DNA of 52,971 nt, from positions 1 to 52,971 of IMG/VR virus record IMGVR_UViG_3300009678_000010, one strand, 5' to 3'. The DNA is from a virus (lineage: Duplodnaviria > Caudoviricetes). Each line of letters opens with the position of its first letter. The first letter of the stretch is position 1. The translations under genes were made by a program, and so were the position numbers. The notes beneath the pieces are model-generated. The model worked only from the letters and a program-made list of their open reading frames with translations. It was not told where the DNA came from and did no database searches. Shown in pieces: positions 1-52,971 of the stretch.

Positions 1-123
1 ATCCCGGGCGGCAAGGCGAACAAATCGCGCCCGTGCGAGCTCGTGACGCTCGACGAGGTCGCGGCCACGGCGCGCGGATTGCGCGCGATCAAGGTCGACA
101 CGCAAGGGGCCGAGCTCCTCGTG
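1..123. repeat. 123-bp terminal direct repeat, left copy (circular assembly overlap)
   Basis: Identical to 52849-52971; joining the ends restores one continuous FkbM ORF. Confidence 0.97.
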
Positions 124-342
124 CTGAAAGGCGCCGCCGCGACGCTCGCGCGGTTCGATGGCGTCTGGCAGATTGAGCTCTGGCCGTTCGGCCTGGAGTC
201 TGCCGGCACGACCCTAAAAACGGTTGTACAGCGGTTTCAGGCGACCGGATGGCAGCCGCATCAGACGAACTGGCTGGAGGTCGTGCGCCGCGCGAAGACG
301 ATTCGGGCGCATACCTCCTTCGATGTCGTGGTGACGCGATGA
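1..342 (+). CDS. FkbM-family SAM-dependent methyltransferase, 3' part (gene starts at 52546 and spans the junction, about 214 aa)
   Basis: VTLDEV...IKVDTQGAELLVLKGA...IELWP, in frame with the 52546 ORF that carries VIDVGANIG. Confidence 0.9.
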   Translation: MPGGKANKSRPCELVTLDEVAATARGLRAIKVDTQGAELLVLKGAAATLARFDGVWQIELWPFGLESAGTTLKTVVQRFQATGWQPHQTNWLEVVRRAKTIRAHTSFDVVVTR

Positions 343-638
343 CATATTTGAACGCGATTGGCGAGATTATCGACACGATCGCGCAGCGTGAAGAGGACGC
401 CATTATGGAAAAAGACATACTCACGGCAGCGGACTCCACGCAGGGCCAGCCAATGCGCGGGCCTCAGCGCTTTCAGGCGGCCGTAACGATGGAATACGAG
501 ACGCAGGCTCCGGAGACTTGGCGCGGCGAAATCGTCGTCCCAAACGCCCGCCTCGGCGCTCGTAGAGCCTTGGAGGCGGCACAGAAGGCTTATCCGAACC
601 GGAAATGGTCGTCCGTGGTGATTCTACTGACCAGATGA
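339..638 (+). CDS. hypothetical protein
   Basis: ATGA overlaps with the FkbM stop and the terL start. Confidence 0.6.
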   Translation: MTYLNAIGEIIDTIAQREEDAIMEKDILTAADSTQGQPMRGPQRFQAAVTMEYETQAPETWRGEIVVPNARLGARRALEAAQKAYPNRKWSSVVILLTR

Positions 639-2320
639 CCGATATCGACGACTACGCGCGCGAGGTGGTCGAGGGCCGCGTGCTGGCCGGCAAGTATCAC
701 CGGCTGTCATGCGCGCGGCATCTGCGCGACCGCCGGCGCGAGTCGACGCCCGCGTTCCCCTACCGGTTCGACAGTGACAAGGCCGAGCGATTCTTCGCCT
801 TCGCGCAGCTTCTGAAGCACTATCGCGGCGAATGGTCCGGACAACGGATCGTCCTGTCGTCGTATCAGCGGTTTCGGCTCGGGTCGATCTTTGGCTGGGT
901 GCACACCGGGACAGGATTGCGCCGCTTCCGCAAGGCGTATAACGAAATCCCGCGCAAGTCTGGCAAATCGCTAGAAGCCGCCGTGGTGGCGATTTACACC
1001 ACGTTTTTTGACGGGGAACCTGGCGCCGAAGGCTACTGTGCGGCCAGCAAGCGCGAACAGGCGCGCATTGTGTTTGGCGACGCGAAAAATCTCGTGCAAT
1101 CCTCAGGGCTCCGCGACCGCATCACGGTGCAAGTCGCCAATCTACACGCTGAGCGCACCGCGTCGAAACTCGAACCACTGAGCGCCGACTACAACACGAT
1201 GGACGGCCTCAATCCGCATCTCGTCATCCTCGATGAATTGCACGCGCAACCAGACCGAGGCGTGATCGATGTGCTGGAAACGGCGACAGGCGCGCGCCGT
1301 CAGCCGCTGATGTTCGAAATCACGACCGCCGGCGATGACCTCGTGAGCCCATGCGGTGATGAACACGAATACTGTTGCAAGATTCTCGACGGCGTGATTC
1401 AGGATGAAACTTTTTTCGGTTTCATAGCGCATGCGGATCCAGAGGACGACTGGCTGGACGAGCGCACGTGGAAGAAGGCGAATCCGCATTACGACATCTC
1501 GGTGAAACCGGACGACATGCGGGCGCTCGCTGAGAAGGCGAAGCACATGCCGTCGGCCGCGGCGGCTTTTCGGCGCAAGCGGTTGAACATCTGGGTCAAC
1601 AGCGACAATCCCTGGCTCTCACTCGATGGCTGGCAGAAGGGCCAGAGCCGGCCGGATGCGTGGTCCGCTGATGACCTCGCGCACGAGCCGTGCTGGGTCG
1701 GCATAGACCTGGCGTCGAAGATCGACCTCCTGGCAATGGTGTTTGTGTTCCCGCCGCGTGCCGGTCGCTCGAAGTGGCGCATTCTGCGGTGGTTCTGGAC
1801 GCCAGCCGATACGCTCATGGAGCGCGCGCGCCGGGACCGGGCGCCGTATGACGTCTGGCGCGACCAGGGCTATCTGCAGACGTGCCCGGGCACGCGCGTG
1901 GACCATCAGGCCGTCCGCGAGGTGCTCCGCGAGCAGCGGACGAAGTTCGACATCGAGCAGATTGGCTTCGACCCGTGGCATGCCGATACGCTCATCGATC
2001 AACTGGTGACCGAGGACGGTTTTGACGTCGATCAGGTGCTGGCCGTGCCGCAGACCTACGCCGGGATGGGCAGTGCCGCGAAGCGCTTCGAGGCCGACGT
2101 CTTAGCCGGCGACGTCGATGCGCAAGGCGATCCCGTGTTACGCTGGGCCGTTTCGAACGCGGTTGCGCAACGCGATGGCAAAGACAACATTTACCCCGTC
2201 AAGAAAAAGAGCCGCGGCCGGATTGACCCGGTGATGGCGACCCTGATCGGGATGGCGCTGCACTTGAAGCAGCCGGCGGTCGTGGAACCACGGTATCAGA
2301 TGCTTGTTTTCGGCAGATAA
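635..2320 (+). CDS. terL: terminase large subunit (HK97-like)
   Basis: Walker A IPRKSGKS, Walker B VILDELHA, ITTAG motif, nuclease motifs GIDLAS, FDPW and RIDP; ATG 635 overlaps the upstream stop. Confidence 0.97.
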   Translation: MTDIDDYAREVVEGRVLAGKYHRLSCARHLRDRRRESTPAFPYRFDSDKAERFFAFAQLLKHYRGEWSGQRIVLSSYQRFRLGSIFGWVHTGTGLRRFRKAYNEIPRKSGKSLEAAVVAIYTTFFDGEPGAEGYCAASKREQARIVFGDAKNLVQSSGLRDRITVQVANLHAERTASKLEPLSADYNTMDGLNPHLVILDELHAQPDRGVIDVLETATGARRQPLMFEITTAGDDLVSPCGDEHEYCCKILDGVIQDETFFGFIAHADPEDDWLDERTWKKANPHYDISVKPDDMRALAEKAKHMPSAAAAFRRKRLNIWVNSDNPWLSLDGWQKGQSRPDAWSADDLAHEPCWVGIDLASKIDLLAMVFVFPPRAGRSKWRILRWFWTPADTLMERARRDRAPYDVWRDQGYLQTCPGTRVDHQAVREVLREQRTKFDIEQIGFDPWHADTLIDQLVTEDGFDVDQVLAVPQTYAGMGSAAKRFEADVLAGDVDAQGDPVLRWAVSNAVAQRDGKDNIYPVKKKSRGRIDPVMATLIGMALHLKQPAVVEPRYQMLVFGR

Positions 2321-2325
2321 ATGGC

Positions 2326-2508
2326 ATGAGTGACGAACCGCGCCGCGGTCCAGGCCGCCCGAAAGCGCCGCCGGATTACCATCTGCAACTCCGCGTGCCG
2401 CGGCCGATGTATGACGCGCTCAAGCGGGTCGCCGATCGCAAGGATGCCAGCGTGTCTGAGGTCGTCCGCAAGTTGATCGCGAATCGCTCGACGCCGAACG
2501 ATCCATAG
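2326..2508 (+). CDS. small ribbon-helix-helix (Arc/CopG-like) DNA-binding protein
   Basis: GRPK, then LQLRVPRPMYDALKRVA...SVSEVVRKLI pattern. Confidence 0.7.
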   Translation: MSDEPRRGPGRPKAPPDYHLQLRVPRPMYDALKRVADRKDASVSEVVRKLIANRSTPNDP

Positions 2509-2516
2509 TGAGCGAG

Positions 2517-2825
2517 TTAGTCGTGGATGGAATTGCGCCCGACCTTGCCACGGTAGAACAGACTAGATGCATCAGCGATCGCGGCACGAGCGAACGACAT
2601 TGCGGCATCTTTCGAATCAAAACCGGGAACGGCCAGACCGACTGACCATGAGGCACCGTCAGCACTGCGCAACACGAACGCCCACTCCTGAATCATTGGC
2701 GTTTCACCGCGATGTCTGGCGCCTGATTTCGTGTGCCCAGTAGGGCGCGCGTAACAATACACGCCAAACTTGCCGCAATCCTCAATGATTCGCGATGCTG
2801 CCATCTGCTCTCGCTCCTTCGCCAA
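2517..2825 (-). CDS. hypothetical protein
   Basis: 102-aa ORF with a sigma70-like promoter just upstream; start codon uncertain. Confidence 0.55.
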   Translation of the reverse strand: MAKEREQMAASRIIEDCGKFGVYCYARPTGHTKSGARHRGETPMIQEWAFVLRSADGASWSVGLAVPGFDSKDAAMSFARAAIADASSLFYRGKVGRNSIHD

Positions 2826-2836
2826 CTAACAAGAGA

Positions 2837-2866
2837 ACATTAGCACATACGCTAATTTGCTGTCAA
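2837..2866 (-). promoter_or_regulatory. sigma70-like promoter TTGACA-N18-TAATGT (TG-extended) overlapping an ATTAGC-N6-GCTAAT palindrome
   Basis: Minus strand reads TTGACAgcaaattagcgtatgTGcTAATGT. Confidence 0.6.
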
Positions 2867-2867
2867 A

Positions 2868-3245
2868 TCACGCCGGCACCTTCGCCGCGTTGCTCACGAC
2901 AATCCGAATCTCATACGAGCCGCGCTGCCCGAGCGGCCAGGTCCACTCAATCAGCGCGCGATGCCGCTCGATGAGCAGATCATCCTCCAGAATCGCCATG
3001 TCTTCCGGGTCGAGCGCGAACGTGAACACGCCATCCTCGTCAATCATCGACAGGATATCGACGTGGTCGCGACTGTTGATGATGGTCAGGTCGTCATCCT
3101 CTTCGGTGTAGAGGGTGAGGGTCGCGGTCAGGAGCGCGGAGCCGGGTATCGGCGTCTCGGTATTGTCGATGAACGTCATCGAGAGTTCCGCGCTGTCGTT
3201 CTCACGAAACGGGCCGACCGTGGTATCCGGTTTCCTGAGCGCCAT
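2868..3245 (-). CDS. hypothetical acidic beta-rich protein, possibly virion-associated (BppU N-terminal-like)
   Basis: Last gene of the leftward structural module; alternating hydrophobic strands; ATG at 3245. Confidence 0.55.
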   Translation of the reverse strand: MALRKPDTTVGPFRENDSAELSMTFIDNTETPIPGSALLTATLTLYTEEDDDLTIINSRDHVDILSMIDEDGVFTFALDPEDMAILEDDLLIERHRALIEWTWPLGQRGSYEIRIVVSNAAKVPA

Positions 3246-3247
3246 GA

Positions 3248-5677
3248 CTATGTGACCTCCACGTTCCGAATTGTAGCCGCGACGACCGAAACATTCGTGG
3301 CCGATGCGGTCGTGACGCGGACATCGCGCACGCGCACCATGCGGCCAATCCCACGCCACACATCGCTCACGCGCACGCCTTCGACGAGTGCGACTTCGAG
3401 CGGGTTGAGTGTGACCTCGAGCACATCGACGACGCGCAGAATCTCGACGACGAAGGCGCCAGCGCCGAGAATCTGATTCCCCTGCTCATCGACGCGCACG
3501 TGCTCAGTGAGTGACACGAGCAGCGGCGTGATCTGCGCGGTGACGGTGTCGCTGACCCGAACGTTCTCTTGCAGCGACTGATTCAGCGTGCCCTGGTCGA
3601 CGAGGACCGGCGGCGTCAGGGTGTCCGAAACCAGCACCGACTCGGCGAGTGCCGCAGTCGCCAGCGTCATCACCGCCGTCACGGCGTCGCTGACCAGGAC
3701 GCTCTCGTTCGTAAGCGCCGCGGTCAATCCGAACGACACCTGGCCCGTATCACTGACCCGAACGTTCTCTTGGAGCGCCGCGAGCAGTGGATTGAGGGTC
3801 GTCGCGACCGTATCCGACACGCGCACCGATTCGCCCGGCGACGTCTGAAGCGGATTGAGCAGCGCCGAGACGGTATCGGTGACGCGGATGTTCTCTGCCG
3901 GCGTGGCCTGCAGCGCCATGTTCGCCGCGAGTGCATCGCTGACGCGCACATTCTCTTGATGCGCGGTCTGCAGCGGGTTCAGAACGACCGTTACCGTGTC
4001 GACGACGAGGACGTTCTCAGTCGTCTGCACCAATTCCGGGCTGAGCGCGACCGTGACCACGTCGCTGACCTTGACGTGCTCGGTCGCCGACGACTGCAGG
4101 GCCATGTTCGCGGTCAGGTCGTCGGTGACGCGAACGTTTTCCTGCAGCGAGGATTGCAGCGGATCGAGAACGACGGTCAGCGTGTCGCTGACGAGAACGG
4201 ATTCGGCCAGTTGCGCCAGTTCAGGACTAAGCGCGACGGTCACCGTATCACTGACGAGGACAGTCTCGGACGCTGATGCCGTCAGGGTCAGTTGTGCCGC
4301 GACCGCATCGCTGACGAGGACGTTCTCTTGCAGCGCGGTCTGTAGTGGATTCAGCGTCGTGCTTACCATATCGACGACGAGCACGAATTCGTCTTTGCCG
4401 AGCTCGGCCCATGAGTCGTGCGCATCGACGACGCGGATGTTCTCGGTGAGCAGCGGTGGCGCGAGGTCGCCGCCTCCGCCCATCTCCTCAAGAACCGGCT
4501 GCGTGAGCACGTCCTGCACACGAATCACGCCGATCAACTGCGTGATGCCCTGCCCGATATCGTCGAGCCGCACATTCTCAGTCAGCAGCGGCGGCGCGAG
4601 GTCGCCACTCTCCACGAGCGTCGGCTGCGTCAGCGCATCGGTGACGCGGATGTGTTCGGCCGTCTCAGCCGCGAGTTGCAGCGCAACGGTGAGCGCATCA
4701 CTAACCTTGATGTCCTCTTGTGCGGCGGCCGAAATCTCGAACGCGGCGGCCGCTGTATCGGTGACGAGTATCGATTCCGACGGGCTGGCTTCGAGCGGAT
4801 TCAGGGACGCGGTCAGCACGTCCTGAACGAGAATCGCGCCGATGAGTTGCGTTGCGCTCTGTCCGATGTCGTCGACAAGAATCGATTCAGTTTTCGTGGT
4901 TTCGAGCGGATTCAGCAGCGTCGTCGGCGCATCGGTAACGCGGACGTTCTCTGTCAGCAGCGGCGGAGTCAGGTCCGGCGCTGGCATGGTCGGCTGCGTC
5001 AGCGTGTCGGTGACTCTGACGTTCTCGGTCAGTATTGCCGGCTCGATGGCGGCTACCGCAAAAGCAATCGCGCCGGCGGACCACGCATCGGACGATCCCA
5101 TCGTCCAGTTGCCGGCGTCTTCGCTCGCAGCGACGGCAAGTATCCGAGTGGCGATCGCCACGGTGGATCCAATGGTCGTGCTCGCCTGGCCCGTATTCGT
5201 CGTGATGGTGTCCGTGTAGTTGGCCGGCGCCGTCGCGGTCGTGTCGTCGTCGTCGAGGAAGGCGACCTGGACGATCAGCGCATTCGGCGTCGTGCTGACG
5301 ATGGCGCCCGCATTCGGATTCGCGCTCGTGCCGGTGAGCGGCGTAATCCACGCGGCATCGAGGATGGTCGCACGGCCGCCGCGCCAGACTTGCACGACGA
5401 CCGAGCGCAGAATCGTCGCGTCTTGGTCGATGGTGACGACCGTATCGGGCGTCCCGGTCATCACCTTGTAGCCGAAGTTGGCGCCAGGGTTCGCGCCGGT
5501 GCCGTTCTCCGGGACGGTGTAGCCGGAACTGGTGATGGCGTTTTGACAGGAGACGTCTGCGGCTGTTGCGACGATAACGAGGTCGCCCGCGATCGGCGGG
5601 CCGGGGAGGGTGATGTCTTCAGTGCCGCCACCAGCGGCAATGGAATCCGACGTGGAGCCGATTAGCTGCCATGCCAC
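3248..5677 (-). CDS. 809-aa repeat-rich putative virion fibre protein with about 25 E-x-V-x-V-x-D repeats
   Basis: N-terminal domain of about 210 aa (GDLVIVA...; ALIVQVA), then 19-22-aa ENVRVSD-type repeats; rich in Thr, Ser and Val. Confidence 0.8.
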   Translation of the reverse strand: MAWQLIGSTSDSIAAGGGTEDITLPGPPIAGDLVIVATAADVSCQNAITSSGYTVPENGTGANPGANFGYKVMTGTPDTVVTIDQDATILRSVVVQVWRGGRATILDAAWITPLTGTSANPNAGAIVSTTPNALIVQVAFLDDDDTTATAPANYTDTITTNTGQASTTIGSTVAIATRILAVAASEDAGNWTMGSSDAWSAGAIAFAVAAIEPAILTENVRVTDTLTQPTMPAPDLTPPLLTENVRVTDAPTTLLNPLETTKTESILVDDIGQSATQLIGAILVQDVLTASLNPLEASPSESILVTDTAAAAFEISAAAQEDIKVSDALTVALQLAAETAEHIRVTDALTQPTLVESGDLAPPLLTENVRLDDIGQGITQLIGVIRVQDVLTQPVLEEMGGGGDLAPPLLTENIRVVDAHDSWAELGKDEFVLVVDMVSTTLNPLQTALQENVLVSDAVAAQLTLTASASETVLVSDTVTVALSPELAQLAESVLVSDTLTVVLDPLQSSLQENVRVTDDLTANMALQSSATEHVKVSDVVTVALSPELVQTTENVLVVDTVTVVLNPLQTAHQENVRVSDALAANMALQATPAENIRVTDTVSALLNPLQTSPGESVRVSDTVATTLNPLLAALQENVRVSDTGQVSFGLTAALTNESVLVSDAVTAVMTLATAALAESVLVSDTLTPPVLVDQGTLNQSLQENVRVSDTVTAQITPLLVSLTEHVRVDEQGNQILGAGAFVVEILRVVDVLEVTLNPLEVALVEGVRVSDVWRGIGRMVRVRDVRVTTASATNVSVVAATIRNVEVT

Positions 5678-5678
5678 G

Positions 5679-5870
5679 TTAGATCCAGCGCTCCGGCGGC
5701 GGGCCCGCGCCGGTCTGCTCGATGGTCGCGTCCATCATCTGCGCGGTCGGCGAGTCGGTCACGGCGCTGAGCTCAGGCCGCACGGGTTCCGGCTCGGGAG
5801 GCGGCACGCACTCGACCATCTGCGCCTCGACGATATCCAGCACACCGATGACGCCGGCTTCAAGTGCCAT
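5679..5870 (-). CDS. small acidic, Pro-rich hypothetical protein
   Basis: Packed tightly between co-oriented genes. Confidence 0.55.
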   Translation of the reverse strand: MALEAGVIGVLDIVEAQMVECVPPPEPEPVRPELSAVTDSPTAQMMDATIEQTGAGPPPERWI

Positions 5871-6616
5871 CAGAACAAACTACCACCGATGACGGCTTCG
5901 CCGATATGACCGACGGAGAGGGCTGGTTCGCCTCCACCAGAGTCGTATTGCGTGAAGCTCGTGATCAGGAGGTTGGATTCAAGCGGCTCAGCGTAGGCGT
6001 CTGCGATGAAGCAGTTATCGATGTGGCACGTCTGCGAAAACCCGCCGACGTCACCCCACGCGATGCCCGTCGTGGCGTCCAGCGCCGCCGGAGCCGTGTA
6101 GGCCGTCGCGAGATCTTCCACCGCTTGAATGAGCGCCCCAGCGCTGTCATACACCTCTATGCGGCGATAATTGTTAGGTTGATCCCATCGCACTACCACG
6201 CCGTACGTCAACCCCGCTTGAAGGTTCGCCGCCGTAGTGGTCAGCGACACGAGGCCGGCCGACACATGGCGAATCGCGAAGCGCAGTTCCTGCGAGGCCG
6301 CAACGTCGACAAAAATGCAGTCATTCGCGCTCGCAGCTCCACGGAAAAAGAAAAGAGTTTGTGCCGCACCGGCGACCGTGGTGGGAAACCGAAACAGACA
6401 TGCGGCTGCGCCGACTGTTGGACTAATCAGACTCGTCGGAGTAAACGTGAATCTACGGTTTACGGCGTCGCTGAGAATGCCATTCGTGCCGACCAGGCCA
6501 GCCGCAGCATCAAGCGTGACGGATGACTGCGCAGTGGCGGTATTGTCTCCAGCCGTGGAGTCGTCCGTGCCGTCGAGGGTCGTTCCCTCGCATCGCCAAA
6601 AGAAGGTGACCGCCAT
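5870..6616 (-). CDS. putative virion protein with LamG/concanavalin-A-like domain
   Basis: Beta-sandwich pattern (YGVVVRWD..YRRIEVYD; HIDNCFIAD); start and stop overlap both neighbours. Confidence 0.65.
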   Translation of the reverse strand: MAVTFFWRCEGTTLDGTDDSTAGDNTATAQSSVTLDAAAGLVGTNGILSDAVNRRFTFTPTSLISPTVGAAACLFRFPTTVAGAAQTLFFFRGAASANDCIFVDVAASQELRFAIRHVSAGLVSLTTTAANLQAGLTYGVVVRWDQPNNYRRIEVYDSAGALIQAVEDLATAYTAPAALDATTGIAWGDVGGFSQTCHIDNCFIADAYAEPLESNLLITSFTQYDSGGGEPALSVGHIGEAVIGGSLF

Positions 6617-8268
6617 CAGGGTGCTCCAGATATTTCGTGGCCGTGCGTGCCCAGGAACGCCGTCCGATAGGCGCCTTGGAGTTCCCCGTCTGCATCCGTA
6701 ATGGCGTCGCTCGACGCCCCGGCGAGGTTCTCCACACCAGTCGGGCTTAGTTCCGGATTGCTGGAAATGTTCAGCGTCACCTTTGATGTATCAGTATTTC
6801 CTGGACCATCTTGAATAAATCGCCAAGGCGTGCCAGACCCGTCAGCGTTCACGATGACATTGCGCTCAAAGATAATCTGGCTATCTGTGCTATCCAACTC
6901 GTCAACGAGCACTGAGCACTGAAATGTATTGCGCTCGACATACCACGGTCCGAAGTCTGGCCCTGACTGATGGCCAATCGTCAGTCCATGACTGGCGCCT
7001 CCCTTCACATTACAGAATCTGATTTGTCCGAATGTCTGCTCATCCTCGAATTCGTCATCGAGCGCATTGTGCATATTTCCGCCGATGCAGATCGTAGTCA
7101 TGTCGCTTGAGAACGTGCAGCCACGGACCTCCACCTGAGATACGTTCGACTTAATGGCGATTGCAGCCTCGTCTTCTGGGCCAGTGTCTATGTCACTAAA
7201 ATCACTATCAGCAATGAGTCCGCGCATCCACGAGTAGAGCTTCAACGCACAGTTGCCAGCGTTAGTGGCCGTTGAGTCGTCGATACCACTGAACGAACAG
7301 CTATGAATTACGTCACCAAATGCTGGCGTGTCGTGTGACTCTCCGCTGGCATACATCTGCATCCACATCAGGTGAGCTGAATTGCCGCCATTGATGCCTG
7401 GCCCATGCGTGCCCATCGTCACTCGTCGAATGTGGACTCCATATCGACTCCCTCGTCCTAACTGGAAGGCCATCGTCATCGAGCGCGTGGTGGTAAATCC
7501 ATCGAGATAAACGGCGTCTCCAGACAAACGAAACCGCGGCACTGAATCGCCTGTGTTATACGGATAGCCGGTGCCAACGTAACCGTAATCAATAACTGGC
7601 GATTCGTTCGGATATGCCAGCCAAATGGTGGAGCGCGTGTTATCGTTCCAGTCAACCCGTTCCTCGCCATTGATGTCATCGACTGAACTCGATGGAAGAC
7701 CAAGCGGCGTGTATGTGCCTGTGCGAAAGTAGACCCGCGATCCGGCAGACGACCCGTCGTAGACGTCGTCGAGCGTCAACCACGGATTAGCTAGCGTGCC
7801 AGTGCCTGAACCTCCGTTTGTAGAATGGGCGTTGCCATTCACGGCATCGACGAAATACCAGCCACTCGTGCCGACTGAAATAGACCACGTCGCTGTCGAT
7901 TGGCTGCCTTTCGTGTCTGTCACACGCACGGTGACGTCTGTAGCTGTCGTTTGCGGATTCGTCCATGTAATCACGCCGGTGAAGGCGTCCACCGTCATAC
8001 CAGCGGGCTCATTAGATAATTCGTATAGATACGGGTAGACACCGCCGACCGCTGCTACTTGAATGTCGTAATCCAGACCTGTATAGGCAAATAGGCAACG
8101 ATTAGTGGGATCTACCCCAGTGCCAGCAATACCAGACGGTAACGGATAAATTACCGTCAGTGGATAACGCTCAGTGCCGCCCCAATCAGTCATCCAGGCA
8201 TATTGGCTGGCCATGATCTGCGATCGCCCGAAGCGCTTACCGTGGACGTGCGCGCTGAGGTCAGCCAT
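6616..8268 (-). CDS. putative receptor-binding/depolymerase-like protein: Ig-like (He_PIG/cadherin-type) domain plus predicted parallel beta-helix
   Basis: PAGMTVDAFTGVITWT...VTVRVTD; YFVDAVNGN...GTGTLANPWLTL; VYFRTGTY; DNA visibly more AT-rich than flanks. Confidence 0.7.
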   Translation of the reverse strand: MADLSAHVHGKRFGRSQIMASQYAWMTDWGGTERYPLTVIYPLPSGIAGTGVDPTNRCLFAYTGLDYDIQVAAVGGVYPYLYELSNEPAGMTVDAFTGVITWTNPQTTATDVTVRVTDTKGSQSTATWSISVGTSGWYFVDAVNGNAHSTNGGSGTGTLANPWLTLDDVYDGSSAGSRVYFRTGTYTPLGLPSSSVDDINGEERVDWNDNTRSTIWLAYPNESPVIDYGYVGTGYPYNTGDSVPRFRLSGDAVYLDGFTTTRSMTMAFQLGRGSRYGVHIRRVTMGTHGPGINGGNSAHLMWMQMYASGESHDTPAFGDVIHSCSFSGIDDSTATNAGNCALKLYSWMRGLIADSDFSDIDTGPEDEAAIAIKSNVSQVEVRGCTFSSDMTTICIGGNMHNALDDEFEDEQTFGQIRFCNVKGGASHGLTIGHQSGPDFGPWYVERNTFQCSVLVDELDSTDSQIIFERNVIVNADGSGTPWRFIQDGPGNTDTSKVTLNISSNPELSPTGVENLAGASSDAITDADGELQGAYRTAFLGTHGHEISGAP

Positions 8269-8271
8269 CGC

Positions 8272-9183
8272 TCACCACTGCTGACCGGTGCTGCGATCGA
8301 TGTGCATGAAGCGCAGCGACGTATCGATGATGTAGGGAAATTGCTTCTTCGCAAACTTCGCCGGCCAGCCAGCTTTCGTCAAGATGTCGCGCTTGATGGT
8401 GTGCTCGCTGAACCAGAGATCAGACGTGCCGGTCGTCGCGTGGATGCCGTGCGTGTGCGGGTCGACCCAGACGAGCGCCGGGTTCTGAAAGATCTTCTTG
8501 AGCGGCCAAGGGTAGCCTTGCAGCGAATACGTCTCGATGTCCGGCTCGTTGGCCCACGCCTCGAGCACGGAGCGATGAATCAAGAGCGCACCGGTCGGAA
8601 TGCCCGATACCCAGATGACATCGCCAGGCGTCCAGTCACGATACGCGCGCTGACCGCCACCGCGATACGCGAGCGGTTCAGGGCCGAGCAATTCGATGCC
8701 GCCAGTCTTGCCCTTGCGGACTTCCTGACTGCCCTTGATGTGATACAGACCGCTGACGATAGGCGGCGCTTTCTTGCGCTCCATCTTCCAGAGCCACTTG
8801 TCGAACTGCAGGAGCGCATTCGGCGGCGGAATGGTGTCGTCTTCGATGAGGAGCAGCGCGCGGAAATTGCCGCGAAGTAACGTGTCAACGAGCATGTTCT
8901 GCGCGTCTGGCACGAGATAACCTTGCGGAACGGAGCGCACGAGCGACCAATTGGGCGGAGATGGCAGCCCGATCATCGCGTTGAACCATTCACATCTCAC
9001 GGTCCCGAGCGAAGGCGTCCCGAGCAGCATGTTGACGGTATCACTACCGGGCTTCGGATGCTGAGGGTGCAGATGGAACTCGACTTCGCCGATGCGGTGA
9101 TTGGCGACGTGATTTTTTCTCTTCGGCCGATACTTCATCGGCACGGCGCCGTTGTGCCCGTTGTGCGGCTTCGGCTTCTTCAT
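8272..9183 (-). CDS. GT-A fold (GT2-like) glycosyltransferase
   Basis: LLGTPS, AQNMLV, LLLIEDD (DxD-like), PTGALLIHRSVLE, SDLWFS, terminal HID. Confidence 0.75.
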   Translation of the reverse strand: MKKPKPHNGHNGAVPMKYRPKRKNHVANHRIGEVEFHLHPQHPKPGSDTVNMLLGTPSLGTVRCEWFNAMIGLPSPPNWSLVRSVPQGYLVPDAQNMLVDTLLRGNFRALLLIEDDTIPPPNALLQFDKWLWKMERKKAPPIVSGLYHIKGSQEVRKGKTGGIELLGPEPLAYRGGGQRAYRDWTPGDVIWVSGIPTGALLIHRSVLEAWANEPDIETYSLQGYPWPLKKIFQNPALVWVDPHTHGIHATTGTSDLWFSEHTIKRDILTKAGWPAKFAKKQFPYIIDTSLRFMHIDRSTGQQW

Positions 9184-9386
9184 CGGGCCGCCGCCTTGAG
9201 CAGTTCCTCTTGCTTGCGGAGCGCGGTGCTGATCTTCGTCCACAGCCGCGACAGATGCGGCCACGTGTTCGGGCTGAGATACTGCGGCGCCATGTAGCGA
9301 TACAGTTCCTCGGCTTCATCCCGCGTGATGACCAGATGGCCAGGCAGCGCCTGCATCGGCTCGCCGCGTGTCAGCTTCTCAGACAT
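9180..9386 (-). CDS. hypothetical protein
   Basis: Overlaps both neighbours. Confidence 0.55.
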   Translation of the reverse strand: MSEKLTRGEPMQALPGHLVITRDEAEELYRYMAPQYLSPNTWPHLSRLWTKISTALRKQEELLKAAAR

Positions 9387-10248
9387 GACGGCACTCCGCG
9401 ACACGCTGCAGCCAGCCGCCTGGATTGCAGGTTACGAGATACTTTTCCGCGAGCAAGTCCTGGCGGAATTCGCCGGGATGCGCCTTGAGATAGTCCTCGA
9501 CGCCACCACGCGCGCCGCGCTCGTCGCCCCATCCGATATTGGTGTCTTCCACGACGATGTATTCCCCTGGCGCCACCATCGGCGCGTAGAGCTCCAGTTC
9601 CTTGCGCACGTGCTCGGCGCTGTGATCGGCATCGAGGGAAATCAGCAGCGGCCGTTCGACAATCTCCAGTAGTTCAGCAGCGAGCGCCGGGTCGGTCGAA
9701 TCGCCGCCGAGGAACGTGATGCGGTCATGGTCGCAGCGGCGATGGTCGTCGAGGTCGACCGTGAAGACGCGGCCGTCGTCGATGCCGAGCGCATCCATCA
9801 GGGTCGCGAACCAGAGCGCGGAGCCGCCGGCGTAGGTGCCCGTCTCGATGATCGTCTTCGGGCGGATGGTCGTCAGTAGTTCTTGGTAAATCCAGAGGTC
9901 GAGCGGATTCTTCATCAGCCCGACGCCGAGAAAGCTCGTCACCGACCACGTGTGCTCGCACTCATACCAGATGCGATGGAAGGCGTCCATCGTCGCGCCG
10001 TGCTCGGTCTGCGTCTTCCGGATGCGCGCGTGGAGCGCCTCGGGCGTAATCGTCTGAGGAGCCGCGACGATGGTCACAGGTTGCGGGCCGCGACGGCCGC
10101 AGCGCTTGCAGCATCGTTCAGGCAACCCTTCGCGGCCATCGCTACCAAGCCAAGCCTTGAGGCTATCGTCAAGTAGAAAGTCAGGTTGATGGCACACGCA
10201 CGTCGCATCGACGCAGTAGCCGGGAATAGCTGGCGCTGCGGTGCTCAT
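9379..10248 (-). CDS. CmcI/cephalosporin-hydroxylase-family (rhamnosyl O-methyltransferase-like) methyltransferase with Cys-rich N-terminus
   Basis: FLGVGLMKNPLDLWIYQELL..RPKTIIETGTYAGGSALWFA, LDADHSAEHV..EL..YAPMV..GEYIVVEDT, TCNPGGWL. Confidence 0.88.
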   Translation of the reverse strand: MSTAAPAIPGYCVDATCVCHQPDFLLDDSLKAWLGSDGREGLPERCCKRCGRRGPQPVTIVAAPQTITPEALHARIRKTQTEHGATMDAFHRIWYECEHTWSVTSFLGVGLMKNPLDLWIYQELLTTIRPKTIIETGTYAGGSALWFATLMDALGIDDGRVFTVDLDDHRRCDHDRITFLGGDSTDPALAAELLEIVERPLLISLDADHSAEHVRKELELYAPMVAPGEYIVVEDTNIGWGDERGARGGVEDYLKAHPGEFRQDLLAEKYLVTCNPGGWLQRVAECRHV

Positions 10249-10361
10249 CGGCGCGCTCGCAGCATGTCGAGGGCTTCGATCGTCCACATGTTCGAGAGCA
10301 CATTCATCGCCGCTATGAGAACCATCACAACGGCGAACAAGATCCATTGACGATTCGTCAT
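10245..10361 (-). CDS. 38-aa single-TM peptide (not in ORF track)
   Basis: MTNRQWILFAVVMVLIAAMNVLSNMWTIEALDMLRARR; ATGA overlaps on both sides. Confidence 0.6.
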   Translation of the reverse strand: MTNRQWILFAVVMVLIAAMNVLSNMWTIEALDMLRARR

Positions 10362-10864
10362 CGGCGCTTCCTGCCGTTCGTCGGCTGCGACTGCAGGATG
10401 GCGTTATAGCCAACGGTCCCATGCGTGCCCGGGACGCGCGTCGCTTGCAGCACATGCCACGGCTTCGGCAGCGCGCGGCCGACGTCGGCATGCAGTTCGT
10501 AGAACGGGAACCGCGGGTCGAGATGCGCGAATGTCTGCTCGATGACGCGCACGCGATGCGTCGGATCGGCAATCCAGCCCGCAGAGTCGTCACCGCCATA
10601 CGGCCCGCTGAAGTAGACGATGCCGCCTGGCCGCATCACGCGGTGCAGTTCATCGAACCACTGCCACACGCGCGTTGGCTCGACGTATTCGAGCACGTGC
10701 GTGCAGACGGCGGTATGCACCGAGCGCGACGGCAGCGGGAACGACGGCTGCCGCGGGTCCATCTTGAGCTCGGCACAGGTGACGCTGTTCGCTTGCGGCG
10801 TGCCGCCGAGCGACAGGTCGAGCAGGATGCCGGACTTCTTGCGCACGAGGCTCTTGCGATTCAT
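10358..10864 (-). CDS. class I SAM-dependent methyltransferase-like protein (Methyltransf_11-like, degenerate motif I)
   Basis: FPLPSRSVHTAVCTHVLEYV, ELHRVMRPGG, DPTH. Confidence 0.75.
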   Translation of the reverse strand: MNRKSLVRKKSGILLDLSLGGTPQANSVTCAELKMDPRQPSFPLPSRSVHTAVCTHVLEYVEPTRVWQWFDELHRVMRPGGIVYFSGPYGGDDSAGWIADPTHRVRVIEQTFAHLDPRFPFYELHADVGRALPKPWHVLQATRVPGTHGTVGYNAILQSQPTNGRKRR

Positions 10865-10971
10865 CGCGTCAACCGCGCCACAATCCACTGGGCAATCGCC
10901 CAGCCCAGCCCGGTGCACAAGCCGACGAGAAACCAGACGCCGGCACGATAGGCAGTCAGGGTATCAGGCAT
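10861..10971 (-). CDS. 36-aa single-TM peptide (not in ORF track)
   Basis: MPDTLTAYRAGVWFLVGLCTGLGWAIAQWIVARLTR; overlapping start and stop junctions. Confidence 0.6.
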   Translation of the reverse strand: MPDTLTAYRAGVWFLVGLCTGLGWAIAQWIVARLTR

Positions 10972-11225
10972 TATGAGGGCTTCTCTTTCGTTGCCGTCAG
11001 CGCCAGCGTGCCGTCTGGGCGATACATGCGCTCCACGTTGCCGTCGGCGCTCGTCTCAAAGCGATACCCGAGACGGCTCGCGAGTATTTTCATGGTCTGC
11101 AAATCGAACGAGAGCAGATCATCCTTGCGCGGTTCACTCATGTCGGCTTCTTTCCGCACTGCGGCTTCGATGCATTTTTCGCCGATCGTCTTGTCGCCAT
11201 CGAGCCAATTGAGCGGATCAATCAT
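10971..11225 (-). CDS. hypothetical protein
   Basis: ATG 11225 overlaps the upstream stop. Confidence 0.55.
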   Translation of the reverse strand: MIDPLNWLDGDKTIGEKCIEAAVRKEADMSEPRKDDLLSFDLQTMKILASRLGYRFETSADGNVERMYRPDGTLALTATKEKPS

Positions 11226-11464
11226 GCGGGCTTCTTTCCGCGCGCGGCCGCGGCGCGATACTGCAACTGCCGCGCGACATCCTCGGCCTGCTCCGGCGTC
11301 AGGAACAGTTGCGTGATCGGCTTGTTGAACGCCATCAGCACCGTCTTTGATGGCTCGTTGTGGCCGTAGAACACTTCGCACGGCTCGCGCACGTCCGCCG
11401 TCGGTGGCGGTTCGGCGATGGCGTCCGGGCGTGGCTTACGGAATGGTTTGATGTTGCGGCTCAT
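11222..11464 (-). CDS. hypothetical protein
   Basis: ATGA overlaps on both sides. Confidence 0.6.
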   Translation of the reverse strand: MSRNIKPFRKPRPDAIAEPPPTADVREPCEVFYGHNEPSKTVLMAFNKPITQLFLTPEQAEDVARQLQYRAAAARGKKPA

Positions 11465-12246
11465 GCTTCACCGACCAGCGCTTTGAGTCGCGCGTTCTCG
11501 GCCTTCAGTTGAACGTTCTCTGCCTTCAATGATTCAGCCTCTTCGCGACCGATGAATACTCGATTCTGACTTTGCTGCACGCGCGTGGCCCACCGGCAAT
11601 TCTCTTTGCTATACGGACCTGACGGGTTGATGCGATCCAACGATAAATCGCGCGATGGCCGCGGCCCGACGTCGGCGATGAAGTTCTTGAATTCCTTCCA
11701 CGACTCCTGATACCGAATCCCTCGACCACCGTAGTGACGATAGGCCGCGTTGTTCGGGTTGTCGCAGCGCTGCTTCATGGAGTTCCAAATCAGATATTCC
11801 GGCGATTTGGCTCCGCCATGCTTTCCGAACTTCTCCCGCGCCAAGCATCCACATGATCGCGTTCGTCCCGTGAGCAACGCCGAGCGCTGCACTCGCTTCT
11901 CAACGCCGCACTCGCATCGCACGTTCCAGTAACTGTTCCCGCCGATCGTTTCGGACGCATCGGCGCGACTGACCACCGTCAACCGCCCGAATTGTTGTCC
12001 GCTCATGTCGAGCGCCACTCGTCCGCGCCGACTCCGCCGCGTGCCTCTGCACGTGTCGCACGACGTCCACTCTCCCGACGCGAGTTGCTCAATGCGAAGC
12101 GTGATCTCTCGGCCGCACGCGCACTGACAAACAACGCGCCGACGCTTCCCTCTGCCGCCGGTGGTTCCGTCTACAGTGACGGGTGCATCCCGAAGGATGG
12201 TGAGTGATCCGAACTGTCCAGTAACGTCCAATCGATGGTTTGCCAT
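11461..12246 (-). CDS. HNH homing-endonuclease-like protein with duplicated N-terminal DxTGQxFGRLTV/CxCxCG module
   Basis: EYLIWNSMKQRC, YGGRGI, LSLDRINPSGPYSKENCRWAT. Confidence 0.85.
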   Translation of the reverse strand: MANHRLDVTGQFGSLTILRDAPVTVDGTTGGRGKRRRVVCQCACGREITLRIEQLASGEWTSCDTCRGTRRSRRGRVALDMSGQQFGRLTVVSRADASETIGGNSYWNVRCECGVEKRVQRSALLTGRTRSCGCLAREKFGKHGGAKSPEYLIWNSMKQRCDNPNNAAYRHYGGRGIRYQESWKEFKNFIADVGPRPSRDLSLDRINPSGPYSKENCRWATRVQQSQNRVFIGREEAESLKAENVQLKAENARLKALVGEA

Positions 12247-12253
12247 ACCACCG

Positions 12254-12270
12254 ATTGTAACACAGTTACA
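12254..12270 (-). promoter_or_regulatory. TG-extended -10 box (TACAAT) 7 nt before the HNH ATG, overlapping the palindrome TGTAAC-N3-GTTACA
   Basis: Minus strand reads TGTAACTGTGTTACAATcggtggtATG. Confidence 0.5.
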
Positions 12271-12900
12271 CTAAGCCGTGCTGAAAAGCCAGTTGTATGT
12301 AACGTTTAAAGCCTGAGTCGTCCCTTTTGTGCTTGATGCAAATGTAGCCAGGCTCAGCGCCGTCCCCGTCCCTGCGCTCGCGTTGACGAACTGCCCGATG
12401 CAGTTGAGCGCGACCGCGTGGCTGATGTGCGAGCTCGCGTATTGGAACGACTGCGACAGGCTCCACGTGCCGGAGAGCGCCTGGATGCCGCTCGAGACCG
12501 CGATGCGGCTGCCGGTCGTCTGCGTCGAGGACACGCCGTATTCGGAGTGCATCGAGACGATGGTCGAGAAGTTCGACGAGGCGGCTTCGGTGAAGTTGCC
12601 GATGCCCCAATAGCGGGCCCAGCCGACATCGGAGGTCTGCACGGCGACCGCGCTCGAGTGCGAGCTCTGGATGCCGACGAAGTTGCGGACGATCATCTGG
12701 TGGCCGGCCTGCGTGACGATGTTCTCGTGCCAGTCGCCGGCCTGCTCTTCGCCGGTCAGGCAATCGACCAGGGATGCGCGGATGAAGCCGCGAATCAGCG
12801 AGCGTTCGGACTTGGGCCGCCGGATGTTTCCGGAGTTTTTGCGGCGGACCTCGACGATGCTTCCATCGTGGAGATGGACGCGATCACCTTTCTTGAACAT
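12271..12900 (-). CDS. putative virion structural protein (tail-fibre/baseplate attachment-like)
   Basis: ENIVTQAG...YWGIG...SE...KGTTQALNVTYNWLF pattern; Ser/Thr-rich; AGGAG RBS. Confidence 0.65.
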   Translation of the reverse strand: MFKKGDRVHLHDGSIVEVRRKNSGNIRRPKSERSLIRGFIRASLVDCLTGEEQAGDWHENIVTQAGHQMIVRNFVGIQSSHSSAVAVQTSDVGWARYWGIGNFTEAASSNFSTIVSMHSEYGVSSTQTTGSRIAVSSGIQALSGTWSLSQSFQYASSHISHAVALNCIGQFVNASAGTGTALSLATFASSTKGTTQALNVTYNWLFSTA

Positions 12901-12950
12901 GGCGGCTCCTATCGAGTGGCTGTGGACGCGAAACCGATTCGCTGCACTCT

Positions 12951-12999
12951 ACAAGCGTTTGCGGGCAAGCACAAGCGTTTCATAGTGACTCTAAAGCGT
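12951..12999. repeat. direct repeats ACAAGCGTTT x2 plus a partial third AAGCGT at 20-21 bp period, in a divergent intergenic region
   Basis: Copies at 12951-12960, 12971-12980 and 12994-12999. Confidence 0.6.
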
Positions 13000-13045
13000 G
13001 CATCGTTTATACTGCCCTTAATAATGTGTTCATGGAGGCGCAGCG

Positions 13046-13273
13046 ATGAAGCCTGAGAACGTGAAATGCCCGGACTGCGACGGGCCTATGGTCAGCCGCA
13101 AGAGCCAGCACGGTGTGTTCTGGGGCTGCAAGTCGTTCCCGCAGTGTAAAGGCACGCGAAACGTCGATGGTGACCCGCGCCGCAAATCGTCGTTCGATGC
13201 TGACCGCGAGCGTCCTGACTTCGACGTGATGCCTTCCCAGCGTCAACGCGGCAACGACCGGAGGCGATGGTGA
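13046..13273 (+). CDS. topoisomerase-type C4 zinc-ribbon protein
   Basis: CPDCDGPMVSRKSQHGVFWGCKSFPQCKGTRN; GGAGG RBS. Confidence 0.85.
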   Translation: MKPENVKCPDCDGPMVSRKSQHGVFWGCKSFPQCKGTRNVDGDPRRKSSFDADRERPDFDVMPSQRQRGNDRRRW

Positions 13274-13515
13274 ATAGAACCCTGATGGAGCAACTCGTTG
13301 ACGCCATCGCTGGAGTCGAGGAGATCCCTTGTTGCGACTGTGGGCAAGACTACAGCGCGCACAAATATTGGGAAGATCGCATTTACGACGTCAACGGGCG
13401 AAGTTGCCCGAACAGCGTGACAGGCTCCGAGTATCGATACAGCCATATTCAGACGGCGCGGTGTTTAAGAGCACGCCGAATAGAGGCGGGAATCGCTTCA
13501 ATTGAACAGGGTTAA
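13267..13515 (+). CDS. hypothetical Cys-containing protein
   Basis: Overlaps the upstream gene; CCDC motif. Confidence 0.55.
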   Translation: MVNRTLMEQLVDAIAGVEEIPCCDCGQDYSAHKYWEDRIYDVNGRSCPNSVTGSEYRYSHIQTARCLRARRIEAGIASIEQG

Positions 13516-13518
13516 ACC

Positions 13519-13752
13519 ATGAGCCGCCGCCACCGACTGCGCGCCATCGACACGCCCATCATCGACCTCCGGAGCCATCAAGGCCCCTACATCACTGCCG
13601 CGGTTCTGGCCGAATGGCTCGACGTGAACTCGCACACCGTCCGGCGCCTGATTCAGCGTGGCAAGCTGTCCGGATTCAAGGCGGGCCGCGAGTGGCGGAT
13701 CCCGACGGCCGACGCGCAGCGCTTCTGCCAGTTGTCGAAGGATGTGAAGTAA
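13519..13752 (+). CDS. excisionase-like (HTH_17) DNA-binding protein
   Basis: YITAAVLAEWLDVNSHTVRRLIQRGKLSGFKAGREWRIP. Confidence 0.85.
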   Translation: MSRRHRLRAIDTPIIDLRSHQGPYITAAVLAEWLDVNSHTVRRLIQRGKLSGFKAGREWRIPTADAQRFCQLSKDVK

Positions 13753-13955
13753 TGCTGAAAAAGGAAGAGCAGGGCTGGGCCATCGTTGACGCAAAAAGCG
13801 GCGACTTGATGCTATTCGATGGACGTATGCCGATCTACTGGCTCCGCAGAGTGGCTGTAATGGTTGCGAAGGAGCACGGTTTCACGGCGGACGGCAGCGA
13901 CCGAGACGCTCGAATCTGCAAGGTGTCGATTCGTCAGTCGAAGACCACGAAGTAG
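13752..13955 (+). CDS. hypothetical protein
   Basis: TAATG overlap with the upstream gene. Confidence 0.55.
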   Translation: MLKKEEQGWAIVDAKSGDLMLFDGRMPIYWLRRVAVMVAKEHGFTADGSDRDARICKVSIRQSKTTK

Positions 13956-13959
13956 CTGA

Positions 13960-14011
13960 TTTCCGTCATACATCAATCGTTGCGCTAGCGGTTCCGTGTA
14001 GGCTGAGCCGC
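13960..14011 (+). promoter_or_regulatory. putative late promoter, copy 1 (box TTTCCGTCATACATCAATC-N16-CGTGTAGGCTGAGCCGC)
   Basis: Same two boxes with identical spacing at 24060-24111; -10-like TAGGCT 7 nt before the GTG start, no SD. Confidence 0.7.
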
Positions 14012-15979
14012 GTGGATCGCGCCTACTCCACCTTCGAAATCAAATCCGTCGATGACGATCAGCGCCTGATCGAAGGCATCGCGTCGTCGCCGGCGACCGA
14101 CCGCAAAGGCGACATCCTCGACCCGAAAGGCGCCATCTTCTCGCTGCCGATTCCGCTCCTCTGGCAGCACCGCGCCGATCAGCCGATCGGCCACGTCACC
14201 GCCGCGAAGGTCACCAAAGACGGCATCGCCATCACGGCCAAGATCGCCAAGGGCATCGCCGAAATCGACCGCGCCTGGTCGCTCATCAAAGAGGGCCTTG
14301 TGCGCGGCCTGTCGGTCGGCTTCCGCCCGACGAAGGATCCGGAACTCATCAAAGGCACCTGGGGCTTGCACTTCACCGATTGGGAGTGGCTTGAGCTCAG
14401 CGCCGTGACGATTCCGGCCAATGCCGACGCGACGATTACCACGATCAAATCCTACGATCGCGATGCCCCTGCCGCGACAGGCGGGAGCGCGCCTCGTGTC
14501 ATTACACCGCCGACTGTTGTCAGCCGATCGAAACAGGACACGACCATGCCTCCGACTTCCGAGATGTTGACAGCCGTCAGCAACGACCTGACCGCGAAGA
14601 CCGCACGCCTCGAAGAACTCACCGCGCTCGAGAACACCGACGGCTCGCTCGACGATGCCCAGACCACCGAGCGCGATGGATTGCTCACCTCGGTGAAGTC
14701 GCTGACGAACAGGGTCTCATCGCTCCAGACCATCGAGGCCGCGCGCGCGTTGCAGACCAAGGGCGTCACGCTGCCGTCACGCGCGAATCCGGACGGCCTG
14801 CCAGCGCATCAGGTCGGCAATCCGAAGCCCGTAGAACTGCCGCCCGGCATCGAGTTCTCGCGTTACGTCATCTGCCGCATGGCCGGAATCCTCACCGGCA
14901 TGTCGCCGCTCGACATCGCCCGCCGGCGCTATCCCGACCAGCCGCGCATCCAGATGCTGATCAAGGAAGCGGTCGGCGCCGGCAGCACGATGGACGGCGG
15001 CGCCAGCGGGCCGGGCTTTGCCGAGCCGCTCGTCTACGCGACGAACCTGGTGAGCGAATTCGTCGACTTCCTGCGCCCGATGACCATCGTCGGGAAACTG
15101 CAGGGCATGACGCGCGTGCCGTTCAACGTCCGCATCACCGGCCAGTCGACCGGCGGGACGGGTTACTGGGTCGGAGAAGGCCGCGCGAAGCCGCTGACCA
15201 TGTTCAACGTGACGGCCTCAACGCTGACCTGGGCGAAGGTGGCGGCCATCTCGGTCATCACCGACGAACTGGCGCGCTTCTCGTCGCCCTCGGCCGAGAT
15301 GCTCGTCCGCAACGAACTGGCGAAGGCGTTGACCGCACGCATGGATCTGGACTTCATCGATCCGTCGAAGGCCGCCGTCGCGAACGTGTCGCCGGCGTCG
15401 ATCACCAACGGCCTGACGCCGCTGTCGTCGAGCGGCACCGACCTCGCGACGGTCGATCTGGACGTGGCGAAGTTCTTCAACCAGTTCATCACGACCAACG
15501 TCAATCCGACGACGGCCGCGTGGATCATGCCGAACACGCTGGCGCTGTCGCTGTCGCTGATGCGCATCGCGGCCAGTGGCGTCAAGGCGTTTCCGGACAT
15601 CACGATGAACGGCGGCACGTTCCAGGGCCTGCCGGTCATCACGTCGCAGTATGCGAGTGGGCAGTATCTGGGCTCGCCCTACAACAACATCGTGATTCTC
15701 GTCAACGCCGAGGACATCTTCCTGGCGGATGACGGCGGCTTCACGGTGGACATCTCGCGCGAGGCGTCGCTCGAAATGGACGACGCGCCGGTGATGCGGG
15801 CGGGCGTCGAAGGCACGCCGGTGTCGCCGACCTCGGCGGGCGTGGTCTCGATGTTCCAGACGAACTCGATGGCCATCCGCTGCGAGCGCTACATCAACTG
15901 GGCGCGCCGGCGCGCGTCGGGCGTCGGTGTCGCGTTGATGGATGACGTGAACTGGGGCGCCATCGTCGACAATCCGTAG
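14012..15979 (+). CDS. fused HK97-type prohead protease and major capsid protein
   Basis: LLWQH..PIG, GLSVGF and ELSAVTIPAN protease motifs; capsid motifs WVGEG.AKP, KVAAISVITDEL, SMFQTNSMAIRCER. Confidence 0.95.
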   Translation: MDRAYSTFEIKSVDDDQRLIEGIASSPATDRKGDILDPKGAIFSLPIPLLWQHRADQPIGHVTAAKVTKDGIAITAKIAKGIAEIDRAWSLIKEGLVRGLSVGFRPTKDPELIKGTWGLHFTDWEWLELSAVTIPANADATITTIKSYDRDAPAATGGSAPRVITPPTVVSRSKQDTTMPPTSEMLTAVSNDLTAKTARLEELTALENTDGSLDDAQTTERDGLLTSVKSLTNRVSSLQTIEAARALQTKGVTLPSRANPDGLPAHQVGNPKPVELPPGIEFSRYVICRMAGILTGMSPLDIARRRYPDQPRIQMLIKEAVGAGSTMDGGASGPGFAEPLVYATNLVSEFVDFLRPMTIVGKLQGMTRVPFNVRITGQSTGGTGYWVGEGRAKPLTMFNVTASTLTWAKVAAISVITDELARFSSPSAEMLVRNELAKALTARMDLDFIDPSKAAVANVSPASITNGLTPLSSSGTDLATVDLDVAKFFNQFITTNVNPTTAAWIMPNTLALSLSLMRIAASGVKAFPDITMNGGTFQGLPVITSQYASGQYLGSPYNNIVILVNAEDIFLADDGGFTVDISREASLEMDDAPVMRAGVEGTPVSPTSAGVVSMFQTNSMAIRCERYINWARRRASGVGVALMDDVNWGAIVDNP

Positions 15980-15986
15980 TTTCGTT

Positions 15987-16021
15987 GGGGCGGTTGTCTG
16001 GGAGGCAGCCGCCCCTTTTTT
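15987..16021 (+). terminator. Rho-independent terminator after the capsid gene
   Basis: GGGGCGGTTGTCT/AGGCAGCCGCCCC stem followed by T6. Confidence 0.85.
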
Positions 16022-16225
16022 ATGGCACAGCAACCTCTGACATCTCGCCTCACGTGCCGCAGTTGTGGCGCTCCTGAACGTCATGGCGTCGTGCTGGTCA
16101 GTCACGGCTACGAGTGGCTGTGCGCGCGCTGTTTCCACATGCTTGAACAAGCTGAAAGCTTGGCCACGATGTGGGCCCCTCGACACGATCGCTATCTGCG
16201 CCGCGACCTCAGAGCGACCGAATGA
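16022..16225 (+). CDS. small CxxC-containing hypothetical protein
   Basis: CRSC...CARC; stop overlaps the portal ATG. Confidence 0.5.
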   Translation: MAQQPLTSRLTCRSCGAPERHGVVLVSHGYEWLCARCFHMLEQAESLATMWAPRHDRYLRRDLRATE

Positions 16226-17616
16226 AGCTCGGCCCTCTGGAAATTTCGTGGGGCCGCAAGCAAGCGAACCTGCATCAGCCAGAGAGCCGCGGCGGCTGGT
16301 GGCCGCTTATTCGCGACACGACGACCGGTGCCTGGCAGACCGAGTCCCGCACACTCTCCAGCGAGTTCTCGACCATCGCCACGCAGAGCACGGTCTTTGC
16401 CTGCCTGAGTCTCATCTCAAGCGACGTCGCGAAGATGCGCCTGCGGCTCGTCAAGGAGTCGCCAGCGGGCATCTGGACCGAAGAGGACAATGCGGCGTTC
16501 AGTCCGGTCCTGCGCAAGCCGAATCACTACCAGACGCGCATCAAGTTCATCGAGCAGTGGATTCTCTCGAAGCTCTCGATGGGGAATACCTACGTGCTCA
16601 AGGAGCGCGACGAGCGGCGCGTGGTCGTCGCGATGTATGTGCTCGATCCGCAGCGCGTGCGCCCGCTGATTGCGCCCGATGGCAGCGTGTTCTATGAACT
16701 CAAGAAGGACGAGCTCGCGCAACTGCCACAGGACAACGTCATCGTGCCGGCGCGGGAAATCATCCACGACATCGCCGTGCCGCTCTATCATCCGCTCGTC
16801 GGCATCGCGCCGCTCGCGGCCTGTGCACTCGCGGCGATTCAAGGCCAGAAGATTCAGACCAACTCGGCGAACCTGTTCGCGAACGGAGCTCGGCCGAGCG
16901 GGATCCTCACGGCGCCCGGAGCGATTGGCAATGATCAGGCCAGGGATCTCAAAGAGCGTTGGGATTCGTCTTTTACCGGCGCGAATGTTGGCAAGGTCGC
17001 CGTGCTGGGCGACGGCTTGAAATTCGAACAGATGGTGATGACGGCGGTCGACGCGCAACTGATCGAGCAGTTGCGCTGGACGTCTGAGACAATCTGCTCG
17101 GCGTTTCACGTGCCGCCCTACATGGTCGGTGTCGGGCCGCCGCCGAACTACAACAACATTCAGGCGCTCAGCGTGCAGTATTACACGCAGTGCATCCAGG
17201 CGCATGTCGAGTCGCTCGAGCTCGTGCTCGACGAAGGGCTCGGCCTCGCGCCTGATAAAGTCGGCGATCCGCCAGTGCGACTCGGGACGGAATTCGATAC
17301 GAATGACTTGTTGCGCATGGATACGCCGACGCTCATCGCATCGGAAGACACCGCCAAGCACCTGAAGACGCCGAACGAATCGCGCCGCGTGCTAAACCTG
17401 CCGCCTGTCGCTGGTGGCGATGACGTGTATCGTCAGCAGCAGGATTACAGCTTGAGTGCGCTGGCGAAGCGTGACGCCGCGCCGCCCAGCACGACGCCGC
17501 AGCCTGTCGCACCGATGGAGCCTGAGCCTGAGATGATGGACGACGAAGAAGAGGAAGCGACCGAACGCGACTTCGCGGCGTTCACGAAGGGACTCAGCGA
17601 GATGGTCGAAGCATGA
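16222..17616 (+). CDS. HK97-family portal protein
   Basis: VFACLSLISSDVAK, KPNHYQT, GNTYV, FANGARPSGIL, ICSAFHVPPYMVG, TPNESR..LNLPPVAGGD. Confidence 0.96.
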   Translation: MKLGPLEISWGRKQANLHQPESRGGWWPLIRDTTTGAWQTESRTLSSEFSTIATQSTVFACLSLISSDVAKMRLRLVKESPAGIWTEEDNAAFSPVLRKPNHYQTRIKFIEQWILSKLSMGNTYVLKERDERRVVVAMYVLDPQRVRPLIAPDGSVFYELKKDELAQLPQDNVIVPAREIIHDIAVPLYHPLVGIAPLAACALAAIQGQKIQTNSANLFANGARPSGILTAPGAIGNDQARDLKERWDSSFTGANVGKVAVLGDGLKFEQMVMTAVDAQLIEQLRWTSETICSAFHVPPYMVGVGPPPNYNNIQALSVQYYTQCIQAHVESLELVLDEGLGLAPDKVGDPPVRLGTEFDTNDLLRMDTPTLIASEDTAKHLKTPNESRRVLNLPPVAGGDDVYRQQQDYSLSALAKRDAAPPSTTPQPVAPMEPEPEMMDDEEEEATERDFAAFTKGLSEMVEA

Positions 17617-17735
17617 CTCGGCTCTTGGCGTGGTTGCACGACCTCGCGGACTTCCTCGGTCTCACCGGTGGTGACGATTGGAATCGTGAGCCAGTGCCAC
17701 GTCCGCAGCGCCGTCGCGCCGGATTCAAGCCATGA
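17613..17735 (+). CDS. 40-aa hypothetical peptide (not in ORF track)
   Basis: MTRLLAWLHDLADFLGLTGGDDWNREPVPRPQRRRAGFKP; ATGA overlaps with portal and collagen-like genes. Confidence 0.55.
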   Translation: MTRLLAWLHDLADFLGLTGGDDWNREPVPRPQRRRAGFKP

Positions 17736-18859
17736 CGCCTGCCGACCTCTCCGCGCTGATGGTCGCGATGGCGCCGGTCATCAGGACGCACACGCAGAAG
17801 CAGATCGCGCTCGCCGTCGCGCCGTATCAGGCACACATCGATTCGCTTGAGCGGCGACTGATGGAGCTCGAAATGTGGGAGCCTCCAGACGTCATCAGCC
17901 CAATCGTGGCGCGTCTGGCGACGCTCGAAGCCCGCGAACCGCGCGACGGCCGCGATGGCTTGTCGATTGTCGGGCCGCGTGGCGATCGAGGCGAGCCCGG
18001 AGAGCGCGGGATGCAGGGCGCCGCCGGCGAGCGCGGGCCAGATGGCCATCCTGGGCCTGCCGGCGCACCAGGAGAGTCCATCGTCGGGCCACAAGGAGAT
18101 CAGGGCCTCGAAGGTCAGCCTGGCGACATCGGCCCAGCAGGGCCAGCAGGCGCGCCCGGCCGCGACGGCATCGACGGCCTGCACGGCAAAGACGGTGCAC
18201 CGGGCTCGTCCGGCCGCGACGGCATCGACGGCAAGAATGGCGAACCAGGGCGCCCGGGACTTGACGGGAAGGCAGGCATCGACGGCAAAGACGGCGCGCC
18301 AGGACTCGTCGGCAAGGATGGCGCGCACGGCCGTGATGGTATCGACGGCAAAGACGGCGCGGCCGGCCGCGACGGCCGAGACGGTGCACCGGGCCTCAAC
18401 GGCAAAGATGGCGCCGCTGGCCTGAACGGCAAAGACGGCAGCAACGGTCTGAACGGCAAGGACGGCAACGATGGCATCCACGGCAAGGACGGGGCACCAG
18501 GACGCGACGGCAAGGACGGCCTCGGCTTCGACGACTTCGGGCTGGAGCATCATCCGGCCAAGGGCTGGCGACTGTTCCTGAAGCAAGGCGACCGCGAGCG
18601 GGAATTCTGGTTGCCGTTGCCGTGGTTTGCCGGGCCGTTCGCCGCGGGCAAGAGTTATCCCGCCGGCGCGATGGTGCAGTATGACGGCCACAGCTGGATG
18701 GCGACGACCGAGACGGCGGAACTGCCGACTGAGGGGCACGACGCATGGCGCATGGTGACGCGCAGAGGCAAGCAAGGCCGCGACGGAAAACCTGGGCCAC
18801 AAGGGCGGCCAGGATTGGATTACACGCAACTTGATCCCAGCACGGGGCGAAAGTTCTAG
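17732..18859 (+). CDS. collagen-like (Gly-X-Y) head-associated protein
   Basis: Long GPxG/GKDG/GRDG triplet tract; C-terminal GKSYPAGAMVQYDGHSW...W.MVTRRG domain. Confidence 0.88.
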   Translation: MTPADLSALMVAMAPVIRTHTQKQIALAVAPYQAHIDSLERRLMELEMWEPPDVISPIVARLATLEAREPRDGRDGLSIVGPRGDRGEPGERGMQGAAGERGPDGHPGPAGAPGESIVGPQGDQGLEGQPGDIGPAGPAGAPGRDGIDGLHGKDGAPGSSGRDGIDGKNGEPGRPGLDGKAGIDGKDGAPGLVGKDGAHGRDGIDGKDGAAGRDGRDGAPGLNGKDGAAGLNGKDGSNGLNGKDGNDGIHGKDGAPGRDGKDGLGFDDFGLEHHPAKGWRLFLKQGDREREFWLPLPWFAGPFAAGKSYPAGAMVQYDGHSWMATTETAELPTEGHDAWRMVTRRGKQGRDGKPGPQGRPGLDYTQLDPSTGRKF

Positions 18860-19452
18860 GTAGTCAATGTGCGTTCGACTGACCAGCCACGCTGAAGGCG
18901 GCGCGTGAGGCAACTCTGATGTTTAAACCCCAGTCTCTTGGCCCAATCTGCCAGGCACAATGTCTCGCCTTGAAATGTTACTCGGTGATTCTTGGAGGTA
19001 TTTCTTCTCTGCTCGGCCCATGTGGCCCAGCGCACGTTTCCAGGCTCATAGTTGCCGTCGTTGTTGATGCGGTCAAGCGAGTAACCATCTGGGCACGGCC
19101 CAACGTCGCTGAAAAACGCCGCATAGTCGCGCCACTGTTCGCAGACGCGAATGCCACGTCCTCCATAGTGACGGTATCGGTCATTTCGGCTGTTTTCGCA
19201 GCGCTGAAACATTTGCTCCCATGCGGCATATTCGCGCGGTTTGCGGCCGTGACGAGTCTGCCCGTGCGTGATTGCCTTCTCAAGGCGCAGACATCCGCAA
19301 CTTTTGCGTCGACCTCTTCTCAAGTCGGAAGTCGAGGCAGTGGTTTCTTGTCCGCATTCACAACGACAACGCCACAGCGTATCGTGTCCGCGCGACACGA
19401 TTTCAATAACAGTCAGTCTTTCAAATGCCTGCCCTGTCAGGTCTAGTGTCAT
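18856..19452 (-). CDS. HNH homing-endonuclease-like protein (paralogous to 11461-12246)
   Basis: DLTGQAFERLTV, CRCECG, KSCGC, YGGRGIRVC, SLDRINNDGNYEPGNVRWAT. Confidence 0.85.
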   Translation of the reverse strand: MTLDLTGQAFERLTVIEIVSRGHDTLWRCRCECGQETTASTSDLRRGRRKSCGCLRLEKAITHGQTRHGRKPREYAAWEQMFQRCENSRNDRYRHYGGRGIRVCEQWRDYAAFFSDVGPCPDGYSLDRINNDGNYEPGNVRWATWAEQRRNTSKNHRVTFQGETLCLADWAKRLGFKHQSCLTRRLQRGWSVERTLTT

Positions 19453-19706
19453 GGCATTCTCGATGACAGGCGACGCAGGGCTTCGCGAGCGGCGCGATCG
19501 TAGGGTGGATAGAGGTTTACCCATCGGTCGCCCATGCGCTTCTGTAACCAGCTACAGCGAAGACCATCTAGCACGGTCGTTTCCAGCCGATACTTTCGCG
19601 GCCGACCGCCGAGACGGCCCATCCGCGACAGTTCAGCGGCCGGAAGGTTCGCGCGGGCCTTCCCGCCTCTCCGGCCAAGCGCGACGGCGTGAGGATTTTT
19701 TCTCAT
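19449..19706 (-). CDS. small basic protein with GRRGG/GRLGG (KGG-like) repeats
   Basis: KNPHAVALGRRGGKARANL...LSRMGRLGGRPRK. Confidence 0.65.
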   Translation of the reverse strand: MRKNPHAVALGRRGGKARANLPAAELSRMGRLGGRPRKYRLETTVLDGLRCSWLQKRMGDRWVNLYPPYDRAAREALRRLSSRMP

Positions 19707-19711
19707 CTGAG

Positions 19712-19921
19712 TCACTCTTCCCACGACTGCGGTTCTACGAGCGCATGGTCTACCCATCCTGCGTCATAGGGCGATGGGTCCATATCGTCTGGCGGTTCTT
19801 CGCTGATGACGAACCAGCCATCGCGGCTGAGCACCATAACGGGAGCTCCGTTCGCATCGGCCGTTCCTTGTGCTATTTCCAGTGCGATGCGCGGGTTGGC
19901 GTATTGTGTCGTGTTCATCAT
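19712..19921 (-). CDS. small acidic hypothetical protein
   Basis: AGGGAG RBS and a consensus promoter upstream. Confidence 0.65.
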   Translation of the reverse strand: MMNTTQYANPRIALEIAQGTADANGAPVMVLSRDGWFVISEEPPDDMDPSPYDAGWVDHALVEPQSWEE

Positions 19922-19947
19922 GTCGTCTCTCCCTGTTTGATGTGACG

Positions 19948-19976
19948 ATAATACTTGTCGGTAGGTTCCGTGTCAA
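19948..19976 (-). promoter_or_regulatory. near-consensus sigma70 promoter TTGACA-N17-TATTAT
   Basis: Minus strand reads TTGACAcggaacctaccgacaagTATTAT. Confidence 0.8.
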
Positions 19977-19993
19977 GCACTAAATAAGCAGAT

Positions 19994-20653
19994 ATGCGGA
20001 TTCCTGAAGAGAAAGCGAAACCGCCCGTTGAGCCGGCGCCTCGGCTCTATCCTGACGGGGCCACGGTCGCCATACTCGGCTCTGGGCCATCGCTGACGCA
20101 GGCCGATGTCGATCTGCTCCGCGGCCGCGTCGATGGTGTTGTCGCGGTCAACGATTCGTATCGGCTCTGCCCGTGGGCCACGGTGCTCTACGCCGGCGAT
20201 CGGCACTGGTGGAAGTGGCACAAAGGCGCGCCAGGATTCGCCGGCCGGAAGTTCTCGATCTCCTCGACGGTGTATCCCGATGTGCAGGTCTTGAAGCGTG
20301 GCCCAGAGACGGGCCTGTCGATGTCGCCGGACACGCTGGCGCTCGGGCGCAACTCCGTTTATCAGGCCATGAACTTGGCCGTGCATTTCGGCGCCACCAG
20401 CATCATCCTGCTCGGCGTGGACCTACAGGGCACGCACTTCTTTGGGTTGCATCCTGACGGCTCGAAGCCGCCATTCGACCTCTGCCGGCAACGTTTCGCG
20501 ACATTAGTTCAACCGCTCGCACAACTCGGCATCGAGGTCGTCAACTGTTCGCGTGTGACGACGCTGCGATGCTTCGCTCGCCGCACGTTGGAAGACGTGC
20601 TCGATGTCACGTATGTATCCGATACCGACGCATCCCGTTCCGTCTCAGCTTGA
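19994..20653 (+). CDS. Rossmann-like sugar-transferase-type protein (MptE/DUF115- or GT42-like)
   Basis: VAILGSGPSL, VVAVND, NSVYQAMNLAVHFGATSIILLGVD, VVNCS. Confidence 0.7.
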   Translation: MRIPEEKAKPPVEPAPRLYPDGATVAILGSGPSLTQADVDLLRGRVDGVVAVNDSYRLCPWATVLYAGDRHWWKWHKGAPGFAGRKFSISSTVYPDVQVLKRGPETGLSMSPDTLALGRNSVYQAMNLAVHFGATSIILLGVDLQGTHFFGLHPDGSKPPFDLCRQRFATLVQPLAQLGIEVVNCSRVTTLRCFARRTLEDVLDVTYVSDTDASRSVSA

Positions 20654-21284
20654 ACGGCTGCGTCCGTTCATCGAGGGCCGCGACTGTCTGGTGGTCGGCT
20701 CGGCGCCGCTGCCGACCGAGCACGCGCAGGACCGGCCGGGCGAAGTCGTGATTGCCGTCAATGGCGGGATTTCCAGTTGCGCTGGCATCCCTTCGGTTTG
20801 GTTCGTCAACAGCAAGCAACAGGACCGACCCGGCGACAAGAACCTGACGCCGTTGCACAAGCGCATGATGGAGCAGGCCACGAATCGCCGCGTGCATCAC
20901 ATCGTGCTGTTGCGCGGGTCGAAGGTCGCCTCAGAAGAGGGCACGTTCGAACGGCTCGATCAACTGTGCGTCCGCCGCGAGAGTTGGTCACTGCTCGACA
21001 AGACCACGAAGGCGCACGTCGAGTCGATCCTCTGCGATCGCAATCTCGGCGAGAAGCGGCCGTGTAGTTCGGGCTTGCTCGCGGTCGCGGTGGCGTTCTG
21101 GTGCGGCGCGTCGAATGTCCGCATGGAAGGCTTTTCGTGGAGTCCTGGCCATCATTACAAGTTGCCGCAGCCGATCCAGAAGCGCTGGCATGACGTGGCC
21201 GACAAGCGCGCGCTCAAGGAGTTGTATCAGCGTTTCGGAGATCGACTCCAGACGACACTCCTGAAGCGCAAGGTGGCCGCGTGA
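20604..21284 (+). CDS. sialyltransferase (GT29)-like fold protein
   Basis: CLVVGSAP...VIAVNG; PCSSGLLAV...V.MEGFS...HY...H resembles sialylmotifs S and VS. Confidence 0.6.
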   Translation: MSRMYPIPTHPVPSQLERLRPFIEGRDCLVVGSAPLPTEHAQDRPGEVVIAVNGGISSCAGIPSVWFVNSKQQDRPGDKNLTPLHKRMMEQATNRRVHHIVLLRGSKVASEEGTFERLDQLCVRRESWSLLDKTTKAHVESILCDRNLGEKRPCSSGLLAVAVAFWCGASNVRMEGFSWSPGHHYKLPQPIQKRWHDVADKRALKELYQRFGDRLQTTLLKRKVAA

Positions 21285-21901
21285 AGGAAGTCATCATCCT
21301 CGGAAAGCGCCGCGAAGCAGCATCGCCTCTCGTGCGCTGGCCCGGTGCTGAGTTCTGGGGCGTCAGCGGAAGCCAGCAACGCTACGCGCGCAAGTTTCCG
21401 CCGTTGACCGATTGGACGTCGTGGTGGGATTTGCATCACGTCCACAAGACGGAGTTTCATCGCGGCATTCGAGAGCAACGGCCGCGCACCTACGAGTGGT
21501 ATAAGACGCTGCCCGGTCCTGAGTCGCCGGACTTCCGACCGCTGTATACGCTGGAGCCGCATCCCTCAATCCCGGCGAGCATTCGATTCCCACGCGAGGA
21601 CGTCATCGGCGCCTTCCCGGAATTGTTCGACGACGGCCGCTTCATGGGTAGTTGCCAAGTCGATCTGATGATGGCCTATGCGTTGATGAAAGGCTTCGAG
21701 CACATCATCCTGAGCGGCCACGGCACGAAAATGGACGCGCTGCACGCGCAGCAGCACAAAGGCATCCTGTATTGGGCCGGTGCGGCTCGCGCGATGGGCG
21801 TGCGCGTGACGATGGTGGCGCCGAGCATGTATTCAGCGCCGCCCAAAATCTACGGGCTCGAGATGGGCTCGTGGACTCCGCCTGTAAAGAAGCGCCGATG
21901 A
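21281..21901 (+). CDS. third Rossmann-like transferase-fold protein
   Basis: VIILG..WGVS..WDLH..QVDLMMAYALMKGFEHIILSG; same motif order as the two upstream genes. Confidence 0.55.
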   Translation: MKEVIILGKRREAASPLVRWPGAEFWGVSGSQQRYARKFPPLTDWTSWWDLHHVHKTEFHRGIREQRPRTYEWYKTLPGPESPDFRPLYTLEPHPSIPASIRFPREDVIGAFPELFDDGRFMGSCQVDLMMAYALMKGFEHIILSGHGTKMDALHAQQHKGILYWAGAARAMGVRVTMVAPSMYSAPPKIYGLEMGSWTPPVKKRR

Positions 21902-22875
21902 GACTCTCGACGCACGGCGCGATGCAGAACCTGCGCGACGCCATCGAGGCGTGCCAGTCGTCCGAGCGGCCGATTCTCGTCGGGCCGTGGCTGACCGAGA
22001 TCGGCTTCGAGGTGCTGTATTGGATTCCGTTTCTGCGCTGGGTCATCGAGTCCGCGCGCATCGATCCGGAGCGTCTCATCATCGTGTCGCGCGGCGGCTG
22101 TCGCGACTGGTATGCCGACCTCGGCGCCGTGCGCTATGTCGATGTGTTTGACCTGATGTCGGTCAACGCCTTCAGGCACGGCAACGAGCGCCGCGTGTTG
22201 GCGCAGAACAAGAAGACCGGCCGCCGCGTGCGGAAGCATTTCGTGAGCGGAGCGTTCGATCAAACCATCATCTCGGCGGTCATGGTGCACGTCGACATCA
22301 AGCGCACGCCGGCCGTGCTGCATCCGTCGCTGATGTATCAACTGTTTCGCGTGTTCTGGACGGACGGCAATCAGGAGATGCTCGACGCGCACACGCGGTA
22401 TCGGCCGATGGCGCGACCGCCCGCGCACGGGCTGGATCTTCCGGAGCGTTACGTCGCGGTCAAGTGGTATGCCTCGGAATGCTTTCCGGACAATGCGAAG
22501 CAGCGCGCCTTCGTGCAGCAGACGATTCTGACGTTGCTCGACACGACCGATGTCGTGCTGCTCGAGACGGGCATGGTCTTCGATGACCACTCCGACTTGC
22601 GGACGAACGACCCGCGCCTGCACCGCATCAAGATGACGCCAGCGACGAACCTGCAAATCCAGACGCGGGTCATCGCCGGGGCGTCGGCGCTGGTCGGCAC
22701 CTATGGCGGGTTCTCGTATCTCGGGCCGCTGCTCGGCATTCCGACCACGGCGTATTACGCGAAGCCGGACGGCTTCAGACAGGACCATCTGAAGCTGGCA
22801 CAGGCGCTGTTCGCGCATCCAGAGCATGGGCGCTTCACGGTGGCTCAGCGCATCGTTCCAGCGGCAGCCGCATGA
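21898..22875 (+). CDS. putative GT-B-like (GT9-related) glycosyltransferase or polysaccharide-modifying protein
   Basis: GPWLTEIGFEVLYWIPFLRW N-terminus; C-terminal VIAGASALVGTYGGFSYLGPLLGIPT. Confidence 0.55.
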   Translation: MRLSTHGAMQNLRDAIEACQSSERPILVGPWLTEIGFEVLYWIPFLRWVIESARIDPERLIIVSRGGCRDWYADLGAVRYVDVFDLMSVNAFRHGNERRVLAQNKKTGRRVRKHFVSGAFDQTIISAVMVHVDIKRTPAVLHPSLMYQLFRVFWTDGNQEMLDAHTRYRPMARPPAHGLDLPERYVAVKWYASECFPDNAKQRAFVQQTILTLLDTTDVVLLETGMVFDDHSDLRTNDPRLHRIKMTPATNLQIQTRVIAGASALVGTYGGFSYLGPLLGIPTTAYYAKPDGFRQDHLKLAQALFAHPEHGRFTVAQRIVPAAAA

Positions 22876-22887
22876 CTGAGTGAACTA

Positions 22888-23082
22888 ATGAGTCAACTCC
22901 AGCGCGTGCAAATAGTGAATCGAAAGCATCCTCACTTCGAGGAATATGGGCGATTCACTGGCAAGATTATCGCTCCAATCTGGGGCGGCAAGATGGCCGA
23001 GGTTAAACTGGAACACTGCCGCCACGGAACTGACGGCTGTTTCGTTAGCGTTGGAGACGTTCGACAGGTGGCAGAGCGTTGA
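22888..23082 (+). CDS. small SH3-like hypothetical protein
   Basis: 64-aa beta-rich ORF; stop overlaps the next gene. Confidence 0.55.
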   Translation: MSQLQRVQIVNRKHPHFEEYGRFTGKIIAPIWGGKMAEVKLEHCRHGTDGCFVSVGDVRQVAER

Positions 23083-23795
23083 GAATCGCTGTCACGATTC
23101 GCACCGCGAACCGCGCGCCGCACAAGAACTATCTCGGCGCGACCGTGCGGCAACTCCTGGCGCAAGGCGTCAACATGGAAGACATCCATATCGCCGCGAC
23201 GGACCCTGACGTGGCGTGGCTGGCGCGCGAGCTCAGTGCCTCGACCTGGCGTCTGGACGTGCCAGCAGCGAAGCGCACGCCGAACGAGAACGGGCTGGCC
23301 CAGATTGCGATGGTCGAGCCGTCGAGCTATGACTGGATTCTCCTACTCGAAGATGACCTCGAATTCTGCGCGGACTTCCTCGGCAGCGTCGAGCGATGGC
23401 TGGAGCGCTACGCCCGGGCCGACCGCCACGTCTATCGCTTCTTCGGCTTCAATGTGCCGTCGCGGCCGAAGGCGGCTTACGATGTGCGGCTGGAGCGCAT
23501 CCGGGCGTCGCAGGCGCAGGCGTTGCGGATGGCCGATGCGCTGGACTTCCTGGCATGGGGCCGCGCGCACCTCCACGACTGGCCGCTGCAGACGGCATGG
23601 GGCCGGGCCTATACCGACCACTGGCGCGGCTTCGATAAGCTGGTAGCCAGTTGGGCGCTGACCCGATGGCCGGGCCAGCCAGCGCTCGCCAGCCATCCGC
23701 AATTCGTCCGGCACGTCGGCCAGCACTCCAGCATCCACGCCCGCACGGCGTGGAATGATGCCGCCTTCGCGGGCCGGACGTGGTCGTTTCTGTGA
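23079..23795 (+). CDS. GT-A fold glycosyltransferase (GT25/GT2-like)
   Basis: IAVTIRT..R..YL, WILLLEDDL, HVGQHSS. Confidence 0.7.
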   Translation: MRIAVTIRTANRAPHKNYLGATVRQLLAQGVNMEDIHIAATDPDVAWLARELSASTWRLDVPAAKRTPNENGLAQIAMVEPSSYDWILLLEDDLEFCADFLGSVERWLERYARADRHVYRFFGFNVPSRPKAAYDVRLERIRASQAQALRMADALDFLAWGRAHLHDWPLQTAWGRAYTDHWRGFDKLVASWALTRWPGQPALASHPQFVRHVGQHSSIHARTAWNDAAFAGRTWSFL

Positions 23796-23807
23796 ATAAT
23801 TGACGAC

Positions 23808-24068
23808 ATGAAGACTCGCGAGAGAAGGCGACACGATCGCTGGAGAATGGTGCAGAAAGCTGTCCGACTTTTTCGAATGTTCGATGGCTCTAAGGCGGTC
23901 CAGAAGGACGAGCGCGGCTTATCTGTAAGGCGCAGGGCGCACGATCCAGAACGACTAGCCGACCATCTGGCCTGCTGCTCATGTTTAGCCTGCGTCAATC
24001 CACAGGCCGAGAAGTGGCATCAGCGCCGAGAACGTCAGGCTGATGCCGAAGCGCAGGCGTTTCTGTAA
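23808..24068 (+). CDS. small basic hypothetical protein (CCSCLAC.NP)
   Basis: Fills the gap before the connector promoter. Confidence 0.55.
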   Translation: MKTRERRRHDRWRMVQKAVRLFRMFDGSKAVQKDERGLSVRRRAHDPERLADHLACCSCLACVNPQAEKWHQRRERQADAEAQAFL

Positions 24069-24111
24069 TACAACAATCCCATCTCAGCGCCGGTCGTGTA
24101 GGCTGAGCCGC
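24060..24111 (+). promoter_or_regulatory. putative late promoter, copy 2
   Basis: TTTCTGTAATACAACAATC-N16-CGTGTAGGCTGAGCCGC, then A-ATG. Confidence 0.7.
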
Positions 24112-24112
24112 A

Positions 24113-24415
24113 ATGGCGCGCGTGACGTTGGCGCAGGCAGCGGCGCATCTGCGACGGCCGGACCTCGTCGTCCCGCCTGACCCTGACCTCGTCCTGAAAC
24201 TTGAGCAGGCTGAGGCCATCGTGCTCGACTACATCAAGAACGACGCGCCGGACAACTCCAAAGTCATAAACGCCGCCATCCTCTTGCAACTGGGAGAGAT
24301 GTGGCGCTTCCGCGGCGATGACCTCGACGACCAGCGCGTCACGCAGACCGACGGCGACCTCTCGCCAGTCGTCACGAACCTGCTTCGCCGGCATCGGGAT
24401 CCGGCCCTGGCATGA
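24113..24415 (+). CDS. head-tail connector (HK97 gp6-like)
   Basis: VTLAQAAAHLR..LEQAEAIVLDY..AAILLQLGEMWRFR..LLRRHRDP. Confidence 0.9.
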   Translation: MARVTLAQAAAHLRRPDLVVPPDPDLVLKLEQAEAIVLDYIKNDAPDNSKVINAAILLQLGEMWRFRGDDLDDQRVTQTDGDLSPVVTNLLRRHRDPALA

Positions 24416-24777
24416 TTTCCTCTGGCCTGCGGCGGCATCTCGTGACCATCGAAACGCCCGGCGACCGCGAGATGACCGGCGATGGCGACTGGATCGATAC
24501 GTGGGAGTCGCTCGGGACGCGCATGGCCGCGATCGCTCCGGCGACCGCCCATCAGGCCGAGCGCATCCGACAGGGCACTGTGACCGCCACACGGCCGTTT
24601 GTCATTACCGTGTCGTATCTCGACGGTCTGACGACGCTCGCGCGGGTTGTCTTCTCCGGCCGGGTGTTCCACGTGCTCGACGTCGAGGATCCGGAACTGC
24701 GCGGCATCGAACAGGTGCTCTACTGCGCCGAGCAGGAAGTGCTCGCGACCGTGCCGCTTGAGACTGGAACTCCATGA
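24412..24777 (+). CDS. head closure protein (SPP1 gp16-like)
   Basis: LRRHLVTIE..W..AAIAP..RVVFSGRVFHVLDVED..LYC. Confidence 0.88.
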   Translation: MISSGLRRHLVTIETPGDREMTGDGDWIDTWESLGTRMAAIAPATAHQAERIRQGTVTATRPFVITVSYLDGLTTLARVVFSGRVFHVLDVEDPELRGIEQVLYCAEQEVLATVPLETGTP

Positions 24778-25001
24778 ACAACTATTATTCCGCCCGCGCG
24801 CTCGGTGCGATCTTGGTGCAGGCTGGCGTGTTGCCTGCGAATTGCCGAGACGCTGAATTGGTGATTCCGGTCAACGGTGCACTGATGCTGCACTGCAACT
24901 TTTTCGTGACCGACGAGGACATCCCGAAGATTCAGAAGGCGCTCGGCGACCTCCTCGAATCGTCTCGGCGTGTTGAGCCTGCCGCAGAGGTCACAGCATG
25001 A
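24774..25001 (+). CDS. hypothetical protein inserted in the connector operon
   Basis: ATGA overlaps on both sides. Confidence 0.55.
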   Translation: MNNYYSARALGAILVQAGVLPANCRDAELVIPVNGALMLHCNFFVTDEDIPKIQKALGDLLESSRRVEPAAEVTA

Positions 25002-25429
25002 GCGTCCGCGTGCAGTGGACCGGCCTCGGCGAATTCGAGCAGCAACTGCGGAACCTGCCCGACCGCCTGACCGCCGAAGCGGGCCGCGAAGCGCTCGCCG
25101 CCGCGAATTCGATGGCTGTGCAGGTTCGGACCATCTACGGCCAGCACGCCATCACCGGCGGCCTGCGCGACTCCGTCACCGTCGAAGTGCAGGAACAGAG
25201 CCGGGCTGGTGTGGCCGTCCGAGTGCGCGCGCGTTCGCCGATTGCGTGGCTGTTCGACAACGGCAGTCAGGCGAGACATTGGCTCAACGGCAAGAGCACC
25301 GGCAAGATGTGGGGCAAGCGCCCGCCGGCGCACGTGTTCGTGCGGACGGCCGTCCGGCAGCGGCGCTCGATGTTCGACCGGTTGATCGGCATGGTGCGCC
25401 GCGAAGGCTTCAAGGTGAACGGTGCCTGA
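24998..25429 (+). CDS. HK97 gp10-like neck protein
   Basis: TGLGEFEQQL, TGGLRDSV, WLFDNGS, PPAHVFVR. Confidence 0.85.
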   Translation: MSVRVQWTGLGEFEQQLRNLPDRLTAEAGREALAAANSMAVQVRTIYGQHAITGGLRDSVTVEVQEQSRAGVAVRVRARSPIAWLFDNGSQARHWLNGKSTGKMWGKRPPAHVFVRTAVRQRRSMFDRLIGMVRREGFKVNGA

Positions 25430-25841
25430 TTCCTCGCTGATTGACCAGGCGCTGCTCATGCGGCTCGGGAGCGATGCCACGCTGCTCGGCCTGTGCCCGA
25501 ACGGCGTGTATTACCAGGAGGCACCAGAAGGCGCGAAGCAGTTCGTCATCGTGTCGCTGGTCGAGGAGCACGACGAGGGCACGTTCGAACAGCGAGGCTT
25601 CGAGGATGCGCTCTATATGGTCGAGGCGCGCATGGCGAGCACCGCCGGCGGGAACATTCAGGCCGCGGCCGCGCGCATCGATGCACTGCTCGAAGACGTG
25701 CCGATCGAGGCCGCGGGCTTTCACGCGATGGCCTGCTTCCGGGAGAGTCGCTTGCGGATGACGGAGGTCGATGATGCCGACCCGTCGATCCGCTGGTTTC
25801 GTCGCGGCGGGATGTATCGAGTCCAGGTATCACTCGTGTAG
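25422..25841 (+). CDS. tail completion/terminator protein (DUF3168-like)
   Basis: LMRLGSDATL..VYYQEAP..FVIV..IDALL; position before the tail tube gene. Confidence 0.8.
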   Translation: MPDSSLIDQALLMRLGSDATLLGLCPNGVYYQEAPEGAKQFVIVSLVEEHDEGTFEQRGFEDALYMVEARMASTAGGNIQAAAARIDALLEDVPIEAAGFHAMACFRESRLRMTEVDDADPSIRWFRRGGMYRVQVSLV

Positions 25842-25862
25842 TCGAATTCACAGGAGACGCAC

Positions 25863-26306
25863 ATGGCTATTCGTTCAGGACGCACCGGGCGCGTGCGATG
25901 GAGCCCGTCAGGGGCAGGCACGCCGGCCGACCTCGTCGAAATCATCTCGCTCAACGCGTGGACGCTCAGCCTTCGAACCGACTTCGAAGAGGTCACGGCG
26001 TTCGGCGACAACAATAAGGTCTACATCCCGGGCATGCGCGACATCAGCGGGACGGTCGGAGGCTTCTACAATGGCTCCGAGCTCGCGCTCGTCCGAGCCA
26101 CCGAGGAGACCGAGCCGGGCCTGTTGGAACTCTCGCCGAACGACATCGACGGGAACCTCTCGGGCACGCCGGCCGATCTGCCGATGCATTACAGCGGCCT
26201 GGCGTATCTGGACTGCGAGATCAACTGCAGTCTGGCGGCGCCGCGCATCACCGGCAATTTCCGCGCGGCGGGAAGCTGGACGCTGCCGAACCAGGAAGTC
26301 GCCTAA
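25863..26306 (+). CDS. major tail (tube) protein
   Basis: AGGAG RBS; WTLSL..EEVTAFGD..KVYIPGMRDISGTVGGFY; gene order. Confidence 0.85.
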   Translation: MAIRSGRTGRVRWSPSGAGTPADLVEIISLNAWTLSLRTDFEEVTAFGDNNKVYIPGMRDISGTVGGFYNGSELALVRATEETEPGLLELSPNDIDGNLSGTPADLPMHYSGLAYLDCEINCSLAAPRITGNFRAAGSWTLPNQEVA

Positions 26307-26320
26307 GCGGGCGCTGACGC

Positions 26321-26626
26321 GTGGCTGCCACTTCACCGCTCGTGCGGGGAGGGCGTCCGTTTCTGCGGCTGCACCTGCGCGGGGCGACCGGAGAGATTCT
26401 CTGGGGCTACCGCCCGGCTGCCTGGTTGACGTCGTGGACGATTCGCCGTGGTCGCGATGCCTGGGTGCTCGCGGGCACGACGAATCGGATCGATGCCTTT
26501 CAAGTCCGACAGAAACCGCTCTATTTCACCGCACCACGCGACAAGGGCCGCTGGTGCTGGCCCGTGGTGTCGCTCGTCGTCGAAGGCAATCGTATCCAGG
26601 GCGTTCTGGGACCACCGGATAACTAG
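26321..26626 (+). CDS. hypothetical tail-region protein
   Basis: Lies between tail tube and chaperone; Trp-rich beta pattern. Confidence 0.55.
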   Translation: MAATSPLVRGGRPFLRLHLRGATGEILWGYRPAAWLTSWTIRRGRDAWVLAGTTNRIDAFQVRQKPLYFTAPRDKGRWCWPVVSLVVEGNRIQGVLGPPDN

Positions 26627-26650
26627 GAACCGAACAGAAAGCAGGGGCAC

Positions 26651-27079
26651 ATGCCGCGCACACGTTTCGTTATTCCGAGCGTCACGACACTGACGCTGTC
26701 GGATGGCGATTGGATTCAGGTCAAGAACCAACTCACGGTCGGCGAGGAGCGCGCGGCGTTCCAGCAAATCATCGGCGAAATCAATCAGCAGACCGGCTGG
26801 CGCAAACCGAACATCGCGCTGCAGGGCATCGCGGAGATTGCCGCGTATCTGGTCGCGTGGTCGTTCCGTGACCCGGAAGGCAATCCCATTCCGCCGGACG
26901 TGGCGACGATTCAACTGCTCGACGTGGACAGCTACCGCGAGCTCGAGGCCGCCGTTGAGGGGCACATCAGGAAGATGGAAGCGGAACGGGCGGCCGCAAA
27001 AAACGGCTCGACCACAGGGAGCGAATCTACGCGGACTTCGATATCTGTCGCGCCTGTGGATGGACTTACAACGATCTGA
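26651..27079 (+). CDS. tail assembly chaperone (gpG-like)
   Basis: Gene order; LVAWSF..G.PIP..LD; slippery A-AAA-AAC at 26998-27004. Confidence 0.8.
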   Translation: MPRTRFVIPSVTTLTLSDGDWIQVKNQLTVGEERAAFQQIIGEINQQTGWRKPNIALQGIAEIAAYLVAWSFRDPEGNPIPPDVATIQLLDVDSYRELEAAVEGHIRKMEAERAAAKNGSTTGSESTRTSISVAPVDGLTTI

Positions 27080-27159
27080 TGGAGTTGCCCGCGCACCTCT
27101 ATCCAGAACTCATCGAGTGGTTGAATGAACGAGGATCGCAGCGCAATGGATTCGACTGA
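26998..27159 (+). other. programmed -1 frameshift site and gpT-like extension
   Basis: In-frame X-XXY-YYZ heptamer; the -1 frame reads KRLDHRERIYADFDICRACGWTYNDLMELPAHLYPELIEWL...FD* ending at 27159. Confidence 0.8.
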
Positions 27160-27784
27160 ACGGAAACGCGAACGTAATCGGCTGTGGATGGCCGACTATC
27201 GCGAGCGCCATCGCGATGAGATCAATGCGCGGCAACGTGCGTCCTATGCGCAGAATTCAAGCCAGGTATTGAGAAGGCAAAAAGAGCGGAGACAGAGGCA
27301 CGCTGGCACGCTAGCGGATCAGCGCAAGAGACAGCCATCTCGAAGTGCTGAACGGAAGGCCGCCTATTTTCAGAAATACTATTCCCGCCATTCTGAAAAG
27401 AGAAAGGCATCAAGCCGCGCCTATTACGACCGCAACGGCGATACCGTGAGAGCACGACAGGCCGCGCAGCGTGAAGCCAATCGGCAACAGATTACAGCGA
27501 GGGTCAAGGCGCGTTACGACCGAAACCCTGAACCGTGGAAGGCGCGCGCGCGTGATCGCTCTGCTCGAAAACGGGGAGCACGTATCGGTCGCGTGGATTA
27601 CGCAGCGATCCTCAATGCGTTCAATGGCCTCTGCGGAATCTGCCAGAAATCGCTCGACCTGAAGGCTGAGAAATACCATTTCGATCACATCGTGCCGCTC
27701 GCCGCTGGTGGTCCGCACGAGACAAAGAACCTGCAAATTGCGCACGCGCGATGCAATTTGTCGAAGGGCGCGAGGGCCGCGTAG
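27146..27784 (+). CDS. HNH endonuclease with Arg-rich helical repeats
   Basis: CGIC...HFDHIVPLAAGGPHETKNLQIAHARCNLSKG; start at 27146 or 27125. Confidence 0.88.
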   Translation: MDSTERKRERNRLWMADYRERHRDEINARQRASYAQNSSQVLRRQKERRQRHAGTLADQRKRQPSRSAERKAAYFQKYYSRHSEKRKASSRAYYDRNGDTVRARQAAQREANRQQITARVKARYDRNPEPWKARARDRSARKRGARIGRVDYAAILNAFNGLCGICQKSLDLKAEKYHFDHIVPLAAGGPHETKNLQIAHARCNLSKGARAA

Positions 27785-30459
27785 TGGCAATTTCTGCCAC
27801 GTTCAGTGCGGATTTTAGTTCGTTCAACGCCGCCATAGAGCGCGCGGACGTGAAGCTGCGCGGCTTGGATTCGTCGTCGCGGTTCGTCGAGCGGTCGCTC
27901 AATCGGATGACGGATAACTTCTCGGGTCGCAAGTTGATCCAAGAAGCGACGTTGATGGTCAACGCCATCGAGCGCATCGGCGGCACGTCGAAACTGACCG
28001 AGACGGAACTCATCTCGGTCGGCAACAAGGCCGCCGAAGCCGCCGAAAAGATGAAACGGATGGGCGTCGAGGTGCCGCCGAAACTGGAGCAACTTGCGAC
28101 GGCCGCACAGAAGCCGGTCAGCGCGTTCTCGTCACTCACCGGCGTGATGGGCAAGCTCAATCCACTGATGGCCGCGTTCGGCGTCTCGCTGTCGGTCGGC
28201 GCAGTCGTCAGCTACGCCAAAGAGATCGGCGCGTTCGCGGGCGAGATGATCGACTTGTCCGCGCAGACCGGACTCTCGACGACGCGACTGCAGGCGTTCA
28301 ACTACGTCGGCGCAGGCGTCGGGCTGACGGTCGAAGGCATCGCGGCGAGTGCCGACCAACTCTCTCGGCGTCTGGGCGACGGCGATAAGTCGGTGGTCAG
28401 CGCGCTCGACAAGATGGGCCTCAGCATCGACGAGCTCAAGACCAAGGGTCTCGACGAGGTCATGTTCGAGATCGACAAGTCGCTCGTCGGTGTGAATAAC
28501 AAATTCGAGCGCGCGGCCATCCTGAATGACCTCTTCGGCCGCGCGGGCGCGAAGATGGGCCGCTTAATGACCGGCGCCTTAGAGGAAGTGACGGCGGCCG
28601 CTGAGAAGACCGGCGCCATCATGGACGAGGAACTGCTCAAGAAGGCCGACGAATTCGACGACGCCTGGGCGCAGGGCTGGATTCGGTTCCGGGCATTCGC
28701 CGCGGAGTCGATCGGCGCCGTCGCGAAGTTACTCTCCGGTCTGTCGGACCTCGCGACCGGATTCATTCCGGCCGGTGCGTTCGGTGCGCCACCGAAGGCG
28801 ACCACGCCGCGACGCATTGGCGGCTCGACTGGCATCCCCAGTATCGATACCGGGCTCACGCTGAAGATTGCGACAGACCCACTGGCGCCATTGAAGGCCT
28901 TCGTCGCTGCACAGAAGGAAGTCAATAAAGCCCGCGTCGAGGAAATCAAACTCCTCGAACAGACCCGCGAAGGCTTGGCGCTCTGGCTAACGCGCGGACT
29001 GCAAGCACCGCAAGCCATTCGCGGCGAGTTCACGACTGAGAACATCGCCAATCTCGTCTCCAGCAATCTGTCGACGTCGCTCGCGATGTTCGGGCCGCAG
29101 AACATCGGCGGCAGCGCGCAAGGTGGCGGCGGTCTCGGGATGGAGTCCGGCGCGTTAGGCGGCGCAGGCATGACCATCCAGCGGGCGATGCACGATTACT
29201 TCTCGTCGCCTGCCGGTGTCCGCATCTCGCGAGGCATGGGCATGTTGGGCACCGGCGGCACTGGCAGTCTGGTCGCTGGCGCTCTGGAGACGGGCGGCGG
29301 ACTCTTCGACGCCTATCAGGAAATCCTCGGCGCGACCGGGTCAGGCAGCCGCGCGAAGCGTGTCGCTGGAGGCGCGGCGACCGGCGCGAAGATTGGCACC
29401 GCGATTCTGCCGGGCATCGGGACCGCAGTCGGCGCGGTCGCCGGGGCCATCGTCGGCGTCTTCCGCGGCAAGTCCAAAGGCGAGCAACTCAACATCGATC
29501 GCGACACGCTCATCTCTCAAGCCTCAGGCATCAGCGGCGACAAGGGCGCCTCGCAAGCCAAGTTCCGCGAACTGGCGACCGCGGCCGGCGTCGCTAGTTC
29601 CGAGATCGATAAGCTGTTCTCGACGCACAAGCAGCAGGAATTCGAGAAGGGCCTCGACTCCATCACCAAGAAGATGGGCGAGTTCACCTCGGAGCAGGAA
29701 GCCGACGCGGCTCGGCTCGAAGCAGCCATCGAGAAATACGGATTTTCCATCGAGCAGATCGGGCCGAAGTTGCAGCAACAGAAACTCGACGCGCAGGCGA
29801 AGGAACTCATCGAAGATTGGCGCGTGCTCGTCGGCGCAGGCATCGACCTGACCGTCGTCAATGAGCAAATGTCTGCGGCCATCAACGAGTATGTGCAGAC
29901 GGCCGTGCGGCTCGGGACGGAAGTGCCCGCGGCGATGCGCCCGATGCTGCAGAAACTGCTCGAGCAGGGACTGCTCACTGACGAAGCCGGCAACGCGATC
30001 ACCGATCTCGAAGAGGCCGGCATCACGTTCGCGGAGACGATGACCGAAGGGTTCGATCGGGTCGTCGTGAAGCTCGATGAACTGATCGCTAAACTCATCG
30101 CGGCAGGCACGGCCATCGGCGATCTGCCATCAGTGCCAGACGCGAGCGGCTATCTGCCTGGCGACCAGACTCAGACAGGCATCTGGGATCCGACCCGCGG
30201 CGGCACGCGGATGCCGGAACTGCAGGAGTTCGCCACTGGCACGGGCGGGCGGTATCTCAGTTTCGGCCGCGGAACGCCGGTGATGTTGCACGGCAACGAG
30301 CGCGTGATGACGGAATCCGAGGGCCGCGCGGAGGGCTCGGCGTGGTCGATGCTCGGCGACAAGCTCGACACGCTCAACGGCAACATTCAGATGATGTTCG
30401 AAGGCGTGCGCCGGGCTGCACGCGATGACATGGCGATCTCGATCGGACGAAGGGTGTAG
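27784..30459 (+). CDS. tape measure protein
   Basis: About 890-aa Ala/Gly-rich helical protein after the chaperone; C-terminal FATG..GTPVMLHGNERV. Confidence 0.92.
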   Translation: MAISATFSADFSSFNAAIERADVKLRGLDSSSRFVERSLNRMTDNFSGRKLIQEATLMVNAIERIGGTSKLTETELISVGNKAAEAAEKMKRMGVEVPPKLEQLATAAQKPVSAFSSLTGVMGKLNPLMAAFGVSLSVGAVVSYAKEIGAFAGEMIDLSAQTGLSTTRLQAFNYVGAGVGLTVEGIAASADQLSRRLGDGDKSVVSALDKMGLSIDELKTKGLDEVMFEIDKSLVGVNNKFERAAILNDLFGRAGAKMGRLMTGALEEVTAAAEKTGAIMDEELLKKADEFDDAWAQGWIRFRAFAAESIGAVAKLLSGLSDLATGFIPAGAFGAPPKATTPRRIGGSTGIPSIDTGLTLKIATDPLAPLKAFVAAQKEVNKARVEEIKLLEQTREGLALWLTRGLQAPQAIRGEFTTENIANLVSSNLSTSLAMFGPQNIGGSAQGGGGLGMESGALGGAGMTIQRAMHDYFSSPAGVRISRGMGMLGTGGTGSLVAGALETGGGLFDAYQEILGATGSGSRAKRVAGGAATGAKIGTAILPGIGTAVGAVAGAIVGVFRGKSKGEQLNIDRDTLISQASGISGDKGASQAKFRELATAAGVASSEIDKLFSTHKQQEFEKGLDSITKKMGEFTSEQEADAARLEAAIEKYGFSIEQIGPKLQQQKLDAQAKELIEDWRVLVGAGIDLTVVNEQMSAAINEYVQTAVRLGTEVPAAMRPMLQKLLEQGLLTDEAGNAITDLEEAGITFAETMTEGFDRVVVKLDELIAKLIAAGTAIGDLPSVPDASGYLPGDQTQTGIWDPTRGGTRMPELQEFATGTGGRYLSFGRGTPVMLHGNERVMTESEGRAEGSAWSMLGDKLDTLNGNIQMMFEGVRRAARDDMAISIGRRV

Positions 30460-30462
30460 TCG

Positions 30463-30996
30463 ATGGCTGATAACGTCACGCTTCCCGGCACCGGCACACT
30501 CGTCGCGACCGATGAAATCACGTATTCAGGCGATACCGCAGAAGTTCAACTTTTCCGGCTTGTTCACATCTCCGGAGCCGAAGGTGCGAAGACACTGACG
30601 GAACTCGTCACGGCCGCAGGCAGTCCGGCTGCTGTCGCGCTCACGGTGCACAACCCGACGACGCTCTATCACGCCATCATGCTAGCGGCGACCACGAACG
30701 CCGTTCGAATTAAAAGCGGGGCCACGGCATTGAAAAGTATTCACGCGAGCAGCGTTCGGGACAGTTCGTATTTCATCAAGATCCACGACAGCAATACGAA
30801 TCCGCCCGTAGCTGGTTCGACGGCAGTCGCGTTCCCGATACAGGTGCAAGCCGGTCAACCACGAGACATTGTGTTTGCTGATGGTGGGCTTCCTCTCGCA
30901 AGCGGATTCGGCGTGACGATTGTGACTGAACTCGAAGACACCGGTTCAACGGCGGTCGCAGCCGGTGACGGCTCAGTGGTGTTTGGCTATGTCTAA
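30463..30996 (+). CDS. putative virion protein with C-terminal beta-sandwich
   Basis: MADNV..ATDE N-terminus; IKSG..LKSI..FIKIHD..GLPLASG. Confidence 0.65.
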   Translation: MADNVTLPGTGTLVATDEITYSGDTAEVQLFRLVHISGAEGAKTLTELVTAAGSPAAVALTVHNPTTLYHAIMLAATTNAVRIKSGATALKSIHASSVRDSSYFIKIHDSNTNPPVAGSTAVAFPIQVQAGQPRDIVFADGGLPLASGFGVTIVTELEDTGSTAVAAGDGSVVFGYV

Positions 30997-31456
30997 GAAC
31001 CAAGCTATCAGGATACTCATCGGCGCAGTCGTCGGCACAGTCATCGGCCTGCTCATTACGGCGTCCGCCCAGCAGCCGGTAACAGTCGCGAACACGGCCG
31101 TCGACCCGTGCGCTGACCCGGCGAAGGTGATCACGGTCGGCGTGTTCACGGGCTCGGCCATGCAGCGCGACGAACTCGTGGCCGTCGATGGCACCGAACG
31201 CATTTACCTGTGTAGCGCCTGGCTGGTCGGCAGCGCGACCGGTGACTTCTCGCTCTACTTCGGGACCGGCACGACCTGTCAGACCGGCGAAGACTTGCTC
31301 CACAAAGAGACGTTCACGGCCGATCTCCTGCCGGCCGAATTCGTCTCCGGAGGCATCTCCGCGACGGCCGCGCGCAGCGATACGGCGCACGCCTTCTGCA
31401 TGGAACGGCACTCGGCCATGACCATCTCCGGACACTACCGTTACGTGCAGGAATGA
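30989..31456 (+). CDS. signal-peptide-bearing 4-Cys protein, paralog A
   Basis: MSKNQAIRILIGAVVGTVIGLLITASA|QQ; DPCADP, YLCSA, TC, FC; ends GHYRYVQE. Confidence 0.8.
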   Translation: MSKNQAIRILIGAVVGTVIGLLITASAQQPVTVANTAVDPCADPAKVITVGVFTGSAMQRDELVAVDGTERIYLCSAWLVGSATGDFSLYFGTGTTCQTGEDLLHKETFTADLLPAEFVSGGISATAARSDTAHAFCMERHSAMTISGHYRYVQE

Positions 31457-31457
31457 C

Positions 31458-31907
31458 ATGAGATTCCTACTCGCGGCCATCCTGATTGCGTTGCTCACGC
31501 TGCTCGTCGCAGCCACATCGGCACAGCAGCGCGTCAACGTCGTAAATATCGGGTATGACCCGTGCGCCGACCCTAATCGCGTGACGGTCCTCGGGCTCGA
31601 CCAGGCCGACGCCGCCGACTCATTCGAGCTCGTGCCGGTCTCCGGGGTCACGCGCATCTATCTGTGCAGCGCGTCGCTGCAGGGCGGGGTCGCGACGCAT
31701 CTCTATGTGCACTTCGGGTCCGGGGCGGCCTGTGCCTCGACGCAGGCGTTCGTCAGCTACGTCTCGACGGCTGGACTGACGCCGAAGCGTCTGCACACCG
31801 GCGGAGGATCGGCGACGTTCGCGCGCAGTGAGACCAGCCGGGCGCTCTGCATCTATCGGCTGGTCTCGACGACCGTGAAGGGGCACGTGCGCTATGTCCA
31901 GGAGTAG
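31458..31907 (+). CDS. signal-peptide-bearing 4-Cys protein, paralog B
   Basis: MRFLLAAILIALLTLLVAATSA|QQ; DPCADP, YLCSA, AC, LC; ends GHVRYVQE. Confidence 0.8.
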   Translation: MRFLLAAILIALLTLLVAATSAQQRVNVVNIGYDPCADPNRVTVLGLDQADAADSFELVPVSGVTRIYLCSASLQGGVATHLYVHFGSGAACASTQAFVSYVSTAGLTPKRLHTGGGSATFARSETSRALCIYRLVSTTVKGHVRYVQE

Positions 31908-33489
31908 CCTGCTCTTCGTCCTGTGCCTGCTGTTCGCTGCGCCAGCGGCTGCGCAGAACGTCCGTCGCGTCACGTCCACCATTCCGCCACCGTCGGGCGC
32001 CGGCGCGGTCGTCACGGTAATCGCCGGACAGAGCATCGCCAGCGCGATCACGGCGGCCGGTGCCGGCGGCGTCATCCTGCTGAAGGCCGGGACGCATCGG
32101 GTCACGAGCGCGCTGACACCGCTGAACAATCAGGTCTTCATCGGCGAGAAGGACAGTGACGGCACGCGGCGATCGCGGCTGAACGGCTCGCGCATCCTGA
32201 CCGGCTGGATCGCCGACTCGGGCCGCTGGTATGTCACCGGCCAGACGCAGGCCGGGACGCTGGGCGTCGACATGGATTGCGACGACGGCACGCCGGAGCA
32301 TCCGATCGCGGCCGGGCGCTTCGACCGCTGCGTCAACCCTGAGCAGTTGTATTTCAACTGCAGCACGGTCGCGACCTGCACGATGAAGCACCATGAGACG
32401 AGCCTGGCTGCCACCGGCGCCGGCGAGTGGTTCTTCGACTACGCGGCCGATCGCATCTATGTCGGCGACGACCCGACGAGCGCCTTCGTCGAGACGGCGG
32501 TCACGCAACTGCCGTTCACCGGATCGGCGAGTGGTGTCACCGTCCGCGGCCTCGTCGTCGAGATGTTCGCCTCCGTCAGCCAGGACGGAACCATCTACGC
32601 GAAAGACAACTGGCTGGTCGACGACAACGAGATCCGCTGGAACCACGGCGCCGGCATCCGCATGTCGACGCTGGTCGGCGCCAGGGTCCGCAACAACTAC
32701 ATCCACCATAACTGCAACTACGCCATCACCGGCGAAGGGCTCAACCTCGTCGTTGATGGCAATGAATTCGCCTACAACAACGTCCTGCCGCAGTCGAATG
32801 ATTGGGAGACCGCGCCATGCGGGTTCTGGTCGTTCTGGGGCGCGGGCGGGACCAAATTCGTCCACACGCTCGATCTGTTAGTGCGTGACAACTATTCGCA
32901 CCACAACAACGGGCCGGGCGTGTGGTTCGACATCGAGAACCGGCGCGGCATCATCAGAAATAACGTTCTCGAGTCCAACCGTCGCGCCGGCATCTTCTGG
33001 GAAATTTCCTGCTCGGCGGCCATTCACAACAACTGGGCGATCGGCAACGGGACCGGGCTCGACTTCCCGGGCATCGGGACCGGAGCCGGCATCGAAATCA
33101 ACACGTCGGCCGACGTCCTGGTCTACGACAACGTGATCACCGGCAACGCCTACGGCATCACCGGGACCGACGACATCAGGAACGGCGGCAACGAAGCGGG
33201 CGGCCAGTGCCAGCTTGATGGCGTCGTGTGGAAACTCGCGAACCTCTACGTCCACGACAACATCATCACCTCGTGCGGATCCTCGGCTGGCGTCTACTGG
33301 ACCGGCGTCACGGACAGCGGGCACGGCACCGACGCTTTTTCAGGCGCGCAGAATAACGACTTCGAAGACAACGTCTACACGCTCGGCGCCGGGACCAACT
33401 ATTTCAACTGGGCGTCCGGCAACATCGCGACGGCCGCGTGGACGGCGCTCGGGCACGATGACTCAGGCTCGTTTGGCAGTTGTCCGTGA
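31894..33489 (+). CDS. right-handed beta-helix (pectin-lyase-like) protein with signal peptide
   Basis: MSRSSLLFVLCLLFAAPAAA|QN; ILLKAGTHR; repeated DNEIRWNHGAGI, NNYIHHN, HHNNGPGVWFD, ESNRRAGIFWEIS. Confidence 0.85.
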   Translation: MSRSSLLFVLCLLFAAPAAAQNVRRVTSTIPPPSGAGAVVTVIAGQSIASAITAAGAGGVILLKAGTHRVTSALTPLNNQVFIGEKDSDGTRRSRLNGSRILTGWIADSGRWYVTGQTQAGTLGVDMDCDDGTPEHPIAAGRFDRCVNPEQLYFNCSTVATCTMKHHETSLAATGAGEWFFDYAADRIYVGDDPTSAFVETAVTQLPFTGSASGVTVRGLVVEMFASVSQDGTIYAKDNWLVDDNEIRWNHGAGIRMSTLVGARVRNNYIHHNCNYAITGEGLNLVVDGNEFAYNNVLPQSNDWETAPCGFWSFWGAGGTKFVHTLDLLVRDNYSHHNNGPGVWFDIENRRGIIRNNVLESNRRAGIFWEISCSAAIHNNWAIGNGTGLDFPGIGTGAGIEINTSADVLVYDNVITGNAYGITGTDDIRNGGNEAGGQCQLDGVVWKLANLYVHDNIITSCGSSAGVYWTGVTDSGHGTDAFSGAQNNDFEDNVYTLGAGTNYFNWASGNIATAAWTALGHDDSGSFGSCP

Positions 33490-35951
33490 CACTCCTTCTT
33501 CTCATGATCCTGCTCTTTGGCGGCGACGGCACCGGGCTCGCGACAGGACTCCTCACCGAGCACGTCCGAGTCGATGACATCGGCCAGGGGCAAACCCAGA
33601 TCATCGGCGCTATTCGGGTCAGTGATTTCCTGTTCGTTGAACGCACCGTTGCTGGTGCGACCGAGATATCGCAGACAGAGCACGTCCGCGTGCGCGACAC
33701 GCTCTCGGTCGGACGCGTCGATCCGGTGGTGCTTACCGGCGTCACGGTCGGCATTCAGATGGGCTTCCACGCCTCGAGTTACCGGGACACGCTCATCAAC
33801 GAGTCGTTCTGCGTGGCCGTCTGGCCGCTCGCCGACATTAACGGGACGACATTCCGCGACATCGTCGGCGGCCACCACGCCACGCTCAACGGCACCGGGC
33901 TCGTCACTGGCGTCCCGTTCGCGCTGCCAGAGGGCGGCATGGGCGTCACGGCCAATGGGAACCAGTTCATCTCGGTGCCAGATGACAGCGCGGCGAATGC
34001 GAATCTCAACCTGAGTCTCGCGAACGGCGACATCAATCAGTCGATTCTGATCAAGACGACGCACAACAGCGCGACGCTGCGCTGCATCATGTGCAAACAG
34101 GTCACGGACTCCAGCGGCAACGGCTGGTATCTCGGCCATCAGAGCGGCGCGGTCGTCTGGTATCTCGAGGTCGCCGGGTCGACGATCTTCAACTTCTCGC
34201 GCGGGTTCGTGTCGGACGGGCTCGAGCATCTGATTACGCCTGTCTACGACACTGCGGCCGGCGAGGCGTGGATTGAGATCGACGGCGTGCAGTCCGGCGC
34301 GAAAGTCACCGGCCTCGGCACTGAGCCGGCGGTCACGAACGCGACGATGCGGTTCTTCATGTTCCAGGACGGCGTCGCCGGTGACGGCAGCGGTTTCATC
34401 GGGTCGGCTTGCTACGCCATGCTCGGCCGCGAGGGCGACGACCAGCTCGGGGCCCGTCTGGACCCCTGCCGCGATTGGACCGATATCTCTCGGGACGTGC
34501 GCTCGGTCGTGCCGCTGGTCATCAGCTACGGCATCCAGGGCAGTCGCCCGGTCGACCATTGCGCGCACACGGGCACCTGCACGTTCGGGCTCGACAATTC
34601 CGCGCACAACAGCGCCGGGACGCTCGGCTACTACTCGCTCGACCATCCCGACAAGCGGACGAGTTTCCGCAAAGGCGCGCCGTTCCGGGTCGTCTTCACG
34701 TTCGAAGGCATCTCCTACTACAAGCACGTCGGCCGCATGGTGTCGGCGCTGTCGGCACCTGGTCAGAACCTTGAGCGCATCACGCGGGTCACGTCGGCCG
34801 ACTGGATGGATGTGGCGGCGAGCTCGCGGTTGCGCCTGCCCGCGCAGACCGGCATCGACTCCGATGCCGTCATGGGCCTCATCATCGACGAGGCGCTCAG
34901 GCCGCCACACGCGGTCGATATCAGCCCTGGCGCGGAGACGTTCGATTACGCCTTACACATGGGCATCGGCGGCCGCGAGTCGATCATGAGCGAGGCCGCC
35001 CGCTGCTGCGAGAGTGAGTTCGGCGTCTTCTACGTCAAAGGCGATCAATCGCAGGGTGGTGTCGTGACCTTCGAAGGCCGACCGAATCGCCAGATCGACA
35101 TGACGGCCTTGGCGACGTTCACGAACAGCATGGCCGGGCTGACACCGAACGAAACGCAGAAGCCGAATCTGATGCTCATCACTGTGCATCCGGCCGTCGT
35201 CGGTGACACGCCCGAAGTGCTGTTCGCGATGACGGCTCGGCAGCCGATACCGCCGGGCGAAGCGGTGCAGATCCTGGTCGACTACCGCGACCCGGACAAT
35301 GCAGCCATCGCCATCGCCGGAGACGACATCATTACGCCCGTCGTCGTCACCGACTATACGATGACAGCGGCCGAGGACGGTTTAGGCGTGAACCTGAATG
35401 CCTTCGCCACCATCGACGAAACCGGCGCCGAGCTCGGTGGAACCAACGCGGTCCTGACGGTCACGAACTCCTCCGGCCAGGTCGGCTGGTTCACGACGCA
35501 AATTCGCGGCACGGCCATCCGACACGAGGATCCGGTCACGATTCCGGTCGGGGAAGATGCCGTCATCCGTGCCGATGGACCGACCGAAGAGACGATGAAC
35601 CTGGCGTATAACGGCTCGCGAGAGTTTGCGCAGTCGCTGGGCGAGCACATCCTGGCGCTCTACGAAGCCGGTCGCGTCTCGGCGATTTCCTTCATCGCGA
35701 ACACGAGCGCGGAACTGATGACGCAGGCGCTGGCGCGCGAACCTGGCGACCGCATCGAGATTCTTGAGACGATGCAATCGGGCAACGTGGCGCACGCCTA
35801 CGTCATCAATCACGTCGAGCTCGAAGTGACGGCCGGCAACATCATCCGGTGCACGTGGACGCTCGGCCCTGTCGCGGACATCGGCGCGGTCTGGTTGCTG
35901 GGCGTGGCCGGGTCATCGGAGATGGGAGAAACTACGGTGTTAGGACTGTGA
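33480..35951 (+). CDS. large tail protein: N-terminal EHVRV repeats, LamG-like domain, tail hub-like C-terminus
   Basis: VAVWPLAD..DIVGGHHAT, WIEIDG; WTDISRDVR; ESEFGVFYV..G.VTFEGR; REPGDRIEI; start at 33480 or 33486. Confidence 0.8.
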   Translation: MSVTLLLLMILLFGGDGTGLATGLLTEHVRVDDIGQGQTQIIGAIRVSDFLFVERTVAGATEISQTEHVRVRDTLSVGRVDPVVLTGVTVGIQMGFHASSYRDTLINESFCVAVWPLADINGTTFRDIVGGHHATLNGTGLVTGVPFALPEGGMGVTANGNQFISVPDDSAANANLNLSLANGDINQSILIKTTHNSATLRCIMCKQVTDSSGNGWYLGHQSGAVVWYLEVAGSTIFNFSRGFVSDGLEHLITPVYDTAAGEAWIEIDGVQSGAKVTGLGTEPAVTNATMRFFMFQDGVAGDGSGFIGSACYAMLGREGDDQLGARLDPCRDWTDISRDVRSVVPLVISYGIQGSRPVDHCAHTGTCTFGLDNSAHNSAGTLGYYSLDHPDKRTSFRKGAPFRVVFTFEGISYYKHVGRMVSALSAPGQNLERITRVTSADWMDVAASSRLRLPAQTGIDSDAVMGLIIDEALRPPHAVDISPGAETFDYALHMGIGGRESIMSEAARCCESEFGVFYVKGDQSQGGVVTFEGRPNRQIDMTALATFTNSMAGLTPNETQKPNLMLITVHPAVVGDTPEVLFAMTARQPIPPGEAVQILVDYRDPDNAAIAIAGDDIITPVVVTDYTMTAAEDGLGVNLNAFATIDETGAELGGTNAVLTVTNSSGQVGWFTTQIRGTAIRHEDPVTIPVGEDAVIRADGPTEETMNLAYNGSREFAQSLGEHILALYEAGRVSAISFIANTSAELMTQALAREPGDRIEILETMQSGNVAHAYVINHVELEVTAGNIIRCTWTLGPVADIGAVWLLGVAGSSEMGETTVLGL

Positions 35952-36358
35952 TTCGCACCGCTCTCCGGATGATTGGCGTGACATCGCTGGCGCACTACCG
36001 TTCGATGGTTGAGGCCGCCGCGCGCGCCGAAGGTATGCGCGTGGTGACCGACAGTCGGACCCTGCGTCCTCGCGTCGAGGAGGGCCGATGGCTTGTGCCA
36101 TGTCCGAACTGCGGGGCCGGAATTGCTATTGAGCCGAACTGGCCTGAGGCCGGGTGTTTCGACGTGGACGCTGAGTGCTTCCGGTGGTTTCCGAACATTG
36201 AAATGCCAGCGGAGCGCGCCACCATCGAGGCGCTGTTGAATCGACGAATCAGCCGGGCTAACAGGAACTGGCTGCCAGGCGAACCAGTTGCCGCGCTCCG
36301 CGACGAGAACGACCGCAACCCTGATGCCGTGCGCGGCGAACGCGAGGCCGAGAGATGA
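35948..36358 (+). CDS. hypothetical tail-region protein (CPNC motif)
   Basis: GRWLVPCPNCG..NRNWLPGE; overlaps both neighbours. Confidence 0.65.
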   Translation: MIRTALRMIGVTSLAHYRSMVEAAARAEGMRVVTDSRTLRPRVEEGRWLVPCPNCGAGIAIEPNWPEAGCFDVDAECFRWFPNIEMPAERATIEALLNRRISRANRNWLPGEPVAALRDENDRNPDAVRGEREAER

Positions 36359-36891
36359 CGTGGACGACACCGCGCACGTGGGTGACAGCGGAACTGATTA
36401 CCGCGTCGATCATGAACACGCACGTCCGCGACAACCTGCTCCATCTGCGCGGCTACGGCGAGCACTCCTGCGTCGCCTTTCACAATGCCACGCAGAACGT
36501 CACCGCAGGCAACACGGACGCGCTCAACCTCAATAGCGAGGACTACGACACCAGCACGATGCACGACACCGTGACGGCCAACAACCAGATCACGGTGCCG
36601 GTCACCGGAAAATATATCTGCGTCGGCTCCAGCTTCGCCGCCAACAACAACAATGGCGGCTGCGAATTGCAACTGCGCGTGAATGGGACGGCTGTTCGAC
36701 GCTCACAGGCGACATCGGAGTCGGCGGACTTCGGCGATAGAACCCTGCACGTCTTCGGCTACTTGTCCTTGACGGCTGGCGACGACGTCGACCTCGCTGG
36801 ACTCGCCGGAGCCAACGACGTCGCGTTCGGGAGTGCCACGGCGGCAATGGCGACGCGGCTCGAGGTCGTCGGGCCGTTCCCGAATCCGTAG
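36355..36891 (+). CDS. minor tail/fibre protein with C1q-like domain
   Basis: MTWTTPRTWVTAELITASIMNTHVRDN; ITVPVTGKY; LTAGDDV. Confidence 0.75.
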   Translation: MTWTTPRTWVTAELITASIMNTHVRDNLLHLRGYGEHSCVAFHNATQNVTAGNTDALNLNSEDYDTSTMHDTVTANNQITVPVTGKYICVGSSFAANNNNGGCELQLRVNGTAVRRSQATSESADFGDRTLHVFGYLSLTAGDDVDLAGLAGANDVAFGSATAAMATRLEVVGPFPNP

Positions 36892-36900
36892 GGAGATTGA

Positions 36901-37380
36901 ATGACATTCGATGTGGCGTGTGACCGGCTGCTCGGGCATGAGGGCGGCTATGTAAACGATCCGAACGATCCAGGCGGCGAAACGAACTGGGGCATCTCGA
37001 AACGGTCCTATCCAGACGTCGACATCAAAGCCCTGACGCGCGCCGGTGCGAAGGATATCTATCGCCGCGACTTCTGGGACCGACTGAAGGCTGACACGCT
37101 GCACGATGGCGTCGCCTTTCAACTGTTCGACTTCGCCGTGAACAGTGGTATTGAGACGGCTGTCCGTTACCTGCAGCGCGCGGTCGGTGTGGCCGATGAT
37201 GGGCACTGGGGGCCGGCGAGTGCAGCAGCGGCAGCGGCGACATCAGAAACCGACACCATCATGAAGCTGGCCGCGGAACGTCTGGACTTCATGACACGGC
37301 TCAAGAACTGGCCAGCGCACGGCAAAGGCTGGGCGCGTCGTATCGCCGCGAATCTGCGCTACGGGGCCGAAGATTCCTAA
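36901..37380 (+). CDS. endolysin, glycoside hydrolase family 108
   Basis: HEGGYVNDPNDPGGETNWGI, LFDFAVNSG, LQRAVGVADDG.WGP, GKGWARR. Confidence 0.93.
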   Translation: MTFDVACDRLLGHEGGYVNDPNDPGGETNWGISKRSYPDVDIKALTRAGAKDIYRRDFWDRLKADTLHDGVAFQLFDFAVNSGIETAVRYLQRAVGVADDGHWGPASAAAAAATSETDTIMKLAAERLDFMTRLKNWPAHGKGWARRIAANLRYGAEDS

Positions 37381-37425
37381 AAAGAGTGTGCAAAGGGCGA
37401 TATTATCCGTGCAACAAACCAGTAA

Positions 37426-37944
37426 ATGAGTGTGCATGCCATGCCAGCGATCGCGCCATACGGCGACTACACTGACGAGGCTATGCCTCCGAAGGTGAGC
37501 GTCGCCGCGGTGATGGGCCGCGTCGAGCGACTGGAGGAGCAGCGGGACGAGGCGTCCGCTCGCCTGAGGGTCGAGCTCGACGAACTGCGCAAGCAGTTTG
37601 CCGCGGTCGTCGCGCGGCCGATGGAGGTCGACAACATCCGATTCCCGCCGCGCATGGTCGCCGCGATCGTGGCCTCGGCGATCACGGTGTTCGGCGGCAT
37701 GTATGCCTCGACCTATGGCCTGCGCTCGGACGTGCGCGACATCCTGACGACACTAGCGAATCAGGAGCGCATCAAGGTCGAGCAGCAGAAACTCGTCGAC
37801 GAGAAGCAACGGCTCGCGGACGAACGCTTTCAATCGTTGCGCGATGCCGTCGGCGTGATCGACAAGCGCCAGCAGTTGCAGCAAATAGAAACGCAGGAAC
37901 TCAAGGAAATGGTTCTGCAAACCAGGAGTCGGACAAATGAGTGA
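37426..37944 (+). CDS. single-TM coiled-coil protein (lysis module, holin-like candidate)
   Basis: TM MVAAIVASAITVFGGMYA followed by coiled coil; start uncertain. Confidence 0.6.
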   Translation: MSVHAMPAIAPYGDYTDEAMPPKVSVAAVMGRVERLEEQRDEASARLRVELDELRKQFAAVVARPMEVDNIRFPPRMVAAIVASAITVFGGMYASTYGLRSDVRDILTTLANQERIKVEQQKLVDEKQRLADERFQSLRDAVGVIDKRQQLQQIETQELKEMVLQTRSRTNE

Positions 37945-38188
37945 CGAGATGGTCATCGAAGGCGCCGAGTGTTGCATTTTGGAAATCTGCTGCGGCAGCG
38001 AAGCGCAGGACAAGTCGCTGTCGGAGAAGATCGAAGCCGGCACGACGCTCAACAAACATCAGGCTTACGAGGCCGCCGAATGGATTCTCGATCACTACGA
38101 CTTGGCGCCGCACGGGTCGCTCGTGCAATTCAAGCGCACGATCGCCAAGCTCGCGCGGACGTATCCAGGGATGCCGGGCTACGAATAG
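37937..38188 (+). CDS. hypothetical protein (CC..CC)
   Basis: AGGAG RBS; overlaps the upstream stop. Confidence 0.6.
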   Translation: MSDEMVIEGAECCILEICCGSEAQDKSLSEKIEAGTTLNKHQAYEAAEWILDHYDLAPHGSLVQFKRTIAKLARTYPGMPGYE

Positions 38189-38197
38189 AGGTGACTG

Positions 38198-38524
38198 GTG
38201 GGTGAACTCGACGCGGGCACGATGAGCGACAAGGCGAGCCCGTGGTGGGTCAAGGCGGGCGTGCAATTCGGAGTGCCGACCCTGCTCTGCGTCGGTCTGG
38301 TCTATTGGATCGTCGGCGATGCCGATCGCAAGCACAACGCGATGCTGGCGGATAGTGTCTTCATTCGCCAGGAAATCACGGCGATGGGCGGGACGATGAA
38401 CGCGCACATTGATTCCACCGGCCACGCGAACGCGGCGATTCTCTACTATCTGCAGCAACTGTGCATTCAAGGGGCGTCCAACGCGGGCACGCCGGCGAAG
38501 GATTGCACCTACAAGGGGCCGTGA
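38198..38524 (+). CDS. single-TM protein with two C-terminal Cys (lysis-associated candidate)
   Basis: QFGVPTLLCVGLVYWIVG TM; LC...DC. Confidence 0.6.
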   Translation: MGELDAGTMSDKASPWWVKAGVQFGVPTLLCVGLVYWIVGDADRKHNAMLADSVFIRQEITAMGGTMNAHIDSTGHANAAILYYLQQLCIQGASNAGTPAKDCTYKGP

Positions 38525-38760
38525 ATGTGGTTGATTGGTGGGCTGTTTGTGGCGGCGATGATCTGCGGGGCTGCTTTGGCCTGGAGCGCGAAACGGCAGA
38601 AGTGATGGGCAATTTCGCTGAGGCCTTGGCGGCCGAAGTGGAGCGGCTCCGGAAGGTGCTCGAGCGCATCCGCGATGTGCCAGGCGCGGACATCGAACGC
38701 GCGAAACTCCTCGCGCGGCAGGCGCTCGAGCAGACCTCAGACCACGAGGCTAGGCCGTGA
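38521..38760 (+). CDS. hypothetical protein
   Basis: GTGA overlap; last rightward gene before the convergence point. Confidence 0.5.
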   Translation: MNVVDWWAVCGGDDLRGCFGLERETAEVMGNFAEALAAEVERLRKVLERIRDVPGADIERAKLLARQALEQTSDHEARP

Positions 38761-39439
38761 TGTCCATATAGGCGGCTATGAACTGCGCCGCAACTTGCGG
38801 GACGATGGCATTGCCGAAGCCAGACATCGCAGCCACGTAATTGGATATCCCATCCGCTTCGCCCAACTGGCCGGGGTCACTGTCACACCTCGACAACCGA
38901 TCCACTTCTGCATTGACGCGCACGCTTGATTGGCGGTGGCTGTTGGTGTGGCCGACAAACCAAATCCGAGAGCGCGCATGGTCGAAGCCGACACCGCAAG
39001 CCGGCAGAACTGCCGCCCCGACTGAGTAGCCCATCGCTTCCACGTCATCGCAGAGGCCATCGAACCAGCTTCGCGCGTGGGAAACTTGCTCGCCAAAGAA
39101 CACGCTAGGGCCGTTTGCAGTGAAGAGGCGCCGCTGCTCCGGCCACATATCAATCGCAACCTGTCGGCCTCGAGCCGCTGCCGAGAACTTCTGGCAGGGG
39201 CATGAGAACGTCCAGCACTCTCGGTCGTCAGGCCATCCAGATAGGCGAAGTGCATAGCTCCATCCGCCGATGCCGGCGAAGAAATGGCACTGGACGAATC
39301 CTCGGATGTCATCAGGTCGAACATCGACGATTGACCGGGTATCGACTTCGCCATCAGCAATCAATCCTGCCTTGATGAGTTCGCGCAACCAAGCCGCGGT
39401 CTTTGGATCGTTCTCGTTGTAGTAGACGCGCACACTCAC
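38750..39439 (-). CDS. DNA (cytosine-5) methyltransferase, alpha-like chain lacking motif IX
   Basis: FFAGIGG (I), SCPCQKFS (IV), GEQV (VI), HARSRIWFVG (VIII), FGNAIVPQVA (X). Confidence 0.85.
   Translation of the reverse strand: MSVRVYYNENDPKTAAWLRELIKAGLIADGEVDTRSIVDVRPDDIRGFVQCHFFAGIGGWSYALRLSGWPDDRECWTFSCPCQKFSAAARGRQVAIDMWPEQRRLFTANGPSVFFGEQVSHARSWFDGLCDDVEAMGYSVGAAVLPACGVGFDHARSRIWFVGHTNSHRQSSVRVNAEVDRLSRCDSDPGQLGEADGISNYVAAMSGFGNAIVPQVAAQFIAAYMDITA
38776..39360 (-). CDS. overprinted out-of-frame ORF, putative beta chain of the C5-methyltransferase
   Basis: 194-aa frame carries TPTA and VTPASWAKRMGYPITW (motif IX-like); true start uncertain. Confidence 0.6.
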   Translation of the reverse strand: MLMAKSIPGQSSMFDLMTSEDSSSAISSPASADGAMHFAYLDGLTTESAGRSHAPARSSRQRLEADRLRLICGRSSGASSLQTALACSLASKFPTREAGSMASAMTWKRWATQSGRQFCRLAVSASTMRALGFGLSATPTATANQACASMQKWIGCRGVTVTPASWAKRMGYPITWLRCLASAMPSSRKLRRSS

Positions 39440-39774
39440 TGCCCTCGGCCGGTTTTCTGCGCATGGTGCCGCGCACATAACCCTTGAAGATTTTCAATAT
39501 CCCAGAAAAGATCAAGGTTCCCGCGATGCGGGATTTTGTGATCCACGTCTGTGCTGGGCGTTGTCGCGCCGTCCTCAAGGCACATGCGGCACAGCGGATC
39601 GCGGAGCAACGTCTGCGCGCGTCTGCCCCACACCGGATGACGCCAGCGCGCCAGATGATACAGGCGGCGCACGGACACGTTCGGCCGGTCGCGGTCCACG
39701 ATGCGCTCGTGGAGGGCACAGTGGCCCTTGTCGACGATGACCGGGCATCCAGGCGTCAAACAGTAACGTCGCAC
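39436..39774 (-). CDS. HK97 gp74-like packaging-associated HNH endonuclease
   Basis: C..PGC..C..H N-terminus; PLCRMC, VDHKIPHRG..LFWD.ENLQGLC..HH..KT. Confidence 0.88.
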   Translation of the reverse strand: MRRYCLTPGCPVIVDKGHCALHERIVDRDRPNVSVRRLYHLARWRHPVWGRRAQTLLRDPLCRMCLEDGATTPSTDVDHKIPHRGNLDLFWDIENLQGLCARHHAQKTGRGQ

Positions 39775-40104
39775 TCATCTCCGCCCTTGCGCATACGTGT
39801 CGAGTTCCTCTTGGAGCCTTGTGAGCATCTCAACTCCGGCGTCTTCGCTGATGTCATCAGTGCCAACACGCTGCATCAACTCCAACATCGCCGCAGCACC
39901 GGTGTAGAATCCGTGCTTCACTGTATCAACGACGTTCGGATCATCGATGTCGATGCCGACGCGAGCAAATCGTTCATTCGCGTAGGTGACCCACATATCG
40001 CGCACCGTTCGACCAGCCAATACAGTTCCGTGGACTCGGTCGAACTGCTGTCTCCGCGACTCGCTGCGCTCACTCGCTCGTCGTTGCTGTCGTGAGTCAG
40101 TCAT
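39775..40104 (-). CDS. hypothetical protein
   Basis: Co-oriented ORF; FYTGAAAM helix. Confidence 0.6.
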   Translation of the reverse strand: MTDSRQQRRASERSESRRQQFDRVHGTVLAGRTVRDMWVTYANERFARVGIDIDDPNVVDTVKHGFYTGAAAMLELMQRVGTDDISEDAGVEMLTRLQEELDTYAQGRR

Positions 40105-40276
40105 TGGACTTGACCGGCTTAAATGATCCCTTAGAGAACTTCACTTTAGGCGGCGGCATGAAACGCGGGCGCGGGCCGTCTTCACCTTCAACGATCAATG
40201 CGATGTCTGACGGTGGCACGCCATCGCGCCGTGCGTCCTCGAATGACTCGTATGTTCGACCTGTTCTGATGTCCAT
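40097..40276 (-). CDS. 59-aa hypothetical protein (not in ORF track)
   Basis: MDIRTGRTYESFEDARRDGVPPSDIA...; GGAG RBS. Confidence 0.55.
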   Translation of the reverse strand: MDIRTGRTYESFEDARRDGVPPSDIALIVEGEDGPRPRFMPPPKVKFSKGSFKPVKSND

Positions 40277-40335
40277 GTCTTCTCTCCGCTCTCAATGAAA
40301 GTCAGGGACCGGCGACCCGGCCCCTGCGTTTGTGC

Positions 40336-40893
40336 CTAGTCCTCTGCCGGGCACGGCTCAGGCACGATTGACAGCGACGCGACCTCGTCGCACTCTGACG
40401 GCTCCTCGGGCTTCACCGGCGGCACCTCTTCGATGTCCGGCATCGCGCTCTCGCCGACGTTCTTGATGACCTCCACCGACCACAGACTGCCCGGGCAGTT
40501 GCCGCGCAGCCGGAAGTGATAGATGCCGCGCAGAAGATAGCGCACCGGCTGCTGGCCGTTCTCGCGCGCGTCCATGCCGCTGAACGTCGCCGGCAGCATC
40601 GTATTGACTTCACGCTTGCGCGTCTCCAACACGTAGCTGTTCGTTGCGCCCGTGCGCCGGAAGTCGAACAGGACCGGATAGAGGCCGGAGGCCGTCGGGT
40701 TCTCGACGTTGATCCTAATCTGCGTCGGCGCGTCGCCCGGGCAACTGTTCGGCGTCAGCGGCGGCATGTCAACGATGGAGCTCGTGGTGCCGCCGGTGGC
40801 CAGGTCGCTCGGGCCTGCCGGGTTGCCGTTGCCGCACGCGATGGTGAACGCCGCGAGTGCCGCGGCCAGTAGGGGGAATGTCATTCTCGTCAT
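40336..40893 (-). CDS. putative lipoprotein with FN3-like beta domain
   Basis: Signal MTRMTFPLLAAALAAFTIA-C; GIYHFRLRGNC..WS. Confidence 0.7.
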   Translation of the reverse strand: MTRMTFPLLAAALAAFTIACGNGNPAGPSDLATGGTTSSIVDMPPLTPNSCPGDAPTQIRINVENPTASGLYPVLFDFRRTGATNSYVLETRKREVNTMLPATFSGMDARENGQQPVRYLLRGIYHFRLRGNCPGSLWSVEVIKNVGESAMPDIEEVPPVKPEEPSECDEVASLSIVPEPCPAED

Positions 40894-40923
40894 TTCGTGT
40901 CTATCCGTTCTCCGTTGTGCCGT

Positions 40924-41133
40924 TTACGTTGTGGGCGACCGTCGCCCGTCTAGAGATTTATCGTTCGCGTTAGGCTTGGTCGCAATCGTCCAATGCACTG
41001 CCTCGAAGAATCGATCTTCAATCAATGGATACCGGAGGCTGGCGAATTTGATTAGCGTCAACTCGCACTCTTCCGGCGTGAACAGCCCGAACGCCTTGAG
41101 AGCCATCGCGAACGCTTCCTGATCCTTAATCAT
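40924..41133 (-). CDS. hypothetical protein
   Basis: Overlaps the upstream stop. Confidence 0.5.
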   Translation of the reverse strand: MIKDQEAFAMALKAFGLFTPEECELTLIKFASLRYPLIEDRFFEAVHWTIATKPNANDKSLDGRRSPTT

Positions 41134-41533
41134 TGAAGCACCGCTCCAGATACGCGAACGTTTGCACGGACTCCAGTTGCTCTGGAATCACGTGCACGAT
41201 GCGCCAGCCGAGCGCGGCGGCATGGCTCCACTTCTCGAAGTCAATTCGCTGAAAAGCGCCGCGCGAATGTGCGCCCTGCACGAACGTGCCGCCGTGAATC
41301 TCGAGCGCGACCTTCTCAAGCGGCCATGCCCAATCCATCCTCCACTTCCGCGTCGGATGAAACGCGAACTCCGGCACCGGCTCGGGCAGGCCAGCGAGCG
41401 CGCACAGACGGCCGAACGTGACACCGGAGGACTTCGCAGTGGACGCGCGCCGTGTCTTAGCCTTCGTTGTCGCGGCGTCCACGCGATGCGTTGGCAGTCC
41501 TGTGTAGCCTTCCCAGCCTTGGTATCGGCTCAC
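41126..41533 (-). CDS. PD-(D/E)xK (DUF559/Vsr-like) endonuclease
   Basis: PEFAFHPTRKWRMDWAWP..KVALEIHGG..H..D.EK..AAALGWRIV. Confidence 0.8.
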   Translation of the reverse strand: MSRYQGWEGYTGLPTHRVDAATTKAKTRRASTAKSSGVTFGRLCALAGLPEPVPEFAFHPTRKWRMDWAWPLEKVALEIHGGTFVQGAHSRGAFQRIDFEKWSHAAALGWRIVHVIPEQLESVQTFAYLERCFND

Positions 41534-41727
41534 TTCTCTGTCTCCTGCACGCGACCAATCGCGCGTCGAACCGTCGCGAGGTCGGCATCCGTGACCCACC
41601 CGAATCCATCCGCGAGCGTCGGTTCAGCGCCTCTGTGGAACTGGAAGAAGCGTTGCGCGCCAAAGCGCACATGCCAGTAACCAGACTCCAGCAATGTGAC
41701 GCTGCACGCCCCATGTTCGCTGTTCAC
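41530..41727 (-). CDS. hypothetical protein bracketed by a 22-bp direct repeat
   Basis: GTG start within the repeat; ends VQETEK. Confidence 0.6.
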   Translation of the reverse strand: MNSEHGACSVTLLESGYWHVRFGAQRFFQFHRGAEPTLADGFGWVTDADLATVRRAIGRVQETEK

Positions 41728-41745
41728 TTCTCTGTCTCCTGCACG
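41530..41745. repeat. 22-bp direct repeat CGTGCAGGAGACAGAGAAGTGA (minus strand) at 41530-41551 and 41724-41745
   Basis: Exact match; contains an SD, a stop and an overlapping GTG start. Confidence 0.85.
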
Positions 41746-42191
41746 GGCTGTGTGAGCCGAGCGATCTCCAGAATGTATTTCGCGACACTCGGCACGAACC
41801 GAGCCGGGCGTGTGCGCTGCCCACCCTGCGCCAAGGCGTATTCCGCATCAGCGACCAACTGCGCCAGCGCCGCCCTGAGCCGCTCGATCTCCTGCTGCTG
41901 CGATACGAACAGGCCCCGGCACGCCTCACAGATGTGGTACATCGGGTCCGCGGCCTGACCGCACGCCTCGCAATGAACTGGCCTTGAAAGCCGGAGGTCG
42001 TCGATCTCCTGCTGCTGCTCCTGCTCTCGCGCGAGGAAGGGCTGGAGATCCTTGGCGCAGTCACGCAACCCAGCGACTTCATCCTCCCAAAACGCCTTCA
42101 CCACATGGCGGCCCTCACAGGCCACCTCGATCGCATTAGCCTCGGCTCTCCACCGGGCTTGGAGTCCCTCTAGCGACAGAGGATCAGGCAT
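41724..42191 (-). CDS. hypothetical protein with CEAC x2 zinc-finger-like motif
   Basis: ATG 42191; QQQEI duplicated around CEAC...CEAC. Confidence 0.6.
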   Translation of the reverse strand: MPDPLSLEGLQARWRAEANAIEVACEGRHVVKAFWEDEVAGLRDCAKDLQPFLAREQEQQQEIDDLRLSRPVHCEACGQAADPMYHICEACRGLFVSQQQEIERLRAALAQLVADAEYALAQGGQRTRPARFVPSVAKYILEIARLTQPVQETEK

Positions 42192-42193
42192 GG

Positions 42194-44440
42194 CTACACG
42201 TCCAGCAACGACAACTGATTGTCCGCCGCCGCGAGAAACTGCACTGCCTGCTCGAAGTAAGAACTCTTTAATTCCACACCGAGGAACTTGCGATGCATCT
42301 GCATCGCCGTGACGCCTTCGCTGCCGATGCCCATGAACGGCGACAGAATCACGTCGCCAGGATTGCTCCATAGCGTCAACGCGCGCTCGATCACGTCCAA
42401 TTGAAGAGGGCACAAGTGCCGCTCGTCCTTGTCCTCGCGCGCCGCGTCCACGTTCAGCGTCCGCGTCTGGCGCACCGTCATCCAGACCGGCGAGGCCCAT
42501 TCCTGCCACTGATCGAGCGAGAACTCGGCTGGAGTGTGCGCGATCGGCTCCGCGTTCTCGCCATCGCGGCGGAAGACGAGCAAGTAGTCAGCCATGCCGG
42601 CGCGGCTGCGGCTGCTGTCCTTCTGCAGTTGCTTGTAGAGCAGCCCGAGCGCCTTCGTGCGCGTCATCTCGACGACTGGTGACTTCCAGATCGTGATCCG
42701 CGCGTGCAACGTCCAGCCGGCATCCTCGTGCGCGCGGATGATGTCGCCGCTCAGATCCTTGATGCCGATGACGCCATCCTTCCACTTCTGCAGCGGCAAG
42801 TCGGAACAGTGGACGGCAGACAAGCGGCCCGGCTTGGTGACGCGCGCCAGTTCGCGCAGCAGATAGCCGTAGTGCTCGAGGAACTCGCCATCGTTCGCCG
42901 CGTTACCCATGTCGGCGGCCGAGTCGCTGTAGACGAACAGGTTGCTGAACGGCGGCGAGTAGACCGACAGGCCGACGCAGGCGTCCGGCAGTTGAGAGAT
43001 GACCGAGACGCAGTCACCGTGGATTGCGCTGTAGCCGTGGCCCTGCTGAGAGTCGATGCAACGGACTTCGGCGTGGCCAATCCAGTCCTTCACTTGAACA
43101 AGTCGCTGCGGTTCATACGTCACTCGTCGCTCCTTCTCCGCGCCAATCGCCCGCGACATCGCCGCGCGCATCTCGGCCTTCAGTTCCGCATGGTCGTCGG
43201 CCTTACGGTCGATGACGCGCCCGATGGTATCTTCGCCTTCCGCGACCACGAGATGCACGTGCACCGGCCGCGCCTGCCCGAAGCGCCAGCAACGCCGCAC
43301 GGCCTGATACCAGGCTTCATAGCTGAACGTGCGGCCGACGAACGCGACCCGCGCGCAGTGCTGCCAGTTTAGGCCCCAGCCGCACACGGATGGCTTACTT
43401 ATCAGGTGACGCTTCGTGCCGTCGGCAAACGCCGCGAGCGCCGCTTCCTTGCGCTCGATCGGATGACTGCCGCGGACTTCGACGGCACTCGGCATCATCG
43501 CGGCCAGTGCGTCGGCCTCGTAGTCGGTATCGCACCAGATGACCCACGGCTCGTCAGGCTCGGCGTTGACCAGCGCCGCGACAACCGCGGCACGGGCCGC
43601 AATCGTCTGACGCTTGACGTCGTGCATCTCGGTCGCACTGACCGCGCCGCCAAACAGGCCGCCACCGATCGGCGCGTCTGGTTCATGCGCGCGATGCCGC
43701 GTGATATCCAATGGCGGCAAGTCAAATCCTGAGATGTCATCGCCTAGGTCGCGCGGGTGCTCGGCCATCCGTGCCCACGACGCCATCCAGTCGAAGAACG
43801 GCGTCACGGCATGGCCCTTCAGCCTCCACGTGCCCGTGTCGCCGCTATCGTTGATGAAGAATCGCACGAGCATCTCGGATCGCGTGAGCACGTTCAGGAA
43901 GCTGGCATGCTGCGCGAGCTCGGTATGGTCGTTCGGCGCCGGCGTCGCGGTCGCGGCCGTCTTGAACCGCTGGCCGGCGAACGTGTCAATGAGCGCCTGA
44001 GACATCTTGCCCGTGAAGTTCTTGAGGATGCTGGCCTCATCGAGCGCCACCGCGCCGAACGCCTGCGGATCGAGCAAGTGCAGGCGATCGTAGTTGCACA
44101 CATTGATCCCATCGCCCGCGTCATCCTGGCTGCGCAGCACGCGCACGGGATACCCGAAGCGCCGGCCTTCGGCTTCAATCTGGCGCGCGACCGCCAGAGG
44201 CGTCAGGATCAGCGTGCGGCCGTTCGTCGCCTGTGCCGCGTGGATGCCCCATTCGAGCTCGCAGATCGTCTTGCCTAAGCCCGTATCCAAGAACAGACCG
44301 AACGATCCAGCGCGCAAGCCGAAGCGCACGCATTCGGCCTGAAAAGGAAACAGATGCGCAGAGATCGGCGGCGCGTCAGGCAGGCCACGGAGCGGCGCGG
44401 TCAACGCCTTCGCCGCGAGGAATTCTGCGTAAGTGCTCAT
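42194..44440 (-). CDS. SF2 (SNF2-like) helicase fused to an N4-C/N6-A DNA methyltransferase
   Basis: DTGLGKT, LDEAS, TATPAPND, GLNWQ, QAVRRCWRFGQ; then YSPPF, HLCPLQ, SPFMGIGSEG, GVELK. Confidence 0.9.
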   Translation of the reverse strand: MSTYAEFLAAKALTAPLRGLPDAPPISAHLFPFQAECVRFGLRAGSFGLFLDTGLGKTICELEWGIHAAQATNGRTLILTPLAVARQIEAEGRRFGYPVRVLRSQDDAGDGINVCNYDRLHLLDPQAFGAVALDEASILKNFTGKMSQALIDTFAGQRFKTAATATPAPNDHTELAQHASFLNVLTRSEMLVRFFINDSGDTGTWRLKGHAVTPFFDWMASWARMAEHPRDLGDDISGFDLPPLDITRHRAHEPDAPIGGGLFGGAVSATEMHDVKRQTIAARAAVVAALVNAEPDEPWVIWCDTDYEADALAAMMPSAVEVRGSHPIERKEAALAAFADGTKRHLISKPSVCGWGLNWQHCARVAFVGRTFSYEAWYQAVRRCWRFGQARPVHVHLVVAEGEDTIGRVIDRKADDHAELKAEMRAAMSRAIGAEKERRVTYEPQRLVQVKDWIGHAEVRCIDSQQGHGYSAIHGDCVSVISQLPDACVGLSVYSPPFSNLFVYSDSAADMGNAANDGEFLEHYGYLLRELARVTKPGRLSAVHCSDLPLQKWKDGVIGIKDLSGDIIRAHEDAGWTLHARITIWKSPVVEMTRTKALGLLYKQLQKDSSRSRAGMADYLLVFRRDGENAEPIAHTPAEFSLDQWQEWASPVWMTVRQTRTLNVDAAREDKDERHLCPLQLDVIERALTLWSNPGDVILSPFMGIGSEGVTAMQMHRKFLGVELKSSYFEQAVQFLAAADNQLSLLDV

Positions 44441-44865
44441 GCGTCTCCCAATGTTTCAGCGTGCGGCACGTGCTCAATCGGTGCAGTGTCCGGCAGCGTG
44501 CGCCAGTCCGGCCACGTGCGCGACTGATTCTTCAGTTGCTTGGCAGCGATGGCGCGCACGATGTCGTCCGGTGAATGACCCGCTCGCCATGCGCCGTCGA
44601 AGGCGAGCAGCATCACGTCTACCCACTCAGTCAGGTCTGTCGGTGCACGCTCAATCTCGACGAGTTCTTTCCGGATGTGCGTCACGACGCCGATAGTTCG
44701 TGGACCTGGCCCGAATGTTCTCTGCGACCATGACCGCTGCTGATGTAAGTGCAATTCGAGATCAAACACAGGCGCTCCAATCTGTCGCTCGTCGTAGCTG
44801 CGTGGGTCGTAGGGAGCCGTGCCGAGCACGCGCCCGCGGCTGTCGCGTCGGACTTCGTAGCTCAT
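44437..44865 (-). CDS. dATP/dGTP pyrophosphohydrolase-like protein (DUF550)
   Basis: WSQRTFGP..HIRKELVEI..EWVDV..DGAWRAG..KN.SRTWPDW. Confidence 0.85.
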   Translation of the reverse strand: MSYEVRRDSRGRVLGTAPYDPRSYDERQIGAPVFDLELHLHQQRSWSQRTFGPGPRTIGVVTHIRKELVEIERAPTDLTEWVDVMLLAFDGAWRAGHSPDDIVRAIAAKQLKNQSRTWPDWRTLPDTAPIEHVPHAETLGDA

Positions 44866-44933
44866 AGCAGCAACAGTCCCGCGCCGAGCAGCACAAGGCC
44901 GAGCGCGGCGAGCCAGTCGTTACGGTTTGGCAT
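44862..44933 (-). CDS. 23-aa hydrophobic peptide (not in ORF track)
   Basis: MPNRNDWLAALGLVLLGAGLLLL; stop overlaps the DUF550 ATG. Confidence 0.4.
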   Translation of the reverse strand: MPNRNDWLAALGLVLLGAGLLLL

Positions 44934-45144
44934 CGGTGCCCTTCTTCCTCTCGGCCAGCATCGCGTCGGCGGCATCAAAGCACACCTCGGCGATTTCATC
45001 CGCCGGCGTGTTTTCGAGGATGCGAGGATTCGCCAACACGCCAGCGAGCGCCTGACCTGCGTAGTATTCGCGGAGCGTCATGCCCTTGACGTGCAGGCTG
45101 TGGATCGTCACCGGAAACGCCTGCCCGCCGTGATCAACTGGCAT
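44920..45144 (-). CDS. conserved small phage protein
   Basis: GGQAFP..GMTLREYYAGQALAG..ADAMLAER motif. Confidence 0.75.
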   Translation of the reverse strand: MPVDHGGQAFPVTIHSLHVKGMTLREYYAGQALAGVLANPRILENTPADEIAEVCFDAADAMLAERKKGTDAKP

Positions 45145-45376
45145 CGGCCGCTCCGCTCGCGATGTATTCGCAGATGCTCACGAGGTGCGCTTTGTCCCTC
45201 ACGATGGCCGCGCGGTCGTCGGCCGTCAGTTTCGCGCCGTTCGTGACGCGCAGTTGCCCGTCGGAGGCCGACATCGCGTGGCCCTTGGCCTCGAGCACGC
45301 ACGCGAGCTCGCACGCGGACGCGCGCACTACAGGGCCGTTCTTTAACGTCACGAGGTCAGAAGCTGACTGGTTCAT
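45134..45376 (-). CDS. TubC_N-like small protein
   Basis: LEAKG....DGQLRV....LT..DRAAI..K..L. Confidence 0.6.
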   Translation of the reverse strand: MNQSASDLVTLKNGPVVRASACELACVLEAKGHAMSASDGQLRVTNGAKLTADDRAAIVRDKAHLVSICEYIASGAADAS

Positions 45377-45890
45377 CGCTGCCTCCGAACGGGTTGTTCG
45401 TATCCGTCAACGGTGCGGGCGCTGGCGCCTTCCAGCCGGCGCGCAGCCTGCTCGCCCAGCCGCGAGCGCGGGCCGCGTCCTTGACGTTGTAGCCGCGCTT
45501 CTTCTTGTCCTCGTCGCTGTCGCCAAGTTGCGACGTGAAGTAGTCCAGGCGATCGGCGATCATGTCGAGATATTCCGGCGGGCACTCGCTGAACTTGCGG
45601 CCTTTCATCGGCTCGCCGGACCAGTCGCGCGGATCTTTGGCTTTCACTTCAGGATCACCGTGCGGGCCGTCGAGGTCGGCATCGGACGCGGCGGGTTTGC
45701 CGTTCGGCGCCGTAGTGCCGGCGCGGCGCATGCGCTCCTCGGTCAACGACAGGATGTGCTCCATCGTGGCTCCGAGCGTCTTCGCGAGCTCGCGCATGTC
45801 GGCCAGCACTTGATTTTGCAGCTTCGTGAACTCGCGAATGTCCGCGAGCACGGCGTAGACGTCCACGGTCGTTGGATTCTCTTTGCTCAC
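45357..45890 (-). CDS. hypothetical protein of the recombination module
   Basis: KGRKFSECPPEYL; acidic/aromatic C-terminal tail (NPFGGSDEPVSF) reminiscent of SSB tails. Confidence 0.65.
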   Translation of the reverse strand: MSKENPTTVDVYAVLADIREFTKLQNQVLADMRELAKTLGATMEHILSLTEERMRRAGTTAPNGKPAASDADLDGPHGDPEVKAKDPRDWSGEPMKGRKFSECPPEYLDMIADRLDYFTSQLGDSDEDKKKRGYNVKDAARARGWASRLRAGWKAPAPAPLTDTNNPFGGSDEPVSF

Positions 45891-47758
45891 TGGTCGAATT
45901 CCTCACTGGAATACACGCCCGCCAGGACGTCCGGAAAAACGAGCCGCGCGAGTTTGGATAGTGCACGAGCGACGCACATATCTTCGGGCACGCGGCCCCA
46001 TCCGCTTTTCTTGAACGAGTCCTCGCCCTTCGTCCAGCCGCGTCGCGCGTCTTCGACGCTGTAACTAATCTTCATCGGCGGGTCGTCGCCGCGCTGCGTC
46101 TCAAACGTGGCGCGCTCTGGCGTGCGCTCGATGCACCGAAAGTATTTCGCCTTTCCGCTCTTGAGGACGAGCGCGTGAATCAGCCCAGAACTGAGCGTCG
46201 GCTTCCCATCCAAAACATGAAAACTTCGCAGCGATGCCATCGCTTGGATTCCGAATTCTCGGCCTGCCAAAATGACAGACAGCACTGCGTCGGCATTCCC
46301 AAATGAACTAAAGAGACGCGCCTGAAACATGGACTGAGCGAGCTTGTATGCCTCCGCGAGCGAGCGCGGCTCGAGCGCCCGCTCGTAGTCCACGACCACC
46401 GGCGTCAGGGCTTGACTGCCGCCATCTTGGGCACGTTGGCCGCTGATTGTTCCTTCTGATACTGGAATATTGCGCGCTCCATCTGGTCGGTGACTTCGTG
46501 CTCCACCTTCGCCACGAGAAACGGCGTCTGGCTGTTCGTTGCCGGGTCGATGCCGGTCGTTTCCGTATAGCGCGTCATCACGAACCACTGGCTGCCCCTG
46601 CGGACGATCTTCGGCGTTTGCACTTCTCGTGGCATTCGGCGTCTCCTGTTTGACGGCCAGTTGAGCGGCCGCGTCGTGAACGAAGTGAACTCCTGGAGTT
46701 AACACTGCTACGTCTGGCTTGTCAGGCATCGCAGCCGCAATGTCGGCCTCGACGTCGGCGCGATTGTTCGCGAACAGCGACTCGGAGGCCTCGCGCACGT
46801 CGGCCACTTGCGCGGGCGTGGGTTTGTTCTGCATTGGAACTCCGTCGAATGGGCCGAGCGATGGCGTGTTGTCTTGCGCCTCTCGACAATCGTCTTCTTC
46901 ATCGAAGGCGCGAGTGGCGGCGACGTGGAAGGCTTCGCCGGCCTCTTCGAATGTGTCGAACACCGCGACATCATCGCCGGTCGGCACGCGCGGCTTGAAA
47001 ATCTCATCGAAGTCGATCGGCACGTCCGTCTTGAGCGCGATCAACTGGCGCGTCGTCGGCCACACGTCGCGGCGGAAGTCTTGGAGTTTCGTGCGGCGGC
47101 CCGCGGTAATCGTCGGCGTCGCGCCAGCATCAAAGGCGTTCCACAGATTTTCCAGCGATCCAAACTCGGCCAGTATCTTTCCGGCCCAGACGGAGCCGAT
47201 ACCATCGCATCCTGGCACGTTGTCCGATGCGTCGCCGCAGAGTGCCAGGTAGTCGCCGACTTGATGCGGCTCGACGCCGAGTTTCGCCTTGACGGCCGCC
47301 GCGTCCACGAGGTTGCCGCTGTCCAGCCATTTCACCAGCACGCGATCGGTCGGCGTGACCAGTTGCAGCAAGTCCTTGTCGCGAGTCGCAATCAGCACGG
47401 ACGTATCGACTGACACCTGGGCCACGATGGACCCGATGAGGTCGTCTGCTTCCATGCCCTTAACTTCCAGCGCATAGAATCCGTCGGCCTTCAGCGTGTC
47501 GATCGCGAGGCGCATCTGGTGATAGAGCGGCGCACGGTCTTCGGCCTTGCGATTCGCCTTGTAGCGCGGATCGATCTCGCGGCGGAAACTTGGCGACGGA
47601 TGGTCGCAGCAGATGACCGCGCGTGGCTGCCCTGATGCCAATGCGCGCACGCGCTCGACGGTCTTGATGCTGGCCGCGTCAGGGTTCGGATCGTTCGTGC
47701 TGACGTGCCACATCATGTGCACGATAGCGCTCAGGTCTACGACAAGTAGCGCGTTCAC
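45887..47758 (-). CDS. 5'-3' exonuclease (Pol I N-terminal/FEN-like) fused to a RecT/Red-beta-like annealing domain
   Basis: VVDLS, FRREIDPRYKANR, EADDLIGS, RDKDLLQL, GDASDNVPGCDGIG; C-terminal GREFGI.AM.SL..HVLDGKP, W...PEDM..ARA...AR..FPDVL.GVYS.EE; GTG 47758 with GGAG. Confidence 0.85.
   Translation of the reverse strand: MNALLVVDLSAIVHMMWHVSTNDPNPDAASIKTVERVRALASGQPRAVICCDHPSPSFRREIDPRYKANRKAEDRAPLYHQMRLAIDTLKADGFYALEVKGMEADDLIGSIVAQVSVDTSVLIATRDKDLLQLVTPTDRVLVKWLDSGNLVDAAAVKAKLGVEPHQVGDYLALCGDASDNVPGCDGIGSVWAGKILAEFGSLENLWNAFDAGATPTITAGRRTKLQDFRRDVWPTTRQLIALKTDVPIDFDEIFKPRVPTGDDVAVFDTFEEAGEAFHVAATRAFDEEDDCREAQDNTPSLGPFDGVPMQNKPTPAQVADVREASESLFANNRADVEADIAAAMPDKPDVAVLTPGVHFVHDAAAQLAVKQETPNATRSANAEDRPQGQPVVRDDALYGNDRHRPGNEQPDAVSRGEGGARSHRPDGARNIPVSEGTISGQRAQDGGSQALTPVVVDYERALEPRSLAEAYKLAQSMFQARLFSSFGNADAVLSVILAGREFGIQAMASLRSFHVLDGKPTLSSGLIHALVLKSGKAKYFRCIERTPERATFETQRGDDPPMKISYSVEDARRGWTKGEDSFKKSGWGRVPEDMCVARALSKLARLVFPDVLAGVYSSEEFDQ
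46405..46635 (-). CDS. nested out-of-frame 76-aa ORF in the linker of the exonuclease-annealase gene
   Basis: AGGAG 7 nt before the ATG; the sequence looks folded while the host frame here is polar and low-complexity. Confidence 0.55.
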   Translation of the reverse strand: MPREVQTPKIVRRGSQWFVMTRYTETTGIDPATNSQTPFLVAKVEHEVTDQMERAIFQYQKEQSAANVPKMAAVKP

Positions 47759-48078
47759 TTCGACTCCAAAAACCGCTCGCTTGTCTTCTTGGTTGCGCGC
47801 TCGCCGAGGATGAACTCGACATCGATCACATCGTTGTCGGCAATCTCGGCCCAGTGCTCGGAGATGTAGTGGTGCGCGGTGGGCACGGTGCGTGCGCGTG
47901 TGCCCCACGAATACGGATCGTATTGGCACTTCATGTCGCAGAGATTGACTAAGATCACGAGCGGCTGGCTGCCGAATCCAGCGCGGCGCAGAATCCAACC
48001 GTCATCGCCTGATACTTCAATCGCCAGCATCGGCATCGTCGTTCCGCTGTCTCGTATTTCCAGTTGCTTGATCGTCAT
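47755..48078 (-). CDS. hypothetical protein
   Basis: LEIRD.GT..DPY.W..RT..AH.YI..W..DVIDVEFILGE; overlaps on both sides. Confidence 0.7.
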   Translation of the reverse strand: MTIKQLEIRDSGTTMPMLAIEVSGDDGWILRRAGFGSQPLVILVNLCDMKCQYDPYSWGTRARTVPTAHHYISEHWAEIADNDVIDVEFILGERATKKTSERFLESK

Positions 48079-48308
48079 CGCACCACCAGTCCGCGCCAGT
48101 CGCGCAGTTCCGTCAGCGTCTCGACCCACGTCGCGCGGCACCAGGACTCCATGCAGAACCGATGCTGATGGCGCACCGTGACCGTGCATCGTTTCTGCGG
48201 ATTCACGCGCGAGCAGGAACCGATGCGCAGCGCGAGGTTGCCGCATTTCGGGCAGTGGGCCCTCGTGACGCCGCGCTCCTGTTTGTCGAGGAACTCGTCG
48301 TATGTCAT
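48075..48308 (-). CDS. small zinc-ribbon-like protein
   Basis: CPKCG...C....C. Confidence 0.6.
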   Translation of the reverse strand: MTYDEFLDKQERGVTRAHCPKCGNLALRIGSCSRVNPQKRCTVTVRHQHRFCMESWCRATWVETLTELRDWRGLVVR

Positions 48309-48550
48309 GGCTTGCACCCGAAGAGTTTTACTGAGTCGTGCGTGGCGTCGTTGTTGACGACAACCACGGCATGCCCAAGTGCCCGAGCGACCTTAACGGC
48401 AGCAAACACATTCAGCGGCACCGTGACGTCCCACAGATAGACGCCGCCGACGTATTCACTGCTCCATCGGTTGTTGCGTTTCTGCTCGTTGCTCTCAAGT
48501 TCATGGACTCTCTTGCGAAGGCGCCGAGCTTCCCGCTGCGAAATCCTCAT
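48305..48550 (-). CDS. hypothetical protein
   Basis: ATGA overlaps. Confidence 0.55.
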   Translation of the reverse strand: MRISQREARRLRKRVHELESNEQKRNNRWSSEYVGGVYLWDVTVPLNVFAAVKVARALGHAVVVVNNDATHDSVKLFGCKP

Positions 48551-48780
48551 CGCGCGGCCTCGCTGGTTTCTACGTTCGCGGCGTTGACGGCCGGACGCAG
48601 CCATCGCATGAGCATGATGGCCTTCTCTTCCGGCTTGAACGTGGCGGTGCCGGCGTCCGCAATCGGCACGGGAAACTTGAATCCGCTCACCGAATAGAAC
48701 AGGTTGCCATCGCGATAGAATTCGAACACGGCAATCTGTTTCACGAGCTCGGTCAGGTTGTATCTCATCGCCACATCCAT
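48547..48780 (-). CDS. hypothetical protein
   Basis: FEFYRDGNLFY..FPVPI.D.G.ATF..EKAI.LMRW. Confidence 0.65.
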   Translation of the reverse strand: MDVAMRYNLTELVKQIAVFEFYRDGNLFYSVSGFKFPVPIADAGTATFKPEEKAIMLMRWLRPAVNAANVETSEAAR

Positions 48781-48841
48781 TGGTGTCCGCGCAGCGACCA
48801 GACACGCACGCGGTTCCGCATCGCGCGCAGGAAGTTCAGCA

Positions 48842-49057
48842 TCACCACTCCTCGCTGTCTTCGTCGAGGCGAATCTCGACGCGACCCAGGTTGTAAGTCA
48901 CTCCAATCGGCTTGAAGTCGGCCGGCTCGTCCAGTTTCACTCGGTCGCCTTTGTGAATCTCGCTCGGCGTCACCGGCTCGCGCGTCCCGATCGATACGCG
49001 CACTGGGGCCGTCATCGGCCACGCGCGCAGTTCCTCAATCAGTTCCTCGTTTGTCAC
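48842..49057 (-). CDS. hypothetical protein
   Basis: GGAGG RBS; MT.EELIEELR..P..APV. Confidence 0.6.
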   Translation of the reverse strand: MTNEELIEELRAWPMTAPVRVSIGTREPVTPSEIHKGDRVKLDEPADFKPIGVTYNLGRVEIRLDEDSEEW

Positions 49058-49236
49058 GCCGACCTCCGCGCCTGCCGCTTGGCGTCCTGAAACCGGCGCT
49101 CAATCTCGGCGTCGTCGATGTCCCACTGTCGCCGCGCGTTTTGGATGCGTCGCGCACACTCCGGGTGATACTTCGTGCCGCGACGCGCGAGCGCCAGCAG
49201 TGAGCGCGAGCACTCGCCACATGAGCAGGCGCGCAT
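49054..49236 (-). CDS. small Cys/His protein
   Basis: CSCGEC...HPEC. Confidence 0.55.
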   Translation of the reverse strand: MRACSCGECSRSLLALARRGTKYHPECARRIQNARRQWDIDDAEIERRFQDAKRQARRSA

Positions 49237-49667
49237 CAGAGCGACCCCTGCTTGCGCTGCAACCGATCGATCTCTGCGGCGATGAGCGCGCCAGCCTTCG
49301 CAAGATTCCGGATCGGGTCATCGCTCGGCTTCCACCACGACGCCTCCCACGGCCACGTAAACGGCTGCGCGAACGCCTCGCGGAGCACTTGTTTGGCCGC
49401 CGCCCATGCGTAACTCGACGCAGCATCAACCATCTCACAGCCGACGTGCGTGTCATCGTGCTCGGATGTCCATCCTTCCGATGAGACCTGCCGTCCACGT
49501 TCTTGGGCTATGAGTGCTACCCCGGTGCAAGCATCATTGGGAAAGCATCGATCGCCACGGCCGGACTGATACCCGCAGGACTGGCATTTCCAGCCTTCAA
49601 TGGGTTGAGACAAGCCGCCAAAGAGAAACATGACGTTGTCACTACCGCATCCGCATACGACGTTCAT
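49236..49667 (-). CDS. conserved phage protein with N-terminal zinc ribbon
   Basis: IAQERGRQ..EGWT.EHDD.H..WPW..WWKP..RNLAKAGALIAAEIDRL. Confidence 0.75.
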   Translation of the reverse strand: MNVVCGCGSDNVMFLFGGLSQPIEGWKCQSCGYQSGRGDRCFPNDACTGVALIAQERGRQVSSEGWTSEHDDTHVGCEMVDAASSYAWAAAKQVLREAFAQPFTWPWEASWWKPSDDPIRNLAKAGALIAAEIDRLQRKQGSL

Positions 49668-49683
49668 CGAATCACCTCCCGCA

Positions 49684-49986
49684 TCAGTGCCGAATCTCCC
49701 CATCACGCAGGGCGATGACGTCCAGCGGCGGGATGACCAACTCGCGAATGAGTTCATCGCGCACGTCGATGGCCTGCTTCAGGCTGACGGCAATCTCCAG
49801 CGCTTCACAGCGCAATTTGCGCTCAAGGTGAAACGCCGCGTAAAGCGCCTCGATATGCTCGATACTGGGCAGCGTGCGGCGCTCGCCGAGGGCGTATTCG
49901 AAGGCTTCCTTGAGGTAATCGCGCTCGTCAGGCTTGGGCACGACGGACGGCGCCGAGAACAACCAACGCCACATCCACATCCTCAT
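49684..49986 (-). CDS. hypothetical protein
   Basis: ATGA overlap with the HTH gene; GAGG RBS. Confidence 0.55.
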   Translation of the reverse strand: MRMWMWRWLFSAPSVVPKPDERDYLKEAFEYALGERRTLPSIEHIEALYAAFHLERKLRCEALEIAVSLKQAIDVRDELIRELVIPPLDVIALRDGEIRH

Positions 49987-50180
49987 GCGGTCCTCTTCTT
50001 CCTGAACGTGGTCACGGGCTCCAGTCCGAGTTTCGCCAGGATGGTGGCGCTGAAGTTGCGGCGGCCGTGCAAGAGGTCGTGCAAATACGGGCTGGAGATG
50101 CGGAGCGCCTTGGCCGCCTCGCGTTGCGTCTCGTGGCGCGCGACGAACGCTCGCAAGGTCGCTTCCGGTGATTTCGGCAT
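49983..50180 (-). CDS. Cro-like XRE helix-turn-helix regulator
   Basis: TQREAAKALRISSPYLHDLLHGRR..ILAKLGL. Confidence 0.85.
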   Translation of the reverse strand: MPKSPEATLRAFVARHETQREAAKALRISSPYLHDLLHGRRNFSATILAKLGLEPVTTFRKKRTA

Positions 50181-50187
50181 GGGAAGA

Positions 50188-50217
50188 GAATTAGCATATT
50201 TGCAAAACGACCGTCAA
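50188..50217 (-). promoter_or_regulatory. leftward early promoter candidate TTGACG-N18-TAATTC (TG-extended), 7 nt from the ATG
   Basis: Shares TGCTAAT..TTCTCTT with the promoter at 2837-2866. Confidence 0.45.
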
Positions 50218-50324
50218 GAGGGTGCAGAAAATATTTCTGCGGGAGTGAGAACACAAGCACAATCTGTTGTATTCAGATTGACCCGTAAGCCCATATTTTG
50301 TGTCCACTTGAGACGATGTTTTTG

Positions 50325-50352
50325 TTGACACCTGTATACAGAGGTGTAGACT
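50325..50352 (+). promoter_or_regulatory. sigma70-like promoter TTGACA-N16-TAGACT with a near-palindrome in the spacer
   Basis: ACACCTGTATACAGAGGTGT spans -35 to -10. Confidence 0.65.
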
Positions 50353-50364
50353 GACCCCCATTCC

Positions 50365-51198
50365 ATGAATGGCTATACCAAACTCTTTAATTCCATCCTT
50401 GCGTCCACGATTTGGCGTGAGGATGACAAGACCCGCATCGTCTGGATTACGCTCTTGGCGATGGCCGATCGGCACGGCGTCGCGGATGGGTCAGTGCCAG
50501 GATTAGCCGACTTTGCGCGAGTCTCTATAGCCGACTGTCGGCACGCGCTCGAACGACTCTCCTCCCCAGACGAAGACTCCAGATCGCAAGAGCACGATGG
50601 CCGACGCATCGAACCAGTCGAGGGAGGATGGCGGCTGCTCAATCACGGCAAATACCGACAGAAACTCAGCGTCGATGAGCGCCGGGAATACCTCAAGGTC
50701 AAGCAGCGGGAATACCGCGCCAAGAAACGTCAACACACGTCAACAACGGTAAACAATGTATCGGACACGGATACACTGTTGACACAAGCAGAAGCAGAAG
50801 CAGAAGCAGAAGCATCTCCAAAAGAACATAAGAGCACGCTCGCTCGCGCTCGCTTTGAGCGGTTTTGGTCAGGATACCCACGCAAGGTCGGAAAAGACGC
50901 CGCGTGGAAAACATGGGGCCGTCTCAAGCCGACCGACAGCCTGACCGAGCACATCATCGCGGCCGTGTCCATGCAAGCGAAGTCACCGCAATGGACGAAA
51001 GATGGCGGGCAATTCATCCCTCATCCGCGCACATGGCTGCATCAAGGTCGATGGCAAGATGAACCTCCCAGCAACGGCAACCATCGACAGCGCACAACCA
51101 CCCCAGCGCGCCAACCGTGCCCGCATGTCGAGCCTTGCAACGGGCGTCAGATGTGCGCGCTCGCCAGCGAAATGGGCAGACCGGAAAAGCCGAGATGA
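50365..51198 (+). CDS. phage replication initiator (replisome organiser-like)
   Basis: YTKLFNSILASTIW..WITLLAMAD; AEAEAEA linker; FERFWSGYPRKVGK..FIPHPRTWLHQGRWQDE. Confidence 0.85.
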   Translation: MNGYTKLFNSILASTIWREDDKTRIVWITLLAMADRHGVADGSVPGLADFARVSIADCRHALERLSSPDEDSRSQEHDGRRIEPVEGGWRLLNHGKYRQKLSVDERREYLKVKQREYRAKKRQHTSTTVNNVSDTDTLLTQAEAEAEAEASPKEHKSTLARARFERFWSGYPRKVGKDAAWKTWGRLKPTDSLTEHIIAAVSMQAKSPQWTKDGGQFIPHPRTWLHQGRWQDEPPSNGNHRQRTTTPARQPCPHVEPCNGRQMCALASEMGRPEKPR

Positions 51199-51509
51199 CA
51201 TGGCATCGAACACCATTCGGCGACCACTCCATCCGCTGCGGTGGAGGTGATTGCACCGTGCTGCACAAGTCGACAAACGCGCTCTATGCCGTGATCGGAA
51301 GTGCGAGTCTCATTCGTTGCGCGTCATGCTTTACGAAGGTGTTCGACTACTGTCCACTACCATCCGTTGCACCACTCCTTGAGCCGCCAGTAGCAGCACC
51401 TCAGCACGTGCCAGTGCCAGGATTCACCACCCTTGCGTCACATATCGCGGACTTCAAGCGCAGACAGTCCGGCGAGGTCGACGACCCGCATGACACAGCC
51501 ACGTTCTGA
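51195..51509 (+). CDS. hypothetical Cys-rich protein
   Basis: ATGA overlap; DFKRRQSGE near the C-terminus. Confidence 0.55.
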   Translation: MTWHRTPFGDHSIRCGGGDCTVLHKSTNALYAVIGSASLIRCASCFTKVFDYCPLPSVAPLLEPPVAAPQHVPVPGFTTLASHIADFKRRQSGEVDDPHDTATF

Positions 51510-51738
51510 AGGCGTATACTCAGCGGCCATGAGCACGCGGCAACTGGTCTTCCTCGTCAGAGCCGATGTCGATGAGCGCGTCCCAACGGACCACGCGCAA
51601 CGCCAACTCCTCAGCCTCATAGTGGATGCGTGGCTGGTCACGAGCTCAGAGCACATCCGCGTCGAAACCGTCGCGCAAATCACAGGCCCTCCGCAAGACG
51701 CAGGGCCATACGATACGAATCTGAACCAGGGCGAGTGA
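51490..51738 (+). CDS. hypothetical protein
   Basis: Overlaps the upstream gene; start uncertain. Confidence 0.45.
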   Translation: MTQPRSEGVYSAAMSTRQLVFLVRADVDERVPTDHAQRQLLSLIVDAWLVTSSEHIRVETVAQITGPPQDAGPYDTNLNQGE

Positions 51739-51837
51739 CCGGGGGGACTCGCAATGTTTCACGCGCAACAGGTCGGAAACCGCTGGGCAGCCTCCTTTAC
51801 ATGGCATCTAGTTTGAAAGTTTTGAGCGGTCAAAATT
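51739..51837 (+). other. candidate cos/packaging initiation region
   Basis: About 100-bp non-coding gap starting with a G run immediately upstream of terS, the usual position in HK97-like phages. Confidence 0.4.
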
Positions 51838-52323
51838 ATGGGCGGACCAGGGAGCGGGAAGTTAGCGAAGCCGGGATCGGGCGAGAAGGCGGCTGATGGC
51901 ACCGTTGCGTGGCTGGCTGGCACCGCTGCGCGACGAACGAAGGCGCGGCCGACCCTACCCCCTATCCAGACGTTCGACGCGCCTGCGGGGCTCCTGGCGC
52001 CTCAGCGTGCCATCTGGGACCGGTTGGCGCCGCACGCCTTCGCGGCGCGGACGCTGACCCGGGCCACGGAGGCGTCGTTTCTGGACGTGATTGACTGCAT
52101 CGTGATGCGGGACGAGGTGAAGGCCGCGATTGACCACGACGGGTTGACGCGGGAGGACGAGAAGGGCATCCGGAAGCATCCACTGTTGACGGACTACCGC
52201 GGCCTGTATCAGCGGGTCGAAGCCGGGCTCGTGCGGTTCTCGCTGTCGCCGCTGGCGAAGCCGATCCTGCCGTTCGAAGAGGGTCCGGCCGACCCGTTCG
52301 CGGGCTTCGAGGAGCCGACGTGA
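51838..52323 (+). CDS. terS: terminase small subunit (P27-like)
   Basis: MGGPGSG; APAGL...IWDRLAP..LT..; DHDGLT..KHPLL..FSLSP..DPFA. Confidence 0.85.
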   Translation: MGGPGSGKLAKPGSGEKAADGTVAWLAGTAARRTKARPTLPPIQTFDAPAGLLAPQRAIWDRLAPHAFAARTLTRATEASFLDVIDCIVMRDEVKAAIDHDGLTREDEKGIRKHPLLTDYRGLYQRVEAGLVRFSLSPLAKPILPFEEGPADPFAGFEEPT

Positions 52324-52541
52324 TGGCGTGTTGTCCCGCAGTGTCATGCGCTGACGCCACGGATTGCTCAATGGTCGGCGGATGCGTGACGCGAAGATTC
52401 GGCGCGCAATTGCAGTCGATTGTGCCAACCAATGAGCAGCGCGACGACGCGCGAGCACTCGCCGGCGGGAAACCACGCGCGGTGCGCGACCCGCACAAAA
52501 TCAAACGCAATCGGAAAGCCTTGACGCGCTGGACGCCATAG
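52323..52541 (+). CDS. small hypothetical protein
   Basis: TGATG overlap with terS; Cys-rich N-terminus. Confidence 0.4.
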   Translation: MACCPAVSCADATDCSMVGGCVTRRFGAQLQSIVPTNEQRDDARALAGGKPRAVRDPHKIKRNRKALTRWTP

Positions 52542-52545
52542 GGTT

Positions 52546-52971
52546 ATGGGGCGGAAGACCGACGTTCAGGACCGGATGCTGCTGCCATTCCTGAGGCTTG
52601 GCGATGGGGTCATCGACGTCGGGGCGAACATCGGCAACTACACCGAGCGATTCGCCCGGGCCGTCGGGCCGACCGGGCACGTCATCGGCATCGAGCCGGA
52701 CGAGGACAATCTCCGCAAGGCGATCGCGCGGTGCGCCGACATGCCTCAGGTTGAGTTCGTGCACGCGGCGTGCGCCGGCGCGAACGGGTCGCGCGTGCTG
52801 TATCTCGGCGTCGAGCGGCGCTCGCATAACAGCTTCTGGCAGCGGAACATCCCGGGCGGCAAGGCGAACAAATCGCGCCCGTGCGAGCTCGTGACGCTCG
52901 ACGAGGTCGCGGCCACGGCGCGCGGATTGCGCGCGATCAAGGTCGACACGCAAGGGGCCGAGCTCCTCGTG
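52546..52971 (+). CDS. FkbM-family methyltransferase, 5' part (continues at 124-342)
   Basis: MGRKTD...VIDVGANIGNYT..FARAVGPTGHVIGIEPD..N; not in the ORF track because it runs off the end. Confidence 0.9.
   Translation, partial: MGRKTDVQDRMLLPFLRLGDGVIDVGANIGNYTERFARAVGPTGHVIGIEPDEDNLRKAIARCADMPQVEFVHAACAGANGSRVLYLGVERRSHNSFWQRNIPGGKANKSRPCELVTLDEVAATARGLRAIKVDTQGAELLV
52849..52971. repeat. 123-bp terminal direct repeat, right copy
   Basis: Identical to 1-123. Confidence 0.97.

Follow-up and report, generated by a model that had tools for sequence, protein, structure and literature searches.

Signal-bearing jelly-roll proteins of a large undescribed family in a transferable cassette of phage late operons, with a possible role at the host envelope

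Background

Known phage proteins that carry an export signal form isolated cases: secreted and SAR lysins, spanins, exclusion lipoproteins and the morons of phage lambda. Two exclusion lipoproteins, Llp of T5 and Cor of phi80 and N15, are encoded beside receptor-binding genes. Like T4 Spackle, both combine a phage-encoded export signal with an action on the envelope, as we propose for the proteins studied here. Llp and Cor, however, are single small lipoproteins, whereas the present locus encodes three signal-bearing proteins, including an enzyme-like beta-helix, which have no lipobox and no homology to either; its expression is apparently late and not early. Spackle is described as a periplasmic protein (PMC7677548).

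An analogous arrangement (gp091-gp095) exists in the cultured Cellulophaga phage phi10:1 (KC821618). At the distal end of its siphovirus tail module, consecutive genes encode proteins with Sec-type signals and Gln at position +1; downstream of them come a gene for a pectate lyase (beta-helix), whose product starts with a hydrophobic segment, and later a GH108 lysin, as in our locus. The record itself annotates gp091-gp094 as 'structural protein, experimental MS/MS proteomics'. In contrast to our locus, phi10:1 gave no match to the profiles of the par and p177 families defined below, its proteins are Cys-poor (0-2 Cys), and it has no signal-less p177 partner. Its host is a species of Bacteroidota, a group in whose secreted proteins Gln at +1 is described as the rule (PMC5837995).

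Counterparts of the individual proteins come from other settings. The Bacillus prophage proteins XepA and YomS (6i56, 6i5o) are described as having a jelly-roll fold and as being encoded by genes that lie between those for tail fibres and lysis (PMC6834076). Secreted bacterial beta-helix enzymes, such as the CASH/NosD-type proteins and Pantoea WceF, described as a bacterial tailspike-like enzyme modifying exopolysaccharide (EPS) (PMC7949094), carry a right-handed beta-helix behind a signal peptide. The Ena subunits of endospore appendages (7a02, 8pdz) are small jelly-roll proteins that are extended at the N-terminus and contain Cys of functional importance.

In this study we examined a locus of an uncultured phage of the Caudoviricetes, represented by IMG/VR record IMGVR_UViG_3300009678_000010. 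The window, that is, the whole stretch of DNA analysed, comprises 52,971 nt. An original prediction made from the sequence had singled out three consecutive signal-bearing, Cys-paired proteins in its tail operon, proposing that they either join the virion at or after lysis or act on the host envelope.

Results and discussion

Gene order at the locus

All features of the locus lie on the + strand. Its upstream flank is the tape measure protein (TMP; 27751-30459; 902 aa), recognised by PHROG tape-measure families (4e-11 to 6e-6) and containing no Cys. The last ten TMP codons (30430-30459) coincide with a conserved leader of about 30 nt, delimited by a three-way DNA alignment of the window with two loci carrying orthologous genes, L004 and L005, in all of which it precedes p177. 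The leader reads as a nine-codon mini-ORF (MAISIGRRV, then a stop located 3 nt 5' of the p177 ATG), which is fused in frame to the TMP in the window and free-standing in L005, and its differences fall mostly at third codon positions, as far as three sequences can indicate.

Four genes follow: p177 (30463-30996), with neither signal nor Cys; parA (30989-31456; 155 aa from its ATG) and its paralog parB (31458-31907; 149 aa), each with a signal-like start; and a beta-helix gene (31894-33489; 531 aa), also with a signal-like start. A hydrophobic, Gly-rich stretch (33480-33725) then leads in frame into the large tail gene (33726-35951), which forms the downstream flank. Gene junctions at the locus are overlaps or 3-nt gaps throughout. 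The original prediction placed the signal-bearing genes between the TMP and the large tail gene; they are the second to fourth of four genes there, and the one directly after the TMP is the signal-less p177. A GH108 endolysin gene is found about 3.4 kb downstream of the cassette, the record carries direct terminal repeats, its GC content is 62%, and the nearest cultured relatives of its portal belong to proteobacterial phages (44-50% identity).

A transferable cassette

The genes p177, parA, parB and beta-helix constitute a transferable four-gene cassette. In a complete relative (G001/L003), the TMP directly abuts the orthologous large tail gene and the cassette is absent, no member of the par or p177 families being found across its 64 kb; the window thus has additional DNA separating two genes that are neighbours in the relative, as is characteristic of a moron. 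Conversely, L004 presents all four genes, in unchanged order, amid Mu Gp45, GP46 and Baseplate_J genes, i.e. in a Mu-like baseplate, where they are flanked by a 134-nt direct repeat (99% identical). A signal-less p177 followed by a signal-bearing paralog and a large signal-bearing Cys protein is also found in L090, L091 and L094 (repeated by L095-L097), while L100 shows a looser version, in which a signal-bearing p177-like gene precedes two genes for signal-bearing proteins and a signal-less p177-like gene lies about 4 kb downstream. Across the par family, of whose 244 listed neighbours 139 were scanned, portal, MuF, terminase, tail and lysin genes occur alongside Wzy_C-like, GT2, NosD+fn3 and K1-lyase_C genes.

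Insertion between otherwise adjacent genes would also suit a lysogenic-conversion moron, expressed in the prophage from its own promoter and altering the surface of the lysogen in the manner of lambda Lom and Bor or O-antigen-modifying genes. The occurrence of some family members beside Wzy_C-like and GT2 genes is consistent with such a role, as is the integrase of Synechococcus phage Yong-M4-211, a cultured carrier of the family. We nevertheless regard it as highly improbable, because a scan of 27000-38600, limited to the sigma-70 consensus for promoters, detected a single promoter-like site, within the beta-helix gene, along with five terminator-like sites, and none of these sites flanks the cassette or exceeds shuffled expectation; this result, together with the overlapping genes, points to late co-expression. 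A scan of 58 window ORFs revealed neither integrase nor repressor, and the direct terminal repeats likewise argue against this role.

Signal-peptide-like N-termini

The parA product starts with MSKNQAIR, followed by ILIGAVVGTVIGLLIT and ASA/QQ, the slash marking the cleavage site predicted by reading the sequence, after residue 27; that of parB with MR, FLLAAILIALLTLLVAA and TSA/QQ (after residue 22); and the beta-helix protein with MSRS, SLLFVLCLLFAA and PAAA/QN (after residue 20). All three display a basic n-region, an uncharged hydrophobic h-region, and small residues at -3 and -1 in an A-x-A/Q arrangement, and none shows a lipobox with Cys at +1 or any Cys directly after the h-region. Signals were called with our own von-Heijne-type heuristic, which was positive for the three proteins and their orthologs. 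The orthologs in L004 and L005 retain the signals, with A-x-A/Q directly after the h-region. Signal-like starts were counted in 73 of 80 par family members, against 174 (multi-start) or 107 (first start only) of 847 other ORFs, the latter being our own greedy ORF calls in high-GC DNA; Gln is possible at +1 in 61 of the 80. The three consecutive signal-like proteins with Ala/Gln sites of the original prediction are thus borne out by sequence, heuristic, orthologs and family-wide counts. Of the two features whose retention in homologs it proposed to check, the signal is kept, whereas the position after the TMP varies, as the Mu-like baseplate of L004 illustrates.

Identity between orthologs is lower in the signal than in the mature part, with 10/27 versus 79% for parA, 6/23 versus 64% for parB and 13/24 versus 68% for the beta-helix protein, the pattern expected of a peptide that is removed. 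These values bear on the possibility that the signals stay uncleaved and anchor the proteins in the inner membrane facing the periplasm, in the manner of SAR endolysins or i-spanins, so that they would serve lysis or envelope disruption, with the beta-helix degrading a periplasm-spanning polymer. The rather long h-regions of parA and parB (16-17 residues), the proximity of the GH108 endolysin and the fold neighbours XepA and YomS, described as prophage lytic-cassette proteins (PMC6834076), would agree with anchoring. We consider it quite improbable, given the A-x-A/Q that immediately follows the h-region in orthologs and most of the family, the h-region of only about 12 residues in the beta-helix protein, and a signal that diverges much faster than the adjoining mature N-terminus.

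The Gln at +1 also suggested a Bacteroidota host, an assignment that was dropped in view of the proteobacterial affinities of the portal and the GC content; Gln at +1 may be a trait of the family.

A large undescribed family with four conserved cysteines

As originally predicted, parA and parB are paralogs (BLASTP, 58/130 identities, 45%, E 1e-34), with four Cys in the same columns (C41, C75, C97 and C137 in parA numbering) and a common C-terminus, RYVQE. Orthologs of parA were identified in L004, with 79% identity over the mature part, and in L005. The AF2 model of parB (pLDDT 88.7) comprises a helix (residues 2-18) and a beta-sandwich, whose structural matches are middling: 4ind_A (Z 9.0), Ena1B 7a02 (Z 8.6), XepA (Z 7.6) and YomS (Z 7.4). 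Matches at Z 7-9 may reflect just a common strand arrangement and would then be uninformative on function.

The domain, a jelly-roll of about 115 aa with four conserved Cys, mostly C-terminal, defines a large undescribed protein family, of which the signal and the four Cys are the hallmarks. The family comprises 457 cluster representatives (50% clustering) and occurs on 103 IMG/VR viral contigs. An alignment of 35 sequences shows three of these Cys to be invariant, while the remaining one is found in at least 90% of rows. In longer members, repeat regions of fibre-like appearance precede the domain, which would form a knob at the C-terminus. The family was recovered by exhaustive profile search, whereas a word-index protein search with parB returned only the window's own protein.

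No family model for parA or parB was found in Pfam, NCBIfam or PHROG. Among 40 family members scanned against Pfam, 38 had no match and two matched unrelated families; among 15 scanned against NCBIfam, 14 had none and the remaining one matched a model for ectoine synthase, which is unrelated, at a score far below the cutoff. The organisation into signal, variable part and conserved C-terminal beta-sandwich recalls cargo of the type IX secretion system (T9SS), a resemblance only, as parA and parB matched the T9SS C-terminal sorting domain (Por_Secre_tail/TIGR04183) neither in Pfam nor in NCBIfam. PDB sequence searches with the par and p177 profiles returned nothing meaningful. Against cultured phages, the region had no blastn match and parB and p177 had no tblastn match; a more central family member, P0018, matched by tblastn two Synechococcus phages only, one of them Yong-M4-211, and a literature search on the two by name returned nothing. 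In profile scans of genome contigs, the only match was marginal (22 residues, in a Thermotogae MAG) and was set aside, and the sole match in metagenome contigs was the L004 contig again. Neither Sec-exported tail fibres nor the par family was found described in the literature that was searched.

The signal-less partner

The p177 product has no hydrophobic start and no Cys, begins with a conserved MADN and ends in a jelly-roll. Its AF2 model (pLDDT 80.9; the N-terminal ~60 aa poorly modelled) has XepA as best structural match (6i56_D, Z 8.4, rmsd 2.9, 94 aligned), a value in the common-fold range. XepA differs from parA and parB in lacking a signal peptide and in its Gram-positive host, and its own function is unsettled; Pfam XepA (PF27453) gave no match at E<=0.01, and the Atlas pointed to XepA only weakly (score 0.77; 11% of one cluster). 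Ena subunits match p177 at Z 7.9, and their alignments with parB and p177 have a high rmsd (4.8-5.6 Å); they show no sequence relation to the cassette, belong to Bacillus spore biology and, unlike p177, contain Cys.

Orthologs of p177 are 49% (L004) and 70% (L005) identical. Its family numbers 526 matches, and 119 of the 120 listed members are without a hydrophobic N-terminus; Cys counts range from 0 to 4 (median 1), with no Cys among the conserved alignment columns, and the N-terminus is highly conserved. The GC3 of p177 is 0.60, compared with 0.82-0.87 in the neighbouring genes. For p177 and parA/parB we claim the same fold class and not homology, because hhalign detected none (probabilities 0.5% and 0.3%); a local match in L004 between the two families (17 residues, E 5e-4, a single comparison) is a hint only.

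The beta-helix protein

The third signal-bearing protein matches Pfam Beta_helix (PF13229; 9.9e-17, 61.5 bits against a gathering cutoff of 25.9), as does its L004 ortholog (57.6 bits), which is 68% identical to it. A Pfam NosD match (2.5e-11, 43.9 bits) covers only the repeats at 317-426, and the score for the NosD equivalog of NCBIfam (TIGR04247) is 26.2 bits, against a cutoff of 300. The protein had been predicted to be a Cys-rich beta-helix; it is a beta-helix with 11 Cys, but the Cys content of parA, parB and this protein (2.1-2.7%) is unexceptional for the phage genome. What stands out is positional conservation, C129, C146, C274 and C309 being invariant in nine aligned homologs. Several of the 82 homologs lie on long cellular contigs and bear NPCBM, CBM6, CBM35 or Big_2 additions, and many relatives have signal-like starts. 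In the window protein, the signal-like segment gives way at once to a conserved mature sequence, QNVRR. The signal-less particle-binding domain that precedes the beta-helix in tailspike depolymerases was not found, nor was any adaptor-domain family in Pfam, PHROG or NCBIfam, and a PDB sequence search gave no match. The protein is probably a secreted glycan-active enzyme, judging from these sequence features; unlike WceF, it is phage-encoded inside a tail operon, and its activity is putative.

Possible role at the host envelope

Export and oxidative folding are well, though indirectly, supported by the conservation of the signals in orthologs and family and by the four near-invariant Cys, while p177 has no Cys and its family conserves none. 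The reading that we favour, with moderate confidence, is that the cassette encodes late-expressed, Sec-exported, disulfide-bonded accessory proteins acting on the envelope glycan, which are not integral parts of the tail. The region 30430-33725, inserted between the TMP and the large tail gene, would be expressed, in both transcription and translation, as part of the late tail operon. The p177 product would remain cytoplasmic, whereas parA, parB and the beta-helix protein would be directed to the periplasm late in infection by cleavable Sec type-I signals, whose removal there would leave an N-terminal Gln and where disulfides would stabilise the proteins. On envelope polysaccharide, the beta-helix protein may cleave or modify the polymer, and parA and parB may act as lectin-like binders or maskers. 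The surface receptor would consequently be destroyed or masked, or progeny freed from envelope or debris. Cytoplasmic tail assembly would incorporate none of the exported proteins, nor would the tail require them. Export, cleavage and disulfides are predicted, and the glycan-directed function is the most conjectural element. A point against this reading is that Sec export in diderms reaches the periplasm only, which leaves access to surface glycan before lysis unexplained.

Between the two fates originally proposed, action on the host envelope fits better: the cassette is absent from the complete relative and present in a Mu-like baseplate, and family members occupy many different positions in late operons, so the proteins are not integral siphovirus tail parts. 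Joining the virion after lysis would nonetheless account for other observations. The three proteins, exported and oxidatively folded in the periplasm, would attach to finished particles at lysis as disulfide-hardened fibre knobs and a tailspike-like glycanase, with p177 perhaps as a cytoplasmically assembled docking piece. The cassette lies within the structural operon and is coupled to it in translation; the long par family members are fibre-like and end in the knob; the p177 domain also terminates long proteins matching a 'virion structural protein' PHROG and is seen after a collagen-like fibre gene; and the signal-bearing gp091-gp094 of phi10:1, followed by a pectate lyase, are annotated as structural from MS/MS. 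On the other hand, detection by MS in a virion preparation is no proof of attachment, and those proteins are not homologous to the cassette's. The complete relative has the same tail protein without the cassette, and siphovirus, myovirus and head-module contexts, combined with a highly conserved p177 N-terminus, are hard to square with docking onto lineage-specific virion parts. We therefore judge late joining of the virion unlikely.

Action on the envelope, if true, would represent a new and apparently common management of receptors by phages late in infection, through destruction or masking of glycan. Joining the virion after lysis, if true, would be an exception to the rule that the particles of tailed phages are assembled wholly within the cytoplasm. 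An extended version, which we also hold to be unlikely, is that in some tailed phages the completion of the particles takes place outside the cytoplasm and that the cassette is a portable 'periplasmic arming kit' whose parts are picked up at lysis; secreted, disulfide-dependent enzymes and lectins of host type would then be recruited by phages as virion components. The locus differs from the isolated cases of exported phage proteins in involving a large family without a model, with a signal and four Cys as hallmarks, and a layout recurring in the late operons of unrelated phages, in which a signal-less jelly-roll gene precedes at least one predicted exported, Cys-bearing gene, and in that one such cassette is seen on the move, in a siphovirus tail module in one case and in a Mu-like baseplate in the other. 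Yong-M4-211, as a cultured carrier, and phi10:1, as a cultured analogue, offer testable targets.

The 3' edge of the cassette

The large tail protein, for which no Pfam, PHROG, NCBIfam or PDB sequence match was found, is orthologous to a 758-aa protein of the complete relative (BLASTP, 40% identity over 759 columns, E 1e-161). Its start is approximate, with GTG codons at residues 83-84 of an ORF that opens at TTG 33480 and to which the homolog aligns only from residue 92. This ORF had been noted for a hydrophobic start, which it has (it begins MSVTLLLLMILLFGG), but without the basic n-region and A-x-A that would make it signal-like. The Gly-rich stretch 33480-33725 (MSVTLLLLMILLFGGDGTG...) has a coding-like composition (GC1/2/3 of.71/.41/.73), and in L004 a peptide resembling it is encoded after the beta-helix stop and in frame with gp46; the stretch may either form the 3' end of the cassette or extend the tail protein at its N-terminus.

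Organization of the cassette and its signal-bearing proteins

The gene for the tape measure protein (TMP) is followed in the window by a unit of four genes, referred to here as the cassette: p177 (30463-30996), parA (30989-31456), parB (31458-31907) and a gene encoding a 531-aa beta-helix protein (31894-33489). The first is devoid of a hydrophobic start, while the products of the other three, as read from the sequence, begin with a short basic n-region and an uncharged hydrophobic core of 12-17 residues, followed by ASA|QQ, TSA|QQ and AAA|QN, respectively. The original prediction of three signal-bearing proteins after TMP is therefore upheld and so is their consecutive order, but they constitute genes two to four of a unit led by the signal-less p177. 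Also as predicted, the first two proteins are paralogs (45% identity, E 1e-34) with four Cys columns in common and the same C-terminus, RYVQE, and the third is a Cys-bearing beta-helix (Pfam Beta_helix, 61.5 bits; 11 Cys). The following ORF (from 33480) does have the hydrophobic start ascribed to it, but this start is not signal-peptide-like.

The signal-like segments of the cassette proteins diverge in sequence yet keep their physico-chemical character. Gene junctions overlap within the cassette and no promoter or terminator signal above chance was detected flanking it, both of which indicate that it is expressed late, together with the tail genes. GC at third codon positions is 0.60 in p177 as compared with 0.81-0.87 in TMP, parA, parB, the beta-helix gene and the tail gene, indicating that p177 has a different history of codon usage from the other cassette genes.

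The parA/parB family

With a profile built from parA and parB, a search of 1.84 billion cluster representatives yielded 457 proteins at E<=1e-3, of which 23 reached <=1e-10 and 5 reached <=1e-30. In most of these matches the domain, of about 115 aa, is found at the extreme C-terminus of proteins that can be as long as 1,227 aa; fibre-like repeats occur in several of the long ones. An alignment of 35 sequences shows three Cys to be invariant, the fourth to occur in at least 90% of the rows, and the C-terminal motif YVQ[EQ] to be conserved as well. Pfam offered no family for 38 of the 40 members scanned, the other two giving only sub-threshold or zero-stretch matches; NCBIfam gave no match for 14 of 15, the exception being a long member that scored far under the cutoff of an unrelated ectoine-synthase model, and neither parA nor parB matched any PHROG. 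The literature searched yielded no account of this family or of tail fibres exported by Sec.

The AlphaFold2 model of parB (pLDDT 88.7) consists of a helix (residues 2-18) followed by a jelly-roll sandwich. Its best structural matches are generic jelly-rolls of middling strength, namely STIV A223 (Z 9.0), Ena1B (Z 8.6), the KHP40 cement protein (Z 7.9), PirA (Z 7.7), XepA (Z 7.6), YomS (Z 7.4) and CBMs (Z about 7).

Scanning IMG/VR returned 193 pattern matches, 103 of which encode a relative, and 80 loci were kept. HMM searches of these loci identified 87 family ORFs, 77 of which show a signal-like start ahead of the domain. Once seven duplicate loci and two re-cuts of the window (L001 and L002) were left out, 73 of 80 members were signal-like, 61 of them with Gln possible at +1, compared with 174 and 78, respectively, among 847 other called ORFs of at least 100 aa when all starts were scanned, or 107 and 58 when only the first start was considered; these counts rest on a heuristic of our own and on greedy gene calls, both crude. 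By eye, several of the signal-negative members are truncated ORFs or have lipoprotein-like starts. Gln at +1 may be a family trait.

Among the 139 neighbouring ORFs scanned with Pfam, out of 244 listed, portal, MuF, terminase, tail, and GH108 and M15 lysin genes were found, as well as genes related to envelope glycans (Wzy_C-like, GT2, NosD+fn3, BNR and K1-lyase_C). This scattered placement suggests that family members are accessory genes rather than a fixed virion part. One of them, a signal-bearing protein of 138 aa, occurs in the cultured temperate cyanophage Synechococcus phage Yong-M4-211 (OM868079, 5866-8653), where it precedes a signal-bearing protein of 786 aa and lies upstream of an L-alanyl-D-glutamate peptidase (endolysin).

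The p177 family and a recurring gene layout

Searches with p177 produced 526 matches, and a hydrophobic N-terminus was absent in 119 of 120 among the matches listed. The family conserves a MADN start and has no conserved Cys. The p177 model (pLDDT 80.9) is poor over the first 60 residues and confident for a jelly-roll at 65-177. Among structural matches the N-domain of XepA ranks first (Z 8.4), ahead of the structures also matched by parB. Profile-profile comparison detected no homology between p177 and parA/parB. In the Atlas, p177 falls only in viral hypothetical clusters, with XepA and PRD1-P5 as weak leads. The domain is also C-terminal in proteins of 598-667 aa, one of which matches a 'virion structural protein' PHROG, and it is found after a collagen-like fibre gene.

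The par-type domain is absent from another 13 viral loci that carry p177 relatives. In three of these loci, L090 (5797-8215), L091 (1025-4014) and L094 (5980-9400; L095-L097 are repeats of it), the gene right after a signal-less p177 encodes a p177-like paralog that bears a signal (E 1e-13 to 1e-18), and beyond it come additional Cys-containing proteins, also with signals, that reach 746 aa and 17 Cys. The set sits between portal and prohead protease in L090 and L094. A fourth locus, L100 (2121-4572), is looser: a signal-bearing p177-like protein comes first, two proteins with signals follow, and a p177-like gene lacking a signal lies about 4 kb downstream. Judging from these layouts, one design recurs, in which a signal-less jelly-roll comes first and is followed by one or more jelly-rolls and a large protein that are predicted to be exported.

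The beta-helix protein

Besides Beta_helix, the 531-aa protein matches NosD repeats in Pfam; it scores far too low for the NCBIfam NosD equivalog model and has no sequence match in PDB. Homologs number 82 at E<=1e-5, many of them on long cellular contigs and several with NPCBM, CBM6, CBM35, Big_2 or He_PIG domains. Four of the 11 Cys are invariant across nine homologs. A strict signal test was passed by 32 of the 82, and further ones look truncated. We read the protein as a putative secreted glycan-active enzyme.

Insertion and mobility of the cassette

Relatives of the large tail protein encoded downstream of the cassette were sought by a pattern search, in which one of nine pattern matches was confirmed. 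This locus (L003) belongs to a complete 64-kb record in which TMP (5781-7967) is followed 3 nt downstream by a 758-aa ortholog of the tail protein (40% identity, E 1e-161), and neither the par nor the p177 family is represented anywhere in that record. On another contig (L005), a similar TMP is followed by p177 (70% identical to that of the window), a signal-bearing parA start and the contig end. A third locus (L004) harbours all four genes in the same order, with mature-part identities of 49% (p177), 79% (parA), 64% (parB) and 68% (beta-helix), between a Mu Gp45-like gene on one side and GP46, Baseplate_J and Gp48 genes on the other. There, the cassette is bracketed by a 134-nt direct repeat (757-890 and 4160-4293, 99% identical) corresponding to the duplicated 5' end of the Mu GP46-like gene, a truncated upstream copy of which lies at 786-1037. 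The signal is kept by homologs, both in the parA start of L005 and family-wide; the position after TMP is kept in L005 but not in L004, with its Mu-like baseplate context. To judge from sequence comparison, the cassette is an insertion that moves between contexts.

A leader of about 30 nt just before the p177 ATG is common to the window (30430-30459, where it forms the last codons of TMP), L004 (about 995-1024) and L005 (about 7095-7124). It reads as a nine-codon mini-ORF, MAI[SA][IM]G[RQ][RG]V-stop, ending 3-4 nt before that ATG; differences among the three copies are mainly at third codon positions, and the first codon is ATA in L004. At the other edge, a hydrophobic, Gly-rich peptide follows the beta-helix stop in both the window and L004, in frame with the downstream gene. 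The hydrophobic start of ORF 33480 lies within 246 nt to which nothing corresponds in the L003 ortholog and whose GC pattern by codon position is coding-like.

This mobility bears on the possibility that the signal-bearing proteins mature outside the cytoplasm and become virion parts. A precedent for signal-bearing proteins in virion preparations is provided by Cellulophaga phage phi10:1 (KC821618, 11848-18879), in which gp091-gp094 are annotated as 'structural protein, experimental MS/MS proteomics' and all four have a classic signal start with Gln at +1; gp095, which comes next, is a pectate lyase whose start is hydrophobic, and a GH108 lysin lies further on. None of gp091-gp095 is homologous to the window proteins. 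Since one complete relative lacks the cassette, and since the cassette has moved among siphovirus, myovirus and head contexts, a virion role is unlikely.

Proposed function

Export of the signal-bearing cassette proteins, cleavage before Gln and disulfide formation are very probable, since the signals are kept physico-chemically while their sequence diverges, conservation of Cys is confined to the signal-bearing proteins, and the same pattern extends across a large family. Once exported, parA, parB and the beta-helix protein would act on envelope polysaccharide, either in receptor destruction and masking or in progeny release. We favour this action on the envelope because of the enzyme family of the beta-helix, the CBM-like fold neighbours, the glycan genes adjoining some relatives and the independence of the cassette from any one virion architecture. 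Its weak points are the outer-membrane barrier, if the host is diderm, the role of p177, and a glycan substrate that is putative.

Genomic context and host

The virus record is complete (52,971 bp, about 62% GC), with direct terminal repeats. PHROG and Pfam scans identified TerL (605-2320), a protease-major head fusion (14012-15979), portal (16171-17616), a neck protein, the major tail protein, an HNH endonuclease, TMP (902 aa, 27751-30459) and a GH108 endolysin (36901-37380); no integrase turned up in the 58 ORFs scanned. Gln at +1 is described as the rule for SPI substrates of Bacteroidota (PMC5837995) and has been remarked on for phage proteins of P. gingivalis (PMC10367356). We did not adopt a Bacteroidota host for the window phage, since the nearest cultured relatives of its portal are proteobacterial phages (44-50% identity).

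The order of the head module (14012-17616) is unusual, the protease-major head fusion gene lying upstream of portal and TerL about 12 kb off. Directly after portal, a collagen-like fibre protein is encoded (17732-18859, +), and a relative of the PHROG 'alpha-2,3-sialyltransferase' (19994-20653, +) lies between the portal and tail genes. The HNH/endonuclease VII gene (27125-27784) directly precedes TMP, overlapping its annotated start by 34 nt. On the minus strand, a rhamnosyl O-methyltransferase/CmcI domain protein (9379-10599) contains 18 Cys, and a 185-aa ORF (40336-40893) without a Pfam match, which has five Cys and a lipobox-like beginning, MTRMTFPLLAAALAAFTIAC|GNG, may encode a phage lipoprotein of the early or replication region.
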